Source: Candidatus Babeliales bacterium (GTDB taxonomy: Bacteria > Babelota > Babeliae > Babelales > JACPOV01). From it: a stretch of DNA of 64,000 bases. Shown here one piece after another: positions 1 to 64,000 of the stretch. Every line of letters begins with the position of its first letter. Position 1 is the first letter of the stretch. The stretch lies in the NCBI GenBank assembly GCA_050250855.1, contig JBFWNW010000002.1:32001-96000 (forward strand), in the 5' to 3' direction. The notes below the pieces were generated by a model. That model saw nothing but the letters and a program-made list of their open reading frames with translations, did not search any database and had not been told where the DNA came from. A program made the position numbers and the translations under genes.

Positions 1-752
1 AGAGCTACTGTTTTTGATTCTAAATCTTTTTGTACATAAAAATCATTTTTTGGCAACTCAGGCAATGGTTTTAAAGAACCAAAATTAAGCTCTGCTAATG
101 CAAACAGCTCATCAATATCCACATCACCTACAACAACAAGCGTAGCATTATTAGGGCCATAGTGCGTTTTGTAAAAATTAATTAACGATTCACGTGATAA
201 GTTCCATAAATCTTGTTTATAACCAATTACTGGATAATGATATGGATGATCGGGAAATGCTGCTGTGATTAATTTAAGCGTTAAATCTTGTAAGTAATGA
301 TCCTTATACATTTTAAGCTCTTGAATTACCACTTTTAATTCAGCATTCAACTTATCTTCATTAAAGGTACAGTTGCTCATACAATCTGCCATAATGGGAA
401 GAAATTCTTTCCAATAAGCTTTAGGAGTATTGAAATAAAAGTGTGTATAATCAAAACTTGTTGCAGCATTCATGAAGCCAGAAACTTTATTGACTATCAT
501 GGGCAGGTCTGCTTCAGATAATTTTTCTGTACCACCAAAAATCATATGCTCAATTAAATGAGCTAATCCTTTTTCATGCGCTTGTTCATGCTTTGAACCA
601 ACGTTATACCACATTTGCAAGGAAACTTTATCTGATGTTTTGACTGGTCGCACCAAAATGGTAAGGCCATTATCTAAAACTTTTTTGAAAACATGCGGCT
701 CTGCATAGAGCTGAAATGCTATACAAGAAAATAATAATAAAAACTTTTTCAT
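1..752 (-). CDS. M16 family zinc peptidase (PqqL/pitrilysin-like) with N-terminal signal peptide; runs off the window at its 3' end
   Basis: Not in the ORF track. Manual translation from ATG 752: MKKFLLLFSCIAFQLYAEPHVFKKVLDNGLTILVRP...KGLAHLIEHMIFGG...PDHPYHYPVIGYKQDLW. HxxEH motif present; clear paralog of 1191..3821. Confidence 0.9.
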   Translation of the reverse strand, partial: MKKFLLLFSCIAFQLYAEPHVFKKVLDNGLTILVRPVKTSDKVSLQMWYNVGSKHEQAHEKGLAHLIEHMIFGGTEKLSEADLPMIVNKVSGFMNAATSFDYTHFYFNTPKAYWKEFLPIMADCMSNCTFNEDKLNAELKVVIQELKMYKDHYLQDLTLKLITAAFPDHPYHYPVIGYKQDLWNLSRESLINFYKTHYGPNNATLVVVGDVDIDELFALAELNFGSLKPLPELPKNDFYVQKDLESKTVA

Positions 753-753
753 C

Positions 754-1161
754 TTAAACCTCAACCGTTTCTATTGTTAACTCATCACCATCAAAACTTA
801 TAGTATAGCTACCAGGAATAATTTCAAAATCTTGCATAGGACTGAATTGATAACTAATTTTTGTCTCTTGCTGAGTATCTACATCTACACCCCTCAAGTA
901 GCTTAGACCTAGAATAATCTTATTACCCCAATAAGATATTCCATTGTGTTGGAAAGAAGAAATAATTTCTGCATATTCTTGAGAATCTAATTTTTTTTCT
1001 ACTTTTATCCACTGCTCATTATTCAAATCTATCTTTGAGATAATGATACAATATATAATTTTGTTAGTAGCATTGTGTAAATACAGAGGACCAATTTGAA
1101 CGTTGCCATACAATGAAAAAATTGAACTCAATGCAATAGCAAACTTTATTATCTTAAACAT
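754..1161 (-). CDS. Hypothetical exported protein
   Basis: 135 aa ORF, GGAGG SD upstream, N-terminus MFKIIKFAIALSSIFSLYG; fits between the two M16 genes. Confidence 0.7.
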   Translation of the reverse strand: MFKIIKFAIALSSIFSLYGNVQIGPLYLHNATNKIIYCIIISKIDLNNEQWIKVEKKLDSQEYAEIISSFQHNGISYWGNKIILGLSYLRGVDVDTQQETKISYQFSPMQDFEIIPGSYTISFDGDELTIETVEV

Positions 1162-1190
1162 AAGAAAAAACCTCCATTAAATAATCAAAA

Positions 1191-3821
1191 CTATACACGT
1201 CCTACTTTTATTTTTATCAACTTAGTTATATCCAATACTCGTTTTACCGCTGGCAATATAACATCTGCTGGCACTTCGCTTAATTGGCGAGCGCGATGAT
1301 CAAAATAATCTTCAGGTAAATTAAATCGCTCCATAAAAAGCATAGTAGCCGCAATATTGCTATTATTTGCAAAATTATCAATTAAGGTATTTGCAATAGC
1401 ATTCTTTGCTTCTTCAAGCTCATATTCATTAATATACAATGGTGATTCTTGAATAGTTTTTTCTAATGCTTCTTGTGCTTCTTTTAAACGATCAAGAGAT
1501 ACAATAGTTTTGATAAAAACCATACCTGGCTGTTCATCTGCTTGAGAAAGCAATGAACCACCAATAGTATAAAAAAGGCCCGATTGTTCACGCAGAGCAA
1601 AAAGACGAGAACTCATAGAACCTAATATGCTTCCCGCAAAAATCTGGTCAAAAAGCATAATTTTATCAAAATCTTTATCTAAGCGAGAAATCGATTGTCC
1701 TGCATAAGCAAGCACTACTTGGTCTCTATTAATTGTGTAATCAATAGTATGTGGCTTTAAAGGAACTAATGCTGGATATTCTACCGGTTTTATAACAGGT
1801 CCTTGCCATGATCCAAGCATTTTTTCTAAAATCTTTGGAACATCATAATCACGCAGATCACCTGAAATAGAAAGAATAGCATCATACGGACTGATGTAAT
1901 CATGATACGCTTTGAGAATATCTTCACGCGTAATTGCTTTAATAGATTGTGCATCGCCATATACTTTTTTACTATACGGATGCCCTTTATAAATTTCTTC
2001 GCGAGCTAGTTGCGCAATAAACGCACTTGGATTATCCCAATAATTTTTAAGCTCTACTAAAATCTGCTCACGAACCTTTTCTAAATGTTTTTGTTCAAAC
2101 GTAGCTTGCGTTAAAACCTCTAGCAACAGTTCAAGACCCATTTGAAAATCTTGAGAAAGCATGCTCATGGTAACACGCCCTGGTGTAACACTCATGCTCA
2201 TACCGCGAGATTCAATTGCTTGTGCAAGTTGTGCTGCAGTATAATTTTTAGTTCCTTCAAGCATCATAGCGGCCATAAAAGCATTTAATCCTTGTAAATG
2301 CTCAGGATCATAGTAATGTTTTGCCTTCATGCTTAAAGTAAGCTCAATCATGGGAACATTAGCATTTGAGTAGTAAACAACCTTCAAGCCGTTTGCAAGT
2401 TTTGTTTTTTGTGCGCGAGGAAATTTAAAATCTTTTGGTTTAAGTACTTCAATAGTATGAACATGATTACCTTCTTCAACCGGTATTTCACGCTGCACTT
2501 GGCCTAAAATTTTTGCATCAAGTTCATCAGATTTTTCCTGCAATGCTTGCCAACGATCTTTATCTTTTTGCTCTAGAGGCAATACAAAACCTTTATGCAT
2601 AACTGAAGGATGGCAATACTCTTTGAGCAAACCAACGAGCGTTGATTCTACTTTATCTTCTGGAAAGTTAAGATAGTTAAAGAGAAAATTTTCATCGCCT
2701 GTTGCTAAATACGATTGGCCAATTACGTACGCTTGTTTTTGATTGTCTTCTAATAAATCAAGATATTGTGCTTCTGCTTGTTTGCGCGCACGAACAAGTT
2801 CTTCAGGTTTTAGGCCATTATCAATAATTGATTGAATCTCTTTTTGAATAAGCTTAACAATAGTATCAATATCTTCTACCCGTTTTGGCTGAAAATAAAT
2901 AAAGAATGGCGAAACATCAAAAAGATCATAATTAAACGCTTCAACATTCGTCACCAATTGCAACTCATCAACAAGTAAATGATGCAAGCGAGAGCCTTTA
3001 CCTTGCGCTAAAACCCATGATAAAACATCAAGAACATAATCATTCTTTGCACGAGCACCTGGCAATACCCAAGAAAGAAGCACGATCGGTTGTTGTACAT
3101 CGCGATATAAGGTAACCGTTTTGGCAATAAGATCTGGATTATAATAATAGTCTTCCTTAGCATAATCATTATTGCGCTCAAGAGAACCAAAATATTTTTC
3201 TGCTAAAGCAAAAACATCTTCAGAATTAACGTCACCAACAACAACTAAGGTAGCATTGTTAGGCACATAATGCTTTTGGTAAAAATTAATAAGATTGTCT
3301 CGCTTTAAGCTCCACAAATCTTGCTTAAAGCCAATAATAGGAAAATGGTAAGGATGATCAGGAAATATAGTAGAAATCATTTCTTCAGTTAAGCTAGAGC
3401 CGTAATTATCTTTATACATTTTAAGCTCTTGAATAACCGCCTTCATTTCTGAAGCTAAAAGCTCTTCTTTAAAAGTACAATTGCGCATACAATCTGCCAT
3501 AATAGGCAACGCTTCTTGCCAATGGTGGGAAGGAAAATCAAAAAGGTAGCCAGTATAATCGTATGAAGTGAAGGCGTTGCAGTACCCTGACAACTTATGA
3601 GTTATCATATTAATATCTGACTCGGTAAGGGTCGCCGTTCCCTTAAAAATCATATGCTCAATCAGGTGAGCTATGCCTTTTTCATTGCTTTTTTCGTCTT
3701 TTGAACCTACGTTATACCAAAGCTGGACAGATACCTTAGGGACAATATGATTCGGGCGAACCAATACGGTCAAACCATTTTTTAGTACTTTTTTAAACAC
3801 TTTATGCTCAGAATTTTTCAT
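1191..3821 (-). CDS. M16 family zinc peptidase, two-module, no signal peptide
   Basis: GIAHLIEHMIFKGT (HxxEH); second module begins near KLANGLKVV and lacks HxxEH. Start moved to ATG 3821 (GGAG SD); track start is 3869. Confidence 0.92.
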   Translation of the reverse strand: MKNSEHKVFKKVLKNGLTVLVRPNHIVPKVSVQLWYNVGSKDEKSNEKGIAHLIEHMIFKGTATLTESDINMITHKLSGYCNAFTSYDYTGYLFDFPSHHWQEALPIMADCMRNCTFKEELLASEMKAVIQELKMYKDNYGSSLTEEMISTIFPDHPYHFPIIGFKQDLWSLKRDNLINFYQKHYVPNNATLVVVGDVNSEDVFALAEKYFGSLERNNDYAKEDYYYNPDLIAKTVTLYRDVQQPIVLLSWVLPGARAKNDYVLDVLSWVLAQGKGSRLHHLLVDELQLVTNVEAFNYDLFDVSPFFIYFQPKRVEDIDTIVKLIQKEIQSIIDNGLKPEELVRARKQAEAQYLDLLEDNQKQAYVIGQSYLATGDENFLFNYLNFPEDKVESTLVGLLKEYCHPSVMHKGFVLPLEQKDKDRWQALQEKSDELDAKILGQVQREIPVEEGNHVHTIEVLKPKDFKFPRAQKTKLANGLKVVYYSNANVPMIELTLSMKAKHYYDPEHLQGLNAFMAAMMLEGTKNYTAAQLAQAIESRGMSMSVTPGRVTMSMLSQDFQMGLELLLEVLTQATFEQKHLEKVREQILVELKNYWDNPSAFIAQLAREEIYKGHPYSKKVYGDAQSIKAITREDILKAYHDYISPYDAILSISGDLRDYDVPKILEKMLGSWQGPVIKPVEYPALVPLKPHTIDYTINRDQVVLAYAGQSISRLDKDFDKIMLFDQIFAGSILGSMSSRLFALREQSGLFYTIGGSLLSQADEQPGMVFIKTIVSLDRLKEAQEALEKTIQESPLYINEYELEEAKNAIANTLIDNFANNSNIAATMLFMERFNLPEDYFDHRARQLSEVPADVILPAVKRVLDITKLIKIKVGRV

Positions 3822-4009
3822 TAAAAGCTCCATAAATTCAGTATTTTTGATATTTTTTAAGAATACCATACTTAATCAAAAAGAGCAAAAGAGAAATTTT
3901 CTATTCGAAAATAACAAACATTCATTTCAATATGAAAAATTTGACCTGATTTGACAACAAACATGCATAAAGAGAGGGTTTTAACCCAAGTCGAAGTATA
4001 AAATAAGCC

Positions 4010-4747
4010 TTAAAGCAGATCTTCCATACATTGCTCAATGAAAGTTCTTACTTGCCTCATAATATGAGCTCTGGCATCAACATTATGCAGAAAGTCCAGA
4101 TTTCCATCAAGAATCAGTAATGGACGATCAAGAAGCCATTGATCATCTATATCTTCTTTATCAATCAACCATTTTTCATGGAAGTAATATTCTTGCATAT
4201 AATAATCAAGTAGAGCTTCTTGTTCTTCTGATCTATTCCTTTTTTTAATACGCATATAGCAAACATCTGGTGTTGTGCGCAAGTAAATAAATGCTGAAGG
4301 TTTCATACTTGTGCGGGCTTGTGCATAATCAAACCACTCACTATACAAATGCCATTCTAGAGGACTAAAAATTTTCCCTTGATGTAACATTTTTCCAAAA
4401 ACATAGTAGGTAGAAAAAATAGAACGATCACCAATAAGAATATTTTTATCTGTTTCTTGCGCTACTTGAAATGCTACCTGATCTTGTAATACAAATGCAT
4501 AGGTCTGGAACGTATAGGTCCAGCGTTTATTATCTTGATAATAAAGCTCTAATAGATTTCCTTTACCGCCAACATCTTGCACTTTATCAACCGGTTCATA
4601 CACCACTTGCACTAAATCTGATAAATCTTCCTGAATTAATTTAAGTAATGTAGACTTCCCTGCACCCGTTGTTCCTTCTAATGTAATAAGAATTTTTGGA
4701 CAAGCTGCTGAATGGACAAAAAAGAATAATAATAATATTTTTTTCAT
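4010..4747 (-). CDS. Deoxynucleoside kinase (dCK/dGK family) with hydrophobic N-terminal leader
   Basis: P-loop EGTTGAGKST, YEPV, RWTYTFQ, DRS, YLRTTPDVCYMRIKKRNR, HEKWL. Start at 4747 after AAGGA. Confidence 0.9.
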   Translation of the reverse strand: MKKILLLFFFVHSAACPKILITLEGTTGAGKSTLLKLIQEDLSDLVQVVYEPVDKVQDVGGKGNLLELYYQDNKRWTYTFQTYAFVLQDQVAFQVAQETDKNILIGDRSIFSTYYVFGKMLHQGKIFSPLEWHLYSEWFDYAQARTSMKPSAFIYLRTTPDVCYMRIKKRNRSEEQEALLDYYMQEYYFHEKWLIDKEDIDDQWLLDRPLLILDGNLDFLHNVDARAHIMRQVRTFIEQCMEDLL

Positions 4748-4877
4748 AAGATCCTTTTTATTGTTATACATGAGCACTAGTAAAAGTAATTATTTTGAAC
4801 TAGAGTAAAATAAATTTCACAAAAGGATACGGAATGAGCCAGAAAAGTCAAATTTAAACATCAAAAAATATAAAAAT

Positions 4878-6254
4878 ATGAGTAGTAAAAATAGTTCATA
4901 TAGCCACTGGGTCAAAAAAAATAGTTATTATCACCATTACATTCTTTCTTTGTATCGCTCATTAATTCCTGCACATCAAACAGTATTGCAGGTAGGCTGT
5001 AAAAACGGTTTTGTTGTAAAAAATATTAAAGCCGCTCAAGCAGTTGGCATAGAATCTGATAGTAAAGCATTACAAGAAGCTTTGGACACTATTTCTCATC
5101 ATGCTTTTTATAGTTCATTAGAGCAAGTTCCGGTACAAACTTTTGATTATATTATTCTTTCATCATCAACACATGAAACAGATGATGTTCAAAATCTTTT
5201 GCAACAGCTGCAGCCTTATTGCTCACAAAAAACACGCATTATTGTAGATTTTTATTCATTCTTATGGGAACCAACCTTGCGGGTCTTACAAAAATTGGGT
5301 TTCAGAAGACCAACGCCACTTAAAAATTGGCTTTCTTTTTATGATATAAAAAATTTTTTATATCTTGCTGGCTTTGAAGTTATTACCCACCAGCGCAAAA
5401 TGCTTATACCTTGTTATATTCCTTTAATTTCATGGGTTTTTAATAGTTTTATTGCCAATATTCCTTTAATAAATCGGCTTTGCTTAATGGAATTTATTGT
5501 CGCTCGACCTCTTGTCCCCAAAAAAGAACCTGCTTTATTTAAAGCTTCTGTCATTATTCCCTGCCGTAATGAAAAAGGAAATATTGAACCTGCCGTACTC
5601 CGCTGCCCTTTAATGGGAAAAGAAACAGAAATTATTTTTGTTGAAGGCAATTCCAAAGATGGCACCGTTGAAGAAATTGAGCGTATTATAAAAAAATATC
5701 CTGAAAAAACTATTAAATTCTTAAAACAAGATGGTAAAGGAAAAGGGGATGCCGTACGTAAAGGCTTTGAGCATGCAACAGGTGATATTTTAATGATTCA
5801 AGATGCAGATCTTACTGCACCACCAGAAGAGCTACCAAAATTTTTCAATGCTTTAATTGAAGGGCAAGGCGAATTTATTAATGGCTCTCGTTTAATTTAT
5901 GGCATGGAAGAAAAAGCAATGCGTTTTTTGAATATGATTGCAAATCATGGCTTTGCCTTAGGATTTAGTTGGCTTTTGGGTCAGCGCGTTAAAGATACGC
6001 TATGCGGCACAAAAGTTTTATTTAAAAAAGATTATGAAAAAATTGCAGCAAATAGACACTATTTTGGTGAATTTGACCCGTTTGGTGATTTTGACCTTCT
6101 TTTTGGTGCAGCAAAACAGAATTTAAAAATTATTGATTTACCAGTACACTACAAACAACGAACCTATGGCTCTACACAAATTAGGCGCTTTTATCATGGC
6201 TTACTTCTTGTTAAGATGAGCATAATAGGCCTGAAAAAATTTAAGCTATATTAA
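4878..6254 (+). CDS. GT2 glycosyltransferase with degenerate N-terminal SAM-methyltransferase-like domain
   Basis: C-half SVIIPCRNE, GKGDAVRKG, QDADL, DTLCGTK; N-half VLQVGCKNG resembles a decayed MTase motif I. Confidence 0.85.
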   Translation: MSSKNSSYSHWVKKNSYYHHYILSLYRSLIPAHQTVLQVGCKNGFVVKNIKAAQAVGIESDSKALQEALDTISHHAFYSSLEQVPVQTFDYIILSSSTHETDDVQNLLQQLQPYCSQKTRIIVDFYSFLWEPTLRVLQKLGFRRPTPLKNWLSFYDIKNFLYLAGFEVITHQRKMLIPCYIPLISWVFNSFIANIPLINRLCLMEFIVARPLVPKKEPALFKASVIIPCRNEKGNIEPAVLRCPLMGKETEIIFVEGNSKDGTVEEIERIIKKYPEKTIKFLKQDGKGKGDAVRKGFEHATGDILMIQDADLTAPPEELPKFFNALIEGQGEFINGSRLIYGMEEKAMRFLNMIANHGFALGFSWLLGQRVKDTLCGTKVLFKKDYEKIAANRHYFGEFDPFGDFDLLFGAAKQNLKIIDLPVHYKQRTYGSTQIRRFYHGLLLVKMSIIGLKKFKLY

Positions 6255-6267
6255 AAAAAGGGTTTTT

Positions 6268-8232
6268 ATGTGCGGCATAGCTGGCTACATCAACTGCTCT
6301 AATCAAAATTTTTCCTTAGATACTAACCTTCTTGAAAATATGCAAAAAAGCTTAAAGCACCGCGGGCCAGATGGCTATCGCATTTGGACTTCAGAAAAAC
6401 ATGAAATTGGTTTAATTCATCGCCGTTTGAGTATTGTTGATCTTTCTGATGCTGGTTTTCAACCTATGTTTGATACAGAAAAAACAATCGCCGTCTGCTG
6501 CAATGGAGAAATTTATAACCACAAAATCTTACGTACCGAGCTTGAAGGCTATGGTTATACCTTTTCATCCCACTCTGATACTGAAGTTATAGTATATGCG
6601 TATAAAAAATGGGGCATTGAATTTATTAATAAGCTTGAAGGTATGTTTGCCATCATTATCTTTGATCTTCCAAAAAATGAGCTGTATCTTGTCAGAGACC
6701 GCATCGGCGTAAAACCTCTTTATTTTTCACTGCAAAATGGCATTTTAAGTTTTGGTTCAGAAATTAAAGCACTATGGCAATTACCATGGAACCAAAAAAA
6801 ATTAAATGAGCGAGCACTCTATCACTACCTGACCTTTCTTGCTACCCCTGCTCCCATGACGTTATATCAAAATGTCTATAAACTCCCACCTAGTTTTTAT
6901 GCAAAACTTGATGCTCAGCGCAACCTTAGTTTTACTGAGTGGTACAATCCTATGCAACAGGCCACAATAATCAATCCTCAAGAGTATAAAAATGAAGCTA
7001 CCTGCATAAAAAATATTCGTTCAATTTTTAAGGATGCTGTTGAAAAACGTCTCATGACAGATGTTCCTTTTGGGGCATTTCTTTCTGGCGGCATTGATTC
7101 AAGTTTAATTGTCGCTTATATGGCACAATTTACTGATAACGTAAAAACTTTTAATGTATCATTTGATGATGGCCCTGAATACAGTGAAATTGGCTGGGCT
7201 CGAAAGGTTGCACGCAAATTTGGCACCGATCATCATGAAATTATTATTTCTGAAAAAGAAGCTTTTAATTTTTTTGAAAAAATGGTTCATTACCAAGACG
7301 AGCCACTTGCCGACTGTGTTTGTATCCCTCTTTATTATGTTTCAAAACTACTCAAAGATGCTGGCGTTACGGTAGCACTGGTAGGAGAAGGTTCTGATGA
7401 GCTTTTTTGCGGCTACACAACCTATGCGCAATATATAAATTTCTACAATCGTTATTGGAAGTATTCTCAAAAATTTGTTCCTGCCTTTGCAAAAAAGAGC
7501 ATGTATCAAGTTATGTCCCAGTTTTTTCCTGAACGCCTTAATCATCTTGATATTATGCGCAATTGGGCGTATAACCGAGAATTTTTTTGGAGTGGCGCAA
7601 CTTCATTTTCAGAACATTGGAAACATAATTTCGTCATAGAAAAAGATTTATCTTTTGATCCTATACTAGATGCTATTTATAAAGGCTTTAAACAAAACTT
7701 TGATAGCTATAGCATTGTTGAATATCATCTTTCTGAACTCAAAAAATACAAACCTAACGCTGATTTTCTTACCTCTATGATTTATCTTGAATTAAAGCAA
7801 AGACTTTCTGAGCTTTTACTGATGCGCGTTGATAAAATGACTATGGCAACTTCCGTAGAAGGCCGTGTCCCTTTCCTTGATAGAACTATGGTTGAATATG
7901 CACTCAATATGCCAAGTCACTATAAATATAAAAATGGCACAACAAAATATATCCTCAAAAAGGCCGCTGAAGGTATCTTGCCGCATGATGTAATCTACCG
8001 CAAAAAAATGGGCTTTGCAGCGCCAACAACACGCTGGTTTAAGCAAGGCAACTATTTTCCAACGTACTTTAAAGATATGCTTGCAAGCAAGCGCACTGAA
8101 TGGAATGAATTTATTGATATAAAAGCAATTGAAAACCTCTATACAAAAAATTTAACCAATAAGTATGAATATTCTTTGCAGTTGTGGACTATACAAAACC
8201 TACTAGCAACAGATATTGGAAATAGTTTATGA
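6268..8232 (+). CDS. asnB: AsnB-family glutamine amidotransferase, probably amidating a glycan sugar
   Basis: MCGIAG, HRGPD, NGEIYN, RDRIGVKPL, LSGGIDSS, GEGSDE, RVPFLD; located within a glycan cluster. Confidence 0.92.
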   Translation: MCGIAGYINCSNQNFSLDTNLLENMQKSLKHRGPDGYRIWTSEKHEIGLIHRRLSIVDLSDAGFQPMFDTEKTIAVCCNGEIYNHKILRTELEGYGYTFSSHSDTEVIVYAYKKWGIEFINKLEGMFAIIIFDLPKNELYLVRDRIGVKPLYFSLQNGILSFGSEIKALWQLPWNQKKLNERALYHYLTFLATPAPMTLYQNVYKLPPSFYAKLDAQRNLSFTEWYNPMQQATIINPQEYKNEATCIKNIRSIFKDAVEKRLMTDVPFGAFLSGGIDSSLIVAYMAQFTDNVKTFNVSFDDGPEYSEIGWARKVARKFGTDHHEIIISEKEAFNFFEKMVHYQDEPLADCVCIPLYYVSKLLKDAGVTVALVGEGSDELFCGYTTYAQYINFYNRYWKYSQKFVPAFAKKSMYQVMSQFFPERLNHLDIMRNWAYNREFFWSGATSFSEHWKHNFVIEKDLSFDPILDAIYKGFKQNFDSYSIVEYHLSELKKYKPNADFLTSMIYLELKQRLSELLLMRVDKMTMATSVEGRVPFLDRTMVEYALNMPSHYKYKNGTTKYILKKAAEGILPHDVIYRKKMGFAAPTTRWFKQGNYFPTYFKDMLASKRTEWNEFIDIKAIENLYTKNLTNKYEYSLQLWTIQNLLATDIGNSL

Positions 8233-9473
8233 AAAAAACAGTACTCTATCTGCGTACTGATATTTTTAATGAAGAACTTATAGCAGGAGGATCAGTAACG
8301 CATACAACCGGTGTTATTGAAGGATTTATGCATAATGGCTATGAGGTGGTATGTGCATCTTCTTTAATACATTCTATCCTTGCAGCGTTACCCATTAAAG
8401 CTCTTTATACATTAAAAAATCCACGAATAGTTAAATTTTTACGCTGGAAAATTAACTGTATCCTTTCAAACTTTTTTTTCACTTTATCAATAGCTTCTAT
8501 TCTCAAAAAACATTCTATTGATTACCTGTATCAACGCTATAGCATTTTAAACTGTTCCGGCATCCTTATAAGTAAACTAAAAAAAATTCCTTTAATCCTT
8601 GAATATAATGGCTCAGAGCTATGGGTTGATAAAAATTGGGGCAAACAAAAATGGTTTAGTTTTAATACTATCACCAGATTGATAGAGCTCTACAACATTA
8701 AAAATGCTCATTATATTATTGTTGTTTCTGAAGTGCTTAAAGATGAACTTATTGCACGTGACGTAAAACAAGAAAAAATTTTAGTAAATCCTAATGGTGT
8801 CAATACAGATAGCTATGATCCTGCAAAACTTAGTAATGAACGTACAGAAATACGAAGAAATCTCCATATAGAGGAAAAATTTGTTTTTGGTTTTATTGGC
8901 ACTTTTTCCCAATGGCATGGTATCAATATTTTACAAGAAATGATTCCCGAAGTTATCAAGAACTATACAAAAGCTCATTTTTTACTTATTGGTGATGGAC
9001 CACTGAAAAATAATTTAGAAAAAGAACTCAAAGAATATAAAAAATTTATAACATATACAGGAATTTTGCCATCACAAGAAGCACGTGCTTATTTGGCCGC
9101 TTGTGATGCTTTTTTATCACCAACACAACCAAATGCAGATGGCTCTCGCTTCTTTGGCTCCCCAACAAAGCTGTTTGAATATATGAGCATGGCAAAACCA
9201 ATTATTGCTTCTGACTTAGAGCAAATTAAAGATATTATTTATCCTGCATTACGAGTTAATACAACTTCAAATGATGCAAAGAATGACAATCTAGGCATTT
9301 TAGTGGAACCAAAAAATACAAAGGATTTTATAGCCGCCGCAACTATGCTGATTGATAGAAACAAAGAACTCTCCTGCCTAGGATTTAATGCCCGTAATAA
9401 AGCTGTTAAAGAATTTTCTTGGGATCATCATGTAAAAAAAATAGAAAATTTTATACAAAAAAGGACGGTATGA
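8229..9473 (+). CDS. GT4 glycosyltransferase
   Basis: NPNGV, FGFIGTFSQWHG, IGDGP, SPTKLFEYMSMAKPII; ATGA overlap with asnB. Confidence 0.9.
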   Translation: MKKTVLYLRTDIFNEELIAGGSVTHTTGVIEGFMHNGYEVVCASSLIHSILAALPIKALYTLKNPRIVKFLRWKINCILSNFFFTLSIASILKKHSIDYLYQRYSILNCSGILISKLKKIPLILEYNGSELWVDKNWGKQKWFSFNTITRLIELYNIKNAHYIIVVSEVLKDELIARDVKQEKILVNPNGVNTDSYDPAKLSNERTEIRRNLHIEEKFVFGFIGTFSQWHGINILQEMIPEVIKNYTKAHFLLIGDGPLKNNLEKELKEYKKFITYTGILPSQEARAYLAACDAFLSPTQPNADGSRFFGSPTKLFEYMSMAKPIIASDLEQIKDIIYPALRVNTTSNDAKNDNLGILVEPKNTKDFIAAATMLIDRNKELSCLGFNARNKAVKEFSWDHHVKKIENFIQKRTV

Positions 9474-10300
9474 ATTCTATTGAAATTATAAAAAATAAAT
9501 CAAAAGAGACATGGGGATCTAGTCCTGCAGGAACCAGTTTTGCAAAACAATATCAAAAAGGAACAAAGGAATTTTTTGATACTGTTCTAGAAAAAAGATT
9601 CTCTTATGAATGTGACTGGCTTGATGATATTGTTGACTTTAAAAGCTTTAAAAACAAAAAAGTTCTTGAAATAGGATCCGGCGCTGGTTACGACGCCTAT
9701 ATGTTTTGTAAATATGACGCACATTACACGGGCATTGATATAACACCAGATAATCCTATTATAGCATCTCAACATTTAGGTTATTATGGTTATAAGCCAA
9801 CATTTATTTGTGCAGATGCAGAAAAAATTAACTTTCATGAAGAGTTTGATTATGTATATAGTTTCGGCGTTTTACATCACACGCCAGACATAGAAAAAGC
9901 ATTAAAGAATAGTTATCATGCTCTTAAAAGAGGTGGAGAGGCTCAAATAATTCTGTATCATAAACATTCATTTTTCTATTGGTTTAGCATTATTCTTACT
10001 GAATGGCTTATTAAAAAAAATTATAAAAAAAGAACCCTTGCAGAGCAACGATCTTTAATTGAATATACTGAAAGTAATGAAAAGCCTTTAGTGAATGTTT
10101 ATAGCAAGCGAGAATTCAAAAAAATTATGAAAAATGCAGGCTTTAAAATAGAAGAAATTTATATAAGAAAATTGGTTGCAGAAGATCTTGTAACGGTACG
10201 CTTTCTTGGCAAACTCGCAAAAAAAACACCTCAAAGCATTCTTTCTTTTATAGGAAAATTTTTTGGCTGGTACATATCAATTAGAGCAGTAAAAGAATAA
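9470..10300 (+). CDS. Class I SAM-dependent methyltransferase
   Basis: VLEIGSGAG, FDYVYSFGVLHH; start 9470 (AAGGA SD, ATGA overlap). Confidence 0.88.
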   Translation: MNSIEIIKNKSKETWGSSPAGTSFAKQYQKGTKEFFDTVLEKRFSYECDWLDDIVDFKSFKNKKVLEIGSGAGYDAYMFCKYDAHYTGIDITPDNPIIASQHLGYYGYKPTFICADAEKINFHEEFDYVYSFGVLHHTPDIEKALKNSYHALKRGGEAQIILYHKHSFFYWFSIILTEWLIKKNYKKRTLAEQRSLIEYTESNEKPLVNVYSKREFKKIMKNAGFKIEEIYIRKLVAEDLVTVRFLGKLAKKTPQSILSFIGKFFGWYISIRAVKE

Positions 10301-10301
10301 T

Positions 10302-13013
10302 ATGCTAAAATTTTATGTAAAAAAGGGTGCTTATAATACTTTTTTTTATGGACTCAGCTCACTTGTTTCTCGTGCATTAAGTTTTGTATTTTTACCCTAT
10401 TTTTTAGCAAAACTCACGCTTGAAGAGTTTGGTGTTTGGGATTTTTACCAAACCTTTTTTTCTATAGGAACGTTAATACTTTCATCAACAGCTGCAACAG
10501 GACTTATTAGATTTTTTTTGTTATATAAAAATGATCCTAAAAAACAGCAGGCCGTCGTTGGCAATTCATTAGCTTTTGTACTATCTGGCTGCATACTATT
10601 TCAACTAGGTAGTTTTGCAACGTTATTTTTATATTATAAGAATCATCCTAATTTTATTTTTTTACTATTAACAAGTCTAAATATTAGTCTATTTGCACTT
10701 TTTTCCCTATTACTTGCTTATTTACGCGTTAAAGAATATCTATGGTCTTATTTTTTTATATTTTGCGGGCAAAGTTCTTTGGCAATAGCGCTCACAGTAA
10801 TGGGTATTTATACTAATCAAGGAATTAATAGTTTTTTTTATGCAAACTGCGTGTCTCTTATTATATTTCTTCCCTTTTTTGCTTATTTATTTAAAAACTA
10901 TTTGACCTTTTCATTTACCATTTTTAAACAACAACTCATTTATAGTGTGCCACTGCTTGTCTATAGTTTTTTATATTCGTTCTTTTTTAGTATTGACCGT
11001 TTTTTTATTAAAGAATATGCGGGCTATGAAGCTTTAGGAACGTATGCTTTATTATGGCGCTTTGGTGCTATTTTCCAATTTTTTTCCATAGCTTTAATTG
11101 ACGCCTCACCAGTTATGCTCTTTAATGCACAAAAAGAACACAATGGTAATTTTCTTATTGCTAAATTTATTAATTATTTTTGTATAGCTATAACTTCCGT
11201 ATGCCTTATTGCCATTATCGGAGCACGCATAGGAATTGGTTTATTTTTTCCTGAAAAATATTACTTTTTAATATCTCTACTTCCTCTTTTTTTTATTCCT
11301 ATCATAATGCTTGAAGTTGCTCGTATTTTACAATTTGGTATAAATCTTTCAACAAAAACTATATATGGTCCTCTTATTACCAGTATAGGACTTAGTATAC
11401 AAACATTTATGTTATACATACTCAAAGATTTTAATATTCATGGCATCTTACTTGCAAATAGCATAAGCTTTGCACTTCTTTGCATTATTGCTTATCAGTT
11501 AAGCTCCTTTATTTATTCTAAAGCCATTTTTAATCCTAAAAAATTATCAATTCTTATCTCTTTATTTTTAGGACATACTCTGCTTTTACAGATGCTTTTT
11601 TATTATAATGCACCTTATTTTATGTTAATTCTACCGCTTGCTTCTTGGATAGCAGCATTATGGCATAATAATATTATTGAGCAAGAAGAAAAAAATTATA
11701 TAATGACTACCGTAAAAAAACCATTCAAAATTATTCACCCCAAAGAGTTAAAAACTATCTTATACTTAAAAACAGATATCTATTTTCATAAAATAAATTC
11801 TGGCGGATCATTTAGCCACACTATTGGCGTTCTTGATGGTTTTGCAAGTAATAATTGTTCTCTTATATGTGCAAGCTCTACAATGCATGAAACGTTAGAA
11901 AAAAAGAATTTTAAAGAATATAAAAAACTTTCTGCGTGGCCACTCTTTTTCTTTGCCCGTTGGAAACTTGGTTATGCACGCTGGCACTTAGATTGTTTAG
12001 TTTCTAATATTAGCTTTTTTTTCCAAACAAAAAATCTCCTTAAAAAATATAACATTGATGCTGTTTATCAACGCTATAGCTGGCTTAATGCTACAGGACT
12101 CTTGCTCAGGCTCTTTAAAAAAATTCCTCTTATTTTGGAATTTAACGGGTCAGAAGTATGGATTGCTCAAAAAGCCAAGCAAAAATCATTTGGTTTTTTT
12201 AAGCTTGCTACTTTTATAGAAAATTTAAATTTACGCTATGCAGATTATATTATTGTTGTTTCACAACCACTTAAAGACACACTTACTGCACAGGGAATTG
12301 ATGCTCAAAAAATTTTAGTAAACCCTAACGGCGTTGATACAGAAAAATTTAATCCTGCGCTGCTTGTTGCTGATGCAAAAACTATACGTGAGTGCCTTTT
12401 AATTCCTGAGCAAACCTTTATTTTTGGTTTTATTGGCACGTTCTCTTTCTGGCATGGCATTGATACTTTACAAGAAACGATAGAGCATATCCTCAGCAAG
12501 CAAAGCAATGTTCACTTTTTATTGATAGGTGATGGCCCCTTAAAAAATAAACTCCTGCACGACCTGGCTCTCTATAAAAATCACATTACCTATACGGGCA
12601 TGCTTAATCATGAGGTTGCAAAAAAATATCTTGCAGCCTGTAACGCCTATCTATGTCCAACTAAGGGAGACCAAGAAGGTGGTTCTTCTTTCTGCTCACC
12701 TACCAAATTATTCGAGTATATGAGTATGGCAAAACCAGTTATAGCAACAGCAGTGGGGCAAGTGGCAGAAATTCTTTCACCTGCTTTGAGCATTGAAGAA
12801 CTTAAAAATAAAAATATGATAACTGATCAGGTTGGCATTTTAATACCAGAAAAGAGCAAAATTACTTTTATGCAAGCTGCGGAAGCATTGGTTACTATGA
12901 ATACAGAATGGTGTACACAATTAGGCAAAAATGCTCGTAATAAAGTTAATGAAGAATTTACGTGGAAAAAACATACACAAAATATACAAAATTTTGTAAT
13001 TACACAAAAATAA
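10302..13013 (+). CDS. Wzx-like oligosaccharide flippase fused to a GT4 domain
   Basis: About 460 aa multi-TM N-half (SRALSFVFLPYF..LTLEEFG; IDRFFI..ALGTY), then a GT4 domain paralogous to 8229..9473. Confidence 0.85.
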   Translation: MLKFYVKKGAYNTFFYGLSSLVSRALSFVFLPYFLAKLTLEEFGVWDFYQTFFSIGTLILSSTAATGLIRFFLLYKNDPKKQQAVVGNSLAFVLSGCILFQLGSFATLFLYYKNHPNFIFLLLTSLNISLFALFSLLLAYLRVKEYLWSYFFIFCGQSSLAIALTVMGIYTNQGINSFFYANCVSLIIFLPFFAYLFKNYLTFSFTIFKQQLIYSVPLLVYSFLYSFFFSIDRFFIKEYAGYEALGTYALLWRFGAIFQFFSIALIDASPVMLFNAQKEHNGNFLIAKFINYFCIAITSVCLIAIIGARIGIGLFFPEKYYFLISLLPLFFIPIIMLEVARILQFGINLSTKTIYGPLITSIGLSIQTFMLYILKDFNIHGILLANSISFALLCIIAYQLSSFIYSKAIFNPKKLSILISLFLGHTLLLQMLFYYNAPYFMLILPLASWIAALWHNNIIEQEEKNYIMTTVKKPFKIIHPKELKTILYLKTDIYFHKINSGGSFSHTIGVLDGFASNNCSLICASSTMHETLEKKNFKEYKKLSAWPLFFFARWKLGYARWHLDCLVSNISFFFQTKNLLKKYNIDAVYQRYSWLNATGLLLRLFKKIPLILEFNGSEVWIAQKAKQKSFGFFKLATFIENLNLRYADYIIVVSQPLKDTLTAQGIDAQKILVNPNGVDTEKFNPALLVADAKTIRECLLIPEQTFIFGFIGTFSFWHGIDTLQETIEHILSKQSNVHFLLIGDGPLKNKLLHDLALYKNHITYTGMLNHEVAKKYLAACNAYLCPTKGDQEGGSSFCSPTKLFEYMSMAKPVIATAVGQVAEILSPALSIEELKNKNMITDQVGILIPEKSKITFMQAAEALVTMNTEWCTQLGKNARNKVNEEFTWKKHTQNIQNFVITQK

Positions 13014-13021
13014 AGGATTAT

Positions 13022-13750
13022 ATGGACTATCAAAATATACTTTTCAAAAATTATAATGCCACAAGAACAACATTCCTTGACCCAAATGATGAAATAAAAT
13101 TTGAATGGTTTAAAAATTATTATCAAAAAATTTATAAAAATTATTTTGTAAATATAAACAAAAAATCAAAAATTTTAGAGCTTGGATGTAATAAAGGTTT
13201 TTTATTAAAAACTTTTGAAGAGCAAGGGTACAGTAATCTTTATGGCGTTGATCTTTCTAAAGATGATCTAGACTCAGCTAAACTAATAATTCCTACAGCT
13301 AAGCTATACCAACAAGATGTTTTTGAATTTTTAAAAAATAACAAAAATTCATTTGATATCATCATATTAAAAGCACTTATAGAGCATATAAAAAAAGAAA
13401 AAATTTTAGAATTCTTAGAGCTTATCAATAACAGCTTAACACCCGGAGGAATGGTACTAATTGATGTTCAGAACTCTGCTTGGTTATGGGGCCTTCACGA
13501 TCGATACGTTGATTTTACTCATGAAGTAGGGTTTACCCAAGAAAGCTTAAGACAAGTTATGCTTCTGCACTTTAATAAAGTCCAAGTAACTCCAACTAAA
13601 AGTCCTTTAGGTCCAATGGGAAGAAAAGATAGAATTAAACATTTTATAGCAAAAAAAATATTTTTTTTCTTATGCAAATGGGCTGATCCAGAATCACCAT
13701 CAATTCAAGAAAGGCTTTTAATTGCAACAGGAAAAAAACAAAACCTCTAG
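13022..13750 (+). CDS. Class I SAM-dependent methyltransferase
   Basis: ILELGCNKG, GVDLS, IEHI, LTPGG, DFTHE; start 13022 after AAGGA. Confidence 0.88.
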   Translation: MDYQNILFKNYNATRTTFLDPNDEIKFEWFKNYYQKIYKNYFVNINKKSKILELGCNKGFLLKTFEEQGYSNLYGVDLSKDDLDSAKLIIPTAKLYQQDVFEFLKNNKNSFDIIILKALIEHIKKEKILEFLELINNSLTPGGMVLIDVQNSAWLWGLHDRYVDFTHEVGFTQESLRQVMLLHFNKVQVTPTKSPLGPMGRKDRIKHFIAKKIFFFLCKWADPESPSIQERLLIATGKKQNL

Positions 13751-13841
13751 CTCTTACATCATAACCCTTAAATAAAAAACACTTATAAGTTCAATACAAT
13801 AATCGTTATGGATCAGGCTTTAGTTAAAACTATACTATATT

Positions 13842-14807
13842 CTAATATATCAATGTATGTCCAAGCTCTGGATTAAAATATAATGCAGCAGTAGAAACAT
13901 TTGACAAAGTATGAATCAAATGATCACAGCAGGAAAGCAATATGGTTTCGATTAAAATCTCTTCGCCTTGTTTTGGGTGAAGCTTAGAACCATAGTAAGG
14001 GCTTGTTGTAGCAGAAAACCTTTGACAAGGATAATACATAACCTGACCCTTAAGGCATTTTTTCGCTTCTTCCAAAAGAGGTTCTTGGTCCGTTGCTATA
14101 AAAAATTTAACATTTTCTCCTGCAAACTTATTTGCCTCATCAAATATATATGGAAGAGGAACATGAATAACCTCACTACTTAAATGTTTCCCGCGCAAAT
14201 GAATACCTATTATTTTAGAATCAATCATTTCATTCTTAAAATCAGTTATTTTTTTTAAAATACTAGGTTTAATCTTTATAAAAGAGTCAATAATATTTTC
14301 TTTTACCCATTTCCTAAAACATTTATCATATAAATGGTAATTGCCTATTCTATAATTCGATGATCTAAACTGATTAAATTCTGCAGATTTATACCTTTGC
14401 ATATGATTATCAATCTCAACAAAATCTTTTTGTTCATCTTCTGGTAGTAAGTGCATATTTTCTATATACTGATGGTACCACCATAGCGTTGAAAAATTAT
14501 TATCCCTCTGATAAAAAGTCTGTCCATGCAAAACATCACCTGCACCATATGAATAGTCTGAGAGAGGCTCAAAATAATATTCCCATCCATTCAAAGCTCC
14601 GTTATAGCCATCCCTTGAATAATAAGCAAAATTATGATTACTCCAAACTACAGGAACTTTATTATTCGCCAAGCAATATTCTATATGATTAATTACCCAC
14701 AGAAATTCTGCAAAAAAACCACAAGGGCCTAGAAGCCTTACACATTTTTCTTGAGCTAGAACACTAAAAAAAAATAAAAAAACAAAGATATAGCTTTTTA
14801 CCTTCAA
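13842..14807 (-). CDS. NodZ/GT23-like fucosyltransferase with signal peptide
   Basis: GFFAEF, NGWEYYFEP, IGIHLRG, FIATDQE, LLSCCDHLIHTLSNVS; probable TTG start at 14807 after GAGGGGGG. Confidence 0.8.
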   Translation of the reverse strand: MKVKSYIFVFLFFFSVLAQEKCVRLLGPCGFFAEFLWVINHIEYCLANNKVPVVWSNHNFAYYSRDGYNGALNGWEYYFEPLSDYSYGAGDVLHGQTFYQRDNNFSTLWWYHQYIENMHLLPEDEQKDFVEIDNHMQRYKSAEFNQFRSSNYRIGNYHLYDKCFRKWVKENIIDSFIKIKPSILKKITDFKNEMIDSKIIGIHLRGKHLSSEVIHVPLPYIFDEANKFAGENVKFFIATDQEPLLEEAKKCLKGQVMYYPCQRFSATTSPYYGSKLHPKQGEEILIETILLSCCDHLIHTLSNVSTAALYFNPELGHTLIY

Positions 14808-14914
14808 AATCGTTTCCCCCCTCATGAAAATATTAAGAACTATACGATATAAAGATAAAAAATACAGTTTGAATAAATCAATACTTTGTTTAACTAATAG
14901 TGAATATTACTTAA

Positions 14915-16453
14915 TTACCGCTTGATAAATGTAGGTTGATATTCCATATGTGGAGAATTATTCTGTATTTTATATAACTTGCTAATATCTAATTTATAAC
15001 CATTCTTAAACTGTTTAAATAGCTCTTGCCATGAAATATTCATACTCAAGTTGCAGCCACTACAATTTTGTACCTGATTTAAAGGAATATTTATAATCTT
15101 TGATTGGTGAAAGCATAAACCCAGCTTATTAATATCACAGTGTGCACACCACGCCCCCTCCAAATAATTTGGATTATCAAAATCCAGTTTTTGCAAAATA
15201 GGTACAATTTCCTTGCGCGAATAAACTGTCATATCCACTGTATTAGGACAACCCCAGTCAGGGCCAGAACCTTTGAACTGCCAAGCGCCAACATCATTGC
15301 TAACAGGTATTAAATCTGGTACATCTTGGTTGCATTTATTCATATAACAATAGGTTATATTTTTGCCCAAACGCAAATAAAAACCATGCGCATGCGTCAT
15401 TTTTAAATAATTAGCACAGTCAGCAATATCAACATAATCTTTAACGATAATATCATCTACCGCAAAAACTATATAATTACTTGATCCTTTAGATAATGCT
15501 TCTAAAGTTTTTCGCTTAAAATCCACTTGAGGATTTGTAGATGATTGTTTTATAAAAATAACTGAAGAAAATCTCTTTTTTACCTTTTTATATGCTTTTC
15601 TCATGTCTTTATTGCCGGGCCGATATATAATCTGTATAGAAGCTATACCATCAATATAGCGTTCAACAGATTCCAAAAGAGCATAGAGCTGTAAGGGCCT
15701 ATTAAAAGAAAAAATAATTAAATCTGCCTTCTCACGCTTACGTAATGTTAATATTGGTTGATTCAGTGCTTTGTAAGGTTCTTTTTGTTCTAGGCCTATA
15801 AGCTCCTCATCTGCTTCATTAGCATTCTTATGTATTAAAGATGCTAAAAATAGTTTTTCATCTAATAACGCTATATGTCTTTGTGCCATTTCTATCATTG
15901 GATAAAACATTGCCTGTTTGTAGACAGACTCAAAAAAATAGTTATTGCAGGTAAGGTCTTGAAGCTTAATAACCTTAAAAAGCCATGCATAAAAAGTACT
16001 TGGCTGCTCTATAGATAATAAATTTTTTCTACAATGTAATAATTCTGTATCGCTATAGTAAGCATCTCCCGTCATCCAAACCTGATCATCTTGGTAAAAA
16101 GCATTAATTGTTCTTAAAACCTGGTCATGCGCAGGAATTTCACTAGATAATAGTGGTATTAAAATTTCATCATCAGCACAACTATGAGCAAATTGCCAAA
16201 AAGTACCGAGCAATCCTAAGCGTTCATTTAAAGAAATATAGTTAATATTTTCATGCAATGAATCATCGGGCTGACCTATGCATACAACTCTAAAGTTAGA
16301 ATAGTCTTGCTTAAAAAAATCTTGAAATTGTTCATAGGTTAAATTTGTTACTATAGTAATTTTTTTTTCATCTGCATGTAAAAGAAAGCTTGTGCTTAAG
16401 GGAATATAAATAAACAAAGTTTTAACTATTTTTTTTATATTAATTTCTATCAT
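14915..16453 (-). CDS. Two-domain GT-A-like protein (decayed GT2-like N-domain, second GT-like domain) with signal peptide
   Basis: N-half aligns by eye with 53868..55229; C-half has IIFSFNRPLQL and FAVDDII. Confidence 0.7.
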   Translation of the reverse strand: MIEINIKKIVKTLFIYIPLSTSFLLHADEKKITIVTNLTYEQFQDFFKQDYSNFRVVCIGQPDDSLHENINYISLNERLGLLGTFWQFAHSCADDEILIPLLSSEIPAHDQVLRTINAFYQDDQVWMTGDAYYSDTELLHCRKNLLSIEQPSTFYAWLFKVIKLQDLTCNNYFFESVYKQAMFYPMIEMAQRHIALLDEKLFLASLIHKNANEADEELIGLEQKEPYKALNQPILTLRKREKADLIIFSFNRPLQLYALLESVERYIDGIASIQIIYRPGNKDMRKAYKKVKKRFSSVIFIKQSSTNPQVDFKRKTLEALSKGSSNYIVFAVDDIIVKDYVDIADCANYLKMTHAHGFYLRLGKNITYCYMNKCNQDVPDLIPVSNDVGAWQFKGSGPDWGCPNTVDMTVYSRKEIVPILQKLDFDNPNYLEGAWCAHCDINKLGLCFHQSKIINIPLNQVQNCSGCNLSMNISWQELFKQFKNGYKLDISKLYKIQNNSPHMEYQPTFIKR

Positions 16454-16495
16454 TCTTATCCCTTTTTTATAAATTCTAAATGTGAAAAAAATAAT

Positions 16496-17332
16496 TTAAA
16501 AACCAATGGTAGTAAATATTTCCTTAATATATGCACGTTTTTCTGGATAAGATAATTTTATAGGATGATTATAATCTTTCTCTGTCGCATAGCCCCAAAG
16601 CTGGCCTATAAGAAATTCGTATTCTTCTTTAGAAGATAAACATGCGATTATAGTTGGTAAAGCAATTTCTAAAAATACTTTATTTTTTCCAAAAATTCTT
16701 GCCAATTCAATATATCTCTCTTTAAATAGAGCGGGAATATACACAACATCAGCATAAGAACCTACAACATTATCTTCCCCCCAACTTGACTCAAGAAGTT
16801 GTTTAGCTTCATCAGGAAGCTCTTCAAAAGCTATTCTAGTAGGCCAATAACCCCATTCACTACCCCACCAACACCATGAGGGAAAATGAGGATTTTTAAC
16901 ATTAATAGGAGTACCAATATCCGTTGACGCCTCATCTGTTATCCAAAAGGTTTTTGGAATCCATATTTTATTTCTATCCAACCTCAATAATCGCCATGGA
17001 TTAATAATACAATCGTCATGAACAAAAAAATATCCCTCATAATCAGGAAACCTTTCCATAGCATCTGCAATCGATAAATAGCTAAAATAACCTTTATATA
17101 GTGGTAAGTCATAAACATCAGAATGCTTCTGAGTGCCATAAAAAACTATATTTGCAAAATAAGGACCATAAAGTTCTTTTATAAAAGGAATTGATTCATA
17201 ATGAGGATGGTTATAGTTAATAATCAAAAGAATATTATCAAAGCTCTTATAACAAGGAACAGCATTAACTGCACAAATAAAAAATCCAATCAAACAAAAA
17301 ACAGAATATTTCATAATCATTTTTGCTTTCAT
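16496..17332 (-). CDS. STELLO/DUF288-like GT-A domain protein with signal peptide
   Basis: LLIINYN, LYGPYF..IVFYG, YEGYFFVHDDCIINPW, ADVVYIP, FLEIALPT, HPIKLS; paralog of 47598..48443. Confidence 0.65.
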   Translation of the reverse strand: MKAKMIMKYSVFCLIGFFICAVNAVPCYKSFDNILLIINYNHPHYESIPFIKELYGPYFANIVFYGTQKHSDVYDLPLYKGYFSYLSIADAMERFPDYEGYFFVHDDCIINPWRLLRLDRNKIWIPKTFWITDEASTDIGTPINVKNPHFPSWCWWGSEWGYWPTRIAFEELPDEAKQLLESSWGEDNVVGSYADVVYIPALFKERYIELARIFGKNKVFLEIALPTIIACLSSKEEYEFLIGQLWGYATEKDYNHPIKLSYPEKRAYIKEIFTTIGF

Positions 17333-17338
17333 GAAAAA

Positions 17339-18382
17339 TTACTCTGCCATTTTAATAAGCAAATATTGACCACCAACAAGAATTTTTAAAAATTTACTAC
17401 CCATTTCAGTTAGTAAAAATTCTTCCATTGCAAGTAATGCTCCTACCAATGTTGGCGTAGAGGTTGGATCCTCACAAATTATGATGCCTCCTTTAACAAC
17501 TAATGGTGCAACTTTGTTAAGAGCCTCTAGAGTTGGTTCATAAAGATCAACATCTACATTGCATACGACTATTTTTTCTATCTCTTTAGGCAATAAATCT
17601 GCACATATATTTGACTGAACAAGTTTATAATGTTGACCTGTTGTTTTTAATAAATCACTTACATAGTTCATAGTTTGCTCAACACCCCATAGTTTATGCG
17701 TATTGTCCCAAATTAAATCAGGACTTTGGTGAGCTTCTTCATACGTCATACCATCAAAAGTATCTAAAAAATATGATTTGCGTTGCATTCCTGCAAATTT
17801 CATATAATGAAGAGCAGTCAATGCGCTCCCCCCCACATAAACGCCAATTTCTACATAATCTCCTGGTAAATGTTTAGTAACTTGTAGGCATTGACAAATA
17901 ATTTCATGTACATCAATATTTTGATGACTTATTTTAGTCACAAAAGCAAATTTTTCATCAACTGCATTTAATGCATATTTATCCGTCCAAACGTAGCGAG
18001 TTTTTGGTCCAAAAAACGGTAAAGCATAAAATTTGCCAACATTATCTTTTATTTTTTTAAGGGCATGAAAGTAATCGTCATCGGTATGACAAAAAACTAA
18101 AAAAAGATTATCTTTAATATGGTTTTTATCTAAAAAATCTATACTCGATATTCCTTCAAAACCAGTAATCTTTATTGATAAATCATCGGATACAATAAAT
18201 TTATATGGATACTGATCAAATTTTTGACCTAAATCATTTTTTGCCCTTTGCACAAGCTGTATAACCTGATCAGTACGAAACCTAAGCATTTTAGGATCTT
18301 TAAGGGATTGATGCCAAATTGTTCCATATATAATAGAACAAAAAAATAAATTTAAAAAAGCAAAATTAAGAAATGTTTTCAT
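17339..18382 (-). CDS. TylF/MycF/NovP-family sugar O-methyltransferase with signal peptide
   Basis: GDYVEIGVYVGGS, DTFDG, NVDVDLYEPT, GGIIICED; AAGGAG SD. Confidence 0.8.
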   Translation of the reverse strand: MKTFLNFAFLNLFFCSIIYGTIWHQSLKDPKMLRFRTDQVIQLVQRAKNDLGQKFDQYPYKFIVSDDLSIKITGFEGISSIDFLDKNHIKDNLFLVFCHTDDDYFHALKKIKDNVGKFYALPFFGPKTRYVWTDKYALNAVDEKFAFVTKISHQNIDVHEIICQCLQVTKHLPGDYVEIGVYVGGSALTALHYMKFAGMQRKSYFLDTFDGMTYEEAHQSPDLIWDNTHKLWGVEQTMNYVSDLLKTTGQHYKLVQSNICADLLPKEIEKIVVCNVDVDLYEPTLEALNKVAPLVVKGGIIICEDPTSTPTLVGALLAMEEFLLTEMGSKFLKILVGGQYLLIKMAE

Positions 18383-18541
18383 CGTACTCCTTTTTAAGCT
18401 AACCTATTTTGTCAAAATCCTACCCCATATATTAAAAAAAACAATAATTGTTTCTAATTTATTTATTCAATTTTTTTTGTTAGCATTTTAAAAACCCATA
18501 AAGGATAATTGTAATGATTGAATTAAAAAAAATATAAAACT

Positions 18542-19483
18542 ATGAAAAAAATATCAATTGTTTTGCCTATTTACAACGAAGAAAAAAATATTCCTATTGT
18601 TTACCATGAACTGTTGAGCGTTTTAACGCCACTCAAAGAATTTGCTTATGAAATTATTCTTGTTAATGATGGCAGCAGAGATGCTTCATGGCAAACTATT
18701 CTGAATTTAGCAAAAGGTGATTCTTGTATTAAAGCCCTTACTTTTAGTAGAAATTTTGGGCATCAAATTGCGCTAACTGCCGGTTATGATCATGCAACAG
18801 GTGATGTTATTGTTAGCATGGATGCAGATCTGCAGGATCCTCCTTCTTTAATTCCTTCTATGCTTGAAGCATGGCACAAAGGAGCAGATATTGTCTATGC
18901 GCGCCGCGCTGACCGTAAGGATAATTTTTTAAAGCGCATGACCGCCATACTATATTATAAATGTTTATCCCATATTTCTGACGTTACTATTCCGCGCAAT
19001 GTTGGCGATTTTAGGTTAATTGATAAAAAAGTTCTTACCTATTTAAAACAGTGTCGCGAAAAATCTCGCTATTTACGCGGCATGGTTGCATGGTCTGGCT
19101 TTAATCATGCCTTTGTAGATTTCAACAGACCAAATAGACTAGAAGGAACCACTGGTTATACCTGGTCAAAAATGATCAAGCTTGCTTTTGATGGCGTAAC
19201 AGGATTTTCTTTATTTCCTTTAAAGCTTGCAGCATTTATTGGCGTTTTTGTTATTCTTACCGGCTGTTTAATGTTTACCTATATTTCTTGCGATGCTCTT
19301 TTTAATAAAGTAAATTATCCTCTTTTTAAATGGCTTGTTACTATTGTTTATATTTTTATGGGCGTTCAATTTTTGCTTATGTGGCTTATTGGTGAATATA
19401 TTGGTAGAATTTTTGAACAACAAAAAGGACGGCCTTTATATATTGTTGATAAAAAAGTTAACTTTCAGGAGAGTAGCCCGTGA
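18542..19483 (+). CDS. GtrB/CsbB-like polyprenyl-phosphate glycosyltransferase (GT2)
   Basis: VNDGSRD, SRNFGHQ, MDADLQDPP, GDFRLID, two C-terminal TMs, GEYIGRI..RPLY. Confidence 0.92.
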   Translation: MKKISIVLPIYNEEKNIPIVYHELLSVLTPLKEFAYEIILVNDGSRDASWQTILNLAKGDSCIKALTFSRNFGHQIALTAGYDHATGDVIVSMDADLQDPPSLIPSMLEAWHKGADIVYARRADRKDNFLKRMTAILYYKCLSHISDVTIPRNVGDFRLIDKKVLTYLKQCREKSRYLRGMVAWSGFNHAFVDFNRPNRLEGTTGYTWSKMIKLAFDGVTGFSLFPLKLAAFIGVFVILTGCLMFTYISCDALFNKVNYPLFKWLVTIVYIFMGVQFLLMWLIGEYIGRIFEQQKGRPLYIVDKKVNFQESSP

Positions 19484-20181
19484 TTGAAAAAGAGTTTGAT
19501 AACTATATAGATAACTATCGCAATAATTGTAATAATGCTTTATGGCTTTCCGGTGAATCAAGCGATTATTTTGCTTTATACAAAGCACAAAAGTTGCAAA
19601 CTTGGTTTTCTAATCAGACACAAAAAAAAATAAAAATTTTAGATTTTGGTTGTGGTGATGGCATCATGACGCAGCATGTACAATCATTATTTCCTCATGC
19701 TACCGTTTATGGCGTTGATCCTTCACCAAAAAGCGTCCAAGATGCGCAAACCAAGTTTCCTTCTATAAAATTTTCAGTTAATAGCGACTCCAATACCAAG
19801 CTTGATTTTGAATCTAATAGCTTTGACCTTATTTTCACCGCAGGAACCTTGCACCATATACCGTTTTCTATGCATGCTGGGTATATGCAAGAACTTATGA
19901 GGATAGTAAAAGCTGGAGGTAGCATCGTTATTTTTGAACTTAATCCTCTTAATCCGCTCACCGTGTATACTTTTAAAACTAATCCTATTGATTATAATGC
20001 AAAAATGCTCACACCATGGTATGCCTATAATTTGGCAAAAAAATATTCTAAGCCTTCTATAAAATTTATCTGTTTTTTCCCTAAATTTTTAAAATTTTTA
20101 CGCCCATTAGAAGCATTATTTTCTAAAATTCCTGCCGGGGCACTCTATTCAATTATTATACCCAAAAAAGGAGCGGACTAA
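19480..20181 (+). CDS. Class I SAM-dependent methyltransferase
   Basis: ILDFGCGDG, GVDPS, FDLIF..LHH, FELNPLNPLT; GTG start with AGGAG SD. Confidence 0.85.
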   Translation: MIEKEFDNYIDNYRNNCNNALWLSGESSDYFALYKAQKLQTWFSNQTQKKIKILDFGCGDGIMTQHVQSLFPHATVYGVDPSPKSVQDAQTKFPSIKFSVNSDSNTKLDFESNSFDLIFTAGTLHHIPFSMHAGYMQELMRIVKAGGSIVIFELNPLNPLTVYTFKTNPIDYNAKMLTPWYAYNLAKKYSKPSIKFICFFPKFLKFLRPLEALFSKIPAGALYSIIIPKKGAD

Positions 20182-21344
20182 TGTTCATGCATAATGGTAG
20201 ATATCCTGATCTTGTAAAAGTTTTACGTGGATTTCAAGAAACAGGGGTTCCTCTTGTAATGCATAATGGCTCACACCCAATTCCTTACTTGACTGATGGT
20301 GCCGATGATATTGGAATATATCTTTTTATTCCTAAAATTGCTAAAATGCTCAATCTTTCACTTGATCAAGCATTAAATCTTTTTTTTTATGGCATAATTT
20401 TTGGATCAGCTTTATTAGGAATTCTAGGCTTTTGTTTACTTTATAAATCAACTAAAGCTAGAATAATAGCCTTTTTTGGCATAGCAATTTCCCTGTTTTT
20501 ACCTATAAAAATTAATGATGTTTATGCCATTGGTTCTTGTCTTTCCATTGCTATAGTGCCATTTTATTTATACTTAATAAAAGAAAAAAAACCTTCTAAT
20601 ATTATTTATATATTTCTTTTTTGTTCTGGCATAGCCATAGGACTTGCAAACAATTTAAGATCGTACTCTGGGATTGGCGTACTTCTTTTTCTACTCACAT
20701 TATTATTTACACATATTATTTCTATAAAACAAAAAATAATACTTTGTTTATTTATTTTTTCTGGTATAGCATTGCCAAACTTGTATATTACAAAACTGGT
20801 TAATAAATACACAATTTATGCAAATACCCAGTTTAAAGAAAATGTATGCTTAAATAGGCATCACCCTTTTTGGCATAATTTTTATATAGGATTTGGCTTT
20901 ATCAATTGCTTAAATAGACCTGGCATACAGTGGGATGATGGATATGCCTACAATAAAGCCAAGGAGATAGACCCATCACTAGATTTAAATGACGCCAATA
21001 AAATAGATTCTATCCTTAAAGGAGAAGTTTTTAAGTTACTACTTAATGATTCTTTCTTTGTTTTTTCTTGCTTATTTGCAAAAATAGGCGTACTTATTTT
21101 TCTTCTATTAAAATATGCTAATATTTTTTTCATAGGATCAGTTTTTTCCTTATTTTCAATAGAAAAATGGAAATTAAAACTAGCATTTATAGTTCTTATT
21201 ATTTTTAATTCATTATATCCTTTAGTAGCAATACCATTTCCAGAATATTCCATTGGATTAATAACAGCAGCAATACTTTACGGTATTCTTATTATCAATT
21301 CCTATTCAAAGGAACAAAAAAATTATAGTTATTTTTATGATTAA
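20181..21344 (+). CDS. Multi-pass membrane protein, putative GT-C glycosyltransferase (paralog 1)
   Basis: TGVPL, DDIGIY, HPFWHNFYIGFGF, WDD, FAKIG shared with 22286 and 23462. Confidence 0.6.
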   Translation: MFMHNGRYPDLVKVLRGFQETGVPLVMHNGSHPIPYLTDGADDIGIYLFIPKIAKMLNLSLDQALNLFFYGIIFGSALLGILGFCLLYKSTKARIIAFFGIAISLFLPIKINDVYAIGSCLSIAIVPFYLYLIKEKKPSNIIYIFLFCSGIAIGLANNLRSYSGIGVLLFLLTLLFTHIISIKQKIILCLFIFSGIALPNLYITKLVNKYTIYANTQFKENVCLNRHHPFWHNFYIGFGFINCLNRPGIQWDDGYAYNKAKEIDPSLDLNDANKIDSILKGEVFKLLLNDSFFVFSCLFAKIGVLIFLLLKYANIFFIGSVFSLFSIEKWKLKLAFIVLIIFNSLYPLVAIPFPEYSIGLITAAILYGILIINSYSKEQKNYSYFYD

Positions 21345-22365
21345 AAAAAAGATATCAATTATTATTCCCATTTTAAATGAAGAAAAAAATCTTCCTTTGC
21401 TTTGGCAAGAGCTTCAAAAAATATTTATTGCTCAAGAACATACTTATTCATTTGAATTAATCTTGGTTAATGATGGCAGCAAAGATTCTTCTTGGCAGTT
21501 AATACAAAAAATTTCAATGAACTATCAATGTATTGCTATCAATTTTAGTAGAAATTTTGGTTACCAAGCAGCACTAACTGCCGGCTATGACCATTGCTCT
21601 AGTGATGCTGTTATTACTATGGATGCAGATTTGCAACATCCGCCAGCACTTATAGAGAAAATGCTTGAGCACTGGCAACAGGGTTCAAAAATTGTCTATG
21701 CACGCCGCTTAGAGCGCCATGATAGTTTTTTAAAAAAAATAACAGCACAAGCATATCACAAAATCCTTGATCTGGTTGCTGAGGTAAAAATCCCTCGTGG
21801 TATTTCTGATTTTCGTCTTTTGGATAAACAAGTTGTTCATGAAATAAAAAAATATCATGAAAAAGCTCGCTACTTAAGGGGCATTGTTGCTTGGACTGGT
21901 TTTAACTGCTCATATGTTGATTTTGAGCAACCATCACGCAAGCATGACGAAACAAGATATACCTGGTCAAAGCTTTTTAAAATTGCTTTTGACGGCATAA
22001 TAGGTTCTTCTATTCTCCCTTTAAAACTTGCAGCATATTTTGGCAGTTTTGTTATTGCAACTGGCTGTATTATGCTTGGCATTATTACCGTAGATGCACT
22101 ATTTTTTAAAGGAAATTATCCTCTTTTTAAATGGCTGGTAACTATAATTTATATTTTTTTAGGTTTTTTATTTATTTTGTTATGGTTACTAGGGGAATAT
22201 ATCGGACGCATGTATGAAGAACTTAAAGGCAGGCCTTTATATATTGTGCAAGATCTTGTAAAGACACCTAAAAAAGGAATAAGTCATGAATCTTATGAGT
22301 TGCCGGCTCATTCACTTGAAGCAAACATTTCAGGGTCTTTTAAAAACGGGAATACCCCTTATTGA
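21337..22365 (+). CDS. GtrB/CsbB-like polyprenyl-phosphate glycosyltransferase (GT2), paralog of 18542
   Basis: VNDGSKD, SRNFGYQ, MDADLQHPP, SDFRLLD, YPLFKWLVT, GEYIGR. Confidence 0.92.
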   Translation: MIKKKISIIIPILNEEKNLPLLWQELQKIFIAQEHTYSFELILVNDGSKDSSWQLIQKISMNYQCIAINFSRNFGYQAALTAGYDHCSSDAVITMDADLQHPPALIEKMLEHWQQGSKIVYARRLERHDSFLKKITAQAYHKILDLVAEVKIPRGISDFRLLDKQVVHEIKKYHEKARYLRGIVAWTGFNCSYVDFEQPSRKHDETRYTWSKLFKIAFDGIIGSSILPLKLAAYFGSFVIATGCIMLGIITVDALFFKGNYPLFKWLVTIIYIFLGFLFILLWLLGEYIGRMYEELKGRPLYIVQDLVKTPKKGISHESYELPAHSLEANISGSFKNGNTPY

Positions 22366-23461
22366 ATATGACGGTACTAAGCTTTTGCCAACATTTACGT
22401 CTGATGATATCGGCATTTATATTATTATTCCCAAGCTTTCTTATTGGTTTAACATTTCTATAGAACAAGCAAGCCATCTATTTTTTTATGGCATCTTATT
22501 GCTGCCATGCCTTATTGGTGTCCTTGGTTTTTTATATTATTATCAAAAAATATCTACAAAAATTATCAGCTCATTTGCTCTTATTCTTTTAATGCGCCAA
22601 GCATATAGTGTTGGTGATGTGTATTTAAGTTATTATGCCTGCGTTACCGCGCTCGTTCCTTGGTCTTTTTATTTTTCAACAAAACAATATTCAAAAAAAA
22701 CTTTATTATTTATGTTTTTAGCGGGATTGGGTATAAGCTTTTTCCATTATATAAGAGCTTATTCTGGATTAGGCGTTCTTTTTTTTATGATAGCCCTTTT
22801 TGTGCTACAGCAAAACTATACGAAAAAAGAGTTACTCTTTTCCGTTCTTGCTTTTGTAGCGGGGATATATGTTCCTGTAAGATATTTTTCATATAATTAT
22901 CATCAATCAGTTGCCTATGCACAAGAACATTTAAAAGATGTTGATATTGGTGAAAATAAACATGTATTCTGGCATAGTATTTATATTGGCTTTGGGTTTT
23001 TACAGGAAAAAAATCCTGATAATATCAAATATGATGATTCTATAGGAATAAAAAAAGTACAAAGTATCAATCCTTCTATAAAATCAATCAATATTGAATA
23101 TGAAAAAACTCTAAAACATGAAGTTATCAACTTAATAAAAAATCACTGGGAATTTTTTATTTTTACTATATTTGCAAAAATTGGAGTTCTTTTTTGGTAT
23201 CTTATACTTTTTGCTAATATAGGTCTTATTGCCGCACTATTTTATAGAAAACCGCTCTATTTAGAATATTCATTTTTTTTAGCCTTCATTGTTTATAGCA
23301 TATTTCCTATTTTAGCTATCCCAATAAAAGAATATTCTTTAGGTTTTATTTCACTAGCTGCTCTTTATGGCGTTATCAGTATTAATTATGCAATAGAGTA
23401 TACAAGTTTTTCTTTATCTTCGTTATTTTGTTCTATAAGCAAAAAAGCAAAGACTTCTTAA
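22286..23461 (+). CDS. Multi-pass membrane protein, putative GT-C glycosyltransferase (paralog 2)
   Basis: TGIPL, DDIGIY, HYIRAYSG, HVFWHSIYIGFGF, YDD, FAKIG; AAGGA SD inside the upstream gene. Confidence 0.6.
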   Translation: MNLMSCRLIHLKQTFQGLLKTGIPLIEYDGTKLLPTFTSDDIGIYIIIPKLSYWFNISIEQASHLFFYGILLLPCLIGVLGFLYYYQKISTKIISSFALILLMRQAYSVGDVYLSYYACVTALVPWSFYFSTKQYSKKTLLFMFLAGLGISFFHYIRAYSGLGVLFFMIALFVLQQNYTKKELLFSVLAFVAGIYVPVRYFSYNYHQSVAYAQEHLKDVDIGENKHVFWHSIYIGFGFLQEKNPDNIKYDDSIGIKKVQSINPSIKSINIEYEKTLKHEVINLIKNHWEFFIFTIFAKIGVLFWYLILFANIGLIAALFYRKPLYLEYSFFLAFIVYSIFPILAIPIKEYSLGFISLAALYGVISINYAIEYTSFSLSSLFCSISKKAKTS

Positions 23462-24580
23462 ATGAATATAATGCCTTGCCGTCTCTCTCATTTACAGCAT
23501 TGTTTTATTGGTTATCAAAAAACTGGAATACCTTTAGTTGAATGGTATAAAGAACAGCTCAGTTCATTTACTGCAGCAGATGATCTTGGCATTTATATTC
23601 TCATGCCTAAATTAGCATCTTTTTTGCATATAAATGTTCTACAAGCAACACAGCTTTTTATGTATGCTGCTTTTTTTAGTGCATATTTAATAAGTATTAT
23701 AGGCTTTTTTTTCTACTACAAATCAGCTATGCAACGGATAATAAGTTTTATTGGTATTACTGCTCTTATACTTTTTTCATTAAAAATAGGTGACCTTTAT
23801 ATTTTTTATGTACTTCCTACGATAGCATTTTTGCCTTGGAGCCTTTATTTTTATAAAAAACAATCAACCTCATGGCATGCATTGATCTTTTATTGCATAG
23901 TAGGTTTTTTGTGCGCCTGGGGCCATTATATTCGGGGATACTCTTCTCTTGGCATTTTAATTTTTGTAGGCATTCTTATACTCACAAAAAAAACTACTGC
24001 TACCAGTAAGCTACTATCTTTATTATTTCTGTTTTTAGGGCTTTCTATCCCTGCACTTCAGATGCACTATTATCGTCACCAGTACACACAGTTTCTAACA
24101 CAAAACAATATAGCTGATCCTGCGGCTGGCATTAAAAATCATCTTATATGGCATGCAGTTTATGCAGGACTTGGTTTTTTATCATTCAAAAACCCTGACA
24201 ATATTAGATGGGGCGATTGCTATGCAACCCAAAAGGCACAAGAAATTTTACCTGGCGTTGCTTATAATACGGTTGAATATGAAGCGGTTTTGAAGAATGA
24301 AGTTATACGGCTTACCAAGGAACATCCTTCATTTATGATAATGACTCTATTTGCTAAAGTAGGAATCTTATTATTGTATTTACTGATTTTTGCTAATATT
24401 GGCCTTATTGCTGCATTTTTTTACCCCAAAGCGTGGCCTCTTGAACTTGCTTTTTGGAGCGCCCTTGCTGCAAGTAGTATTTTTCCTCTACTCGTTTTAC
24501 CAACAACAGAATACTCGCTTGGCTTTATCGCTTTTGCTATACTTTATGGAGTAGTCAGTTTAAACAAGGAGATAATATGA
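23462..24580 (+). CDS. Multi-pass membrane protein, putative GT-C glycosyltransferase (paralog 3)
   Basis: TGIPL, DDLGIY, HYIRGYS, HLIWHAVYAGLGF, WGD, FAKVG. Confidence 0.6.
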   Translation: MNIMPCRLSHLQHCFIGYQKTGIPLVEWYKEQLSSFTAADDLGIYILMPKLASFLHINVLQATQLFMYAAFFSAYLISIIGFFFYYKSAMQRIISFIGITALILFSLKIGDLYIFYVLPTIAFLPWSLYFYKKQSTSWHALIFYCIVGFLCAWGHYIRGYSSLGILIFVGILILTKKTTATSKLLSLLFLFLGLSIPALQMHYYRHQYTQFLTQNNIADPAAGIKNHLIWHAVYAGLGFLSFKNPDNIRWGDCYATQKAQEILPGVAYNTVEYEAVLKNEVIRLTKEHPSFMIMTLFAKVGILLLYLLIFANIGLIAAFFYPKAWPLELAFWSALAASSIFPLLVLPTTEYSLGFIAFAILYGVVSLNKEII

Positions 24581-24960
24581 TTAAAAAACAAGCTCTTGTA
24601 GCTTTATCCTTTCTTTGTTCAAGTCTATATGCAAGCAACTATGTTGTTGAAGTAACAGATAAAAACTTTGAAGAAGTTGTCCTAAAAGCTGAAAAACCGG
24701 TCATTATAGATTTCTGGGCACCATGGTGCGGCCCCTGCAAAAATTATAAACCAAAATTTCATACCTTGGCTGAAAAATATCACACAGAATATACCTTTGT
24801 CTCTGTAGATGTAGATCAAGCACAACAAGTAGCATCAAGATATAAAATTATGTCTATTCCAACAGTTCTTGTTATAAAAAATGGTCACATAAAAGCTACC
24901 TTTGTTGGCGGACTTAAAGAAATATCATTCAAAGAAGCTGTAGATCAGGCTCTTAAATAA
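24577..24960 (+). CDS. trxA: Thioredoxin with signal peptide
   Basis: DFWAPWCGPCK, SIPT; leader MIKKQALVALSFLCSSLYA. Confidence 0.9.
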   Translation: MIKKQALVALSFLCSSLYASNYVVEVTDKNFEEVVLKAEKPVIIDFWAPWCGPCKNYKPKFHTLAEKYHTEYTFVSVDVDQAQQVASRYKIMSIPTVLVIKNGHIKATFVGGLKEISFKEAVDQALK

Positions 24961-24972
24961 TATTACATAGAA

Positions 24973-25000
24973 AAGGCCCTTTTGCAGGGCCTTATTTTTT
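24973..25000 (+). terminator. Intrinsic terminator after thioredoxin
   Basis: AAGGCCCT-tttgc-AGGGCCTT followed by ATTTTTT. Confidence 0.75.
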
Positions 25001-25066
25001 ATTCCCCCTCAATTTTATTGCAGTTAATAATTTTTTATTGATATCCTTTCGATAAAGGGGATAAAT

Positions 25067-26503
25067 ATGAACAATAAAAATATAAAAATTATTGCTTTTG
25101 CAGGGCTTTTTATCTTATGTGCGGGAATCTATACTTATTTTTCATATTTTAATACTAAACCTACACTCGAAAAAGCACTTAACCATAAAGATTTAGTTCC
25201 TGTCTTAATTGTTGGCTCAGGACCAGCGGGCCTGAGTGCTGCTCTTTATACTTCACGAGCAAAACTCCCTACTATTGTTCTTACCGGCGACCATCCTGGC
25301 GGAACCCTTGCTGATGTACGCGAAATTGAAAATTGGCCAGGAAAAAGAAAAGCTTCTGGAGAAAATGCCATTAACGATTTAAAAGCGCAGGCAACCAAAT
25401 TTGGCACACAAATTCTTAACGATAAAGTCTTATCTATAAATCTTTCTTCATGGCCTTTTGTAGTAAAAACGCGTGATGGAAGAACCTTTAATGTCATGTC
25501 TTTAATTTTGGCAACTGGTCGTATTGCAAAAAAACTTAATGTTCCGGGCGTTGAAGAATATTGGGGCCATGGTGTTGGTGTATGTACTATTTGTGATGCA
25601 CCATTTCATAAGGGGCATAATGTTGCCGTTGTTGGTGGTGGTGATACCGCCGCTGACCGTGCTCTACAACTTGCTGCCTTTGCCAAAAAAGTATACATGC
25701 TTGTAAAAGACAGTGAGCTTGATGCATCAGGATTTGTACAAGATTACGTAAAAAAGAATGATAAAATAGAAGTTTTATATAATACAGAGTTACAAGAGGT
25801 AACTGGAGAAGGGGACTCGGTAACTGGCGCAAAAATTTTTAATACCAAAACAAAGCAGGCAAGCGATATTGCTATACAAGGAATTTATTTTGCTATTGGC
25901 TGGCATCCCAATTCTGATTTAGTACAAAAACAAGTAAAACTTCAAGAAGGAGATTTTATTTGGCTTGATGGCCAAACACAAAAAACTTCTATTTCTGGTT
26001 TTTTTGCAGCAGGCGACGTTGCAGATTCTTTATATGGCAAAGCAGGCGTTGCAACAGGAAGTGGTGTAAAAGCTGGCATGGATGCTATAAAATTCATGCA
26101 ACGTCTAGGATTTGAACCAGGAACTGCTGAAAAATATAAAGATAAATTGGCAAAGCCTGAAGCAGAAAAAAGTATGGAACTACAAAATATCAACAACTTA
26201 GCACAATTAAAAAACTTAGTAAGTAATGAAACAAAACCTATTGTGGTTGATTTTTATACTGATTACTGCCCAACATGTAAAGCATTAATGCCTAATTTAA
26301 AAATGCTTGCTGCGCAATTTAAAGATCAAGTCCTCTTTATAAAAGCTAACTTTGACGAAGCGCAAAGCATTGTACAATTTTACAATATACCATCCGTTCC
26401 CTATCTTGCTCTCTTTAAAAATGGTGAACTTGTTAAGAAAACTAAAAAAATAGGCAGCAAGCAAGATATTGAAGCATTAGTACGTGAGCTTTTAGAAAAG
26501 TGA
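25067..26503 (+). CDS. trxB: Thioredoxin reductase with N-terminal TM anchor, fused to a C-terminal thioredoxin domain
   Basis: GSGPAG, ATG, CTICD, GGGDTA, FAAGDV; C-terminal DFYTDYCPTCK and SVP. Confidence 0.88.
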   Translation: MNNKNIKIIAFAGLFILCAGIYTYFSYFNTKPTLEKALNHKDLVPVLIVGSGPAGLSAALYTSRAKLPTIVLTGDHPGGTLADVREIENWPGKRKASGENAINDLKAQATKFGTQILNDKVLSINLSSWPFVVKTRDGRTFNVMSLILATGRIAKKLNVPGVEEYWGHGVGVCTICDAPFHKGHNVAVVGGGDTAADRALQLAAFAKKVYMLVKDSELDASGFVQDYVKKNDKIEVLYNTELQEVTGEGDSVTGAKIFNTKTKQASDIAIQGIYFAIGWHPNSDLVQKQVKLQEGDFIWLDGQTQKTSISGFFAAGDVADSLYGKAGVATGSGVKAGMDAIKFMQRLGFEPGTAEKYKDKLAKPEAEKSMELQNINNLAQLKNLVSNETKPIVVDFYTDYCPTCKALMPNLKMLAAQFKDQVLFIKANFDEAQSIVQFYNIPSVPYLALFKNGELVKKTKKIGSKQDIEALVRELLEK

Positions 26504-26509
26504 AGCGCT

Positions 26510-26650
26510 CAACGGCTTAAAAGCCGTTGTCTCGCGCGGAGTTCTTCGAAGCCAACCCTACTACGCTAAAGCTACGAAGGGTTCTACTTGCCATTCATCC
26601 CCATCCTTAAAAAGCCTTGGGGTTTTCTGGCAAAGTAGAATAATTCTACT
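26510..26650. repeat. Compound palindromic element (REP/PATE-like), probably also a bidirectional terminator
   Basis: CAACGGCTT-AA-AAGCCGTTG (26510-26529); AACCCT..AGGGTT (26554-26583); TTCTACTTGCCA..CCCCA..TGGGG..TGGCAAAGTAGAA (26582-26640). GC-richer than its flanks, between convergent genes. Confidence 0.7.
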
Positions 26651-27884
26651 TTTTACAAAGAGTAAATGCTTTACAAAGATCGGATACCGCCTTCTTTATG
26701 GCAGCAACCTTTTGCTGATTATCTCGATGCATAATGGCGTCATCTATAAGCTGTGCAATCTGTTCCATCTGAGCCTCTTTCATGCCACGAGTAGTTACTG
26801 CTGGCGTTCCTATGCGAATACCACTCGTAATCCATGGTGGCTGCGTATCAAAAGGTACACAACTACGAGAAATCGAAATTCCTACGGCATTAAGAGCTTG
26901 TTCTCCTATCTGACCATTTAAATCTTTTGAACGCATATCAACAATAAGCATATGATTATCAGTGCCACCGGCAACAAGACGATATCCCATAGTGTGTAAT
27001 GCTTGCGCTATTGTTTTTGCATTTACAAGAACCTGTTTTTGATACTGAGTAAATGGTTCTTGCAATGCTTCATGAAATGCTACCGCTTTTGCTGCAATAA
27101 TATTCATAAAGGGACCGCCCTGCAAACCAGGCATAATAGCTTTATCAACTTTTGGTCCAAATTCATTCTTGCACATAATTAAACCACCGCGTGGTCCACG
27201 TAATGTTTTGTGTGTTGTACTCGTAATAAAATCCGCAAGACCTACAGGACTTTCATGCAAACCAGTAGCAACTAGGCCGGCTATATGAGCAATATCGGCC
27301 ATAAAATAAGCACCTACACTTTGTGCTATTTGAGTAAATTTTTTAAAGTTAATAGGTCGAGAATAGGCTGATGCACCTGCTATAATTAGCTTTGGTTTAT
27401 GCTCTTGAGCTAATCTTTCAATCTCATCATAATCAAGCTGCTCTGTTTGCTTATCAACAGTATATTGAATACTTTTATAAAACTTTCCTGAAAAGCTTAC
27501 TTTATGACCATGAGTTAAGTGACCTCCTTCTGCAAGAGACATTCCCATAATGGTATCCCCAAGTTCAAGCGCTGTATAAAAAACTGCCATATTTGCTTGA
27601 GAGCCAGCATGAGGCTGTACATTAACATGTTCTGCCCCAAAAAGTTTTTTGCACCGCTCTTGCGCTAAGCTTTCAGCATTATCAACAAATTCACAGCCGC
27701 CATAATAACGCTTTCCAGGATATCCTTCGGCATATTTATTGGTTAAAACCGATCCTGTTGCTTGCATAACAGCCTGAGATGTATAATTTTCAGAAGCAAT
27801 AAGATCTAGTGTTGTTTCTTGGCGGTTTTCTTCATCTTGTATAATAGAAAAGATCTCTGGGTCTATATTTTTTAAAAAATTCAT
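26646..27884 (-). CDS. glyA: Serine hydroxymethyltransferase
   Basis: LIASEN, NKYAEGYPGKRYYGG, GGHLTHG, TTHKTLRGPRGG. Confidence 0.98.
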   Translation of the reverse strand: MNFLKNIDPEIFSIIQDEENRQETTLDLIASENYTSQAVMQATGSVLTNKYAEGYPGKRYYGGCEFVDNAESLAQERCKKLFGAEHVNVQPHAGSQANMAVFYTALELGDTIMGMSLAEGGHLTHGHKVSFSGKFYKSIQYTVDKQTEQLDYDEIERLAQEHKPKLIIAGASAYSRPINFKKFTQIAQSVGAYFMADIAHIAGLVATGLHESPVGLADFITSTTHKTLRGPRGGLIMCKNEFGPKVDKAIMPGLQGGPFMNIIAAKAVAFHEALQEPFTQYQKQVLVNAKTIAQALHTMGYRLVAGGTDNHMLIVDMRSKDLNGQIGEQALNAVGISISRSCVPFDTQPPWITSGIRIGTPAVTTRGMKEAQMEQIAQLIDDAIMHRDNQQKVAAIKKAVSDLCKAFTLCKK

Positions 27885-27946
27885 TTTTTTCCCTTTTTTA
27901 CAACTTTTTATAAAGTGTAAAACAGAAGAAAATCATTCGCAAACAA

Positions 27947-27981
27947 ATAAATAGGCCCAAGAAATTCTTAGGCCTATTTAT
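27947..27981 (-). terminator. Intrinsic terminator after the DUF1328-like gene
   Basis: ATAAATAGGCC..GGCCTATTTAT inverted repeat; T-rich tail on the minus strand. Confidence 0.7.
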
Positions 27982-28000
27982 AAGTATTTTATTATTAAAA

Positions 28001-28180
28001 TTAATTAAGACGAGGGGGTTTGCCGCCAAACATATACACTAACAAGCTCACACCAAACAATACTAAAAAAAGCCAAAATAAGGTTTGAGCTATATTGGCA
28101 AATGCTATTGCCAAGCCACCAAAACCAAATATACCTGCTACAAGAGCTAAAACAAAAAATAACGCTACATAATAGAGCAT
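28001..28180 (-). CDS. Small membrane protein, DUF1328/UPF0391 (YtjA-like), 59 aa
   Basis: Below track cutoff. [68 protein letters not shown]. Confidence 0.85.
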
Positions 28181-28309
28181 ATCTTCTCCTTTAGGATTTT
28201 ATTTTTAAAATGATAGTAACTTTTATGATGCACAAACAAGAGTTTTGTATTTTTTATAAAAATCCTTGTTTATAGCACATTCATAACGGTAAAATAAAAA
28301 AGAAAAGCT

Positions 28310-28825
28310 ATGAATAAACAATGGTTATTCTTATTATTTTTTAGCATAAGTGGCATGGAAAAACCCCTAGTTACTTCTTCAAGCAAAAATGGCAATAACC
28401 TGAATGGTTGTTTTATAAAAATAACAAATAAAAATGAAGAATTTTTTGAAGCCCATTTTTCAAGTAATTATTTTTTAAATAATGAACATCTTTGGCTTAA
28501 CCGAGAAAAACCTTCTCATCCCGATGAATATCATAGATTAACATCCATATATCATTGCGTTCCCTTAGAACTTTCTTCTCAACAAATAACAAAATGGTTT
28601 GAAAGTTATGTTGAATTTATTGGCTACCAATTTACTACTGATCAAACATTAGAACCCTACTCTTTAATACAAAAAACAAAGCATTTACTTTCTCTTGCCA
28701 AGCTACATATTGCTCAACTACAACAAGCAAAAAAGAATCCACTTTATGACAAAAAATACACTATTAATAAAAGTGATCTTGAAAAAATAGAAGATAAAAT
28801 TATTGAATTTGAAACAAGTTGGTAA
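28310..28825 (+). CDS. Hypothetical exported protein
   Basis: 171 aa ORF, leader MNKQWLFLLFFSISG-MEK. Confidence 0.65.
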   Translation: MNKQWLFLLFFSISGMEKPLVTSSSKNGNNLNGCFIKITNKNEEFFEAHFSSNYFLNNEHLWLNREKPSHPDEYHRLTSIYHCVPLELSSQQITKWFESYVEFIGYQFTTDQTLEPYSLIQKTKHLLSLAKLHIAQLQQAKKNPLYDKKYTINKSDLEKIEDKIIEFETSW

Positions 28826-28856
28826 AAAGTTGTATAGTAAGAGTAGGAGAAAAAAG

Positions 28857-29315
28857 ATGAACCTACTCACTAAAATAATAGTAGCTATTATCCTCAGTGT
28901 TACCGTCGAATTAATAGCAGCACAAGAAGCTCAACAAAAACTTGCTACATTCCTAAAAACAGATGCAAATTACAAAAAAGCAAAAACTAAAATAAAACAT
29001 TTGCTAGAAAAAGGTGCAAAATTAGATGTATCTATAGATAACCCCTTATTAATTGCTATAGAAGCTGATAGCCCTATCATGATTTTAGCTCTTCATAAAA
29101 ATGGAACTCATCTAAAAATACCTTATAATCACCAAGAAATGGAAGCACACCGCCTAGCAGACTTATTGGGAAAATCAGAAGAAACAAAGCTTCTTGTTCA
29201 CAACCTTATGCTCATTAATATATTCAAAAATAAAGCATTATCAAAAACACAAGAAAATCTCTATTTTGAGACCCTAAAAGCAATCAACAAAGTAAAAGAA
29301 ATAGGTTTGCCCTAG
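28857..29315 (+). CDS. Exported protein with possible degenerate ankyrin-like repeats
   Basis: Start 28857 after AGGAG; leader MNLLTKIIVAIILSVTVELIAA; LLEKGAKLD..NPLLIAI..LHKNG. Confidence 0.55.
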   Translation: MNLLTKIIVAIILSVTVELIAAQEAQQKLATFLKTDANYKKAKTKIKHLLEKGAKLDVSIDNPLLIAIEADSPIMILALHKNGTHLKIPYNHQEMEAHRLADLLGKSEETKLLVHNLMLINIFKNKALSKTQENLYFETLKAINKVKEIGLP

Positions 29316-29353
29316 AATTAGTATACTATAAATAGCCTGAAAAGAGACTTCTA

Positions 29354-29381
29354 TTGCTTTTTTCTATAGCTTATTTATACT
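29354..29381 (+). promoter_or_regulatory. Candidate sigma70 promoter for the efp operon
   Basis: TTGCTT-N16-TATACT, 43 nt upstream of efp. Confidence 0.45.
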
Positions 29382-29424
29382 TAATTTAAGCTATTTTTAC
29401 CATTATACATACAAAGGGGTACCC

Positions 29425-29991
29425 GTGATTTCTGCCGGAGATTTGCGCAAAGGAAGCAAAGTTCTTTATAAAGATGAGCCACATATTGTTGTTGACTTTC
29501 AACATACCAAACCTGGAAAAGGCCCTGCTTATATTAAAGCAAAACTAAAAAATTTGATTACTGGCCTATTAATTGAGGCAACCTTCCGCTCCGTAGAAAA
29601 AATCCCTACCCCTGATCTTGCGTATAGAAATATGCAATATCTCTATCAAGAAGACAATCACTATAACTTCCTTGATCAAGAAAGTTATGAACAGATAACG
29701 CTTTCTGAAGACCAAATAGCTGACGTAAAAGACTATCTTAAAGAAGAAATCGTCTATATTGTTCTTAATTTTAATGATAAACCTATTGCCGTAACTCCCC
29801 CTATTTTTGTTGAGCTTGAAGTTAAAGAAACTCAAGCCGGTGTACGTGGCGATACTGCACAAGGCGGGGCTACAAAGCCTGCAACCCTAGAAACAGGACT
29901 TGTTCTCCAAGTTCCTCTTTTTATTAATGAGGGAGATATTATTAAGGTAGATACTCGTGACGGCAAATATATCGAACGTATTAACAAATAA
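29425..29991 (+). CDS. efp: Elongation factor P
   Basis: KPGKGPA, RGDT, KPATLETG, VPLFINEGD, DTRDGKY; GTG start. Confidence 0.97.
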   Translation: MISAGDLRKGSKVLYKDEPHIVVDFQHTKPGKGPAYIKAKLKNLITGLLIEATFRSVEKIPTPDLAYRNMQYLYQEDNHYNFLDQESYEQITLSEDQIADVKDYLKEEIVYIVLNFNDKPIAVTPPIFVELEVKETQAGVRGDTAQGGATKPATLETGLVLQVPLFINEGDIIKVDTRDGKYIERINK

Positions 29992-30010
29992 TAATGAGCA
30001 AATAACACCT

Positions 30011-30496
30011 ATGTGTAACAATCATCCAGAACACGAACATCCTACATCGTTTGCTGAGCTTTCTGCCCGCGACAAACGAGCAGTACTTTTTCACATCCTT
30101 TATGCAGCAGAAAGCTATGATTATCAAGCAAGCATAGAATCTATAGTTGACAATCTTAACCGTGGCTTTGAGCTTGATATTCCTCTTGATGACCCTATTG
30201 TCATTATAGCAGCCAATATTATTGAGTTGCGCGATAATCTTGATGATACCTACAAGCCATTTCTTACTAACTGGCGTTTTGACCGCATAGGAGTTCCTAC
30301 TAAGCTTATTTTGCGCTATGCAGTATGGGAGCTTTTGCATACTACTATTCCAACAACCATTATTATCAATGAAGCCATAGAGCTTGCCAAAGCATTTGGT
30401 GAAAAAGATTCTTATAAGTTTATTAATGGTGTTTTGGATGAATTAGTAAAAAAATTACCAGCAAGACAACAAAAGGAAGGGCCTGATAATCCATAA
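30011..30496 (+). CDS. nusB: Transcription antitermination factor NusB
   Basis: NWRFDRI, ILRYAVWEL, IINEAIELAKAFG..SYKFINGVLD; start uncertain, ATG 30011 used. Confidence 0.93.
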   Translation: MCNNHPEHEHPTSFAELSARDKRAVLFHILYAAESYDYQASIESIVDNLNRGFELDIPLDDPIVIIAANIIELRDNLDDTYKPFLTNWRFDRIGVPTKLILRYAVWELLHTTIPTTIIINEAIELAKAFGEKDSYKFINGVLDELVKKLPARQQKEGPDNP

Positions 30497-30508
30497 AAGA
30501 AAGGAAGT

Positions 30509-31603
30509 ATGAAGCCTCTTTACGATCTTGAAAAATCATTTGAAGAGAATTTTTATCAAGGACCACTTTTTAATGGCGCTATTCCCGAACGCATCAAGCC
30601 TCCAAAATCTGCATGGATTTCTTTTTGTGATTATCAAATTGCATCTCCCCTTGGCATAGCAGCCTGTCCCTTAGGAACAAGTAAAGGAATAGCACTCATG
30701 TCCCAACTTGGGTTTGATGTGCTTACGTATAAAACAGTACGCAGCGTTGCATTCAAAGCCCATAAAAATCCCAATATTTGCTATGTTGCGTGCAATGAGT
30801 TTTTAAATTCCCATCATATCGGCAGCACATGGCATCAAACAGATAAACCATCTGGCATGCTTGCTATCAGCAATTCATTTGGCAATGCTTCCTATGATTG
30901 GCCGGTAATGCATGAGGATATTGTAAAAGCGCGTAGTACACTTTCTGAAGGACAAATTCTCATTGTTTCCGTTTTTGGTACAGAACAAAAAAATATTTCT
31001 TACGTAGAAGATTTTGCTTATACTGCGTCTTTGGCTCAACAAGCAGGAGCTCATATTATTGAGCTCAATCTATCCTGCCCCAATATTAAAACATGTAAAC
31101 CTATGCATGAAGAACCCGAGACTGTTTTTGCCATAGCACAAAAAGTTGCTCGCGCTATTTCAATTCCCTTTATTATAAAAGTTGGTGTTTTTTCATCGCC
31201 AGAATTATTAAAAAAAACTCTTATAGCTTCTGCAAAAGCTGGCGCACGTGGTATTTGTGGCATCAATACACTACCTATTTGCGTAATAACTCATGATAAT
31301 AAACCATACTTTGGCACTACACGAGAGGTAAGCGGTCTTTCTGGAGATCCTGTGCGTACCATTGCTCTTGATTTTGTACGCGCTGCTCAAAAAATAATCA
31401 CGCAAGAAAAGCTAGATCTCTCTATCTTGGCTACAGGAGGCACAACACAAGCTTTTCATTTTCAAGAATTTCTTAATACAGGCGCAAACATCGCTCTGAG
31501 TGCTACTGGTGCTTTATGGAATCCGTACCTTGCCGTTGAATATTATCAGCAGTATACTGCACCTGAATATAACTCCATAAAAAAAGGATCTATGTATGTA
31601 TAA
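30509..31603 (+). CDS. pyrD: Divergent class 1-like dihydroorotate dehydrogenase
   Basis: TYKT, ISNSFG, ELNLSCPN, GINT, GLSG, ATGG; directly upstream of pyrE-pyrF. Confidence 0.75.
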   Translation: MKPLYDLEKSFEENFYQGPLFNGAIPERIKPPKSAWISFCDYQIASPLGIAACPLGTSKGIALMSQLGFDVLTYKTVRSVAFKAHKNPNICYVACNEFLNSHHIGSTWHQTDKPSGMLAISNSFGNASYDWPVMHEDIVKARSTLSEGQILIVSVFGTEQKNISYVEDFAYTASLAQQAGAHIIELNLSCPNIKTCKPMHEEPETVFAIAQKVARAISIPFIIKVGVFSSPELLKKTLIASAKAGARGICGINTLPICVITHDNKPYFGTTREVSGLSGDPVRTIALDFVRAAQKIITQEKLDLSILATGGTTQAFHFQEFLNTGANIALSATGALWNPYLAVEYYQQYTAPEYNSIKKGSMYV

Positions 31604-32201
31604 TATTAAACAAGAACTTATCAAAGAATTATATAATGCTGGCGTTTTAAAATTTGGTACCTTCACGCTAAAAAGTGGTATGCAATCTCCTTACTATATT
31701 GATTTTCGTATTATTTTTTCGCATCCTGAACTTTTTGCACAACTTCTTGAGCTTGCATGGATCAAAATAGCAAACCTTGAATTTGACGCCTTTGCTGGTG
31801 TTCCATATGCGGCAGTTCCTTATGCTACAGGCCTTGCTTTATTGCATAAAAAACCTTTTATCATGATACGTAAAGCAGCAAAAGATCATGGTACAAAAAA
31901 TATGATTGAAGGATCTATTGAAAAAAACAGTTCCTGCTTGCTAATTGAAGATTTAACAACAACAGGCTCTAGTATTCTAGAAACTACAGAAATCTTAGAA
32001 CAACATGATATTGTAGTGCGTGATATTTTTATTTTTCTTGACCGAGAACAAGGTGGCGTTGAACGATTACAAAATAAAGGTTATCGCGTACATACTCTCT
32101 TTACGTTTACAGAAATGCTCCATGCTCTTGAAGAATTACGCTGCATAGATGAAACAGAAAAAAATACCAGCATTTCATGGCTTAAAGAGCATAGTCTATA
32201 A
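31596..32201 (+). CDS. pyrE: Orotate phosphoribosyltransferase
   Basis: FTLKSG..SPYYID, RKAAKDHG, LLIEDLTTTGSS, DREQGG. Confidence 0.96.
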   Translation: MYNIKQELIKELYNAGVLKFGTFTLKSGMQSPYYIDFRIIFSHPELFAQLLELAWIKIANLEFDAFAGVPYAAVPYATGLALLHKKPFIMIRKAAKDHGTKNMIEGSIEKNSSCLLIEDLTTTGSSILETTEILEQHDIVVRDIFIFLDREQGGVERLQNKGYRVHTLFTFTEMLHALEELRCIDETEKNTSISWLKEHSL

Positions 32202-32213
32202 AAAGGAGTTGCT

Positions 32214-33017
32214 ATGAATTTTCATGATCGTGCTAGCTATGCACAGAATCCTGTAGCAAAAAAACTTTTTAACCTTATGGACCAAAAAAGAACTAACCTT
32301 GCTGTTGCTGCTGATGTCACAACCAAGCAACAACTTCTTGATCTTGCCCGCATGATAGGTCCTGAAATTTGTTTTTTAAAAACTCATATTGATATCGTAG
32401 AAGATTTTGATTGGGATTTGATAGAGCAGTTGCAACATATAGCACAAACCTATAATTTTTTGCTCATTGAAGACCGAAAATTTTGCGATATTGGTTCTAC
32501 TGTTCAAGCACAATATACTGGCGGCATCCATAAAATATGCTCTTGGGCAGATGCAACTATAGCTCATGCTATTTCAGGAGAAGGAATTATTAAAGCACTA
32601 GAAACAGCAAGTGCTGGCTATGATCGCGGTTTGCTTTTACTCGCTCATATGAGTTCACAGGGGAATTTAATTGATGAAACATATAGCACAAAAGTTTGTG
32701 CACTCGCTGAAAAATATACTCGTTTTGTTATGGGTTGCATTTGCCAAAAAAAATGCCTCAGCAACGCTGGCATGATCCATGTCACACCCGGCATACATAT
32801 GCAGGCGCAAGGAGATATGCTGGGGCAACAGTTTACCTCACCAGAAAAAGCGATCATTGAACAAGGAACTGATATTATTATTGTAGGTCGTGGTATTTAT
32901 GCTCAAGATGATCAACGCGCTGCAGCTCAACGTTACCGTCAAGCTGCATGGAACGCATATCAATCAAAATTATCTGTTTATAAAGAAATCTGTGCTGTTG
33001 ATTGCCAACCAGGATAA
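32214..33017 (+). CDS. pyrF: Orotidine-5'-phosphate decarboxylase, URA3/UMPS-type
   Basis: LKTHID, EDRKFCDIGSTV, TPGI, GQQF, IIVGRGI. Confidence 0.96.
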   Translation: MNFHDRASYAQNPVAKKLFNLMDQKRTNLAVAADVTTKQQLLDLARMIGPEICFLKTHIDIVEDFDWDLIEQLQHIAQTYNFLLIEDRKFCDIGSTVQAQYTGGIHKICSWADATIAHAISGEGIIKALETASAGYDRGLLLLAHMSSQGNLIDETYSTKVCALAEKYTRFVMGCICQKKCLSNAGMIHVTPGIHMQAQGDMLGQQFTSPEKAIIEQGTDIIIVGRGIYAQDDQRAAAQRYRQAAWNAYQSKLSVYKEICAVDCQPG

Positions 33018-33844
33018 AGCATTTTTGGCATGTCAAGAAGCCCTGCAAATTCCATTGCTCGCTCTAAGCGAGTAATACCAATACCACCACCAAAACGTGG
33101 CATATGGTTAAGGTTTAGATACTCATCTAATTCTTTCAAAACACGATCTTTGCCAAAGTTTTTAAATAAAAGCTCTGCAAATTGGCCATCAGATGTTGTA
33201 TAGAAAAGGTCACGCATTTCTTGAGGATTTACAGAACGTTCTGAAGACCCGATAGTTTCTGCGCCATATAATAAAACATCAATTTTATTATAAAGACCAT
33301 CGGGGCGCTTTTTCATAACAAAATAAGGGTTACTTCTTTGAGGAAAACGCTCAAGCATTATTGAAGAACTAACGTCCTGCGCCATACGTGCTTCTTGTTC
33401 TGCCTCAATAAGTTCTACGCCATAACGTTCGCAAGCATCTTCATACAAAACTTGTGTTGGACGCTCAAAGCCAAGGTAAACAAGCAGATCAGTTTCAAAT
33501 GCTCGCAAATCATCTATAGAACCATGAGACTCAAAATCACAAAGAGGAAATACTCTTTTGTGACGGCCAGGAATTATATTCGGCTCATTACGATAACTCG
33601 GCCCTATACAGAAAGCCCCCTTCATATCTCTATTTTTAAGAAGCTCCATTTCAAGCCACATTTGCCCAGATTGAGGGAGAGGCCATAATTGATTGCCAAT
33701 AGAATACGTTGTTACTGTACGGGGATCTTCACATGCTGCTAGAATAGAAAGGCGTGTTGATGTTGGCACCTCAACAAAATCCCTTTCTTTAAAGAAAGTA
33801 CGTAATTTTTTAACAATATAATCGTAATGTACCGTATTTTCCAT
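32978..33844 (-). CDS. Class IIb aaRS catalytic-domain-only paralog (AsnRS/AspRS-like; possible asparagine synthetase A-type)
   Basis: FFKERDFVEV (motif 1), LPQSGQ, GPSYRNE..RH..F (motif 2), ETIGSSER, GGGIGITRL (motif 3); no anticodon OB domain. Start 33844 after AAGGAG. Confidence 0.8.
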   Translation of the reverse strand: MENTVHYDYIVKKLRTFFKERDFVEVPTSTRLSILAACEDPRTVTTYSIGNQLWPLPQSGQMWLEMELLKNRDMKGAFCIGPSYRNEPNIIPGRHKRVFPLCDFESHGSIDDLRAFETDLLVYLGFERPTQVLYEDACERYGVELIEAEQEARMAQDVSSSIMLERFPQRSNPYFVMKKRPDGLYNKIDVLLYGAETIGSSERSVNPQEMRDLFYTTSDGQFAELLFKNFGKDRVLKELDEYLNLNHMPRFGGGIGITRLERAMEFAGLLDMPKMLYPGWQSTAQISL

Positions 33845-33908
33845 AAAGCAACTCCTTTTTATTTTTTTGCACAAATTAACAAAACCCTACTTTAAAAAAA
33901 AATTTGGT

Positions 33909-34697
33909 TCAAGAGTTTTTATAAAAAATTTGTACTGAGTTGTTTTCTACAGTGATAAAACCTCGTGCACGAGATAGAAATGAAGAATCATATTTTGTGA
34001 GAATAAAAAATATTTTTGAAAAAGATGAATGGAAATCTTTCACTTCAAGTAACATTGCAGCATTATCTTCTGCAGAAACAATAGTTACTGGCAAATAAGA
34101 TCGAATACAATCTTTGATAAGCGCATAATGAGTACAACCTAAAATCAAGGTATCTATTTTTGCCTGCGCAAGAGACTTACTGTACTGTCTTACTATTTCA
34201 TGGATCTGATTGTCGTCCTCTGAGCACTCTTCTATTAAAGATGCTAAAAGAGGACACGATTGTTCTATTACTTCTATAGAAGGATCTAAAGATACTATTC
34301 GTTGTTTATGGGCATGGCTTTTTATAGTTGCTTCGGTTGCCATAATACCAATACGTTTATGAGTAGTCATTGCTACAGCATTTTTGATAACAGGCTCTAC
34401 AACATCTATAAAATTAATAGTGGGATACAATTTTTGTAGCATTGGAAAAATAGTAGAACATAACGTGTGACATGCAATAACTATTGTTTCAACACCATAT
34501 GAAACAAGCATGTCAACATTATATTTTGTTAAGGCCAAAAGTTCTTCATTGGTTTTTGAACCATAGGGCAAATTTTTAAGGTCTGCACAATAGTAATATT
34601 CAGCAGGAACATGTAAGGACAGGGGTCGCAAAATGGTGAGCCCACCTAGACCAGAATCTAGAACGCCAATTTTTTTTTGTGGCATAAAATTTTTCAT
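33909..34697 (-). CDS. murI: Glutamate racemase
   Basis: DSGLGGLT, PYGSK, IACHT, ATEAT, LGCTHY; start 34697 or 34685. Confidence 0.93.
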   Translation of the reverse strand: MKNFMPQKKIGVLDSGLGGLTILRPLSLHVPAEYYYCADLKNLPYGSKTNEELLALTKYNVDMLVSYGVETIVIACHTLCSTIFPMLQKLYPTINFIDVVEPVIKNAVAMTTHKRIGIMATEATIKSHAHKQRIVSLDPSIEVIEQSCPLLASLIEECSEDDNQIHEIVRQYSKSLAQAKIDTLILGCTHYALIKDCIRSYLPVTIVSAEDNAAMLLEVKDFHSSFSKIFFILTKYDSSFLSRARGFITVENNSVQIFYKNS

Positions 34698-34699
34698 AA

Positions 34700-34729
34700 A
34701 AAACAACCATGGGGCATTGCTGCCCCATG
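34700..34729 (-). terminator. Intrinsic terminator after rpsA-ndk
   Basis: CATGGGGCA-N4-TGCCCCATG followed on the minus strand by GTTGTTTT. Confidence 0.75.
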
Positions 34730-34745
34730 ATAACTAGTATGCTCT

Positions 34746-35156
34746 TTATTTCAAATCAGGAAAAAAGAACGCAACTTCCGCTTGTGCATTTTTAAGTGAA
34801 TCTGATCCATGCGTAGCATTTTCGCCAACGTTAGTGCCAAACTGCTTTCTAATAGTACCAGCTTCAGCTTTTAGAGGATCTGTTGCTCCCATAAGATCAC
34901 GCCATGCTGGCACCGCATTTTCTTTTTCTAATGCCATAACAACAACAGGACCTGATGTCATAAATTCAACAAGTTCTCCAAAAAAAGGACGCTCTTTATG
35001 CACCGCATAAAATTCTTCAGCTTGTTTTTTTGACAAGTGAAGCTTATTCATACGTGCAACAGTAAAGCCTTTGTTCTCTATAATATCAATGATTTTACCG
35101 GTAAAACCAGATCGGACTGCATCTGGTTTTATGATTGCTAATGTTCTTTCTTTCAT
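34746..35156 (-). CDS. ndk: Nucleoside diphosphate kinase
   Basis: [32 protein letters not shown]. Confidence 0.98.
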
Positions 35157-35162
35157 GATCAA

Positions 35163-36953
35163 TTACTCATCTTTATTTCGTGCTGCGTGTTTTTCTAGCT
35201 CAAGTTGCAACATTGATTTTGGTTTTTCTTCTGACTTTTTAGCTTTTGCTTGTTGTTGCTGTTGTGCTTTTTTGTCAGCTTTTTCTTGTGCTTTAGCTTT
35301 AGCTTCTTTTTCATCAAGCTTCAAGCTCAAGCCAAGTTTATGATCATCTTTGCTTACTTTAATAACACGGAACTGAGCTTTTTGACCAACTTTTAGTACA
35401 TCTTCAACTTTATCAATATTTTGATCAGATAATTCTGAAATATGAATCAAGCCTTCAATGCCGGTAGGCAATTTAATGAATGCACCAAAATTAGTAATTT
35501 TAGAAACTTCACCGTCTATAATAGTGCCAACTGGATATTGCTCTTCAATCTTTGCCCATGGATCATCATGCAACTGTTTGATGCCTAATGAAACACGTTT
35601 GTTATCTTCATCAATGCTTAAAATAACGGCTTCTACTTCTTCACCTTTTTTAAAGCGATCAGTAGGATGATTAATATGTTCTGTCCATGAAAGGTCAGAA
35701 ATATGAACTAAGCCATCAATTCCTGGCATAAGTTGTACGAAAATACCAAAATCAGTAATATTGCTGATGGTACCTTTAATCTTATCACCAACTTTGAATT
35801 TCTCATGAAGTTGTTTCCAGGGATTTTCTTGTAATTGCTTAATACTCAAGGACATACGACGATTATCTTTATCAAGCGAAACAATAACCGCTTCAACTTC
35901 ATCACCAACTTTATAGTGGCGTTTGATATCATCTATACGATCTGTCCAAGAAATTTCAGAGATGTGGACTAAACCTTCTACACCTTTTGCAATTTCAACA
36001 AAGAAACCATAATCAGTAATACTTGAAATTTTGCCTTTAATTTTCTTGCTAGCTTCAAGTCCACTGGTTGCTTTTTCCCAAGGATTTTCGGTAAGTTGTT
36101 TCATGCCAAGAGAAATCTTTTCATGCTCTTTATCAAATGAAAGAACTTTAACAGAAATTTTGTCACCTATTTTTACCAATTCACTTGGATGCGCAATACG
36201 ACCCCAAGTCATATCAGTAATGTGCAATAGACCGTCAACGCCACCGATATCTATGAACACACCGTAGTTAGTGATATTCTTAACGATACCTTGGATAACG
36301 TCGCCTTCTTTCAATTTATCAAGAATCTTTTTGCGAGATTCAGAACGAATTTCGCTCAAATATTTACGACGAGAAATGATAACATTTCCACGTTTTTTAT
36401 TAACTTTTATAATATAGGCTGTAATTGGATGCGATACAAATTGATCAAAATCCATAACACGTTGTAAGTCAACTTGAGATCCTGGCAAGAATGCAGGGAT
36501 ACCAATGTCAACGTTCAAGCCACCTTTAACTTTGTGAGTAACAATCCCCTCAACAGGCTGCCCTTCATCATAAAGCTTCATAATTCTATCCCAAGCACGC
36601 ATAGCTTTTGCTTTTTCATAGGACAGACTCAAAATACCATCAACATTTTCTAGCTCTTCCAGCATAACTTCGATTTCATCACCAGGCTGGAATTTTTTAC
36701 GTTCAAAATCAGAAAATTCATAATTAGGGATTAAACCATAAGATTTAAAACCTATATCAACAAGAACACCATCGGCGTCTGATTTAACAACTTTACCGGT
36801 AACAATTTTACCTTGACCAAGACCTTCAAAAGTATGTTCATACAGATCTTTAATCTCTGCACGCTGGTCTTGGTTTAATAAAAATTCTTCTTCGTCTTCC
36901 CATACAGGTTTAACATGACGAAACTGATCGCCGCGTATAACGGTTTTTGACAT
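35163..36953 (-). CDS. rpsA: 30S ribosomal protein S1
   Basis: Six S1 repeats (e.g. YGVFIDIGGVDGLLHITD), AFLPGSQVD. Confidence 0.97.
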   Translation of the reverse strand: MSKTVIRGDQFRHVKPVWEDEEEFLLNQDQRAEIKDLYEHTFEGLGQGKIVTGKVVKSDADGVLVDIGFKSYGLIPNYEFSDFERKKFQPGDEIEVMLEELENVDGILSLSYEKAKAMRAWDRIMKLYDEGQPVEGIVTHKVKGGLNVDIGIPAFLPGSQVDLQRVMDFDQFVSHPITAYIIKVNKKRGNVIISRRKYLSEIRSESRKKILDKLKEGDVIQGIVKNITNYGVFIDIGGVDGLLHITDMTWGRIAHPSELVKIGDKISVKVLSFDKEHEKISLGMKQLTENPWEKATSGLEASKKIKGKISSITDYGFFVEIAKGVEGLVHISEISWTDRIDDIKRHYKVGDEVEAVIVSLDKDNRRMSLSIKQLQENPWKQLHEKFKVGDKIKGTISNITDFGIFVQLMPGIDGLVHISDLSWTEHINHPTDRFKKGEEVEAVILSIDEDNKRVSLGIKQLHDDPWAKIEEQYPVGTIIDGEVSKITNFGAFIKLPTGIEGLIHISELSDQNIDKVEDVLKVGQKAQFRVIKVSKDDHKLGLSLKLDEKEAKAKAQEKADKKAQQQQQAKAKKSEEKPKSMLQLELEKHAARNKDE

Positions 36954-37034
36954 TAAAAAGCTCCTAAGAGACCTATTTTTTATTAAAAAAAGAGGAGAGG
37001 TTTAGATATTAAACATATATAACTCAACAAACCA

Positions 37035-37063
37035 ATTGTAGCAAGTATTTTTGCGATTGGCAA
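37035..37063 (-). promoter_or_regulatory. sigma70 promoter of rpsA-ndk
   Basis: Minus strand TTGCCA-N17-TACAAT with TGn extended -10. Confidence 0.7.
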
Positions 37064-37077
37064 ATCATAATCAAGAA

Positions 37078-37103
37078 AAAAGCCCCTGAATTCAGGGGCT
37101 TTT
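37078..37103. terminator. Intrinsic terminator after 37117..37707
   Basis: Perfect palindrome AAAAGCCCCTGAATTCAGGGGCTTTT. Confidence 0.8.
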
Positions 37104-37116
37104 GAAAATCTTTATG

Positions 37117-37707
37117 CTAGATAAAAAGAAGTTTAGAGAGTATTTGCTCTAAGTAAGATTTAGGCCTTAATATTTCTTCTAATTCACCGACTTTTTTATT
37201 GAATTCACAACTATTGATAGAACTCAAGTAATAATGCGGCTTGAGGCTAAACTCATGTAAAAAACTCTGAGTTGAGCTCTTAAGACTGGTATGAGACTTT
37301 ATCTGGTCAGCATCTTTTAAAAGCTGGGGCCCTACATTTGCATTTAATAACAGAGAAGGATTTCTTTTTAGAAGCACAAGATTGCCTATAAAAAGATTTA
37401 TAAGTCGATTATCTTCTTTAGTTTTTTTCTTCCATTCTAATGCCAATGATCTAGCACCTAAAACGACATATCCCAACCCCAATGCTATAGCTAGCACTTT
37501 GTAACCAGGCATATAAGGACTCACAAACTGAGTTACTTTATCGCAAAAATTAGTTTTTACTTCCGGAGCCATTGAATACAAAGCATTCATTTGCTCTTCA
37601 GTAGAACCAGCGATATAAGGAAGTTCAGCACCAAAAGCTGTCGAGCTTGAAGCAGAGGTAATAAAAAGAACTGCCAACAAAGCAGTCGATAATTTCTTGA
37701 ATTTCAT
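37117..37707 (-). CDS. Hypothetical exported/membrane protein
   Basis: GGAGG SD, leader MKFKKLSTALLAVLFITSA, internal TM, own promoter and terminator. Confidence 0.75.
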   Translation of the reverse strand: MKFKKLSTALLAVLFITSASSSTAFGAELPYIAGSTEEQMNALYSMAPEVKTNFCDKVTQFVSPYMPGYKVLAIALGLGYVVLGARSLALEWKKKTKEDNRLINLFIGNLVLLKRNPSLLLNANVGPQLLKDADQIKSHTSLKSSTQSFLHEFSLKPHYYLSSINSCEFNKKVGELEEILRPKSYLEQILSKLLFI

Positions 37708-37740
37708 AGGATATCATCCTCCATTTAAAGACTTGTTTCC

Positions 37741-37768
37741 AGTATAGCTCCTAGAGATTTATTGTCAA
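37741..37768 (-). promoter_or_regulatory. sigma70 promoter for 37117..37707
   Basis: Minus strand TTGACA-N16-TATACT. Confidence 0.65.
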
Positions 37769-37870
37769 TTGATCAGGTTCATAAAAAATATTATTTTATT
37801 GATTTCAGGTATAAATTTAAATACTCATTCCTACCTGTCATTAAAAAACAGGTCTTCTTTTACTAGTCAT

Positions 37871-37899
37871 TTGACAAATAAGCAATTTTAGGGTAATTT
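37871..37899 (+). promoter_or_regulatory. sigma70 promoter for the DEAD-box helicase
   Basis: TTGACA-N17-TAATTT, giving a leader of about 130 nt. Confidence 0.6.
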
Positions 37900-38037
37900 T
37901 AGGAAGTAAACTAATATTTTAATAAAATAGCATGAGGCTCTTTTAGTACAAAGCTAGAGAAAAGAGCGTTTTCAAAGTGGATGACCGTTGCGTCAGCAAT
38001 GAAAGAGCAGCATGCAATGCAATAAGAGGCATCCATT

Positions 38038-39627
38038 ATGAATACTTTTAAAACATTTAATCTTCACCCTGATTTAATAGCTACCCTGGAAACATTGGGT
38101 ATAACTACCCCCACCGAAATACAGACTCAAACCCTACCAATTTTACTTTCCCAAAACAAAGATTTTCATGGGCAAGCTCAAACAGGAACAGGGAAAACAT
38201 TAGCTTTTGGCCTTCCTTTACTCAGCAACATTAAAGCTGACAATAAAAAGACCCAAGCCCTTGTTGTGGCCCCAACCAGAGAACTTGTCGTACAAATTTT
38301 CCAAAGCTTACAACCTTTAGCTCAGGCTCGTGGTATTTCTATTGCCGCTATTTATGGTGGTGTTTCTATAGAAAATCAGTTCAGAGACCTTAAAAAAGGG
38401 GTTCAGGTTGTTATAGGTACACCGGGCCGCTTAAATGACCATTTAAAGCGAAAATCGTTGTCTTTAAGCACTATTCAGACGCTTGTCCTTGATGAAGCTG
38501 ATATCATGCTTGATATGGGCTTTAGAGAGGAAATAGATGAAATTCTACAATTTACTCCGCAAGACCGTAATATTTGGCTCTTTTCTGCTACCGTGAAATC
38601 AGGAATTAGCGAGCTTATGAAAACTCATATGAAGGACCCTGCTTCAGTACGCGCATCGCAAAAAAATGTAGGGAACTCAAATACTAAGCAGTACTTTTGC
38701 ACTGTTCCTAAAAAATATCGCTTTGAAGCTCTCTTGCGCTTTATTACCAATACTCCTTCATTCTATGGCTTTATTTTTTGCCAAACAAAAATAGAAACAG
38801 CAGAACTTGCAGAAAAATTAGCTGCTAAAGGATTAAGCTCTAATGCCCTCCATGGCGATATGAATCAAGCAAATAGAAATCGTGTTATTAAAGATTTTAA
38901 AAATAAAAAATTTAGCGTGCTTGTGGCAACTGACGTTGCAGCTCGTGGTATTGACGTTGCTGATATTACGCACGTTATTAACTACCAGCTTCCAGAAGAC
39001 CATGAGTCGTATGTTCACCGTGTAGGAAGAACAGGACGTGCTGGTAAAGAAGGTACTGCTATTACGTTAATTAATCCACGTGAAGTACATACTATAAAAA
39101 CATTACAAAAACGTTTTGGTGTTGCTATTGAAGCAATAGAAGTTCCTTCTGTAGAAGCTATGTATGACCGCCAAATTCAGGAAGCTCACAGTTTTGTAGA
39201 ATCTATGCAAAGTACCACTACAAAAAAATCTCATTTAGAAAAGCTACAAGCATTACTGAAAAATTATTCAACAGCTCAAATTAATACAGTAATACTATCG
39301 CTCCTTGATGAAAAATTCTTCAAGAATATTGATGATACACCGGTTAATTTCAGTGCTGCAGTAGAAGTCGACAATCGTTACCATAATGCTGATGTTGGTG
39401 AAATTATGATTAACGTTGGCTCGCAAGACGGCATTCAAACCCAGGATATTTTACATTACTTATTGCAAGATAAAAGTCTTAACAAGCGCAACATTGGCAA
39501 AATTCGAGTTATTAAGAAACGTAGTTTTGTTAAAATTCCACATGAAAAAGTTAATGATATTATTACAGCACTTAAAGGCAAAACTATTCGCGGACGTCGC
39601 GTATATATTGCTGCTGTAACACAGTAA
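38038..39627 (+). CDS. deaD: DEAD-box RNA helicase (DeaD/CshA-like) with DbpA-type RNA-binding domain
   Basis: AQTGTGKT, APTREL, GTPGR, DEAD, FSAT, ARGID, HRVGRTGRAG; C-terminal INVG..IGKI..SFV. Confidence 0.9.
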   Translation: MNTFKTFNLHPDLIATLETLGITTPTEIQTQTLPILLSQNKDFHGQAQTGTGKTLAFGLPLLSNIKADNKKTQALVVAPTRELVVQIFQSLQPLAQARGISIAAIYGGVSIENQFRDLKKGVQVVIGTPGRLNDHLKRKSLSLSTIQTLVLDEADIMLDMGFREEIDEILQFTPQDRNIWLFSATVKSGISELMKTHMKDPASVRASQKNVGNSNTKQYFCTVPKKYRFEALLRFITNTPSFYGFIFCQTKIETAELAEKLAAKGLSSNALHGDMNQANRNRVIKDFKNKKFSVLVATDVAARGIDVADITHVINYQLPEDHESYVHRVGRTGRAGKEGTAITLINPREVHTIKTLQKRFGVAIEAIEVPSVEAMYDRQIQEAHSFVESMQSTTTKKSHLEKLQALLKNYSTAQINTVILSLLDEKFFKNIDDTPVNFSAAVEVDNRYHNADVGEIMINVGSQDGIQTQDILHYLLQDKSLNKRNIGKIRVIKKRSFVKIPHEKVNDIITALKGKTIRGRRVYIAAVTQ

Positions 39628-39646
39628 AATATAATTCAAAAATTTG

Positions 39647-39680
39647 AAAGGAGCCGATTAAACTCGGCTCCTTTTGCTTT
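39647..39680 (+). terminator. Intrinsic terminator after the helicase
   Basis: AAAGGAGCCGA-ttaaac-TCGGCTCCTTT followed by TGCTTT. Confidence 0.85.
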
Positions 39681-39745
39681 TATGTTGCATAATTTTTCCT
39701 TCAAGGTACCCTAGTGTATGAATTTCAATCTTGAAGGAGACTTTT

Positions 39746-40501
39746 ATGAATAAAAAAATTACCCTATCACTCGCTTTACTTACTTCTATTTTTAGCTCTC
39801 TTTTTGCAGATCAAATCTATACCCCGCAAACAGCTGTTATTGGCTGGGAATTACCAAACATTTTGCTCGAAAGCACCTGTCCTTCTAAAGCTGGTATTAT
39901 TTGGGAAATTTTTAGTGATGCAGAAAATAAATGGGACTTAGTAAAACTTCTCTTTAATGGAGAATTAAGAAAAGATATAAAAGAACTAGCGCGCAGAAGT
40001 GATTATGTTATCGATGAAATTGTTGAAAAATTAAGTGACAAATACCCAGCGCTTGCTCCGCATGCAAACAACATTATGGATCTGGTAACAGAATTTGAAA
40101 TAATCAATGAAACTTTCCAAGTATTACAAGAATGCAAACAATGTGGTTATAAAAATTTTATTATCTCAAACATTGGCGCAGAGTCGCTACGCTTAATAAG
40201 CTCAAAACTGCCTGATTTTTTTGAACTTTTTGATGGGATTGTTGTTGCACATGAGCAAGAAAATAATGATGATAAATGGATTGCAAAACCACAAAGCGAA
40301 TATTACAAGGATATGCGTGAAGAATTAACGCAACAGGGAATCAATAGTAATATCATAGTTATTTGCATTGATAGTAAAAAAGAAAATATTGACGCTCTTA
40401 TAAAACTTTCAGAATTTAATATGAAAGCAGTTAGATACAAAAACCCTGACCAACTACGCAAACAATTAACGCGTTTGGGTGTACTTACCGCTGCAGCATA
40501 A
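39746..40501 (+). CDS. Exported HAD-like protein with degenerate catalytic motifs
   Basis: Leader MNKKITLSLALLTSIFSSLFA; IGWELPNIL (motif I-like), ISN, LFDG, AKP, IDSKKENI; AAGGAG SD. Confidence 0.65.
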   Translation: MNKKITLSLALLTSIFSSLFADQIYTPQTAVIGWELPNILLESTCPSKAGIIWEIFSDAENKWDLVKLLFNGELRKDIKELARRSDYVIDEIVEKLSDKYPALAPHANNIMDLVTEFEIINETFQVLQECKQCGYKNFIISNIGAESLRLISSKLPDFFELFDGIVVAHEQENNDDKWIAKPQSEYYKDMREELTQQGINSNIIVICIDSKKENIDALIKLSEFNMKAVRYKNPDQLRKQLTRLGVLTAAA

Positions 40502-40509
40502 AGGCCGCT

Positions 40510-40842
40510 ATGATTAGTTACCAAGATTTTGAAAAAGTTGATATTCGTACAGGAACAATTATTGAAGTTCAAGAATTCCCTGAAGCACGAAAACCTGCTT
40601 ATAAATTAACTATCGACTTTGGCAAAGAACTAGGTGTAAAAAAGTCTTCTGCTCAGATAACACAAAATTACAGTCGCCAGGAACTTATTGGCAAACAGAT
40701 TATTGCCGTAGTCAATTTTGGCCCTAAACAGATAGGGCCCTTCATTTCTGAAGTATTAACACTCGGGCTAGCACAAGAAGATGGCGCTGTTGTTTTGGTA
40801 GCACCAACTAAAACAGTTCCCAATGGAACGAAACTTTTTTAA
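40510..40842 (+). CDS. csaA: CsaA export chaperone / tRNA-binding protein
   Basis: DIRTGTI..FPEARKPAYKL.IDFG..KKSSAQIT, VNFGPKQIGPFISEVLTLG. Confidence 0.92.
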   Translation: MISYQDFEKVDIRTGTIIEVQEFPEARKPAYKLTIDFGKELGVKKSSAQITQNYSRQELIGKQIIAVVNFGPKQIGPFISEVLTLGLAQEDGAVVLVAPTKTVPNGTKLF

Positions 40843-40844
40843 AT

Positions 40845-41360
40845 ATGAAAACTCTGCATTCAACTACTTTTGAAACACTGCTGGGCACTATGCTTGCCAT
40901 AGCAGATGAAAATTTTTTGTATCTTTTAGAGTTTACTGAACGCAAAAACCTTACAAAAGAACTTAAAAATTTACAAAAAAATTATGCTATCGTTCCTGGT
41001 ACCACCAAAATAACCGAATCTATCAAACAAGAGATAAAAGGCTATTTTGCCGGAAAACTGCAACAATTCAAAACACCAATCAAAGTATCAGGAACGCCAT
41101 TCCAAGAAAAAACCTGGCAAGCACTCGCAAAAATTCCTTTTGGCAGTACGCAAAGTTATGCTCAACAAGCAATCTCTATGCATAAACCAAAAGCATGCCG
41201 CGCGGTTGCAAAAGCAAATAGCACCAATCAACTTGTTATTATTATTCCATGTCATCGGATAATTAATAAAAGTGGAAAACTTGGTGGCTATGCTGCTGGC
41301 CTTGCACGCAAGCAATGGCTCCTTGAGCATGAAAAACAAGTAGCTATGAGATCAATTTAA
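40845..41360 (+). CDS. ogt: Methylated-DNA--protein-cysteine methyltransferase
   Basis: GTPFQ..W..L..IPFG, RAVA.AN, IPCHRI, LGGYAAG. Confidence 0.95.
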   Translation: MKTLHSTTFETLLGTMLAIADENFLYLLEFTERKNLTKELKNLQKNYAIVPGTTKITESIKQEIKGYFAGKLQQFKTPIKVSGTPFQEKTWQALAKIPFGSTQSYAQQAISMHKPKACRAVAKANSTNQLVIIIPCHRIINKSGKLGGYAAGLARKQWLLEHEKQVAMRSI

Positions 41361-41598
41361 ATCGCGGTTGTTCTTGATTATCTATAAGAACAGTTTCACA
41401 GAATTTGTTTAGCGATCTTGCAAAGATAGGGTTATCGCCAAGCTTTGGGTCATTATAAAGCCCTTGATACACAACCCATTGTTCAAGATCATCAGCTTCG
41501 CTATTCCATACAAGCATTAAAATTTTATAACGTTTACCTTTATAGTGCTCGTAAACATCATGGGCAGATGGTTTTTTAAAATTCCCTTGAGTAAGCAT
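41344..41598 (-). CDS. DUF1653 family protein
   Basis: YEHYKGKRY, VVYQGLY, FARS..F, PRF; AAGGAG SD. Confidence 0.85.
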   Translation of the reverse strand: MLTQGNFKKPSAHDVYEHYKGKRYKILMLVWNSEADDLEQWVVYQGLYNDPKLGDNPIFARSLNKFCETVLIDNQEQPRFKLIS

Positions 41599-41657
41599 TG
41601 TTAACTCCTTTGTAGTAACTTAAATTTTTGTCTGATTGCTTGGTGCAGTATAAAAAC

Positions 41658-42044
41658 CTACTTTAATTCTACTTCTTGTTCTTCTAAACTCTTGTAAAAA
41701 GCAGAGCGTAGCCATACTTTATCAACTGCTTGAAGAGCTACAGCAAATACTGCATAATGAAATGCCGCCCATAAACCCATATAAGAACTCCTCTGCAGAG
41801 AACTTTTGATATCGCGACGGCCAAGGTCACTTATTGTGCATATAGTAATTGGAAACAAAAATTTATATGCCGCCCATGTCCCTACCATAATTGATGCAGC
41901 ATTTATATTAGCACGAACATTAAAGTACCAATCAGTTGAACTATATTGCTTTGGCAAATTATTTTTTTCACTTGAAAAGGTTGTACTTATTGCAGAAGAA
42001 AGCAATACTACCAATGCAAAATTTTTATAATGAGCTAAAAACAT
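41658..42044 (-). CDS. Hypothetical exported/membrane protein, paralog of 42176..42814
   Basis: MFLAHYKNFAL leader, DWYFNVR, DKVWL..FYKSLEEQ; GAGGAG SD. Confidence 0.75.
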   Translation of the reverse strand: MFLAHYKNFALVVLLSSAISTTFSSEKNNLPKQYSSTDWYFNVRANINAASIMVGTWAAYKFLFPITICTISDLGRRDIKSSLQRSSYMGLWAAFHYAVFAVALQAVDKVWLRSAFYKSLEEQEVELK

Positions 42045-42120
42045 ATACTCTCCTCATAGTGTTAATATAAAAAATTAAAATCTAGCTTCATACTAAACAT
42101 CGATAAAGAAAATATACAAT

Positions 42121-42152
42121 AAAAAAAGGGCTGAGAAAAATCCCAGCCCTTT
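42121..42152 (-). terminator. Intrinsic terminator after 42176..42814
   Basis: AAAGGGCTG..CAGCCCTTT with an A7 run (U tract on the minus strand). Confidence 0.75.
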
Positions 42153-42175
42153 AAATAGTTTTTTTGGTCTATATC

Positions 42176-42814
42176 TTAGTTTGCTTCTTGCTCTTCTGCT
42201 GCAACAGCAACCTCTTCTTTTTGAACAGCATCACTACTTGCTTCATTAGCTAAACTCGCTGCATTTTCAAGTACAACCATAAAAGGATGTTTTTCTGTCT
42301 CTTTATACTCAGCTTCAGTTTGTTTTTCTGAACTCTTCAAGCAGGATTTCATTATAGCCTCAATACGATTTATCTCATCCTTAAGCATAACCACAAAAGA
42401 ATTATTTTCTGCCTCTTTATGCTCAGCTTTATTTTGCTCTTCTAAGCTCTTGTAGTAAGCAGGGCTAAGCCATAGTTTATCAATTGCTTTCAGGGCTAAA
42501 ATCATACCTGCATAGGAAAACATATGGGGAAGTCCATACTGAGAAGCATTGTAAAAAGCATCTGCAAAAGAACAAGGATGAATAAACATGCTCCCCTTTA
42601 CCTTAAAACTACGGATTAGATAAATATATTCAGATACTGCATAAGTTCCTGCAATAATTGCTGCAGAATTCAAGTTAGTACGAACATTAAAATACCAGTC
42701 AGCTGCGCTGTGCCCTTTTGGCAAAGATTTTTCTTGCTCTCCTGAAACTGCTGTACCAACTATAGAGAAAAGCAATGCAGCTAATGCAAAGTTTTTATAA
42801 CGAGACAGAAACAT
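42176..42814 (-). CDS. Hypothetical exported/membrane protein with repeated acidic C-terminal segment
   Basis: MFLSRYKNFAL leader, DWYFNVR, DKLWL..YYKSLEEQ. Confidence 0.75.
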   Translation of the reverse strand: MFLSRYKNFALAALLFSIVGTAVSGEQEKSLPKGHSAADWYFNVRTNLNSAAIIAGTYAVSEYIYLIRSFKVKGSMFIHPCSFADAFYNASQYGLPHMFSYAGMILALKAIDKLWLSPAYYKSLEEQNKAEHKEAENNSFVVMLKDEINRIEAIMKSCLKSSEKQTEAEYKETEKHPFMVVLENAASLANEASSDAVQKEEVAVAAEEQEAN

Positions 42815-42865
42815 AAAATCCCCTACAAGGTTAATTTTGTTATAATAAAGATTAGATCTGCCTTA

Positions 42866-42893
42866 AGAATAACTTCTACTATAAAAATGTCAA
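42866..42893 (-). promoter_or_regulatory. Candidate sigma70 promoter for 42176..42814
   Basis: Minus strand TTGACA-N16-TATTCT. Confidence 0.5.
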
Positions 42894-43025
42894 TTCAAAA
42901 GAACTGCTTGCCCATCACCTTTTAATTCAAATAGAAAACTATAAATAACGCCTTTTTGACTTTTTTTTAAAAATCTATAATGTTATACATATATGGGTAA
43001 AAAATAGCTATAAATGGAGGCTATC

Positions 43026-43772
43026 ATGCAAAAACGGTTATTATTATCTCTTTCCCTGCTTTTGGCAAGTTCTTCACTCTTTTGCCAACAAGAAACACCT
43101 AAACTTAATAACACTAATACGATCATTGCCTGGGATTTTCATGACGTTTTAGTAAGAAAAAATTGGTCTAATATAGGGTCTTCTGCCCTTAATTTGATAA
43201 AAAAAGATTGGAGTCTTTTAGGCTATTTATTCTCTCCTATTTCATTTTATATTCCAGCGTATAGAATAATAAAAAATTCAAGCAACCCTGAAGAAATTGT
43301 TGATAAACTGATCAGCAATTATGGTTATTTAAAACAACATGAAGATGACCTTTTAAATCTTGTTAATCAGCATGACCTTATTCCAGAATCTGTTACTGCA
43401 CTAGAGCTCTTAAAAAAACAAGGTTACAAAAATTACCTAGCTTCAAATATGGGACCAAAATCATACACAATAAATCAAAAACGTTTTTCAGAATTTATGA
43501 ATAAGTTTGATGGTAAATTTATTCCTTCTGACAATACTGAACAGGATAAAAAACCAAAACCATTTTTAGAATATTTTTATGGTCTGCGATCATTTCTTAA
43601 TACACAAAAAGATATAACAGATCAAACAACTATCATTTTCCTTGATGATAGTGCAAAAAACATTAAAGCAGCAAATGAATCTCAAAAAAATATTATTGGG
43701 CTGCACGTTACTGATCCCAAAAATATAAAAAATCTTTTGAATAACCATATTACTCTAAATCAGGATGTATAA
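43026..43772 (+). CDS. Exported HAD-superfamily hydrolase-like protein
   Basis: Leader MQKRLLLSLSLLLASSSLFC; IAWDFHDVL, LASN, KPKP, FLDDSAKNIKAA; GGAGG SD. Confidence 0.75.
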   Translation: MQKRLLLSLSLLLASSSLFCQQETPKLNNTNTIIAWDFHDVLVRKNWSNIGSSALNLIKKDWSLLGYLFSPISFYIPAYRIIKNSSNPEEIVDKLISNYGYLKQHEDDLLNLVNQHDLIPESVTALELLKKQGYKNYLASNMGPKSYTINQKRFSEFMNKFDGKFIPSDNTEQDKKPKPFLEYFYGLRSFLNTQKDITDQTTIIFLDDSAKNIKAANESQKNIIGLHVTDPKNIKNLLNNHITLNQDV

Positions 43773-45208
43773 TGAAATTATTTAACTACGCTATACCGTT
43801 CTTTCTTTTTGCAACCTTTTCAACGCCACTATTAAGTAAAAAAACCAAAACAAAAAAATATGATTGGCAAAAAGAAGACCACTGGAATTGGTCAACAGTT
43901 GACTCCATGAGCAATGAAGATTTCTGGCAGCAATTAACACGCTTCTTCCCTCAAGATTTTGCTTGGGGTGTTGCAACATCAGCATTCCAAATGGAAGGAA
44001 CACAATCTGCTCATGGCAAACATTGTTTAAATAGTTGGACTAAAAATGCACAACTTGCTCAACCGGGCATTGCAACTGGCCACTGGGATCGTTACAAAGA
44101 AGACGTTCAGTTGATTAAAAAAGCAGGTTTTACGCACTACCGCTTTTCTATAGAATGGAGCAAAGTTGAGCCTGAATGTGGTGTTTTTGACGAAGATGCT
44201 CTGCAGCATTATAGTGATCTTGTTGATGAACTTATCGCCAACGGCATTACTCCCATTCCTTGCCTTTTCCATCATGCATGGCCGCTGTGGTTTGATGATA
44301 AAGATCATTTTGAAAAAACAGAAAATATCCATTATTTTACCCAATTTGCTTTATACGTATTTGAAAAACTGCATCACAAAATTCAGATGTGGATGACGTT
44401 TAATGAACCTGCCGGTTATGCAATGGCTGCTTACGTTGATGCAAAATATCCACCGTGCAAAAAACTTGCCTTTAAAGAATGTGGCATTTGGCTTAAAAAT
44501 GTTTTAAATGCGCACGTTGCTGTTGCTATGAAATTTAAAGAGATTAACCCAACAGTACAAGTTGGCTTTCCTCATATGTTCAATCCTTTAGATCCTTACA
44601 ATAGTTGGAATCCTTGCGATTATAAAATAACAGGAGAATTTAACTATTTACTCCATGATGTAACGCTCAATTTCTTTAAAACAGGACATTTTGATTGGAA
44701 AATTTCTTTATTTGGTATGAATACCTATCGCATTCGTGATTACAACAAAAATGCACCAAAGTCACTCGATTATTTAGGTGTTAACTATTACAGCCATACC
44801 ACTATAGGTTGGTTTAAGCGTAAAGTGCGTGAAAATGAACCTTATACTGGCGGTAAGAATGGCAGAACTATTTATCCAGAAGGTTTGTATCGTTCTATTA
44901 AAAAAGCCAATGAACTTGCAACTGCTCTTAACATTCCGCTTTATATTGCAGAAAATGGTGTTAACGATCCACAAGACATTTGGAAAAATGAGTTCTTAAA
45001 AAAACATTTATCAGTTATTACACGAGCAATGCAAGAAGGCATTGATATTCGTGGCTACTACTGGTGGACTTTGCTTGATTCATTCTCATGGTCCCACAAT
45101 ACTGATAGCAAAATGGGTTTTTATGCTGTTGATGAAAACCTTAACAGAACATTACGCTTTGGCGTTCAGCCTTTTATTGAATTCATGAAAACAGTACAAG
45201 CGAGTTAA
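43772..45208 (+). CDS. GH1 beta-glycosidase with signal peptide
   Basis: WGVATSAFQMEG, YRFSIEWS, TFNEP (acid/base), IAENG (nucleophile), GYYWWTLLD; TAATG overlap with the upstream gene. Confidence 0.92.
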   Translation: MKLFNYAIPFFLFATFSTPLLSKKTKTKKYDWQKEDHWNWSTVDSMSNEDFWQQLTRFFPQDFAWGVATSAFQMEGTQSAHGKHCLNSWTKNAQLAQPGIATGHWDRYKEDVQLIKKAGFTHYRFSIEWSKVEPECGVFDEDALQHYSDLVDELIANGITPIPCLFHHAWPLWFDDKDHFEKTENIHYFTQFALYVFEKLHHKIQMWMTFNEPAGYAMAAYVDAKYPPCKKLAFKECGIWLKNVLNAHVAVAMKFKEINPTVQVGFPHMFNPLDPYNSWNPCDYKITGEFNYLLHDVTLNFFKTGHFDWKISLFGMNTYRIRDYNKNAPKSLDYLGVNYYSHTTIGWFKRKVRENEPYTGGKNGRTIYPEGLYRSIKKANELATALNIPLYIAENGVNDPQDIWKNEFLKKHLSVITRAMQEGIDIRGYYWWTLLDSFSWSHNTDSKMGFYAVDENLNRTLRFGVQPFIEFMKTVQAS

Positions 45209-45213
45209 AAACT

Positions 45214-45250
45214 AAAAAGGGCCGGCTAAACACCGGCCCTTTATTCTTTT
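45214..45250. terminator. Bidirectional intrinsic terminator
   Basis: AAAGGGCCGG-ctaaaca-CCGGCCCTTT between convergent genes. Confidence 0.85.
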
Positions 45251-45264
45251 TCTAAAAAAACTAA

Positions 45265-45900
45265 TTATGAAACTAAAGGATAAATTTCAACGCGGCGGTT
45301 AGCAGCTTGGCCTTCCTTAGTTACCGCTTGCTCCATAATCATAGGCTCATCATAGCCAACGCCAATCAAAATGCGTTTGCTTTCTGGCACGCCAAGCATA
45401 TTTGCAGCATGAATAGCACGCTCATTAGATCTAATCATATTATATAAAGAATCACCTTTTGGCGACCAACAGCAAGCATGGCCACGGAAGACAATTTTAT
45501 AGCCTTTCTTTTGCCATTTATTAATTTCTGAGCGCACTGCTTTAAGCTGAGCTTTTTGATCCGCTCGCGGCTCATTACTGTCATAATCAAAATAAATGCA
45601 GCATTTCTCTCCCTCAGTACGGGCTGGTTTTAAGCGGAATTCTTCTTTTGCATCAGCCTTCGCTACCACCATTCCTTTATCATGAGACTCTTCGTCTAAA
45701 ACAAAGGTTTCTACGTCATCAAATGTATTAGTATCTTCATCAAAAAAGCTTAAAAGGGTTCCTTTTGAATCACCACCTAAAGGCATAGCTAATTTTTGGC
45801 CCTCAGTATCAGGCTTAACTTCCTTGACCTGCTTGTCTCCACAGCCGGCAAGAACTCCTAGTAAGATAATAAAAAGGGGGAATAAATTGCGTTTTTTCAT
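45265..45900 (-). CDS. OmpA/Pal-like C-terminal domain lipoprotein
   Basis: Start 45900 (GAGGAG SD); lipobox LAGC; IYFDYDS, GHA, N..S..RA, GYDEP, NRRVEI. Confidence 0.85.
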   Translation of the reverse strand: MKKRNLFPLFIILLGVLAGCGDKQVKEVKPDTEGQKLAMPLGGDSKGTLLSFFDEDTNTFDDVETFVLDEESHDKGMVVAKADAKEEFRLKPARTEGEKCCIYFDYDSNEPRADQKAQLKAVRSEINKWQKKGYKIVFRGHACCWSPKGDSLYNMIRSNERAIHAANMLGVPESKRILIGVGYDEPMIMEQAVTKEGQAANRRVEIYPLVS

Positions 45901-46082
45901 AGAAATCTCCTCTAAAAAACTCATTATACTCAGGTTCAGATAGGGGAAACGTACCATATTTTTAACTATTTTACTAGAAGATTCTCTCGTTTCCTGTAAT
46001 TTGTTGTACGAATAAGGTATACTAGAATTATACCTGGTTAAGGTTAAAAAATTATAGTTATTTAGGGGCGGATTGGAGATCC

Positions 46083-47591
46083 ATGAAAAAAATTTTAATA
46101 CAAGTAACCCTTTGGCAAACAAAGGTTGCTATACTCCGGGATGGAGAACTACAGAATATCTATTTTTCATCCCCGGTCAGTGAAAATCTTGAACGTTCAT
46201 ATTTTAAGGGTATTGTTAATAAGGTACTGCCTGGGATACAAACAGCCTTTGTAGACATCGGGCAACCAAAAGCAGGCTTTTTACATATATCAGAAATTGA
46301 TCGAGAGCTTGCACTCCAGCGCATGAGCTCTACCGTAGATCTTGAAGATTTTAAGGATTCAAAACCTGAGCCTTCTCCATCTCGTCATGGTATGGATATT
46401 AGCAAGATATTCAAGGAAAATGAGAATATCTTAGTACAAGTAAGCAAAGAACCTGTTTATGAAAAAGGGGCTAAACTTACTACCTGCTTTACCATTCCTG
46501 GTAGATTTCTTGTTCTTATGCCCAATATTCCCCGCATAGCTATTTCTAAAAAAATAGAAGACCGAGAAGAACGCGCACGCCTTAAAGAATTGGTTTTGGC
46601 TAATTTACCTGAGGGTATGGGCGCTATTATACGTACAACTTCAGAAAAACGTTTAGAAAAAGAAATCATTCGCGACCTGCATTACTTAGTTGATATTTGG
46701 AATACTATTCTAAAAAAATATCAAGCTGCAAAACCTACTGAAAAAATTTATGAAGATTTACCATTAGTGCTCAGCATTGTGCGTGATCATCTTGATGAAG
46801 ATGTAGAAGATGTTGTTATTGATGATCAAAGAACACAAGTTGAAGTCTATAAATTTGTAAAAACAATAGCACCAGAATATGCTCAACGCATCCATTATTA
46901 TGCAGGGCCTCAAGATTTATTTGAGCGCTTTAATGTTAATAAGCAACTAGAAGAAGCACTTTCTGAAAAAGTTCATCTAAAATCTGGCGGTTCTATTATT
47001 GTTGAAACTACACAAGCTATGACCGTTATTGATGTAAATACTGGTAAATTTATAGGTAAAACAGATTTAGAAGAAACAATACTTAAGACAAATTTAGAAG
47101 CTGCTGAAGAAGTTGTACGCCAGTTGCGCTTGCGCAACATTGGTGGGCTTATTGTTATTGACTTTATTGATATGGCAACGCATGCCCACCGCCAAAAGCT
47201 TTTAAAATTTCTAGAGCGCATGCTTAAAGAGCGTGATAAATTCCAATCTGTGGTACTGAAAGTTTCTGAGTTTGGGCTTATTCAGATGACGCGTAAGCGT
47301 TCAGGCAAAACATTGTTGCAGGAATTAATGACAACCTGTCCAACCTGTAAAAGTCTTGGTGTTATTAAATCAATCCAAACGCAATGTTATACAATTTTGG
47401 AAAAAATAAAAATCGCTTTAGAAAAAAAGAAAACTGAACCAAAAATAACCCTTGTTCTTAACCATGAAATGTTTGAATACATGACTGGCATAGAATACAA
47501 CGTTATTCTTGAGCTTGAGAAAAAATACAATGCCAAAATTACTCTCGTAAGCGATGAAACCATGCACTTACTAGAGTTTGAGATTCAGTAA
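46083..47591 (+). CDS. rng: Rne/Rng family ribonuclease (RNase G-sized)
   Basis: AFVDIG..GFLH, LVQVSKEP..KGA.LT, IDVNTG, LRNIGGLIVIDFIDM, CPTC. Confidence 0.93.
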   Translation: MKKILIQVTLWQTKVAILRDGELQNIYFSSPVSENLERSYFKGIVNKVLPGIQTAFVDIGQPKAGFLHISEIDRELALQRMSSTVDLEDFKDSKPEPSPSRHGMDISKIFKENENILVQVSKEPVYEKGAKLTTCFTIPGRFLVLMPNIPRIAISKKIEDREERARLKELVLANLPEGMGAIIRTTSEKRLEKEIIRDLHYLVDIWNTILKKYQAAKPTEKIYEDLPLVLSIVRDHLDEDVEDVVIDDQRTQVEVYKFVKTIAPEYAQRIHYYAGPQDLFERFNVNKQLEEALSEKVHLKSGGSIIVETTQAMTVIDVNTGKFIGKTDLEETILKTNLEAAEEVVRQLRLRNIGGLIVIDFIDMATHAHRQKLLKFLERMLKERDKFQSVVLKVSEFGLIQMTRKRSGKTLLQELMTTCPTCKSLGVIKSIQTQCYTILEKIKIALEKKKTEPKITLVLNHEMFEYMTGIEYNVILELEKKYNAKITLVSDETMHLLEFEIQ

Positions 47592-47597
47592 TTTTTA

Positions 47598-48443
47598 TTA
47601 TGGATTTCCATATTTTTTGAATATTTTTTCAACAAAAATACGGTTTGATTCTTTAGAAAGCTTTACTGCATGGTTATAATCAGCATTAAGTTTAAACGTT
47701 TTTTCTTCATTGCAACGATCAAAACCATAGCCTTCCCATAATTTTTCCCAGTTTTCTTTATACTCCAAACAACTGAGAATGGTAGGCAATGCTCCTTCAA
47801 GCCAAGCATCATTTTTTCTATAGATTTCGCACAGTTCAATAAAATCATCTTTATATACCGCTGGTATATATGCTATATCTGCATATGCATGACAGATGCA
47901 ATTATCTCCCCAGTTAGCTTTTAACATTTCCTTATAGCAATCAGGCGTTTCTTTATAAGCATTCTTTAGTGCTTCATAACCAAATTTTGTTGGCCACCAA
48001 CAATTAGTAATTGCTCTAATCCCTTTATTTAAATTAACAGCTTCTCCAATATCATATCTATGCCAATTAACGAATACATGATTAGCGGCCCATATTTTTG
48101 ATAGATCAAAACGATTATAACGCCAAACATTCATTAAGCAATCATCGTGACAGAACAAATACCCTTTATAATCAGGAAATCTTTGCATAGCATCACTAAG
48201 AGCATAATAACTAAATGCCCCTCGCTCCTCTTCAATCGCATAAACGTCAGGACACTCACTTGGTCCATAAAAAATTACTTTAGAAAAATAAGGCTCATAG
48301 ATCTTTTTTAAAAATGAGATTGCTTCATAATGAGCAAAATTAAAATTTATAATTAAAAGAACATCATCAAACATTTTTCCATAATTAGAAAAAATAATAG
48401 TAAAGACAAAAAAATAAACAATTCTTTTACTAAAAAAAACCAT
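47598..48443 (-). CDS. STELLO/DUF288-like GT-A domain protein with signal peptide
   Basis: LLIINFN, YKGYLFCHDDCLMNVW, ADIAYIP, WLEGALPT, HAVKLS. Confidence 0.65.
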   Translation of the reverse strand: MVFFSKRIVYFFVFTIIFSNYGKMFDDVLLIINFNFAHYEAISFLKKIYEPYFSKVIFYGPSECPDVYAIEEERGAFSYYALSDAMQRFPDYKGYLFCHDDCLMNVWRYNRFDLSKIWAANHVFVNWHRYDIGEAVNLNKGIRAITNCWWPTKFGYEALKNAYKETPDCYKEMLKANWGDNCICHAYADIAYIPAVYKDDFIELCEIYRKNDAWLEGALPTILSCLEYKENWEKLWEGYGFDRCNEEKTFKLNADYNHAVKLSKESNRIFVEKIFKKYGNP

Positions 48444-48455
48444 AGGTTTCCCTTT

Positions 48456-49535
48456 CTAGTGTGTTATAGTTTTATAATAGCTATAAGCCTTTTCAAGCAT
48501 AGCTATTTGCTCCGGTGTAAAAATTAACTCTCTTTTGTAATCAGGAATAGTTAATGATAACACGGTATCAATAAAATATTCTGTAGAAAATAGAAATGCC
48601 ATTTCGCTCTTCAAGTAAGCTTTAATATTTTTAATATATTGATCATATTCTTCTTTTTTCATCTTTTTCATAAATTTATATAATTCTCGATTATTTTTAA
48701 ATTTACGGCGATCAATAAAGCAACTTGGCCATACACAATCGGTAATATTTTCTGCACCCCAATAGACTGGTACACAGCCAGAAACTAAACAATCAAAAAT
48801 TTTTTCTGTAATATAGCCAGGAACATTATTACAATTTTCATAACAAATGCAAAATTTATAATTTTTTAATACTGGGCGTTTATGAGGAACCTTGCCTTTA
48901 AATGTCTTAAATTGCGATGCAGGCCAACCACCTTCACCATAAAAATCAAATTTTTTTCTCCTTTTACTTTTTTTCTCAAAAAAATTAATTACTTCTCTTC
49001 GTGCAGAATATAACTGGCCAACTCCTCCTGACATCTTATAGCTTACTATCATAGTGCACAATTTCTTTTGATCAAAAGAAGGAATATCTTTTTCTATTTC
49101 TAATGATGGTTGAGGATAAAAAAACTTTAAAGCTTTATCGTTATCAATCATTGCATCAGATAAATATAAAATTTTTTTACAATAAGGCCGATAATCAAAA
49201 CTATACATTCCTGGCGCAATCAGAGGCGGTTCAAAAACTCCAAAAATAGATTTTTCTTGCAATGTTTTCGGCAAAAGATCGACATTAGGAGTATTTAAAA
49301 AAAAAGCCCCTATACAATTATCATCATTATAATCACTAAGCTCTAAACAGCTTGGATGATAACCAAGATTTTTTATGGCTTGTGCAAAATCGTAAAACAT
49401 CTTCCATCCATTATCGCGACAAGGGTAATTAGGAATATTTAATATTTCATCAGACAAATTAAAATAAAATACTTTTTCTGTTCCAACTACAGTAAAAAAA
49501 GCTAAAAAAACTAATACTCTTATCTTATTATTCAT
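48456..49535 (-). CDS. GT10 alpha-1,3/4-fucosyltransferase-like with signal peptide
   Basis: YKFCICYEN..GYITEKIFDCLVSGCVPVYWGA (GT10 motif). Confidence 0.88.
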   Translation of the reverse strand: MNNKIRVLVFLAFFTVVGTEKVFYFNLSDEILNIPNYPCRDNGWKMFYDFAQAIKNLGYHPSCLELSDYNDDNCIGAFFLNTPNVDLLPKTLQEKSIFGVFEPPLIAPGMYSFDYRPYCKKILYLSDAMIDNDKALKFFYPQPSLEIEKDIPSFDQKKLCTMIVSYKMSGGVGQLYSARREVINFFEKKSKRRKKFDFYGEGGWPASQFKTFKGKVPHKRPVLKNYKFCICYENCNNVPGYITEKIFDCLVSGCVPVYWGAENITDCVWPSCFIDRRKFKNNRELYKFMKKMKKEEYDQYIKNIKAYLKSEMAFLFSTEYFIDTVLSLTIPDYKRELIFTPEQIAMLEKAYSYYKTITH

Positions 49536-49542
49536 ATATTTT

Positions 49543-50391
49543 CTACGCCTTCAAGTAACTATGTTGTAAATGGGGATTAAAAAAAAGAGCCGCGAGCGCA
49601 ACATTTGATACGCCATGGATAAAATGATCACACTTAGAAAGCAACTGTGTTTCAATCAAAACCTGTTCTCCCATTAATGCTCTATTTTTTACTTGTTGGT
49701 TCCATATATGTAATCCTGTATCATCAAGAGATCGATAGGAGTCATAATAGATCACCTTACCAGGTAATTTCTTTTTTAATTCATCAAGAACTCGTTGATC
49801 ATCAGTCGCTACCAAAAATTGTGCTCCCTTATGCTTAGAAGCCTCTTCTATATACTGCTTAAGAGGAATTCGCGGTGCTTCATTATGGTCTGTTCTGCGT
49901 ACATGAATACCGACCGTCTTTTTACCTTGCATATTTTTGTGATAAAAATCATCAATTTTTGCACTAATTTGAGGTTTTATATGTATATATTTTTCTATAT
50001 ATGAGTTAATAAAAGATCTATATTCATAAGAAAAATTTTGTTCATATCCAATATATCCGCAAGGTATAGCTTGACCATCTGGCGTAACATAATCTTCATG
50101 TATTACATCACCAGAATTATACTGAGCTTCTGAGACGGGATAAAAATAATATTCCCAAATATTATCACTTCCATTATAAGTTCCTGATACTTTATAATAA
50201 GCAGGAGCACGGTTCCAATGTACCACAAGATCTAGCCCTTTTTCTTCACACCATATAAGATGACTGACTACACCAAATATATTAGAAAAAAGACCTGCCC
50301 AGCGACCACCTAAAACATAATGATCTTTTGAAAAAGAGAAAAAACTAAAAAATATAATCGACATACAAAGAAAACAAGAATAATTTTTCAT
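49543..50391 (-). CDS. NodZ/GT23-like fucosyltransferase with signal peptide
   Basis: AGLFS, NIWEYYF, GIHVRRTD, LVATDD, LLSKCDHFIHGVSNV. Confidence 0.85.
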   Translation of the reverse strand: MKNYSCFLCMSIIFFSFFSFSKDHYVLGGRWAGLFSNIFGVVSHLIWCEEKGLDLVVHWNRAPAYYKVSGTYNGSDNIWEYYFYPVSEAQYNSGDVIHEDYVTPDGQAIPCGYIGYEQNFSYEYRSFINSYIEKYIHIKPQISAKIDDFYHKNMQGKKTVGIHVRRTDHNEAPRIPLKQYIEEASKHKGAQFLVATDDQRVLDELKKKLPGKVIYYDSYRSLDDTGLHIWNQQVKNRALMGEQVLIETQLLSKCDHFIHGVSNVALAALFFNPHLQHSYLKA

Positions 50392-50426
50392 TAACTATTT
50401 CCTCAACAAAAATCTGTTTTATAGCT

Positions 50427-51311
50427 CTAAGAAATAACCAAGCCTACCTTAAAATCTTCCGTCATTTTTAAATATATGCTTTTTAATAATGGATTAAAAA
50501 ACAATGCACCCAAGGAAACATTTGATACAGAGTGAATAAAACAATCGCACAAAGAAAGTAGCTTTGATTCTATAAGCACTTGCTCTCCCATAAGAGCTTT
50601 ATTATCTACTTGTGGGTTCCATATATGCAATCCTTTATTATTTGAAGAACGATACGCATCATAATAAATAACGTTTCCCTTTAGTTTTTGTTTTAAAATA
50701 TCTAACACTGATTGATCATCGGTCGCTACTAAAAACTGCACATCTTTAAAAGAATTTGCCACCTGAATATAAGCATTAAGAGGAATGCGTGGCGATTCAT
50801 AATGATCTGTTCTTCTAACGTGAATTCCTATTGTTGCTTTACCTTCCATATTTTTTTTATAAAAATCATTCATTTTTTCAAGAATAGAAGGCTTTATGTG
50901 AATATATCTTTGAATATAGGAGTTAATAAATGATCTATATTCATAAGAAAGATTTTTTTCATATAAATAATATAAACATTCAATAGCTTCTCCATCTGGT
51001 GGCGTATAATCTGCGTGCAATTCATCACCAAGTTGATAGTGAGCTTCTGAAACAGGATAAAAATAATATTCCCAAATATTATCACTGCCATTATAACCAT
51101 CACTCATCTTGTAAAAAGAAGGCTCATCTTTCCAATAAACTACTAAGTCCATTCCCTGTTTTTCACACCAAATGAGATGATTAATGACCCCAAGGATATT
51201 TGAAAATAACCCTGTCTGCCGACCTGTCAAAACATAATAATTATTACTTAAACAAGAAAATGATTGTCCTAAGAAAAAAACTCCTATAATAATTTTTACA
51301 AAAAACCGCAT
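50427..51311 (-). CDS. NodZ/GT23-like fucosyltransferase with signal peptide, tandem paralog
   Basis: TGLFS, NIWEYYF, GIHVRRTD, LVATDD, LLSLCDCFIHSVSNV. Confidence 0.85.
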   Translation of the reverse strand: MRFFVKIIIGVFFLGQSFSCLSNNYYVLTGRQTGLFSNILGVINHLIWCEKQGMDLVVYWKDEPSFYKMSDGYNGSDNIWEYYFYPVSEAHYQLGDELHADYTPPDGEAIECLYYLYEKNLSYEYRSFINSYIQRYIHIKPSILEKMNDFYKKNMEGKATIGIHVRRTDHYESPRIPLNAYIQVANSFKDVQFLVATDDQSVLDILKQKLKGNVIYYDAYRSSNNKGLHIWNPQVDNKALMGEQVLIESKLLSLCDCFIHSVSNVSLGALFFNPLLKSIYLKMTEDFKVGLVIS

Positions 51312-51314
51312 AAC

Positions 51315-52385
51315 TTATCCTATTTTTTTAAACAAAAAAGAACAATAATCCTTTGCCTTTTCAAGGTTAGTTATTTGTTCCGGGTTAAAAATAAGCTCTT
51401 TTTTATAATCAGGAACTGTTAATGACAAAACTAAATCAATAAAATATTCCATAGAAAATAAAAACGCCATTTCACTCTTTAAATATGCCTTGATATTTTC
51501 AATATATTGATCGTATTCCTCTTTTTTCATATGCTTAATGAAATTGTACAACTCTTGATTATCCTTAAATTTACGCCGATCAATAAAGCAATTTGGCCAT
51601 ACATAATCGGTAATATTTTCTGCACCCCAATAAATAGGGACACATCCTGCAACTAAACAATCAAAAATTTTTTCTGTAACATATCCTGGCGCATTGTTGC
51701 TATTTTCGTAACATATACAAAACTTGTAATTTTTGAGCACTGGTCTTTTGTGAGAAACCTTCCCTTTATAGGTTTTAAATGACGCTGGCCATTCAATACC
51801 ATATACATCAAGCTCTTGGACTCTTTGAGGATCTGAATCAAAAAAATTAACTACACTAAGACGTTGGGTAAATAATTCTCCAGGCCTTTCTATAAATTTA
51901 TAGGTTGCAATAAGTGCACATAGTTTTTTTTCATGAAAATCTGGAATATCCTCTTCAATCTCCAGTGAAGGTTGAGGATAAAAAAATTTAAATCTCGTAT
52001 TGTTATCAATCTTATTATCCAAGAGATATAAAGTTCTAAAAGGATAGAAGGTTGTTGTATAATAACCAGGAGCAATAATAGGCGGCTCCCATAATGAGAA
52101 TAAACATTTTTCAGGAATTAGATTCGGTGAAATATAATTGGGCAAATTAATAAAAAAAGCACCTGCATAATCTTTTGATCCCAGATAATCAAATTCTTTT
52201 ACCTCATAACCAAGTTTTTTTGCCGCCTGAGCTAATTCATAAAAAACTCTATAAGCAGCATCTCTTTGCGGATAAGAAGTATCAGTAAAAGTAACTTCTG
52301 GAAGATTTATATAAAAAATCCTTTGATCAGCTTCACTCAAAAAAACCTGTAATAAAAAAGTAATTCCTAATAAATAGCGCACCAT
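51315..52385 (-). CDS. GT10 alpha-1,3/4-fucosyltransferase-like with signal peptide
   Basis: YKFCICYEN..GYVTEKIFDCLVAGCVPIYWGA. Confidence 0.88.
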   Translation of the reverse strand: MVRYLLGITFLLQVFLSEADQRIFYINLPEVTFTDTSYPQRDAAYRVFYELAQAAKKLGYEVKEFDYLGSKDYAGAFFINLPNYISPNLIPEKCLFSLWEPPIIAPGYYTTTFYPFRTLYLLDNKIDNNTRFKFFYPQPSLEIEEDIPDFHEKKLCALIATYKFIERPGELFTQRLSVVNFFDSDPQRVQELDVYGIEWPASFKTYKGKVSHKRPVLKNYKFCICYENSNNAPGYVTEKIFDCLVAGCVPIYWGAENITDYVWPNCFIDRRKFKDNQELYNFIKHMKKEEYDQYIENIKAYLKSEMAFLFSMEYFIDLVLSLTVPDYKKELIFNPEQITNLEKAKDYCSFLFKKIG

Positions 52386-53857
52386 TATACTATGCCAAAA
52401 TTATACAGCTTTCTCTTTTGATATAGCTGCTGATCATACCTAAAATATTGTGCATTACGCACATATAAAGGATCGTTATGATCAGAACCATCTAAAGGGT
52501 AATTATTCTTAATAAGCTGCTCATAGAATATTTTTTCTTTACCGAGTGAACGGGCTACTTCAGCCAGTTCATTATCGCAGTAATATGATTTATATTCTGG
52601 ATAATAAATATATCCAAACCGTTTATAATACATTCTGCCTATAATAGGATAAATAACATAGTCTTTAGGATCTCTGCCATCTGAAAAATTAAGGATACCG
52701 TCAAAATCAGGAAAATGTTTCAACATTTGACGCACTATAACTACATCATAGTTTTTTACGATAGGTTCAAGATCATCACTTACTACTAAAATAACGTCAA
52801 ACTTATCAATAAAATCATCGATATCTTTATTGTATGCTTCAATTTTTGAACTACTATTGCCAAAGCGATAAGAAAGATTTGGCAAACTATCAAGAATACT
52901 TATTACCTTGGCATTATTCATAGTTGGATCATCTTGATCGCACGTAATTAAAAAATGGTAGGGAATGGTTCCTGATAACATCTCATAGTACTTTTTTAAA
53001 TATTGGAAAAATTGTACCGGACGATAACGCGTTGGAATTTTTATAAGTAGACGAACTAACTGCTCTCTTGACTGCTTGCAAGCATGAAATGCTATAGTAT
53101 CTATATCTTTTTTATATGCACTATAGGGCCTTGGAGGTAAACAATCAACATAAGTACCTTCTTCAATACGGCCCACATCATAGCGCCAATTAATTTTATC
53201 TATTCTCGTGCGTGGTGAAACTACATCAGTTTTGCCCAATCGTATACAGCGACTCTCATAACCATCCCACGCAAGTACCGTTTTATATAACATTTTTTGA
53301 TCAGTGGTCCATCCAATTGCAGTATCATGCCATTCTTTAATCTTTTGAGGGATATCCTCTTTTGTGAAAATCTTAAAAATTTCTGCAAAAATTTTACCTT
53401 TACCTGCAACATAGCACATAGGAATTTCTTTGAATTGTCGTTCAAACTCTTCGCTATCTCGATAAACAACAAAAACATCATCAGCTAAATCTTTAATACG
53501 CTCGGTAAAATAATCTCGAGAAAGAGGTAATAAGTCTATATCAGAAACTATGCAACAATCATTGGGAAATAACAAGGGCAAAAATAAGCGAATACATTGA
53601 GCATATAATGACGTTGGTATGCCTGGAATAGGCTCAAAGCGAATAATGTCACCTAATGATTCATCTATTTCTACACTTTTATCTGCAATTAAAGCTAACG
53701 TTGGCCTTATACCAACTACTTCTTTCCACATCTTGGCAACCAGCGGCCAGTATTCTATATAATTGGGATTTGCATCAGTAGACAAAATAACACGATCAAG
53801 CGTTAAAGCTTCTGCTTTAAAAATACATAAAAAAAGTACTACGTATATTCTTCTCAT
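52385..53857 (-). CDS. Two-domain putative glycosyltransferase with signal peptide
   Basis: N-domain IRLF..VSDIDLLP (DxD), PMCY, WTTDQ; C-domain LLIKIPTR.RP, VSDDL, YYCDNE; leader MRRIYVVLFLCIFKAEA. Confidence 0.7.
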   Translation of the reverse strand: MRRIYVVLFLCIFKAEALTLDRVILSTDANPNYIEYWPLVAKMWKEVVGIRPTLALIADKSVEIDESLGDIIRFEPIPGIPTSLYAQCIRLFLPLLFPNDCCIVSDIDLLPLSRDYFTERIKDLADDVFVVYRDSEEFERQFKEIPMCYVAGKGKIFAEIFKIFTKEDIPQKIKEWHDTAIGWTTDQKMLYKTVLAWDGYESRCIRLGKTDVVSPRTRIDKINWRYDVGRIEEGTYVDCLPPRPYSAYKKDIDTIAFHACKQSREQLVRLLIKIPTRYRPVQFFQYLKKYYEMLSGTIPYHFLITCDQDDPTMNNAKVISILDSLPNLSYRFGNSSSKIEAYNKDIDDFIDKFDVILVVSDDLEPIVKNYDVVIVRQMLKHFPDFDGILNFSDGRDPKDYVIYPIIGRMYYKRFGYIYYPEYKSYYCDNELAEVARSLGKEKIFYEQLIKNNYPLDGSDHNDPLYVRNAQYFRYDQQLYQKRKLYNFGIV

Positions 53858-53867
53858 AGCTATCTCT

Positions 53868-55229
53868 TTATTCAGTACATGAAATTAAACAAATATCTTC
53901 TTTGTCTTTGGATAAATCATAAGATTGTATAGTTGAAAGTGATAATACAGTATTTCTTTTTACTATCATGCCACATGAATCTGCAGGAGACATAAATTTT
54001 ACTTGTGAAATAGCTAAACCATCCCATAGATATGAAGCATTTTGCTGAGAAGAAAAATCTTTTTTGGATAGTATACAGAAATTTGATTTTGTATCATGCA
54101 TAGCTTCTGCACAAATTTCTCTATTTTTTAATGTTTCTAAAGCTTTAACGTCTGTAATAACACAATAATAATCATAATTAACATCTTTTAACCAAAAATC
54201 AGGTGATGCATCCTGCGATGGGTTAATAACAAACGTATAATGAGAGTAAAGAGAAGCTAATTGTTCATAATCATTTTTATGAGATAAGTCTCCACAGCAA
54301 ATAACGTTTAGATTTTCATTTTTATATAAACCTTTAAATGCGCTTAATGTCTCTGCAAGTGTATTTGGATCATTAGCATAGATCAAAAAAGGAATAGATT
54401 TTTTTTGATACGATTCTCGATAAGGTCTTTGTTCAAGGGGTTTGTATGCCGACCGGCTGCTAATAACCTTTCTTAAAAATTGTTGCTTTTCCCAGTTAGT
54501 TGCACCATCTGCAATTGGATTATCTTCATTGTAGCGATATAAAATGTTTGGGTTAAATTTGTAATGATTAATTGCCATCTCTATAATTGGATACACCCAA
54601 GAAACGTCCTGTGCCATAGAGAAAAACATACCTTCATGTAGTAAATCTTTAAGAGCAACTTCTCTAAAAAGCCATGCATACATGCAACGAGGAGGACTAA
54701 AATACCAATTTTGACGAATAAGATTACGCTGCTTTACCATAGGAGGAATATCACCAGACCATGGTGCATAACCGTTTCTTGTTCCCCAAAAATTACCGTA
54801 GGTAAACCAAATAGATTCATCACTAAACTGTTCATTGATTGATGATAAAACATCTTTTGTAGTAAAGGTATCATCGCCATCCAAAATTACTGCAATTTCA
54901 TGAGGTTTGCAGAATTTATAAAAGGCATACACAATATTTCTGAGCGCAAGACCACGAATTTCATTTTTAATAAGAGTAACGCGATGATGTATATCATACT
55001 GATCAATAAAAGCCTTTGCATTTGCATAAGTATTATCAGGAGAACAATCATCTATATAAACAACGCGAAATTTTTCATAATCCTGCATAAGAACTGATGC
55101 TAAATTTTCATTGCATACATCTTGATTTTTATAAGAAGGAATAATAACAACAATATCATGCTGATATGCTGCTGCTATAGTATATACTCCCCCTACAAAA
55201 ATTAATCCAAAAAATAGTTTTAAATTCAT
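53868..55229 (-). CDS. GT2 glycosyltransferase with signal peptide and decayed second domain
   Basis: VIIPSYKN, IDDCSPDNT, LDGDD; start 55229 (ATGA overlap, AAGGA SD). Confidence 0.85.
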   Translation of the reverse strand: MNLKLFFGLIFVGGVYTIAAAYQHDIVVIIPSYKNQDVCNENLASVLMQDYEKFRVVYIDDCSPDNTYANAKAFIDQYDIHHRVTLIKNEIRGLALRNIVYAFYKFCKPHEIAVILDGDDTFTTKDVLSSINEQFSDESIWFTYGNFWGTRNGYAPWSGDIPPMVKQRNLIRQNWYFSPPRCMYAWLFREVALKDLLHEGMFFSMAQDVSWVYPIIEMAINHYKFNPNILYRYNEDNPIADGATNWEKQQFLRKVISSRSAYKPLEQRPYRESYQKKSIPFLIYANDPNTLAETLSAFKGLYKNENLNVICCGDLSHKNDYEQLASLYSHYTFVINPSQDASPDFWLKDVNYDYYCVITDVKALETLKNREICAEAMHDTKSNFCILSKKDFSSQQNASYLWDGLAISQVKFMSPADSCGMIVKRNTVLSLSTIQSYDLSKDKEDICLISCTE

Positions 55230-56167
55230 ACACACTTCCTTATTTGCTTTAAGTACCATTGAAAATTTTTAATATCATTTCTTGAACTATAAATATGGGT
55301 ATTTTCATTAACAAAATCACCTTGCCAGGTAATATAAAAAGGAATTGAAACCTGATTATAATCCAAAAGCATAGGAACTTTCTGCGTATAGTCTTGTTTA
55401 TGAATGCAAAGATCTTTTAAATAGGCTAAAATTCCCAACAACGCTTGTTCATAGCGAGCACAACCAAACCCTTCAGGAGCTGTCCCATCATCAATAAAAT
55501 TTCTTAAATCTTTGCTCATGTTATATAAGGGAGTAATAAAAAGATCTTGTGCTTTTTGCGCTACACCAATAACACCAGCCATAACTGCCTCTTGTGAAAG
55601 TATCCATTGATACTCGGGAGCATCAAGATTAAATTTATTTCTTACATAACGCGTTGTCTGCCATGCAATGGGATGTCTAAATTTACCATTATCACGCTCA
55701 TTACCAATAGTAGCTAAAAAATATCCTTTGTGCTGTATATATTCAAATAAATCATCAAGAGGACGCAATACCGTTGAGCCTGCATCTATCCATAGAACAT
55801 AGGGAAATCTTTCTAAAGCCTGTTTTATAACAACAGGTTTCCATGCAAACCATCCAGGAACCATTCTTCCTGCCTTATTAATTACTACCTGCCTGAGTAA
55901 GTCAGGATGCGTTAATTCAACATTATAAACTGCTATATTTTGAATAGTTTTAAGAAAAGAAATTTGTTGTTCTTCAAGGCCTAAATCAAAAACAGCAATT
56001 TCGTTAATATTGTCATAATTTGTAGCATGTAATGATCCAATTAAATTTAAAAGCTTAGAAAAATATTTTGCATCACATGCAGTACAATAATACTGAGGAA
56101 TAGCTTGTAGAAAAGCCATTCCTCCTAATAAAGCTAACCATACATAAAGAGTCTTTCTTTTTATCAT
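55226..56167 (-). CDS. DUF1647-like putative GT-A glycosyltransferase with signal peptide
   Basis: LLNLIGSLH, VFDLGL, FAWKPVVI, VLWIDAG, RYEQA. Confidence 0.65.
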   Translation of the reverse strand: MIKRKTLYVWLALLGGMAFLQAIPQYYCTACDAKYFSKLLNLIGSLHATNYDNINEIAVFDLGLEEQQISFLKTIQNIAVYNVELTHPDLLRQVVINKAGRMVPGWFAWKPVVIKQALERFPYVLWIDAGSTVLRPLDDLFEYIQHKGYFLATIGNERDNGKFRHPIAWQTTRYVRNKFNLDAPEYQWILSQEAVMAGVIGVAQKAQDLFITPLYNMSKDLRNFIDDGTAPEGFGCARYEQALLGILAYLKDLCIHKQDYTQKVPMLLDYNQVSIPFYITWQGDFVNENTHIYSSRNDIKNFQWYLKQIRKCV

Positions 56168-56173
56168 TACTCT

Positions 56174-56764
56174 TTACTCAAAAAATGTACGAATATCTAT
56201 AGTATCACTGACAATCGTTGTCTGAATTGCATAACGCAAATAAGTATAACGATATTTGAAAGTTGCAAGAACTGGTTCATACCCATATGCAGGTTCTTCT
56301 GTATCATGTACAACAAAAATATCTGCATTATGGCGCAAACGCTCAATATCAACTCTTCGTCTATCACCAGGACGATGATCAACAAAAACCACTGACCAAT
56401 AGCGATCTGTTCCTACAGCATCCCATAATTCTGGCTTTGGATTCTTTGCCCAATCATCTTCAAAAACAGGAATATAGCTAAAATGATGCCAATCTCGTGC
56501 CAAATCTATAAATAAAGAAAGCCATCTTTTATCAGTATCTGTTGTAAGAAGAAACCGTTTTGTTACTGAACAAACAGCATGCAAAAGTGGCGTACTATAA
56601 TCCCCAGATCCAAGTTCTAAAATAGGCCCTTTAGTATTTGCCACGACCGTCATAAGAGGAGCCATGTGAGTCCCATAATTGCCATCACCAAGACGTCTAT
56701 TCGCTTCTATAAACTGGCCATTTAAACTCAATAAAATTATGAATAAAAATAATTTTTTTTGCAT
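56174..56764 (-). CDS. SAM-dependent methyltransferase-like protein with signal peptide
   Basis: ILELGSGDYST, VFVDH, VVHDT; start 56764 (AAGAGG SD), leader MQKKLFLFIILLSL. Confidence 0.7.
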   Translation of the reverse strand: MQKKLFLFIILLSLNGQFIEANRRLGDGNYGTHMAPLMTVVANTKGPILELGSGDYSTPLLHAVCSVTKRFLLTTDTDKRWLSLFIDLARDWHHFSYIPVFEDDWAKNPKPELWDAVGTDRYWSVVFVDHRPGDRRRVDIERLRHNADIFVVHDTEEPAYGYEPVLATFKYRYTYLRYAIQTTIVSDTIDIRTFFE

Positions 56765-56777
56765 ACTATTCCCTCTT

Positions 56778-57698
56778 TTAAAAAGACCAATCAATATCCC
56801 AAATATCTAAATCTTTAAAGTAACCTTTTCCATACTGTTCAAACCATGCCAATACCTGTTTTTTCCTCCATAAAATTGGTTTATCCCATACAGAAAAATC
56901 AAGAAATTCATAACCTTTAAACCAATATACTGGAGATGGTTGCGTTCTTAATCCTCGCTCATCTTTTGAAGGGAAATAACGCACATTAATTTCCTGGCAA
57001 GATTTTTCTGGTTGCCTGATACGCTCAAGACAGCGATACCACGCTTGTTTTTCTAATAAGTTTTGCCAATTAACAAACTGAAAATGCAAAAGGCCATATT
57101 CATAACCCTGTAAACGGAATCTTTTTCCTTGCACGGGAAAACTACGATTATGCAAAAAGTATGAAGGAAAATTTGAAACACCATCATCGCAAAAAATAAC
57201 AGGTTTATAATCATTGGTCCATTTTGAGTCATCAAAACGATAGCGATCTATTGTTCTCCAGAGTTGAATCCAACAAACCTCCATACTTTCTCCTGGCTGC
57301 AAAGAAAGAATAAGTTTGCGTAAAAAATTATTATCTGAACAGTTTGCAGTAAACATTTCATCCGCATCAATTAAAACAAAATGAGTACCACCAAGTGCTC
57401 TGCCAGCATCTAATAATTTCTGCTTGTTATCACTTTCTTTGCCAACTTGCCAGCCAGATTGTTCATTGCGCAAAATGACAAATTCTTTGCCAAGCTTTTT
57501 ACAACATGATTCAACCAGAATTTTAGTGCTATCTTCAGAATTATCATCAAGCGTAACAAATGCATCAACATAAAAAGACAATGCTTGTAAACATTGCTCA
57601 ATACATTGCTCTTCATTTCTTACTTGCATAAGACTTACTATTTTAGGTGAAGCAGTTAAAGATAAAAAAGTCCCTAACAATAATAATAATTTAAACAT
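56778..57698 (-). CDS. GT2-like glycosyltransferase with signal peptide
   Basis: VRNEE, LDDNSED, LIDADE, LLHF; start 57698 (AAGGAG SD). Confidence 0.85.
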   Translation of the reverse strand: MFKLLLLLGTFLSLTASPKIVSLMQVRNEEQCIEQCLQALSFYVDAFVTLDDNSEDSTKILVESCCKKLGKEFVILRNEQSGWQVGKESDNKQKLLDAGRALGGTHFVLIDADEMFTANCSDNNFLRKLILSLQPGESMEVCWIQLWRTIDRYRFDDSKWTNDYKPVIFCDDGVSNFPSYFLHNRSFPVQGKRFRLQGYEYGLLHFQFVNWQNLLEKQAWYRCLERIRQPEKSCQEINVRYFPSKDERGLRTQPSPVYWFKGYEFLDFSVWDKPILWRKKQVLAWFEQYGKGYFKDLDIWDIDWSF

Positions 57699-57711
57699 AT
57701 TCAGCACTCCT

Positions 57712-58560
57712 TTACTGAACAAATGCTTCTTTTTTTAACCAGCTTCCTGCCCAATGGTGCACCGCATATGATTCAGGTTTTTGCCATTCTGAGGCAGGGG
57801 TTCCTCGTTGTTCATAACCACATGGGTAAAAGTAACTAGCGGGAAAAGCTACGATACGAAATTCTTGCATCATAGAGGGAACATATTTTAAAAAAAGTTT
57901 AGTAAAAAACAAAGGACCCGTTCTTAGTATAATCTGAATCTCATGAGATGAATTACGCAACTCTTCAATACATTTTTGCAATAATGGATGATGAGGAATA
58001 GACGCTATTAAAGCATTGTTAAGCTGGACCATATTGGTATCCAAAGGTTGAATACCGGTGTAAAAATCATAAATACATAAAGAATTCATTGATTTTAAAC
58101 ATTCAAAATCGGTATCAATGTAAATACCCCCAAATTGCTCTAAAATTTCATAACGCCAAATATCAGACTTTTCACCATAATTCTTTGAAGCATCAAATAG
58201 ATCTTTATTACGCCACGCAAATGATGCTACATCTGCATCTGTCCATAATTTATATTCCCAGCCAGGATTATGCTTCAACCAGCTTTCTTGATAAGCGCGG
58301 TATTTTTCAGGAAAAGGACTACCAAGCCAAATTTGATGTATTATTTTAGGGATACGAACAGACGTCGGCACAATTCTTGCTGGTGAAAATAAGTTATATA
58401 AACGCTCAAAAAAGTTTTTAAGCATCATATTATTATTCTTTTCAAGAATATGTTTATATGAATCAGCTTGCATTGATGTATTAAAATCTACCCATATAAA
58501 ATTTTCCTGTGCACAAACTAAAGAACTAAAAAGAAACGTTATGCTTAATAGTTTTTTCAT
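57712..58560 (-). CDS. GT32 (Och1/Sur1-like, DxD) glycosyltransferase with signal peptide
   Basis: IPKIIHQIW, SDIWRYEIL..GGIYIDTD, TGP, HHWAGSW. Confidence 0.9.
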   Translation of the reverse strand: MKKLLSITFLFSSLVCAQENFIWVDFNTSMQADSYKHILEKNNNMMLKNFFERLYNLFSPARIVPTSVRIPKIIHQIWLGSPFPEKYRAYQESWLKHNPGWEYKLWTDADVASFAWRNKDLFDASKNYGEKSDIWRYEILEQFGGIYIDTDFECLKSMNSLCIYDFYTGIQPLDTNMVQLNNALIASIPHHPLLQKCIEELRNSSHEIQIILRTGPLFFTKLFLKYVPSMMQEFRIVAFPASYFYPCGYEQRGTPASEWQKPESYAVHHWAGSWLKKEAFVQ

Positions 58561-58562
58561 AA

Positions 58563-59594
58563 TTATACCCTTGCTTGTTTATAAGATTTTTCTGGTACAA
58601 CCTTGTGCGCTAAATACCAAAAATATGCTTCCTTTAAACCATTTTTCAATGAAGTTTTTGCTGTCCAACCAAGCTGTGAAATTTTATCAACATTTAATAC
58701 TTTTCTTGGCGTGCCATCTAAAGTATTGATATTAAAAAGGATTTCTCCTGCATACCCAACGATCTCTTTAATTAAAGAAGCTAGTTCGGCAATTGTTATA
58801 TCTTTACCGGTCCCAATATTAATATGACCCGATTCTTCATAACTATTCATTAAAAATAAGCATGCTTGCGCTAAATCATCGACGTATAAAAATTCTCGCA
58901 ACGCTTTACCCGTTCCCCATAAAGAAACTGACGGTTTATTTTCTTCTTTTGCTGCATGAATTTTTGCAATAAGTGCAGGAATAACGTGCGATGATTCAAA
59001 GTCAAAATTATCATGAGGACCATAAAGATTTGTTGGCATACAAGAAATAAATTTTGTACCATATTGCCTGTTATAGCTTTTGCATAAAAGTATGCCGGCA
59101 ATTTTTGCAAGCGCATACGGCTCATTTGTTTTTTCAAGTTCATCGGTCATTAAATACTCTTCTTGTATTGGTTGAGGACAATTACGAGGATAAATGCAAG
59201 AAGAACCTAAAAATAAGAGCTTTTTAACGCCATTGGTATACGATGCATGAATAATATTTGCTTCAATCATAAGATTGTCATAAATAAATGAGGCTGGAAA
59301 ATCATTATTTGCTTTAATGCCGCCAACTTTTGCAGCAGCCAAAAACACATATTCCGGTTTTTCTTGGTTGAAAAAATCATGTACCGCTGCTTGGTTGCGC
59401 AAATCAAGTTCTGCAAAACTACGCGTTATAAGGTTAGTATATCCTTCAGCTTGCAACGCTCGCATTAAAGCAGAGCCAACCAACCCCTGACCTGCTATAT
59501 AAATTTTTGCCTGCTTGTCCATATGTGCTTCACTAACACCAGTAAAAAGATTAAAAATCAAGCCTATACTCATTATCTTTGTTACGTAGTTCAT
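58563..59594 (-). CDS. fcl: GDP-L-fucose synthase with apparent signal peptide
   Basis: [42 protein letters not shown]; start 59594 has AGGAG SD with 6-nt spacer. Confidence 0.95.
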
Positions 59595-60783
59595 GAGATT
59601 CTCCTGATAATTTTTGAGCTGCAATGTAGATATTTGAGCCGGTTGCCTCACTTTTTAATTCCCATGCAATTTGTTCTAAATCTGCATCCATCATTAGACA
59701 AACTAAATCTTTAAAGGTTGTTTTTGGCTCCCAACCAAGAAGTTTTTTTGCTTTGCTAGGATCACCCAGTAAAATTTCAACTTCAGTCGGTCTGAAATAA
59801 CGAGGATCAACCGCTATCAACAGCTCACCAGTTTTTTTATTGTATCCTTTTTCCTCAGCACCTATACCGCGCCATTCTACCGTAATACCAACACGTTCAA
59901 ATGCTAATTCAACAAACTCTCTTACGGTATGCGTTTGTCCGGTTGCAACAACCCAATCTTCAGGCTTTTCATACTGTAAAATAAGCCACATTGCTTCTAC
60001 ATATTCTTTGGCATAGCCCCAATCTCGTTTTGCATCAAGATTACCTAAATAAATAGGATCTTTTTTACCTAAAGAAATTGCGGCTACCGCACGCGTAATT
60101 TTTCTGGTTACAAAGGTTTCGCCACGTAAAGGAGATTCATGATTAAATAAAATACCATTTGCAGCAAACATGCCGTAGGCTTCTCGATAGTTTACCGTTA
60201 TCCAATAGGCATAAAGTTTTGCAACACCATAGGGAGAACGTGGATAAAAAGGGGTCGTTTCTTTTTGAGGAATTTCTTGTACGTTGCCATACATTTCTGA
60301 AGTTGATGCTTGGTAAAATTTCGTTGTTTTATCAAATCCGGTTACACGCAATGCTTCTAATAAACGCAAGGTACCTATGCCATCAGCATTTGCTGTATAT
60401 TCTGGCACTTCAAAAGAAACTTTTACATGAGATTGTGCTGCAAGATTATAAATTTCATCAGGCTTAATTTCTTGTATCAAACGAATAAGATTGGTAGAAT
60501 CGGTCATATCACCAAAGTGTAAAAAGAAATTTCCTTTCTTTTTATTATGAGGATCACGGTATAAAGGATCTATGCGATGCGTATTAAACATTGATGAACG
60601 ACGTTTAATGCCATGAACTTCATACCCTTTACCCAGTAAAAATTCAGCCAAGTAGGCCCCATCTTGACCAGTTATACCGGTAATTAAGGCAACTTTTTTC
60701 TTCATACTCTGCTCTCCTGCAAAAAAAGTACTGAATCCTAAGCAAGCTACTGCAACAAAAATTTTTTTATAAGAGTGCTTCAT
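59551..60783 (-). CDS. gmd: GDP-mannose 4,6-dehydratase with apparent signal peptide (second possible start at 60705)
   Basis: [50 protein letters not shown]. Confidence 0.97.
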
Positions 60784-60798
60784 ATCCTATTTCCTTTT

Positions 60799-61827
60799 TT
60801 ATGTATAATGATGGCTATTTTTTTCCCGTAATTGATGCAAAATATGTTTTACTTTATCTGTCTGATCTCGCTTCGCTATTAAAAGAACATCATCTGTTTC
60901 TACAACACATAGATCTTCAACGCCTATAAGTGCTACGAGCTTTTTTGGCACCTGAACAATATTATTAGCTGCGTGCAATTCAATAACTTCTGTTTGCTGT
61001 TGGCTATGCTTTTTGTGCAAAGAAAGAAATATTTCTAAGTTGCCAACATCTGACCATGTAAAAGAGCAGGGCTGTACATACACGGCATTACTTTTTTCTA
61101 ATACCGCATAATCAATAGAAATATTTTCGGCATCTTTGTAATCTGCTTTATGTTCAAAAAAATCACATACCACCTTATATAGCTGTTGGGCATGACGATT
61201 GTATTCTTCTATAAAAACAGAACTTTTGGCACAAAAAATACCTATATTCCATAACATGGTATCCATGGTACTATATACATCCGCCAATTGCGCTGAAGGT
61301 TTTTCATGAAAACGAGAAACTTTTACAACATCATTTTTTTGCGCTGCCATTTCTATGTAGCCATAGTTTGTTGCGGGAAAATCAGGACGAATTCCTAACA
61401 ATGTTATGGCATCATGAGCTTGCGAAAATTCTAACGCATTATTTAAATGTTTGGCAAATTGGTCATCTTCTACAATAAAAGCATCAGCAGGTAAAAAAGC
61501 TATAATTGCTGAAGGGTCTTTTTGTTGAATATAAAGCGTAGCCAAAAGTAATGCTGGCGCTGTATTGCGGCCAATTGGTTCAGACAAAATGCCGCCTATA
61601 GAATCTCCCAAAAGACTTTTAATAGAATCAACCTGCTGCTCAGTTGTCATAATAAAAATATTATGTTTTTCAACAATTAAAGAAGCACGCATAACAGTAC
61701 GCTCAAGCAAAGAATTTTGATCATCAAGAGAGAGCAGCTGCTTTGGCTTTTTCTCTCTACTCAAAGGCCATAAACGCTCACCTTTGCCTCCAGCTAAAAT
61801 AACAATATAGCGTGATGTTATATCCAT
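60799..61827 (-). CDS. manC: Mannose-1-phosphate guanylyltransferase, no signal peptide
   Basis: ILAGGKGERLWPLSR..PKQ, EPIGRNTA, YGYI, EKP, SIDYAVLE, WSDVG. Confidence 0.95.
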   Translation of the reverse strand: MDITSRYIVILAGGKGERLWPLSREKKPKQLLSLDDQNSLLERTVMRASLIVEKHNIFIMTTEQQVDSIKSLLGDSIGGILSEPIGRNTAPALLLATLYIQQKDPSAIIAFLPADAFIVEDDQFAKHLNNALEFSQAHDAITLLGIRPDFPATNYGYIEMAAQKNDVVKVSRFHEKPSAQLADVYSTMDTMLWNIGIFCAKSSVFIEEYNRHAQQLYKVVCDFFEHKADYKDAENISIDYAVLEKSNAVYVQPCSFTWSDVGNLEIFLSLHKKHSQQQTEVIELHAANNIVQVPKKLVALIGVEDLCVVETDDVLLIAKRDQTDKVKHILHQLREKNSHHYT

Positions 61828-61833
61828 AACTAT

Positions 61834-62547
61834 TTATTTTTTTCTTCGTTCAAAAAACAAACGACAAAATGTTTTAGCTGCTTCTTTCATAATTGCTACT
61901 GAAAGCTTTGAATCGCCATGAATTCTATTACGTGCATGAATCGGAATTTCTGTTATACGCAAACCATCCTCTTTAAAGCGATACAGTGATTCAATGCAGA
62001 AAGAAAATCCTTTTGAACTTACTTTTTTATAGACATGAGGCTTTAATTTTTGTACAGAATATAAACGGTAAGCACCGGTACAATCGTACGGCATACCAAG
62101 GCCTCGTTTAATTAAATTTCGCCAAAAGTAAGTAAATGGTAAACGAATTCTTCCCCAACCGCTCATGCCACCGCCATGAATATAGCGTGAACCAATAACG
62201 ACATCATGAACATCTCTTTTTTCAAAAAGAGCAGGAATATAACGCGGATCGTGCGTAAGATCTGCATCCATCGTAATTAAAAATTTATAATTATGTTTTT
62301 GCGCATATTCAAATGCCTGCACGTGAGCCGTTCCTAAACCAAGCTTTGCAGGGCGATGCATAACATGCACAGAAGGATCTTTTTTACTTAAATCATCAAG
62401 AACTTTTCCGGTGCCATCTGGAGAATTATCATCACAAAAAAGAATATCAACATCTTCTTTGTGCTTCTTTATTTCTTCATACAAAATTAAAACATTGTCA
62501 CGTTCATTATAGGTGGGAACAAAAACTAAAACTTCATTTTTTTGCAT
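61834..62547 (-). CDS. Polyprenol-phosphate mannosyltransferase (Ppm1/DPM1-like GT2)
   Basis: PTYNERDN, DDNSPDGT, GLGTAH, MDADLTHDP, GSRYI.GG, D.TG.YR. Confidence 0.88.
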   Translation of the reverse strand: MQKNEVLVFVPTYNERDNVLILYEEIKKHKEDVDILFCDDNSPDGTGKVLDDLSKKDPSVHVMHRPAKLGLGTAHVQAFEYAQKHNYKFLITMDADLTHDPRYIPALFEKRDVHDVVIGSRYIHGGGMSGWGRIRLPFTYFWRNLIKRGLGMPYDCTGAYRLYSVQKLKPHVYKKVSSKGFSFCIESLYRFKEDGLRITEIPIHARNRIHGDSKLSVAIMKEAAKTFCRLFFERRKK

Positions 62548-62556
62548 AGTATAAAC

Positions 62557-63909
62557 CTAGTGAATCAATTGGTACGTAATAATAGTATTTTCTTTCTTTG
62601 CACAACGATATGCAACAACCATACCAAAAGCAGAAAAAAGGATAAAGAAGTATTCAAACATCATCCGATAGCGCGCACATCCGTCATGTCCTGTTATAAA
62701 GGAAAAATAAAAAATTGAAATAATGACAAAGCTAACTATAAAATAATATTTTTTATGCCATAGAGCATAAAGGCCGATCATGATAAAAAATAGTTGCAAT
62801 ACCATCCAGAGTAATTGTAAAAATGCAATAATATGTATTAAACGCGATGAAGTGCCATCAACTACATAATGGTAAAAACGATTATATAAAGAGCCTGACT
62901 TTGAAAAAAATGATGTTTCCGTACCTTTTAACGATGGATTTACTAAAAATTTAAGTTGATTCGTATACAAAGCACCTACCGTCTTTATCATGTTATGCAA
63001 CCAAATACGTACAACTAATACTGGTTTTTCATAAAAATAAGAATGCATCAATGCTTTTGGTTTATTCCAACGCGTATGATCATTATGATGTTTACCATCC
63101 ATTAACGTACCGACCTGAACTAATCCTTCTGCCCATGAGATACCTTGGTCATGTGCTATAACTTTTGCCAAAAAATAAAAATAAATATTTTCATGCATTA
63201 AAGGGGCAATTGTCATAGAACCAAATTGATACTTATTGTGTAGCATATAACCAGCAACAGGAATATAAAAACAAAACAAGCACAGTAAAATGGCATTCAA
63301 TACTTTTTGTCTCTGTAAATAAGCATGTAGCCCGACAAAAAAGATTACTATGAAAATATAAAAAAGCGCTACCGGTTTTACCGCAACTGAACAACCATAC
63401 AATAAGCCTGCTAGGGCTAAAGAAGATAAGCTAGACGTTTTAAAATACGTACATAAACGCTCAAGAGAAGCTATCAAGAAAAATGCTAAAAGCACTTCTG
63501 TGAGCATAAATTGACTGTATATTAAAAAACCAAGATTAAAAGATCCTAACAAAACAGTTACTTGTGCAACATGTTCATCAAAAAGCATGTATGCTATGCG
63601 ATAGAGCAACAATAACGCTAAAAGGCTTAGCAAGATTTGTGCAATAATGACCCATGTGTGATGAAAACCAAATAACTTATAAATACTACCTAGAAAAAAT
63701 GGGTACCCTAATGTTTGAACGGGAATAATGGATCCTCGTTGAGGATCCATTAATTGATTATCTGTTGCAAAATAGTTGCCTATTGCCACATATCCTGATG
63801 AATCAAGATCACAATGAGCTTCATAGGCAGGATTTATCCTATACAAACTGTAGGATAATAAACAAAAAATAACTATCGAACAGAGTAAAACTATTTTTGT
63901 ACTATTCAT
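62557..63909 (-). CDS. ArnT/PMT-like GT-C membrane glycosyltransferase
   Basis: DS..Y in first loop, GYPFFL, LTE, VKP, many TMs, C-terminal ARYR. Confidence 0.75.
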   Translation of the reverse strand: MNSTKIVLLCSIVIFCLLSYSLYRINPAYEAHCDLDSSGYVAIGNYFATDNQLMDPQRGSIIPVQTLGYPFFLGSIYKLFGFHHTWVIIAQILLSLLALLLLYRIAYMLFDEHVAQVTVLLGSFNLGFLIYSQFMLTEVLLAFFLIASLERLCTYFKTSSLSSLALAGLLYGCSVAVKPVALFYIFIVIFFVGLHAYLQRQKVLNAILLCLFCFYIPVAGYMLHNKYQFGSMTIAPLMHENIYFYFLAKVIAHDQGISWAEGLVQVGTLMDGKHHNDHTRWNKPKALMHSYFYEKPVLVVRIWLHNMIKTVGALYTNQLKFLVNPSLKGTETSFFSKSGSLYNRFYHYVVDGTSSRLIHIIAFLQLLWMVLQLFFIMIGLYALWHKKYYFIVSFVIISIFYFSFITGHDGCARYRMMFEYFFILFSAFGMVVAYRCAKKENTIITYQLIH

Positions 63910-64000
63910 TGATTGATTTCTTGATTACCTCCTCCTTGGCAGGCAAGCTTATCAACAATCAGCGTTATTTCTGCTACGCGCATTAAACGTTCTATGCTAA
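63906..64000 (-). CDS. 3' end of an upstream CDS (partial)
   Basis: Open frame ...SIERLMRVAEITLIVDKLACQGGGNQEINQ* ending in an ATGA overlap with 62557..63909. Confidence 0.5.
   Translation of the reverse strand, partial: SIERLMRVAEITLIVDKLACQGGGNQEINQ

Follow-up and report, generated by a model that had tools for sequence, protein, structure and literature searches.

Thirteen consecutive glycan-enzyme genes with predicted export leaders, including GDP-fucose synthesis, in a Babeliales genome

Two described systems offer precedents. Chromulinavorax destructans, a cultured relative of the bacterium studied here, is reported to carry signal peptides on 44% of its CDS and to lie in the host cytoplasm by 3 h after infection (PMC6561590). 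Neisseria Lst is described as an outer-membrane sialyltransferase (PMC4324315) and as using host CMP-sialic acid (PMC4668040, PMC10827150). The present locus belongs to the 1.2-Mb Dependentiae/Babeliales genome of a small bacterium of the protist-parasite type. A stretch of 64,000 nucleotides was analyzed (the window). Between 47598 and 60783 it contains 13 consecutive minus-strand glycan-enzyme genes, from gmd (59551-60783) to a STELLO-like gene (47598-48443). The next gene (46083-47591) is convergent, on the plus strand. The operon comprises the following features (a slash marks the site at the end of a leader):

62557..63909, minus strand: PMT_2-type (GT-C) glycosyltransferase, multi-pass; operon gene 1, outside the thirteen, given as context
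61834..62547, minus strand: Ppm1-like polyprenol-phosphate sugar synthase (GT2), leaderless; PF00535 97.9 bits
60799..61827, minus strand: ManC, mannose-1-phosphate guanylyltransferase without the isomerase half, leaderless here; PF00483 134.8 bits
59551..60783, minus strand: gmd, GDP-mannose 4,6-dehydratase (TIGR01472), leader of 26-29 residues, C-terminal tail of about 39 residues
58563..59594, minus strand: fcl, GDP-L-fucose synthase (NF047922), leader of 23-27 residues
57712..58560, minus strand: GT32-type (Och1-like, DXD) glycosyltransferase, leader; PF04488 62 bits; VCA/QE site
56778..57722, minus strand: GT2-like (Glyco_tranf_2_4) enzyme, leader; Pfam matches below cut-off; LTA/SP site
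56174..56794, minus strand: 206-aa protein without assigned family, leader; IEA/NR site
55226..56167, minus strand: 313-aa GT-A-like protein (DUF1647/GT8-like by model comparison), leader; LQA/IP site
53868..55259, minus strand: GT2 glycosyltransferase, 463 aa, leader with an h-region of 17 residues; PF00535 57.7 bits; AAA/YQ site
52385..53857, minus strand: 490-aa protein with two glycosyltransferase-like halves, leader; AEA/LT site
51315..52385, minus strand: GT10 fucosyltransferase-like, copy b, leader; PF00852 58.4 bits (cut-off 23.9); SEA/DQ site
50427..51311, minus strand: NodZ/FUT8-like, fucosyltransferase-like, copy b, leader; PF05830 22 bits, below the cut-off of 28.3
49543..50391, minus strand: NodZ/FUT8-like, fucosyltransferase-like, copy a, leader; SFS/KD site
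48456..49535, minus strand: GT10 fucosyltransferase-like, copy a, leader; PF00852 57.9 bits; VVG/TE site
47598..48443, minus strand: STELLO-like protein, leader, last gene of the operon; PF03385 34.1 bits (cut-off 27.8) over 39 residues only

The PMT_2-type protein matched PF13231 (PMT_2, 42.3 bits) and PF02366 (PMT, 32 bits), and a hydrophobicity scan found seven further hydrophobic segments in it. The gene order PMT2-ppm1-manC-gmd was also seen at two related loci (L031 and L032). ManC scored 253.9 bits against TIGR01479, below the cut-off of 372.95, covering model positions 4-352 of 467. Gmd scored 611 bits against TIGR01472 (cut-off 415), with only residues 30-371 aligned. Fcl scored 470.7 bits against NF047922, below the cut-off of 500, with residues 28-331 aligned, and its first 44 nt lie within the 3' end of gmd. 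The GT2-like enzyme at 56778..57722 fell short for both PF13704 (24.4 bits, cut-off 27.5) and PF00535 (20.5 bits, cut-off 23.3). The 206-aa protein had no Pfam, NCBIfam or PDB sequence match and its single-sequence fold, with a pLDDT of 38, was too poor to use. Pfam searches also gave no match for the 313-aa and 490-aa proteins. Atlas structure rows for the 313-aa protein included DUF1647 and Glyco_transf_8 clusters (TM 0.61-0.69), aligned from about residue 17-22 on. For the 490-aa protein the Atlas feature matches were GT2-type clusters at 0.95, and structure rows aligned residues 11-259 and 268-490 separately. The GT10 copies share 59-61% identity and the NodZ/FUT8-like copies 69%; copy a of the latter reached 29.0 bits for PF05830 (cut-off 28.3) and 28.3 bits for PF19745 (cut-off 27.6). 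By predicted function the operon covers the synthesis of GDP-fucose and adds four fucosyltransferase-like enzymes as well as other GT-A-type transferases, in agreement with the fucosylation genes claimed in an earlier note on this DNA.

All leaders were called with our own hydrophobicity and charge heuristic. The strict version required an uncharged stretch of 10 residues or more (mean Kyte-Doolittle value 1.9 or higher) that began within the first 20 residues and followed a net-positive n-region. Applied to the longest ORFs, it flagged 12 of the 13 operon genes; fcl, the thirteenth, was flagged when started at ATG 59594. The claim that every gene from gmd to the operon end has a basic-hydrophobic leader was borne out on these terms, and the five leaders quoted with it are present in the sequence as written. 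The n-region net charge was +1 to +4 in all 13 leaders and the h-regions comprised 10-17 uncharged residues. In 12 leaders the N-flank carried more positive charge than the 15-residue C-flank; in one the two were equal. Such a charge bias predicts an N-in, C-out orientation by the positive-inside rule. A small-residue (-3,-1) site lay near the h-region end in 12 of 13, the exception being gmd; the STELLO-like leader has an h-region of 11 residues and a weak site. Genome-wide, 92% of leaders had such sites compared to 68% of random positions. Windows from internal Met residues passed in 30 of 3197 cases (0.9%) compared to 404 of 857 N-termini (47%) of proteins without further membrane segments, and this low rate excludes a chance origin of the leaders. 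Both secretins of the genome carry the same leader type as the thirteen. These results show that the thirteen leaders are real, follow Sec signal-peptide grammar and resemble the leaders of the genome's bona fide outer-membrane proteins. Among GT10 homologues (n = 93) the median h-region was 13 residues, with only 8 of at least 18, and the median distance from leader to first conserved strand was 5 residues. From this predicted layout the leaders look like short cleavable signal peptides abutting the catalytic domain, not like Golgi-style signal anchors with stems.

The internal control proposed earlier stood: manC, the Ppm1-like gene and every ORF in 4878-13750, including the glycan genes at 4.9-13.7 kb, were leaderless. 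Twelve ORFs read as housekeeping (26646-39627), ten of them by eye without a family scan, were also leaderless. Leaders are nevertheless a genome-wide habit and not a peculiarity of the operon. They occur on 404 leader-only and 76 leader-plus-TM ORFs of 1113 (43%), a share like that in C. destructans. No leader run in the genome is longer than this one of 13 genes. Shuffling the labels gave runs of at least 11 in 175 of 20000 and of at least 13 in 19 of 20000, a generous null as genes of one operon are non-independent. Cysteine counts of leader proteins were even in 171, odd in 173 and zero in 60, with no even-cysteine bias, and averaged 4.9 per protein compared to 4.1 in cytoplasmic proteins. 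This pattern argues against an oxidising destination, and a cytoplasmic location predicts it equally.

Start codons were considered for gmd and fcl. In fcl, AGGAG lies 6 nt upstream of ATG 59594 while the downstream ATG before MDKQ has no comparable motif; the leader has an h-region of 14 residues and an SEA/HM site. In gmd, ATG 60783 is preceded by AAGGAA, but the internal ATG 60705 also has an AGGAG, 8 nt upstream; a start there would give a leaderless enzyme, which counts against export. The gmd leader has an n-region of +3, an h-region of 15 residues and a C-flank of +2, with no canonical (-3,-1) site. At the related gmd loci L014 and L015 the stretch from the leader ATG to the Rossmann motif contains no other start codon. 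The gmd leader starts at L006, L015, L018 and L024 follow strong AGGAG-type or purine-rich motifs.

A hydrophobic leader was predicted on gmd at 12 of 30 related loci. None was found among the 150 best Gmd representatives from 1.84 billion proteins, which comprised 79 canonical forms, 25 with other extensions and 46 fragments without the motif. Putative leaders on the GDP-mannose dehydratase of relatives are new here. The fcl leader occurred in five of seven genomes with leader-bearing gmd and in none of eight with leaderless gmd (Fisher p = 0.007, uncorrected for kinship). Leaders judged real were also present on two ManC proteins (L034 in G059, L039 in G033), while Ppm1-like homologues were leaderless at all 11 related loci. 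GT10 in relatives had a leader at 16 of 19 places, lacked one at one place and was not assessable at two. The best 120 homologues gave 93 strict passes and 10 hydrophobic only for GT10, and 99 strict passes and 11 with a hydrophobic N-terminus for GT32. At related loci leaders were present on GT32 (7/7), the 313-aa family (5/5) and the 490-aa family (6/6). Comparison of predicted proteins shows that orthologues from other genera keep a leader although its sequence is not conserved, which answers the question of conservation raised earlier. Not all genomes have a uniform pathway. Three (G005, G006, G040) pair leader-bearing GT10 with leaderless gmd and fcl, and two (G001, G002) pair leader-bearing gmd with leaderless fcl. 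In these genomes each side of the membrane would have part of the pathway, unless donors can pass through or the cell makes two forms of the protein. The picture of a whole pathway moved outside, as first put forward, apparently does not hold everywhere. Two genomes, G049 (94% complete) and G055 (93%), have GT10 genes with leaders but gmd was not found with the query used, which fits host-supplied GDP-fucose.

The genome encodes one signal peptidase I and two secretins, the latter answering an earlier suggestion to look for secretion machinery. TatC was not found in the genome, which speaks against export of cofactor-binding enzymes: the NADP-binding Gmd and the FAD enzyme would have to fold and take up their cofactors once Sec had passed them through. 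PF04142 (Nuc_sug_transp) and PF03151 (TPT) had no match in the genome, and PF04142 also matched in no control genome. Five EamA/DMT proteins, with substrates unassigned, and three TLC/NTT nucleotide transporters are present. The earlier label "Golgi-like" has partial support only, there being no Nuc_sug_transp or TPT transporter found and no stem region. SAM synthetase was not found in this 95% complete genome. Host metabolites must cross the periplasm in any case.

An extracytoplasmic workplace is the simplest reading because real Sec-type leaders, recurring in orthologues, sit on fucose-glycan enzymes. The best reading, with a probability of about 0.55, is that Sec exports the enzymes and that they use nucleotide sugars, taken from the host or themselves exported, in the periplasm or on the cell surface. 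We infer export, cleavage, compartment, acceptor and donor source alike. The thirteen proteins would be Sec substrates, most probably cleaved by signal peptidase I, so that their catalytic domains would work outside the cytoplasm, most likely in the periplasm or at the cell surface during replication inside the protist. The leaderless head of the operon (ManC, the Ppm1-like synthase and the PMT_2-type GT-C) may attach the first mannose from a lipid-linked donor at the outer face of the inner membrane. Extension by exported Leloir-type transferases (two GT10, two NodZ/FUT8-like, GT32, GT2-type and GT-A-like) could follow. GDP-fucose, other nucleotide sugars, NADPH and SAM would come from host metabolites crossing the outer membrane or via a putative exporter, and exported Gmd and Fcl would convert GDP-mannose to GDP-fucose on site. 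The GalU-like and GalE-like genes lack leaders; this speaks against the reading, as the UDP-sugars that the exported GT2, GT32 and GT-A enzymes need would not be made outside. Judged from gene content, the locus suggests a sugar coat built outside the cell interior.

It is unlikely, on present evidence, that the enzymes instead pass the outer membrane after Sec export, via a type II-like secretin pathway or vesicles, and act in the host cytoplasm. That compartment has ample GDP-mannose, NADPH, SAM and UDP-sugars, and the targets would be host glycoconjugates or the outside of the bacterium. The same leader evidence applies, the two secretins offer a route, and the absence of an even-cysteine bias would suit a reducing compartment. 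A leader on ManC, as in G059 and G033, implies that GTP and mannose-1-phosphate are within reach. Chlamydia is reported to secrete glycogen enzymes into its inclusion and to use host UDP-glucose there (PMC4829429). However, the GT-C enzyme and polyprenol-phosphate sugar synthase at the operon head suggest that the acceptor belongs to the bacterium itself, at its inner membrane or in its periplasm. Eleven soluble transferases would also be a poor assembly line once diluted in a host cell, and no secretion signal beyond the Sec leader was recognisable.

Uncleaved N-terminal tethers, holding the enzymes on the cytoplasmic face of the inner membrane beside the lipid carrier and supplied with cytoplasmic nucleotide sugars, are quite improbable. 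Such tethers require no unusual chemistry outside the cell and account for leader-bearing transferases alongside leaderless gmd, fcl, GalU and GalE, for the missing nucleotide-sugar transporter and for the absent cysteine parity. The gmd leader, with basic residues on both sides and no canonical cleavage site, suits them. The charge bias, however, is opposite to that of an N-out, C-in anchor in 12 of 13 (one tie), and the h-regions, here and in the GT10 homologues, are short for a membrane span. The (-3,-1) sites are enriched as given above, and the same leader type occurs on secretins, which must be exported. That the leaders are untranslated, being chance upstream frame extensions in an AT-rich genome with real starts downstream, is close to refuted: the gmd internal ATG with its good AGGAG motif and an internal Met just before the catalytic domain in gmd (G001, G002) or in gmd and fcl (G013) favor it, but 11 of 13 genes have no Met between leader and catalytic domain, the only good ribosome-binding motif of fcl precedes the leader, internal-Met windows rarely pass, housekeeping genes of the same window lack such extensions and orthologues have leaders without alternative starts.

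A second cluster of leader-bearing glycan enzymes was found in the window:

13842..18382, minus strand: four genes, encoding a NodZ-like paralogue, a 512-aa protein, a STELLO-like protein and a TylF-type O-methyltransferase

The strict heuristic flagged three of the four, the 512-aa protein passing only the permissive version. The STELLO-like protein matched PF03385 at 33.3 bits and the methyltransferase PF05711 (TylF) at 53.9 bits. Methylation of the glycan, as earlier proposed, finds no gene in the operon itself, where the 206-aa protein has no family match, but a leader-bearing TylF-type methyltransferase is present here at 17339-18382. Other leader-bearing cofactor-dependent enzymes in the window, beside this methyltransferase, are a deoxynucleoside kinase, a thioredoxin and a thioredoxin reductase-thioredoxin fusion.

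The window has a G+C content of 33% and lies in a genome (G000) of 1.218 Mb in 11 contigs. One operon extends on the minus strand from 63909 to 47598. Its head lacks N-terminal hydrophobic, signal-peptide-like stretches (leaders) and is followed by thirteen consecutive genes, here called the thirteen. The features are as follows.

Operon head, minus strand: multi-pass PMT_2-type GT-C enzyme, Ppm1-like GT2 synthase and ManC, all leaderless
59551-60783, minus strand: gmd, first of the thirteen; TIGR01472, 611.4 bits (cut-off 415), residues 30-371
Directly after gmd, minus strand: fcl; NF047922, 470.7 bits, just below the cut-off of 500, model positions 2-305 of 308
Minus strand: GT32 enzyme (Och1-like); DXD-region Pfam PF04488, 62 bits (cut-off 23)
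After the GT32 gene, minus strand: weak GT2-like enzyme
After the weak GT2-like gene, minus strand: 206-aa protein of no assigned family
After the 206-aa gene, minus strand: 313-aa GT-A-like protein
After the 313-aa gene, minus strand: GT2 enzyme
After the GT2 gene, minus strand: 490-aa protein with two transferase-like halves
51315-52385, minus strand: GT10 copy b; PF00852, 58.4 bits (cut-off 23.9)
50427-51311, minus strand: NodZ/FUT8-like copy b; PF05830, 22 bits, below the cut-off of 28.3; 69% identical to copy a
49543-50391, minus strand: NodZ/FUT8-like copy a; PF05830, 29.0 bits (cut-off 28.3) and PF19745, 28.3 bits (cut-off 27.6), both slim margins
48456-49535, minus strand: GT10 copy a; PF00852, 57.9 bits (cut-off 23.9)
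47598-48443, minus strand: STELLO-like protein, last gene; PF03385, 34.1 bits (cut-off 27.8), matching only profile positions 201-238 of 387

The name fcl is supported by the position of the gene directly after gmd. The stretch YEN...Y.TEK, which we take to be the GT10 family motif, can be read in the translations of both GT10 copies. The GT10 copies are predicted from context, the presence of gmd and fcl in the same operon, to transfer fucose from GDP-fucose. PDB sequence searches with the 490-, 313- and 206-aa proteins gave nothing below E = 0.2, and single-sequence folding of the 206-aa protein, a proposed methyltransferase, gave an unusable model (mean pLDDT 38). The gmd product has a C-terminal tail of about 39 residues past the equivalog model (TIGR01472). 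Read from its leader-coding start, fcl shares 44 nt with the end of gmd (59551-59594, minus strand). The stretch was present in three DNA runs from one landfill-metagenome study, with no RNA run among the listed holders.

Leaders were called on the 1113 ORFs of at least 90 aa in G000. The strict test used an uncharged stretch of at least 10 residues with a mean hydropathy of at least 1.9, starting within 20 residues, and a net-positive n-region. It replaced a permissive 8-residue heuristic, which was dropped for flagging too many Rossmann and beta-strand N-termini, ManC and the Ppm1-like protein among them. Known mislabels of the strict test are at least 2/404, a 24%-identical epimerase paralogue in related locus L044, a ManC in L043. 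Among proteins without further membrane segments it passed 404/857 N-termini compared to 30/3197 windows starting at internal methionines.

The earlier note had described the thirteen as consecutive leader-bearing glycan enzymes, and this was confirmed. On the longest ORFs 12/13 were flagged; fcl was missed because its longest ORF begins 19 codons too early. From ATG 59594 fcl has a 14-residue h-region and an SEA|HM site, with AGGAG 6 nt upstream; no ribosome-binding motif comparable to this was found for the later ATG. The n-region carried a net charge of +1 to +4 and the h-region was 10-17 residues long in all thirteen. Charge was higher on the N-flank than on the C-flank in 12/13, with one tie. 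A small-residue (-3,-1) site was present in 12/13 and absent in gmd, although this test is weak, random positions passing at 68% and leaders at 92%. The leaders of the thirteen resemble those of the two secretins of the genome. Signal peptidase I is encoded (PF10502, 119 bits, C4:187009-187695), and TatC was not found in this 95% complete genome. The genes named as a leaderless internal control behaved as such in the strict test: ManC, the Ppm1-like gene and all ORFs in 4878-13750 were leaderless. So were 12 ORFs in 26646-39627, read as housekeeping genes; 10 of these assignments came from visual inspection and not from a family scan. The leader run in the operon is the longest in the genome. 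Label shuffling gave runs of at least 11 in 175/20000 trials and of at least 13 in 19/20000.

Across the genome the strict test flagged 404 leader-only and 76 leader-plus-TM ORFs of the 1113 (43%), and h-regions were 17 residues or fewer in 375/404 leaders. The Dependentiae Chromulinavorax destructans and Babela massiliensis belong to the same phylum and share this signal-peptide-rich habit. In the former a signal peptide was predicted on 44% of CDS (PMC6561590). In the latter 79/126 ankyrin proteins carry one, secretion into the host (amoeba) cytoplasm was proposed, and type II, the only secretion system found, was the proposed route (PMC4378268). As leaders are common genome-wide and partly published, the operon is an extreme case of a known habit and not a unique device. 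The proteins treated in these two papers are proteases, nucleases, hydrolases and ankyrin proteins. PMC6561590 has no words beginning with "glycosyl" or "fucos", and PMC4378268 has "glycosyl" once, as DNA glycosylase. Neither describes leaders on enzymes of nucleotide-sugar synthesis or on a whole row of Leloir transferases. Literature searches on Dependentiae/TM6 signal peptides, glycosyltransferases and periplasmic Leloir enzymes turned up no account of such leaders, though the supplementary tables of two genome papers may list them. The leaders on Gmd, Fcl, ManC and almost all transferases seem to be new.

Other cofactor-dependent enzymes in the window also have a leader or N-terminal anchor, namely a deoxynucleoside kinase, a TylF-type methyltransferase, a thioredoxin and a thioredoxin reductase-thioredoxin fusion. 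The kinase (4010-4777, minus strand) matches PF01712 at 152.7 bits from residue 31, with the signal-peptide-like leader ahead of the match; its homologues in related loci L045 and L048 are leaderless. At 24577-26503 (plus strand) the leader-bearing thioredoxin lies beside the fusion, whose N-terminus forms a hydrophobic anchor of 21 residues. The pair would, if exported, be an NADPH/FAD system outside the cytoplasm. A thioredoxin reductase expansion is mentioned in the Babela paper (PMC4378268). Two adjacent paralogous small proteins at 41658-42814 (minus strand) are alike in leader and N-terminal region; neither matched any family.

The comparison of leaders drew on 61 sampled Babeliales genomes. 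Their conservation in orthologues, proposed earlier as a check, was borne out. On gmd a hydrophobic leader lies ahead of the Rossmann motif in 12/30 related loci, with leader sequences that are unrelated to one another. Two of these loci (L014 and L015) have no alternative start, and in L006, L015, L018 and L024 a good ribosome-binding motif stands ahead of the leader start. The fcl leader was present in 5/7 genomes with leader-bearing gmd compared to 0/8 without (p = 0.007, which overstates the co-variation because the genomes are kin). Leader-bearing and leaderless pathway genes are mixed in some relatives. G001 and G002 combine leader-bearing gmd with leaderless fcl, and G005, G006 and G040 combine leader-bearing GT10 with leaderless gmd and fcl. 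ManC has a real leader in G059 and G033. In G059 (locus L034, C3, 13817-17164) a ManC with a clear leader precedes a leader-bearing gmd ORF of 742 aa, which is apparently fused and long enough for a Gmd-Fcl fusion. None of the 150 best Gmd representatives in a library of 1.84 billion proteins had a leader (79 canonical, 25 other extensions or fusions, 46 motif-less fragments). Because Gmd is so conserved, these 150 are mostly odd forms and fragments, and we use the search just as a control showing that a hydrophobic leader is unusual.

The window gmd has two candidate starts (60700-60783, minus strand), each with a ribosome-binding-like motif, giving a leader form and a canonical leaderless enzyme. 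Dual localization of Gmd from the two starts is conceivable. The internal methionine is kept in G001 and G002; the AGGAG motif ahead of it is conserved in neither.

On the transferases leaders recur almost everywhere. GT10 in relatives has a leader at 16/19 places, with one lacking it and two not assessable. Among the best 120 of 910 GT10 homologues (E up to 1e-5) 93 passed the strict test and 10 more had hydrophobic N-termini. The corresponding figures for the best 120 of 3034 GT32 homologues (E up to 1e-5) were 99 and 11. NodZ-like proteins had a leader in 6/7, one of them doubtful. Named homologues of GT10 and GT32 belonged to Candidatus Babeliales, Dependentiae, TM6 and some Chlamydiae. 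In G049 and G055 GT10 genes with leaders are present, yet no gmd was found with this query, which fits a supply of GDP-fucose from the host. In the 93 GT10 homologues the median h-region was 13 residues and the median distance to the first conserved strand was 5 residues, as expected of a signal peptide that is cleaved off, but not of a Golgi-type anchor followed by a stem.

By the positive-inside rule the catalytic domains of the thirteen should lie outside the cytoplasm; we infer their location, cleavage, acceptor and donor supply. The thirteen would be exported by Sec, most of them probably being cleaved by signal peptidase I. The leaderless head may transfer lipid-linked mannose on the periplasmic side of the inner membrane, and the exported transferases would extend this mannose primer in the periplasm or at the surface. 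Donors could come from host metabolites. The genome encodes three TLC/NTT nucleotide transporters and five two-domain EamA/DMT proteins of no known substrate (transporter region C3:146985-184193, DMT genes on C3 and C1), and no SAM synthetase was found in this 95% complete assembly. Host nucleotides, and probably SAM, must therefore cross the periplasm already.

A more far-reaching and tentative reading, with a probability of about 0.3, is that Babeliales and probably some environmental Chlamydiae run a periplasmic Leloir pathway. Envelope proteins or lipids would be primed with mannose by a PMT-type enzyme. Soluble exported GT10, GT23-like, GT32 and GT-A enzymes would then extend the primer on host nucleotide sugars, with ManC, Gmd and Fcl also outside in some lineages and a reducing periplasm continuous with the host cytosol. 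The earlier interpretation, extracytoplasmic fucosylation, is in part supported. Leader grammar and conservation agree with it; neither a Golgi-type transporter nor an anchor-plus-stem arrangement was found.

Two other explanations are still alive. The enzymes may be secreted onward into the host cytoplasm; periplasmic or surface extension is favored over this because the leaderless head fits lipid-linked mannose transfer. The leaders may also be tethers holding the enzymes facing the bacterial cytoplasm, a reading countered by the charge bias and the short h-regions. Both are kept because of several points that stand against export to the periplasm or surface. Leader-bearing and leaderless pathway genes are mixed in G005, G006, G040, G001 and G002. 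In the window gmd an internal ATG is preceded by AGGAG, the leader lacks a canonical cleavage site and its two flanks both carry basic residues; the GalU-like and GalE-like genes are leaderless. A search of G000 (95% complete) for the nucleotide-sugar transporters and type II secretion that the earlier note had named gave two secretins but no match to PF04142 or PF03151, a blank that is weak for PF04142, which gave no hit in any of the 14 control genomes either. Leader proteins are also cysteine-rich without a bias to even numbers. Cysteine parity was rejected as a disulfide signature (171 even and 173 odd in leader proteins, 199 and 199 in others) and did not separate these explanations.

On the favored reading the system would work like three known cases in which Leloir enzymes act outside a bacterium's cytoplasm on supplies from the host: Chlamydia GlgA, Neisseria Lst and secreted signal-peptide proteins of Dependentiae. 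The nucleotide-sugar-dependent transferase GlgA and partner enzymes of Chlamydia trachomatis, which make glycogen in the inclusion lumen, are fed host UDP-glucose (PMC4829429, Gehre et al., 2016). They reach the inclusion, a vacuole, by type 3 secretion, and the donor is supplied through a co-opted host transporter. Here the leaders are Sec-type, and a GDP-fucose pathway and many transferases are involved. The lipooligosaccharide alpha-2,3-sialyltransferase Lst of Neisseria is a Leloir-type enzyme of the outer membrane (PMC4324315) and uses a host-made nucleotide sugar (PMC4668040, PMC10827150). Lst is a single enzyme adding one terminal sugar, compared to a thirteen-gene operon with donor synthesis here. 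Unlike all three, plain Sec leaders are found here on a whole pathway including donor synthesis.

The earlier note had called the system Golgi-like. In logic it resembles the O-mannosyl route of the ER and Golgi. As in eukaryotes, a GT-C mannosyltransferase and a polyprenol-phosphate-mannose synthase stand at the head, and GT families typical of the Golgi follow, each with an N-terminal hydrophobic segment expected to put the catalytic domain on the non-cytoplasmic side. In the eukaryotic ER and Golgi PMT O-mannosylation is followed by type II membrane GT10, GT23 and GT32 enzymes, to which nucleotide-sugar transporters supply donors. Two of that route's defining features, the transporter and the anchor plus stem, were not found here: neither PF04142 nor PF03151 gave a hit in G000, and the leaders are short, mostly cleavable-looking and run straight into the catalytic domain with no stem between (median spacing of 5 residues across 93 GT10 homologues). 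Eukaryotes make GDP-fucose in the cytosol, whereas Gmd and Fcl carry leaders here too.

Three-component systems (GtrB-like synthase, flippase and GT-C transferase) resemble the leaderless operon head and the pairs at 18542-24580. Such bacterial glycosylation keeps nucleotide sugars inside the cytoplasm altogether, whereas the thirteen leader-bearing enzymes belong to nucleotide-sugar-dependent families. At 18542-24580 (plus strand) three paralogous multi-pass proteins without a Pfam family are interspersed with a methyltransferase-like ORF and two GtrB-like GT2 synthases, which have membrane segments at the C-terminus, a layout resembling repeated three-component periplasmic glycosylation sets.

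In textbook bacterial glycobiology nucleotide-sugar-dependent transferases are kept in the cytoplasm and lipid-linked donors are used outside. If these enzymes work beyond the inner membrane they are a large exception to that rule, with about 100 of the best 120 homologues leader-bearing for GT10 (of 910) and GT32 (of 3034) each. The periplasm of these parasites of the host cytoplasm would be a working metabolic compartment fed by the host, and on the periplasmic Leloir reading a reducing one, chemically continuous with the host cytosol. On that reading it would parallel, in bacteria, the ER/Golgi O-mannosyl pathway, having been arrived at along another path, and the very large secretomes of Dependentiae would have to be reread. 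It would also give these bacteria a way to make a fucosylated surface coat; for their cultured relative C. destructans no LPS genes were reported (PMC6561590). The interest of the finding is high, but it is unproven. Leader-bearing Gmd and Fcl are simple, soluble and assayable, which makes the question directly testable.

Further glycan genes lie nearby. A second cluster at 13842-18382 (minus strand) encodes a NodZ-like paralogue, a 512-aa protein, a STELLO-like protein and a TylF-type SAM O-methyltransferase, all four with hydrophobic N-termini, and is flanked by leaderless glycan genes. At 10302-13013 (plus strand) a fusion protein of 903 aa combines a Wzx-like polysaccharide-transport membrane domain with a GT4 glycosyltransferase. 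Elsewhere in the genome (C1:329451-330518) another protein with a leader, STELLO-like over an N-terminal stretch, is encoded two genes away from the leaderless GalU-like gene.

Follow-up and report, generated by a model that had tools for sequence, protein, structure and literature searches.

The closest described counterparts of the genes considered here are gmd and fcl (wcaG) of E. coli (PDB 1DB3, 1BSV), which encode the same enzymes, acting in the same reaction order, and share the gene adjacency with manC. Enzymes of the E. coli-type pathway are cytoplasmic and have the Rossmann fold right at their N-terminus, whereas the pair encoded by the Babeliales bacterium under study, a parasite of protist-infecting type, carries signal-peptide-like (SP-like) extensions of about 25 residues. 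To our knowledge, nucleotide-sugar synthesis in bacteria is held to be strictly cytoplasmic. Leloir transferases that are secreted and use donors of the host cytosol are known, e.g. Legionella Lgt/SetA, clostridial TcdA/TcdB and NleB/SseK, and all secreted glycosyltransferase effectors known to us depend on donors that the host has already made. The gene next to fcl likewise matches the TcdA_TcdB family, but those systems export the transferase only, whereas here the donor-making enzymes also carry putative export signals.

A second point of comparison is provided by viruses. Passages of a review on chloroviruses and giant viruses (PMC5408694) describe GMD and GMER enzymes, as in PBCV-1, which are encoded by the parasite along with glycosyltransferases and, in the cytoplasm of the host, convert the host's GDP-mannose to GDP-fucose. 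To the extent covered by these passages, virus and bacterium are both intracellular parasites with their own GDP-fucose enzymes and glycosyltransferases; however, the viral enzymes, which lack signal peptides, are synthesised within the host cytosol, whereas the bacterium would have to export its enzymes across the envelope. For the phylum itself, passages of two Dependentiae papers report that 44% of the CDS of Chromulinavorax encode a signal peptide (PMC6561590), and propose that SP-bearing proteins of Babela reach the amoeba cytoplasm with the aid of a type II secretion system (T2SS; PMC4378268). The secretome passages of both papers cover ankyrins, proteases, nucleases and proteins of the ubiquitin system, and do not mention the terms fucos-, mannose, GDP or glycosyltransferases. 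The openly accessible literature that we searched yielded no report of an exported Gmd or Fcl, nor of fucosylation in Dependentiae.

Anatomy of gmd and fcl

The features of the locus are compiled in Table 1; positions refer to the window, i.e. the whole stretch of 64,000 nt that was analysed. Throughout, "SP-like" denotes the outcome of a heuristic based on hydrophobicity and charge, complemented by reading of the sequences, and not the call of a trained predictor. The false-positive rate of this heuristic was gauged at internal Met positions in the ORFs of this genome, 173 of 4396 of which (3.9%) passed.

Table 1. Features of the gmd-fcl locus and of the surrounding same-strand gene run.
Feature	Position	Strand	Basis and remarks
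GT2 (Dpm1/ArnC-like, no SP) and multi-pass PMT_2 glycosyltransferase	61834-63909	-	Pfam; upstream in same-strand run
manC-like GDP-mannose pyrophosphorylase, no extension	60799-61827	-	Pfam NTP_transferase and ManC_GMP_beta-helix
AAGGA	60792-60796	-	8-nt spacer to outer gmd ATG (60783)
gmd long form, 410 aa	59551-60783	-	ORF, Pfam PF16363 and PDB 7kf3_A; SP-like extension ahead of complete GDP-mannose 4,6-dehydratase
gmd N-terminal extension, residues 1-26	60706-60783	-	n-region MKHSYKK, 15-residue h-region, then GEQS; SP heuristic passed
AGGAG	60714-60718	-	8-nt spacer to inner gmd ATG (60705-60703)
AGGAG	59601-59605	-	6 nt ahead of fcl ATG 59594; within gmd 3' end
fcl long form, 343 aa	58563-59594	-	Pfam Epimerase and PDB 1bsv_A; SP-like extension ahead of complete GDP-L-fucose synthase
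fcl N-terminal extension, residues 1-24	59523-59594	-	MNYVTK, 14-residue h-region, SEA-H; SP heuristic passed
GT32/TcdA-like, SP-like	57712-58560	-	Pfam; TcdA_TcdB catalytic domain family, E 4e-11
GT2_4, SP-like	56778-57698	-	Pfam
Two unknown genes, SP-like	listed between GT2_4 and GT2	-	N-termini
GT2, SP-like	53868-55259	-	Pfam
Unknown gene, SP-like	52385-53857	-	N-terminus
GT10 fucosyltransferases (two), SP-like	51315-52385; 48456-49535	-	Pfam
NodZ/FUT8-like (two), SP-like	50427-51311; 49543-50391	-	Pfam
STELLO-like, SP-like	47598-48443	-	Pfam

Behind their extensions, both ORFs encode intact enzymes. Gmd matched PF16363 (GDP_Man_Dehyd) over profile positions 1-330 of 332 (residues 33-362; E 4.4e-157) and aligned with PDB 7kf3_A (E 1e-159), residue 2 of which pairs with residue 29 of the query, as well as with 1db3 (E 1e-153). 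The Gly-rich NADP loop and the T/S-x-E and Y-x-x-x-K motifs were identical or conservatively exchanged in the 7kf3_A alignment. Fcl matched Pfam Epimerase from residue 33 onwards (E 3e-64) and PDB 1bsv_A with E 1.3e-105, residues 3-315 of the chain pairing with residues 27-330 of the query. The S-x-C, Y-x-x-x-K and H motifs are retained in this alignment, including the stretch NLYGPHDNF. When the G-x-x-G-x-x-G motif is compared, the cofactor loop of Fcl (IAGQGLVG) is one residue shorter than the AGHxGLVG present in 57 of 59 relatives. In Gmd, the T/S-x-E and Y-x-x-x-K motifs are the catalytic ones, and the three Fcl motifs are catalytic as well.

The first-pass annotation had described both genes as carrying signal peptides in front of an intact canonical Met, and its sequences and coordinates proved exact to the base. 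Its claim that SD-like sequences precede both gmd starts was also borne out (AAGGA-N8 at 60783 and AGGAG-N8 at 60705), as were its statements on fcl, namely AGGAG-N6 at the long start, the overlap of 44 nt with gmd (59551-59594) and an inner Met without a good SD: no SD-like motif was found upstream of the inner fcl ATG (59522). A short motif for the 3' end of the 16S rRNA, sought in order to read the anti-SD, gave no usable match, and the frequencies of the SD-like motifs at called starts and at internal ATGs of this genome were compared instead. AGGAG is located 4-13 nt upstream of 11.0% of the 1090 called starts, but of only 0.27% of 4786 internal ATGs; for AAGGA the corresponding values are 26.8% and 0.77%. 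The public gene call of gmd (P0151, 384 aa) begins at the inner ATG and in this way conceals the putative signal.

The two extensions differ at the predicted cleavage position. In Fcl, S-E-A followed by H conforms to a canonical SPase I-type site, with S at position -3 and A at position -1. In Gmd, F-F-A followed by G places F at -3, which is non-canonical, and a KKK motif follows soon downstream; both features weigh against an export reading for this protein, and cleavage of its extension is uncertain. The closest Gmd relatives exhibit sites of the L-x-A or I-x-A type. The Fcl extension would be a cleaved Sec signal peptide, and that of Gmd may be either a signal peptide or an uncleaved membrane anchor.

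SP-like extensions across the Babeliales

Next, the extensions were compared across 110 loci of the same phylum (Babeliales), comprising 109 Gmd copies from 98 genomes out of 171 Gmd matches overall, and 60 Fcl copies, only those adjoining a gmd being sampled. The first-pass annotation had stated that Gmd and Fcl usually begin at the Rossmann fold, and this agrees with the data: of the 120 best database matches of Gmd, 112 have the GxxGQDG motif no more than 15 residues from the N-terminus, and the structures align from chain residue 2 or 3 with query residue 29 (Gmd) or 27 (Fcl). The ortholog alignment that it had suggested as a check for a conserved hydrophobic extension revealed in-frame SP-like extensions in 61/109 Gmd copies (60/98 genomes) and 29/60 Fcl copies. 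Their sequences are mutually unrelated among relatives, and it is the SP character that is retained. Off-frame controls were SP-like in 6 of 338 cases (4/218 for Gmd, 2/120 for Fcl), and none of 75 non-Babeliales Gmd loci analyzed by the same pipeline was SP-like.

In 55 of 63 SP-type Gmd copies there is no inner ATG at the ancestral start. Therefore, the long form must be translated in most SP-type copies. Many of the long starts among the relatives have an AAGGA or AGGAG of their own at a distance of 4-10 nt, and many relatives possess A-x-A-type sites immediately ahead of the mature enzyme. A FastTree phylogeny of 104 Gmd sequences with 6 outgroups places the query in a clade of 55 copies with an SH-like support of 96; 51 members of this clade, the query among them, are SP-type, and these stem from seven families. 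Where a genome has two Gmd copies at the sampled loci, one is SP-type and the other SP-less in 10 of 11 cases. Two single ORFs are fusions: SP-Gmd-Fcl in G200 (743 aa, with a lipobox-like LTVSC) and SP-GT2-Gmd in G180 (680 aa). Taken together, these comparisons argue strongly for extensions that are genuine, translated and under selection across the phylum.

Several further comparisons were less informative or negative. Among representatives clustered at 50% identity, 26 of the 150 listed that were inspected have N-terminal offsets, mostly eukaryote-type N-tails, fusions and odd assemblies, and only P0120 among these 26 was SP-like; this set is uninformative because Gmd is too conserved. By genome, both Gmd and Fcl carry a signal in 33 cases, Gmd only in 8, neither in 19 and Fcl only in none. 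When phylogenetic independence was demanded, co-occurrence of the two signals was reduced to 3 supported pairs (sign-test median p 0.5), an underpowered comparison of few independent events. Exported copies are not depleted of cysteine (Cys in exported copies versus the rest: 2.08 vs 2.49 for Gmd, 6.27 vs 5.35 for Fcl), so adaptation to an oxidising periplasm is unsupported. Full GT10 ORFs were SP-like in 37 of 44 cases, but this did not track the Gmd signal: 6 of 10 GT10 ORFs were SP-like where the only sampled Gmd is SP-less, and most of the others appeared so by eye. Since GT10 signals do not follow Gmd, co-localised synthesis and use of the donor does not hold as a general principle.

The two SD-like motifs of gmd raise the idea that translation is initiated at both 60783 and 60705, providing an exported isoform and a cytoplasmic one that would serve the manC product. 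This is compatible with export. AGGAG-N8, so rare at internal ATGs, speaks for such dual initiation, as do the adjacent manC, the public gene call at the inner ATG and the finding of only one Gmd match (E<=1e-80) in the query genome (G000). Moreover, the nearest clade retains the inner Met in all of its members but one (8 of 9: G000, G001, G002 and P0152-P0156, G004 being the exception), while the residues flanking it vary. However, an SD-like motif is missing from the inner ATG of G001 and G002, the closest genomes of which the DNA was compared, only 2 of the 8 SP-type Gmd copies that keep this ATG have one, and most single-copy SP-type genomes possess no inner ATG at all. Fcl would also be needed in the cytoplasm, and yet none of its 29 retained inner ATGs, that of the query included, is preceded by an SD-like motif. 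Thus, of the suggestion that gmd has two starts, the part concerning this genome stands as a possibility, whereas a general use of two starts does not; on balance, we consider dual initiation weakly supported and somewhat unlikely.

Signal type, secretion genes and neighbourhood

Both Gmd and Fcl show the features of Sec-type signals, i.e. a positive n-region and an uncharged h-region of ~10-15 residues within the first ~30 residues. Neither n-region contains RR as expected for a Tat signal, and TatC was not found in the genome, which is 95% complete. Lipoprotein signals were also considered, using the rule of a lipobox that ends in Cys after an uncharged h-region. Cys14 of Gmd, following VAVA, is located too early and has K6 and K7 within the ten preceding residues, and the Fcl extension contains no Cys; both candidates were rejected. 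The genome encodes the Sec machinery (SecY, E 5.5e-99) and one SPase I (Peptidase_S26, E 9.6e-35) as well as two secretins and two T2SS-type ATPases (T2SSE).

SP-like N-termini are common in this genome: of the 1090 ORFs with a length of 100 aa or more, 483 (about 44%) have one, which matches the published figures for the phylum, and 380 of the 483 have a single hydrophobic segment. Among the latter, of which 141 were scanned with Pfam, are a dNK, a Ham1 ITPase, a PRTase, SET and GNAT proteins and SAM methyltransferases. These are cytosol-type enzymes whose cofactors exist in no compartment other than a cytosol, so that, if they are exported, the host cytosol is the indicated destination.

The neighbourhood of gmd and fcl is divided in this respect. 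Downstream of fcl, each of the 11 genes of the strand run (47598-58560, minus strand) is SP-like, whereas a classical glycosyltransferase cluster on the plus strand is not. Upstream, the manC stop codon is located 15 nt ahead of the gmd start, and the N-terminus of the manC-like protein (MDITSRYIVILAGGKG) is not SP-like. Because manC lacks a signal, an exported Gmd would be separated from the product of the adjacent gene, which counts against export.

Where GDP-fucose may be made

In the reading we favor, the long forms of Gmd and Fcl would be translated and would exit the cytoplasm via Sec, accompanied by the glycosyltransferases encoded downstream in this run, fucosyltransferase-like ones included. 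Onward passage could perhaps occur through a type II-like system, and "outside" may accordingly mean the periplasm or the host cytosol. There, GDP-mannose, most likely that of the host, would be converted to GDP-fucose with NADP(H) that would necessarily be host-derived, and the product would supply the co-exported GT10 and GT23-like transferases. Judging from the sequences, we consider it rather probable that Gmd, Fcl and the downstream glycosyltransferases are exported and that GDP-fucose synthesis takes place beyond the cytoplasm of the bacterium. The first-pass annotation had proposed such extracytoplasmic synthesis: the extensions, at the frequencies given above and with the inner ATG so often missing, fit this proposal, while the compartment and the source of GDP-mannose are what we infer beyond them. 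A Sec substrate travels as an unfolded chain, so NADP+ would have to be acquired afterwards, which may be raised as an objection to export.

A more specific version can be formulated. With Gmd, Fcl and eukaryote-style fucosyltransferases exported, Babeliales may synthesise GDP-fucose at the expense of host GDP-mannose and NADPH, either within the host cytosol or in a periplasm accessible to it, and may fucosylate targets of the host or of the bacterial surface. This proposal is tentative, and we rate it just short of even.

Alternatively, Gmd and Fcl could stay in the periplasm, soluble or anchored, and glycosylate the cell's own envelope or exported proteins, with host GDP-mannose and NADPH diffusing in through the outer membrane. 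The topology predicted from the positive n-regions and the lack of a canonical cleavage site in Gmd would suit this arrangement, as would the SP-Gmd-Fcl fusion of G200 with its lipobox-like motif. The PMT_2 protein, which is of the protein-mannosyltransferase type, and the Dpm1-like GT2 of the strand run likewise represent a periplasmic glycosylation theme. On the other hand, we know of no bacterium with a periplasmic pool of a nucleotide sugar or of NADPH, many of the co-exported enzymes require ATP, SAM, PRPP or acetyl-CoA, and the cysteine content of exported copies is not lowered. Confinement to the periplasm therefore appears unlikely to us.

It is also conceivable that the extensions are not used in this genome, i.e. 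that translation starts at the inner Met codons, that an ordinary cytoplasmic manC-gmd-fcl route operates and that the upstream frames are relics. The 384-aa public call, a strong SD ahead of the inner ATG of gmd and the signal-less manC next to it would be in line with this. However, in fcl it is the long start, not the inner ATG, that is preceded by an SD (AGGAG-N6), the frames are open and SP-like in relatives despite unrelated sequences (off-frame ~2%), and the Gmd of G004, a member of the same clade, lacks the inner Met, which makes this explanation quite improbable. Finally, an N-out/C-in tether holding the enzymes at the cytoplasmic face of the inner membrane, where membrane-associated glycan assembly might gain from donor synthesis close by, is highly improbable in view of the K/R residues in the n-regions (MKHSYKK and MNYVTK; MKK... 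in relatives), which favor N-in, and of the A-x-A-type sites directly ahead of the mature enzyme in many relatives.

If export of Gmd and Fcl with their transferases is true, these parasites would make a donor sugar in a host compartment or in a host-fed periplasm, which would enable them to introduce a glycan perhaps absent from the host's own repertoire. The locus would then be the bacterial analogue of the glycosylation toolkit of giant viruses, and the first secreted module for donor synthesis.

N-terminal extensions of Gmd and Fcl

The minus strand of the window carries, from 63909 to 47598, a single tight run of 17 genes that includes gmd (GDP-mannose 4,6-dehydratase) and fcl (GDP-L-fucose synthase). 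Both proteins possess about 26 extra N-terminal residues ahead of where Pfam and PDB matches start, each extension pairing a basic n-region with a hydrophobic core that bears no charge, followed by an S-E-A site in Fcl and a non-canonical F-F-A site in Gmd. The first-pass annotation had claimed signal peptides preceding an intact canonical Met in both genes. Upon re-reading, the gmd and fcl sequences agreed exactly with its text and its four statements on starts and SD sequences were all correct. At its C-terminus, Gmd continues for some 35 residues past the end of the solved enzymes, and the last 44 nt of the tail coding region double, in another frame, as coding region of the fcl signal peptide. 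The Gly-rich cofactor loop of Fcl (residues 33-40) reads IAGQGLVG and is one residue shorter, which may affect cofactor binding; 57 of 59 relatives have an AGHxGLVG loop and only one relative, G052, shares the short form.

Features of the window and of related loci
Feature	Position	Strand	Remark
Multi-pass PMT_2 glycosyltransferase		-	first in run; Pfam
Dpm1/ArnC-like GT2		-	second in run; Pfam
manC-like GDP-mannose pyrophosphorylase		-	third in run, before gmd; Pfam
gmd	59551-60783	-	after manC
Gmd C-terminal tail	59551-59660	-	
fcl	58563-59594	-	after gmd
Fcl cofactor loop	~59480-59500	-	
Retained Fcl Met	59520-59522		
Eleven glycosyltransferase-like/unknown genes	downstream of fcl, down to 47598	-	Pfam
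GT10 fucosyltransferases	48456-49535, 51315-52385	-	
STELLO-like homologues	16496-17332, 47598-48443	-	third copy at L125:3041-4108
Deoxynucleoside kinase	4010-4771	-	Pfam dNK, E 1.4e-44
Thioredoxin	24577-24960	+	signal peptide
Thioredoxin-reductase-thioredoxin fusion	25067-26503	+	
SP-like Ham1 ITPase, phosphoribosyltransferase, two flavin amine oxidases, SET-domain protein, GNAT, LigD 3'-phosphoesterase domain protein	G000:C1 (L114, L123, L124, L125, L130)		query genome
Two secretin genes	G000:C2:124339-129486		query genome, ~28 kb past window end
SP-Gmd-Fcl fusion	L032, G200:C3:21942-25973		other Babeliales genome
SP-GT2-Gmd fusion	L045, G180:C2:17527-21564		other Babeliales genome

Orthologs were checked for a conserved hydrophobic extension. 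Of 261 genomes from the phylum, 142 have a Gmd match at E<=1e-80, and upstream frames were read in 110 loci (50 from searches, 60 picked down the remaining match list), leaving out nine duplicates as well as HSPs starting after query residue 12, below 45% identity or shorter than 90 residues. By our hydrophobicity and charge heuristic, the in-frame extension was signal-peptide-like (SP-like) in 61 of 109 Gmd copies (60 of 98 genomes) and 29 of 60 Fcl copies, compared with 4/218 and 2/120 in the off-frame controls; the identical pipeline detected none in 75 non-Babeliales Gmd loci. Six further Gmd and four further Fcl extensions were hydrophobic by eye, albeit below a threshold; including such additions, 63/104 Gmd and 33/59 Fcl full-length copies were classified as SP-type. 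The extensions are alike in character only, without common sequence. Among the best 120 protein matches to Gmd, 112 begin at most 15 residues from the Gly loop and six are clearly SP-like, these being the nearest relatives of the query.

Translation starts and history of the signal

SD sequences are in use in the query genome (1.2 Mb, 36% G+C): 4-13 nt upstream, AGGA precedes 36.6% of 1090 called starts vs 2.0% of 4786 internal ATGs, and AGGAG 11.0% vs 0.27%. Judged by these statistics, three sites resemble genuine starts, namely the long one of fcl (AGGAG-N6) and, in gmd, both the long one (AAGGA-N8) and the inner one (AGGAG-N8); the inner fcl ATG does not. In the chance control, the heuristic rated the sequence after 173 of 4396 internal Mets (3.9%) as SP-like. 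The ancestral-start ATG is absent in 55 of 63 SP-type Gmd copies, and many long starts are preceded by AAGGA or AGGAG of their own; as far as these sequences indicate, the long form is the real form. Dual use of both gmd starts, also raised by the first-pass annotation, appears rather unlikely. Its SD-like motif at the inner ATG stands, the inner Met is retained in 8/9 members of the nearest clade despite varying flanking residues, and the query genome has a single gmd; however, no SD-like motif stands at this position in relatives G001 and G002, and the Met is absent from most SP-type Gmd copies.

The ancestral Met is retained in 29/33 SP-type Fcl copies vs only 8/63 SP-type Gmd copies. None of these 29 Fcl Mets is preceded by an SD-like motif, compared with 6/24 true starts of SP-less Fcl. 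Many Fcl copies have an A-x-A-type site whose end falls 0-1 residue ahead of the retained Met; mature Fcl would then begin almost exactly at the canonical N-terminus.

In a FastTree phylogeny of 104 Gmd copies and six outgroups, 51 SP-type copies from seven families fall into one 55-member clade (SH-like support 96), which also contains the query subclade. Overall, at least 10 changes of SP state are required, four of which are forced by well-supported branches, and therefore the signal is old and was gained or lost several times. Among sampled loci, 10 of 11 two-copy genomes combine one SP-type with one SP-less Gmd. Two single-ORF fusions, SP-Gmd-Fcl (743 aa, lipobox-like LTVSC in the signal) and SP-GT2-Gmd (680 aa), physically tie Gmd to putatively exported partners.

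Secretome context and export machinery

Of 1090 ORFs with 100 aa or more, 483 were assigned SP-like N-termini, 380 of them with a single hydrophobic segment, agreeing with the 44% that PMC6561590 reports for Chromulinavorax. Inside the window, SP-like genes separate cleanly from the others: all genes downstream of fcl in the run are SP-like, among them two GT10 and two NodZ/FUT8-like fucosyltransferase candidates, and the plus-strand polysaccharide cluster, manC and housekeeping ORFs recognised by eye are not. A Pfam scan covering 141 of the 380 single-segment ORFs returned expected periplasmic proteins (BamA, a PBP, MreC, DegP-like, Amidase_3), effector-type repeats, enzymes with cytosol-only substrates (Ham1 ITPase, a PRTase, SET, GNAT, SAM methyltransferases) and a few false positives, e.g. 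a PadR regulator.

GT10 genes are present in 58/261 Babeliales genomes vs 0/14 control genomes, and nearly all products (37/44 by heuristic) carry an SP-like or type-II-anchor-like N-terminus, as do eukaryotic Golgi FucTs. Three homologues of STELLO-like (plant Golgi-type) glycosyltransferases likewise have SP-like N-termini. In the deoxynucleoside kinase, the SP-like N-terminus MKKILLLFFFVHSAAC lies immediately ahead of the P-loop; it is a further ATP-dependent enzyme of cytosol type that appears to be exported. The signal-peptide thioredoxin adjoins the thioredoxin-reductase-thioredoxin fusion, which has an N-terminal hydrophobic segment. This arrangement suggests that a reductase dependent on NADPH operates outside the cytoplasm.

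Genes for SecY, one SPase I, two secretins and two T2SS-type ATPases are present in the query genome; a search of it for TatC came back empty. The secretin frames encode 883 and 855 aa, with 4 kb between them, and, together with the ATPases encoded elsewhere, are candidates for the outer-membrane export step. For Babela, PMC4378268 proposes delivery of SP-bearing proteins into the amoeba cytoplasm, together with a type II system.

Proposed site of GDP-fucose synthesis

Most likely, Gmd and Fcl are exported and GDP-fucose is made outside the cytoplasm, whereby we infer export, cleavage, compartment and acceptor alike. The long forms would be synthesised, be taken up by the Sec pathway and exit the cytoplasm alongside the fucosyltransferases. 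For Gmd bound NADP+ is sufficient, Fcl consumes NADPH and both need GDP-mannose. None of these compounds is known to occur in a bacterial periplasm, and the working compartment would therefore be the host cytosol or a host-fed periplasm. The proposed pathway resembles that of chloroviruses, whose own GMD and GMER work in the host cytoplasm according to PMC5408694.

Several points argue against export. As the adjacent manC is cytoplasmic, the operon's GDP-mannose has no obvious route to an exported Gmd; this GDP-mannose may rather be used by the Dpm1-like GT2 and the upstream PMT_2 gene. Cysteine depletion, sought in the exported Gmd and Fcl copies, was not detected, and GT10 signals did not track Gmd signals across genomes. 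Signals on Gmd and Fcl show a striking numerical association (both, 33; Gmd only, 8; neither, 19; Fcl only, 0), which rests on too few independent events for a test.

As enzymes, Gmd and Fcl are ordinary, and an SP-rich secretome has already been published for the phylum; our literature search found no paper combining export signals on both donor-synthesis enzymes. What appears to be new is the predicted export signal on both GDP-fucose donor enzymes, conserved in over half of the sampled Babeliales with these enzymes.
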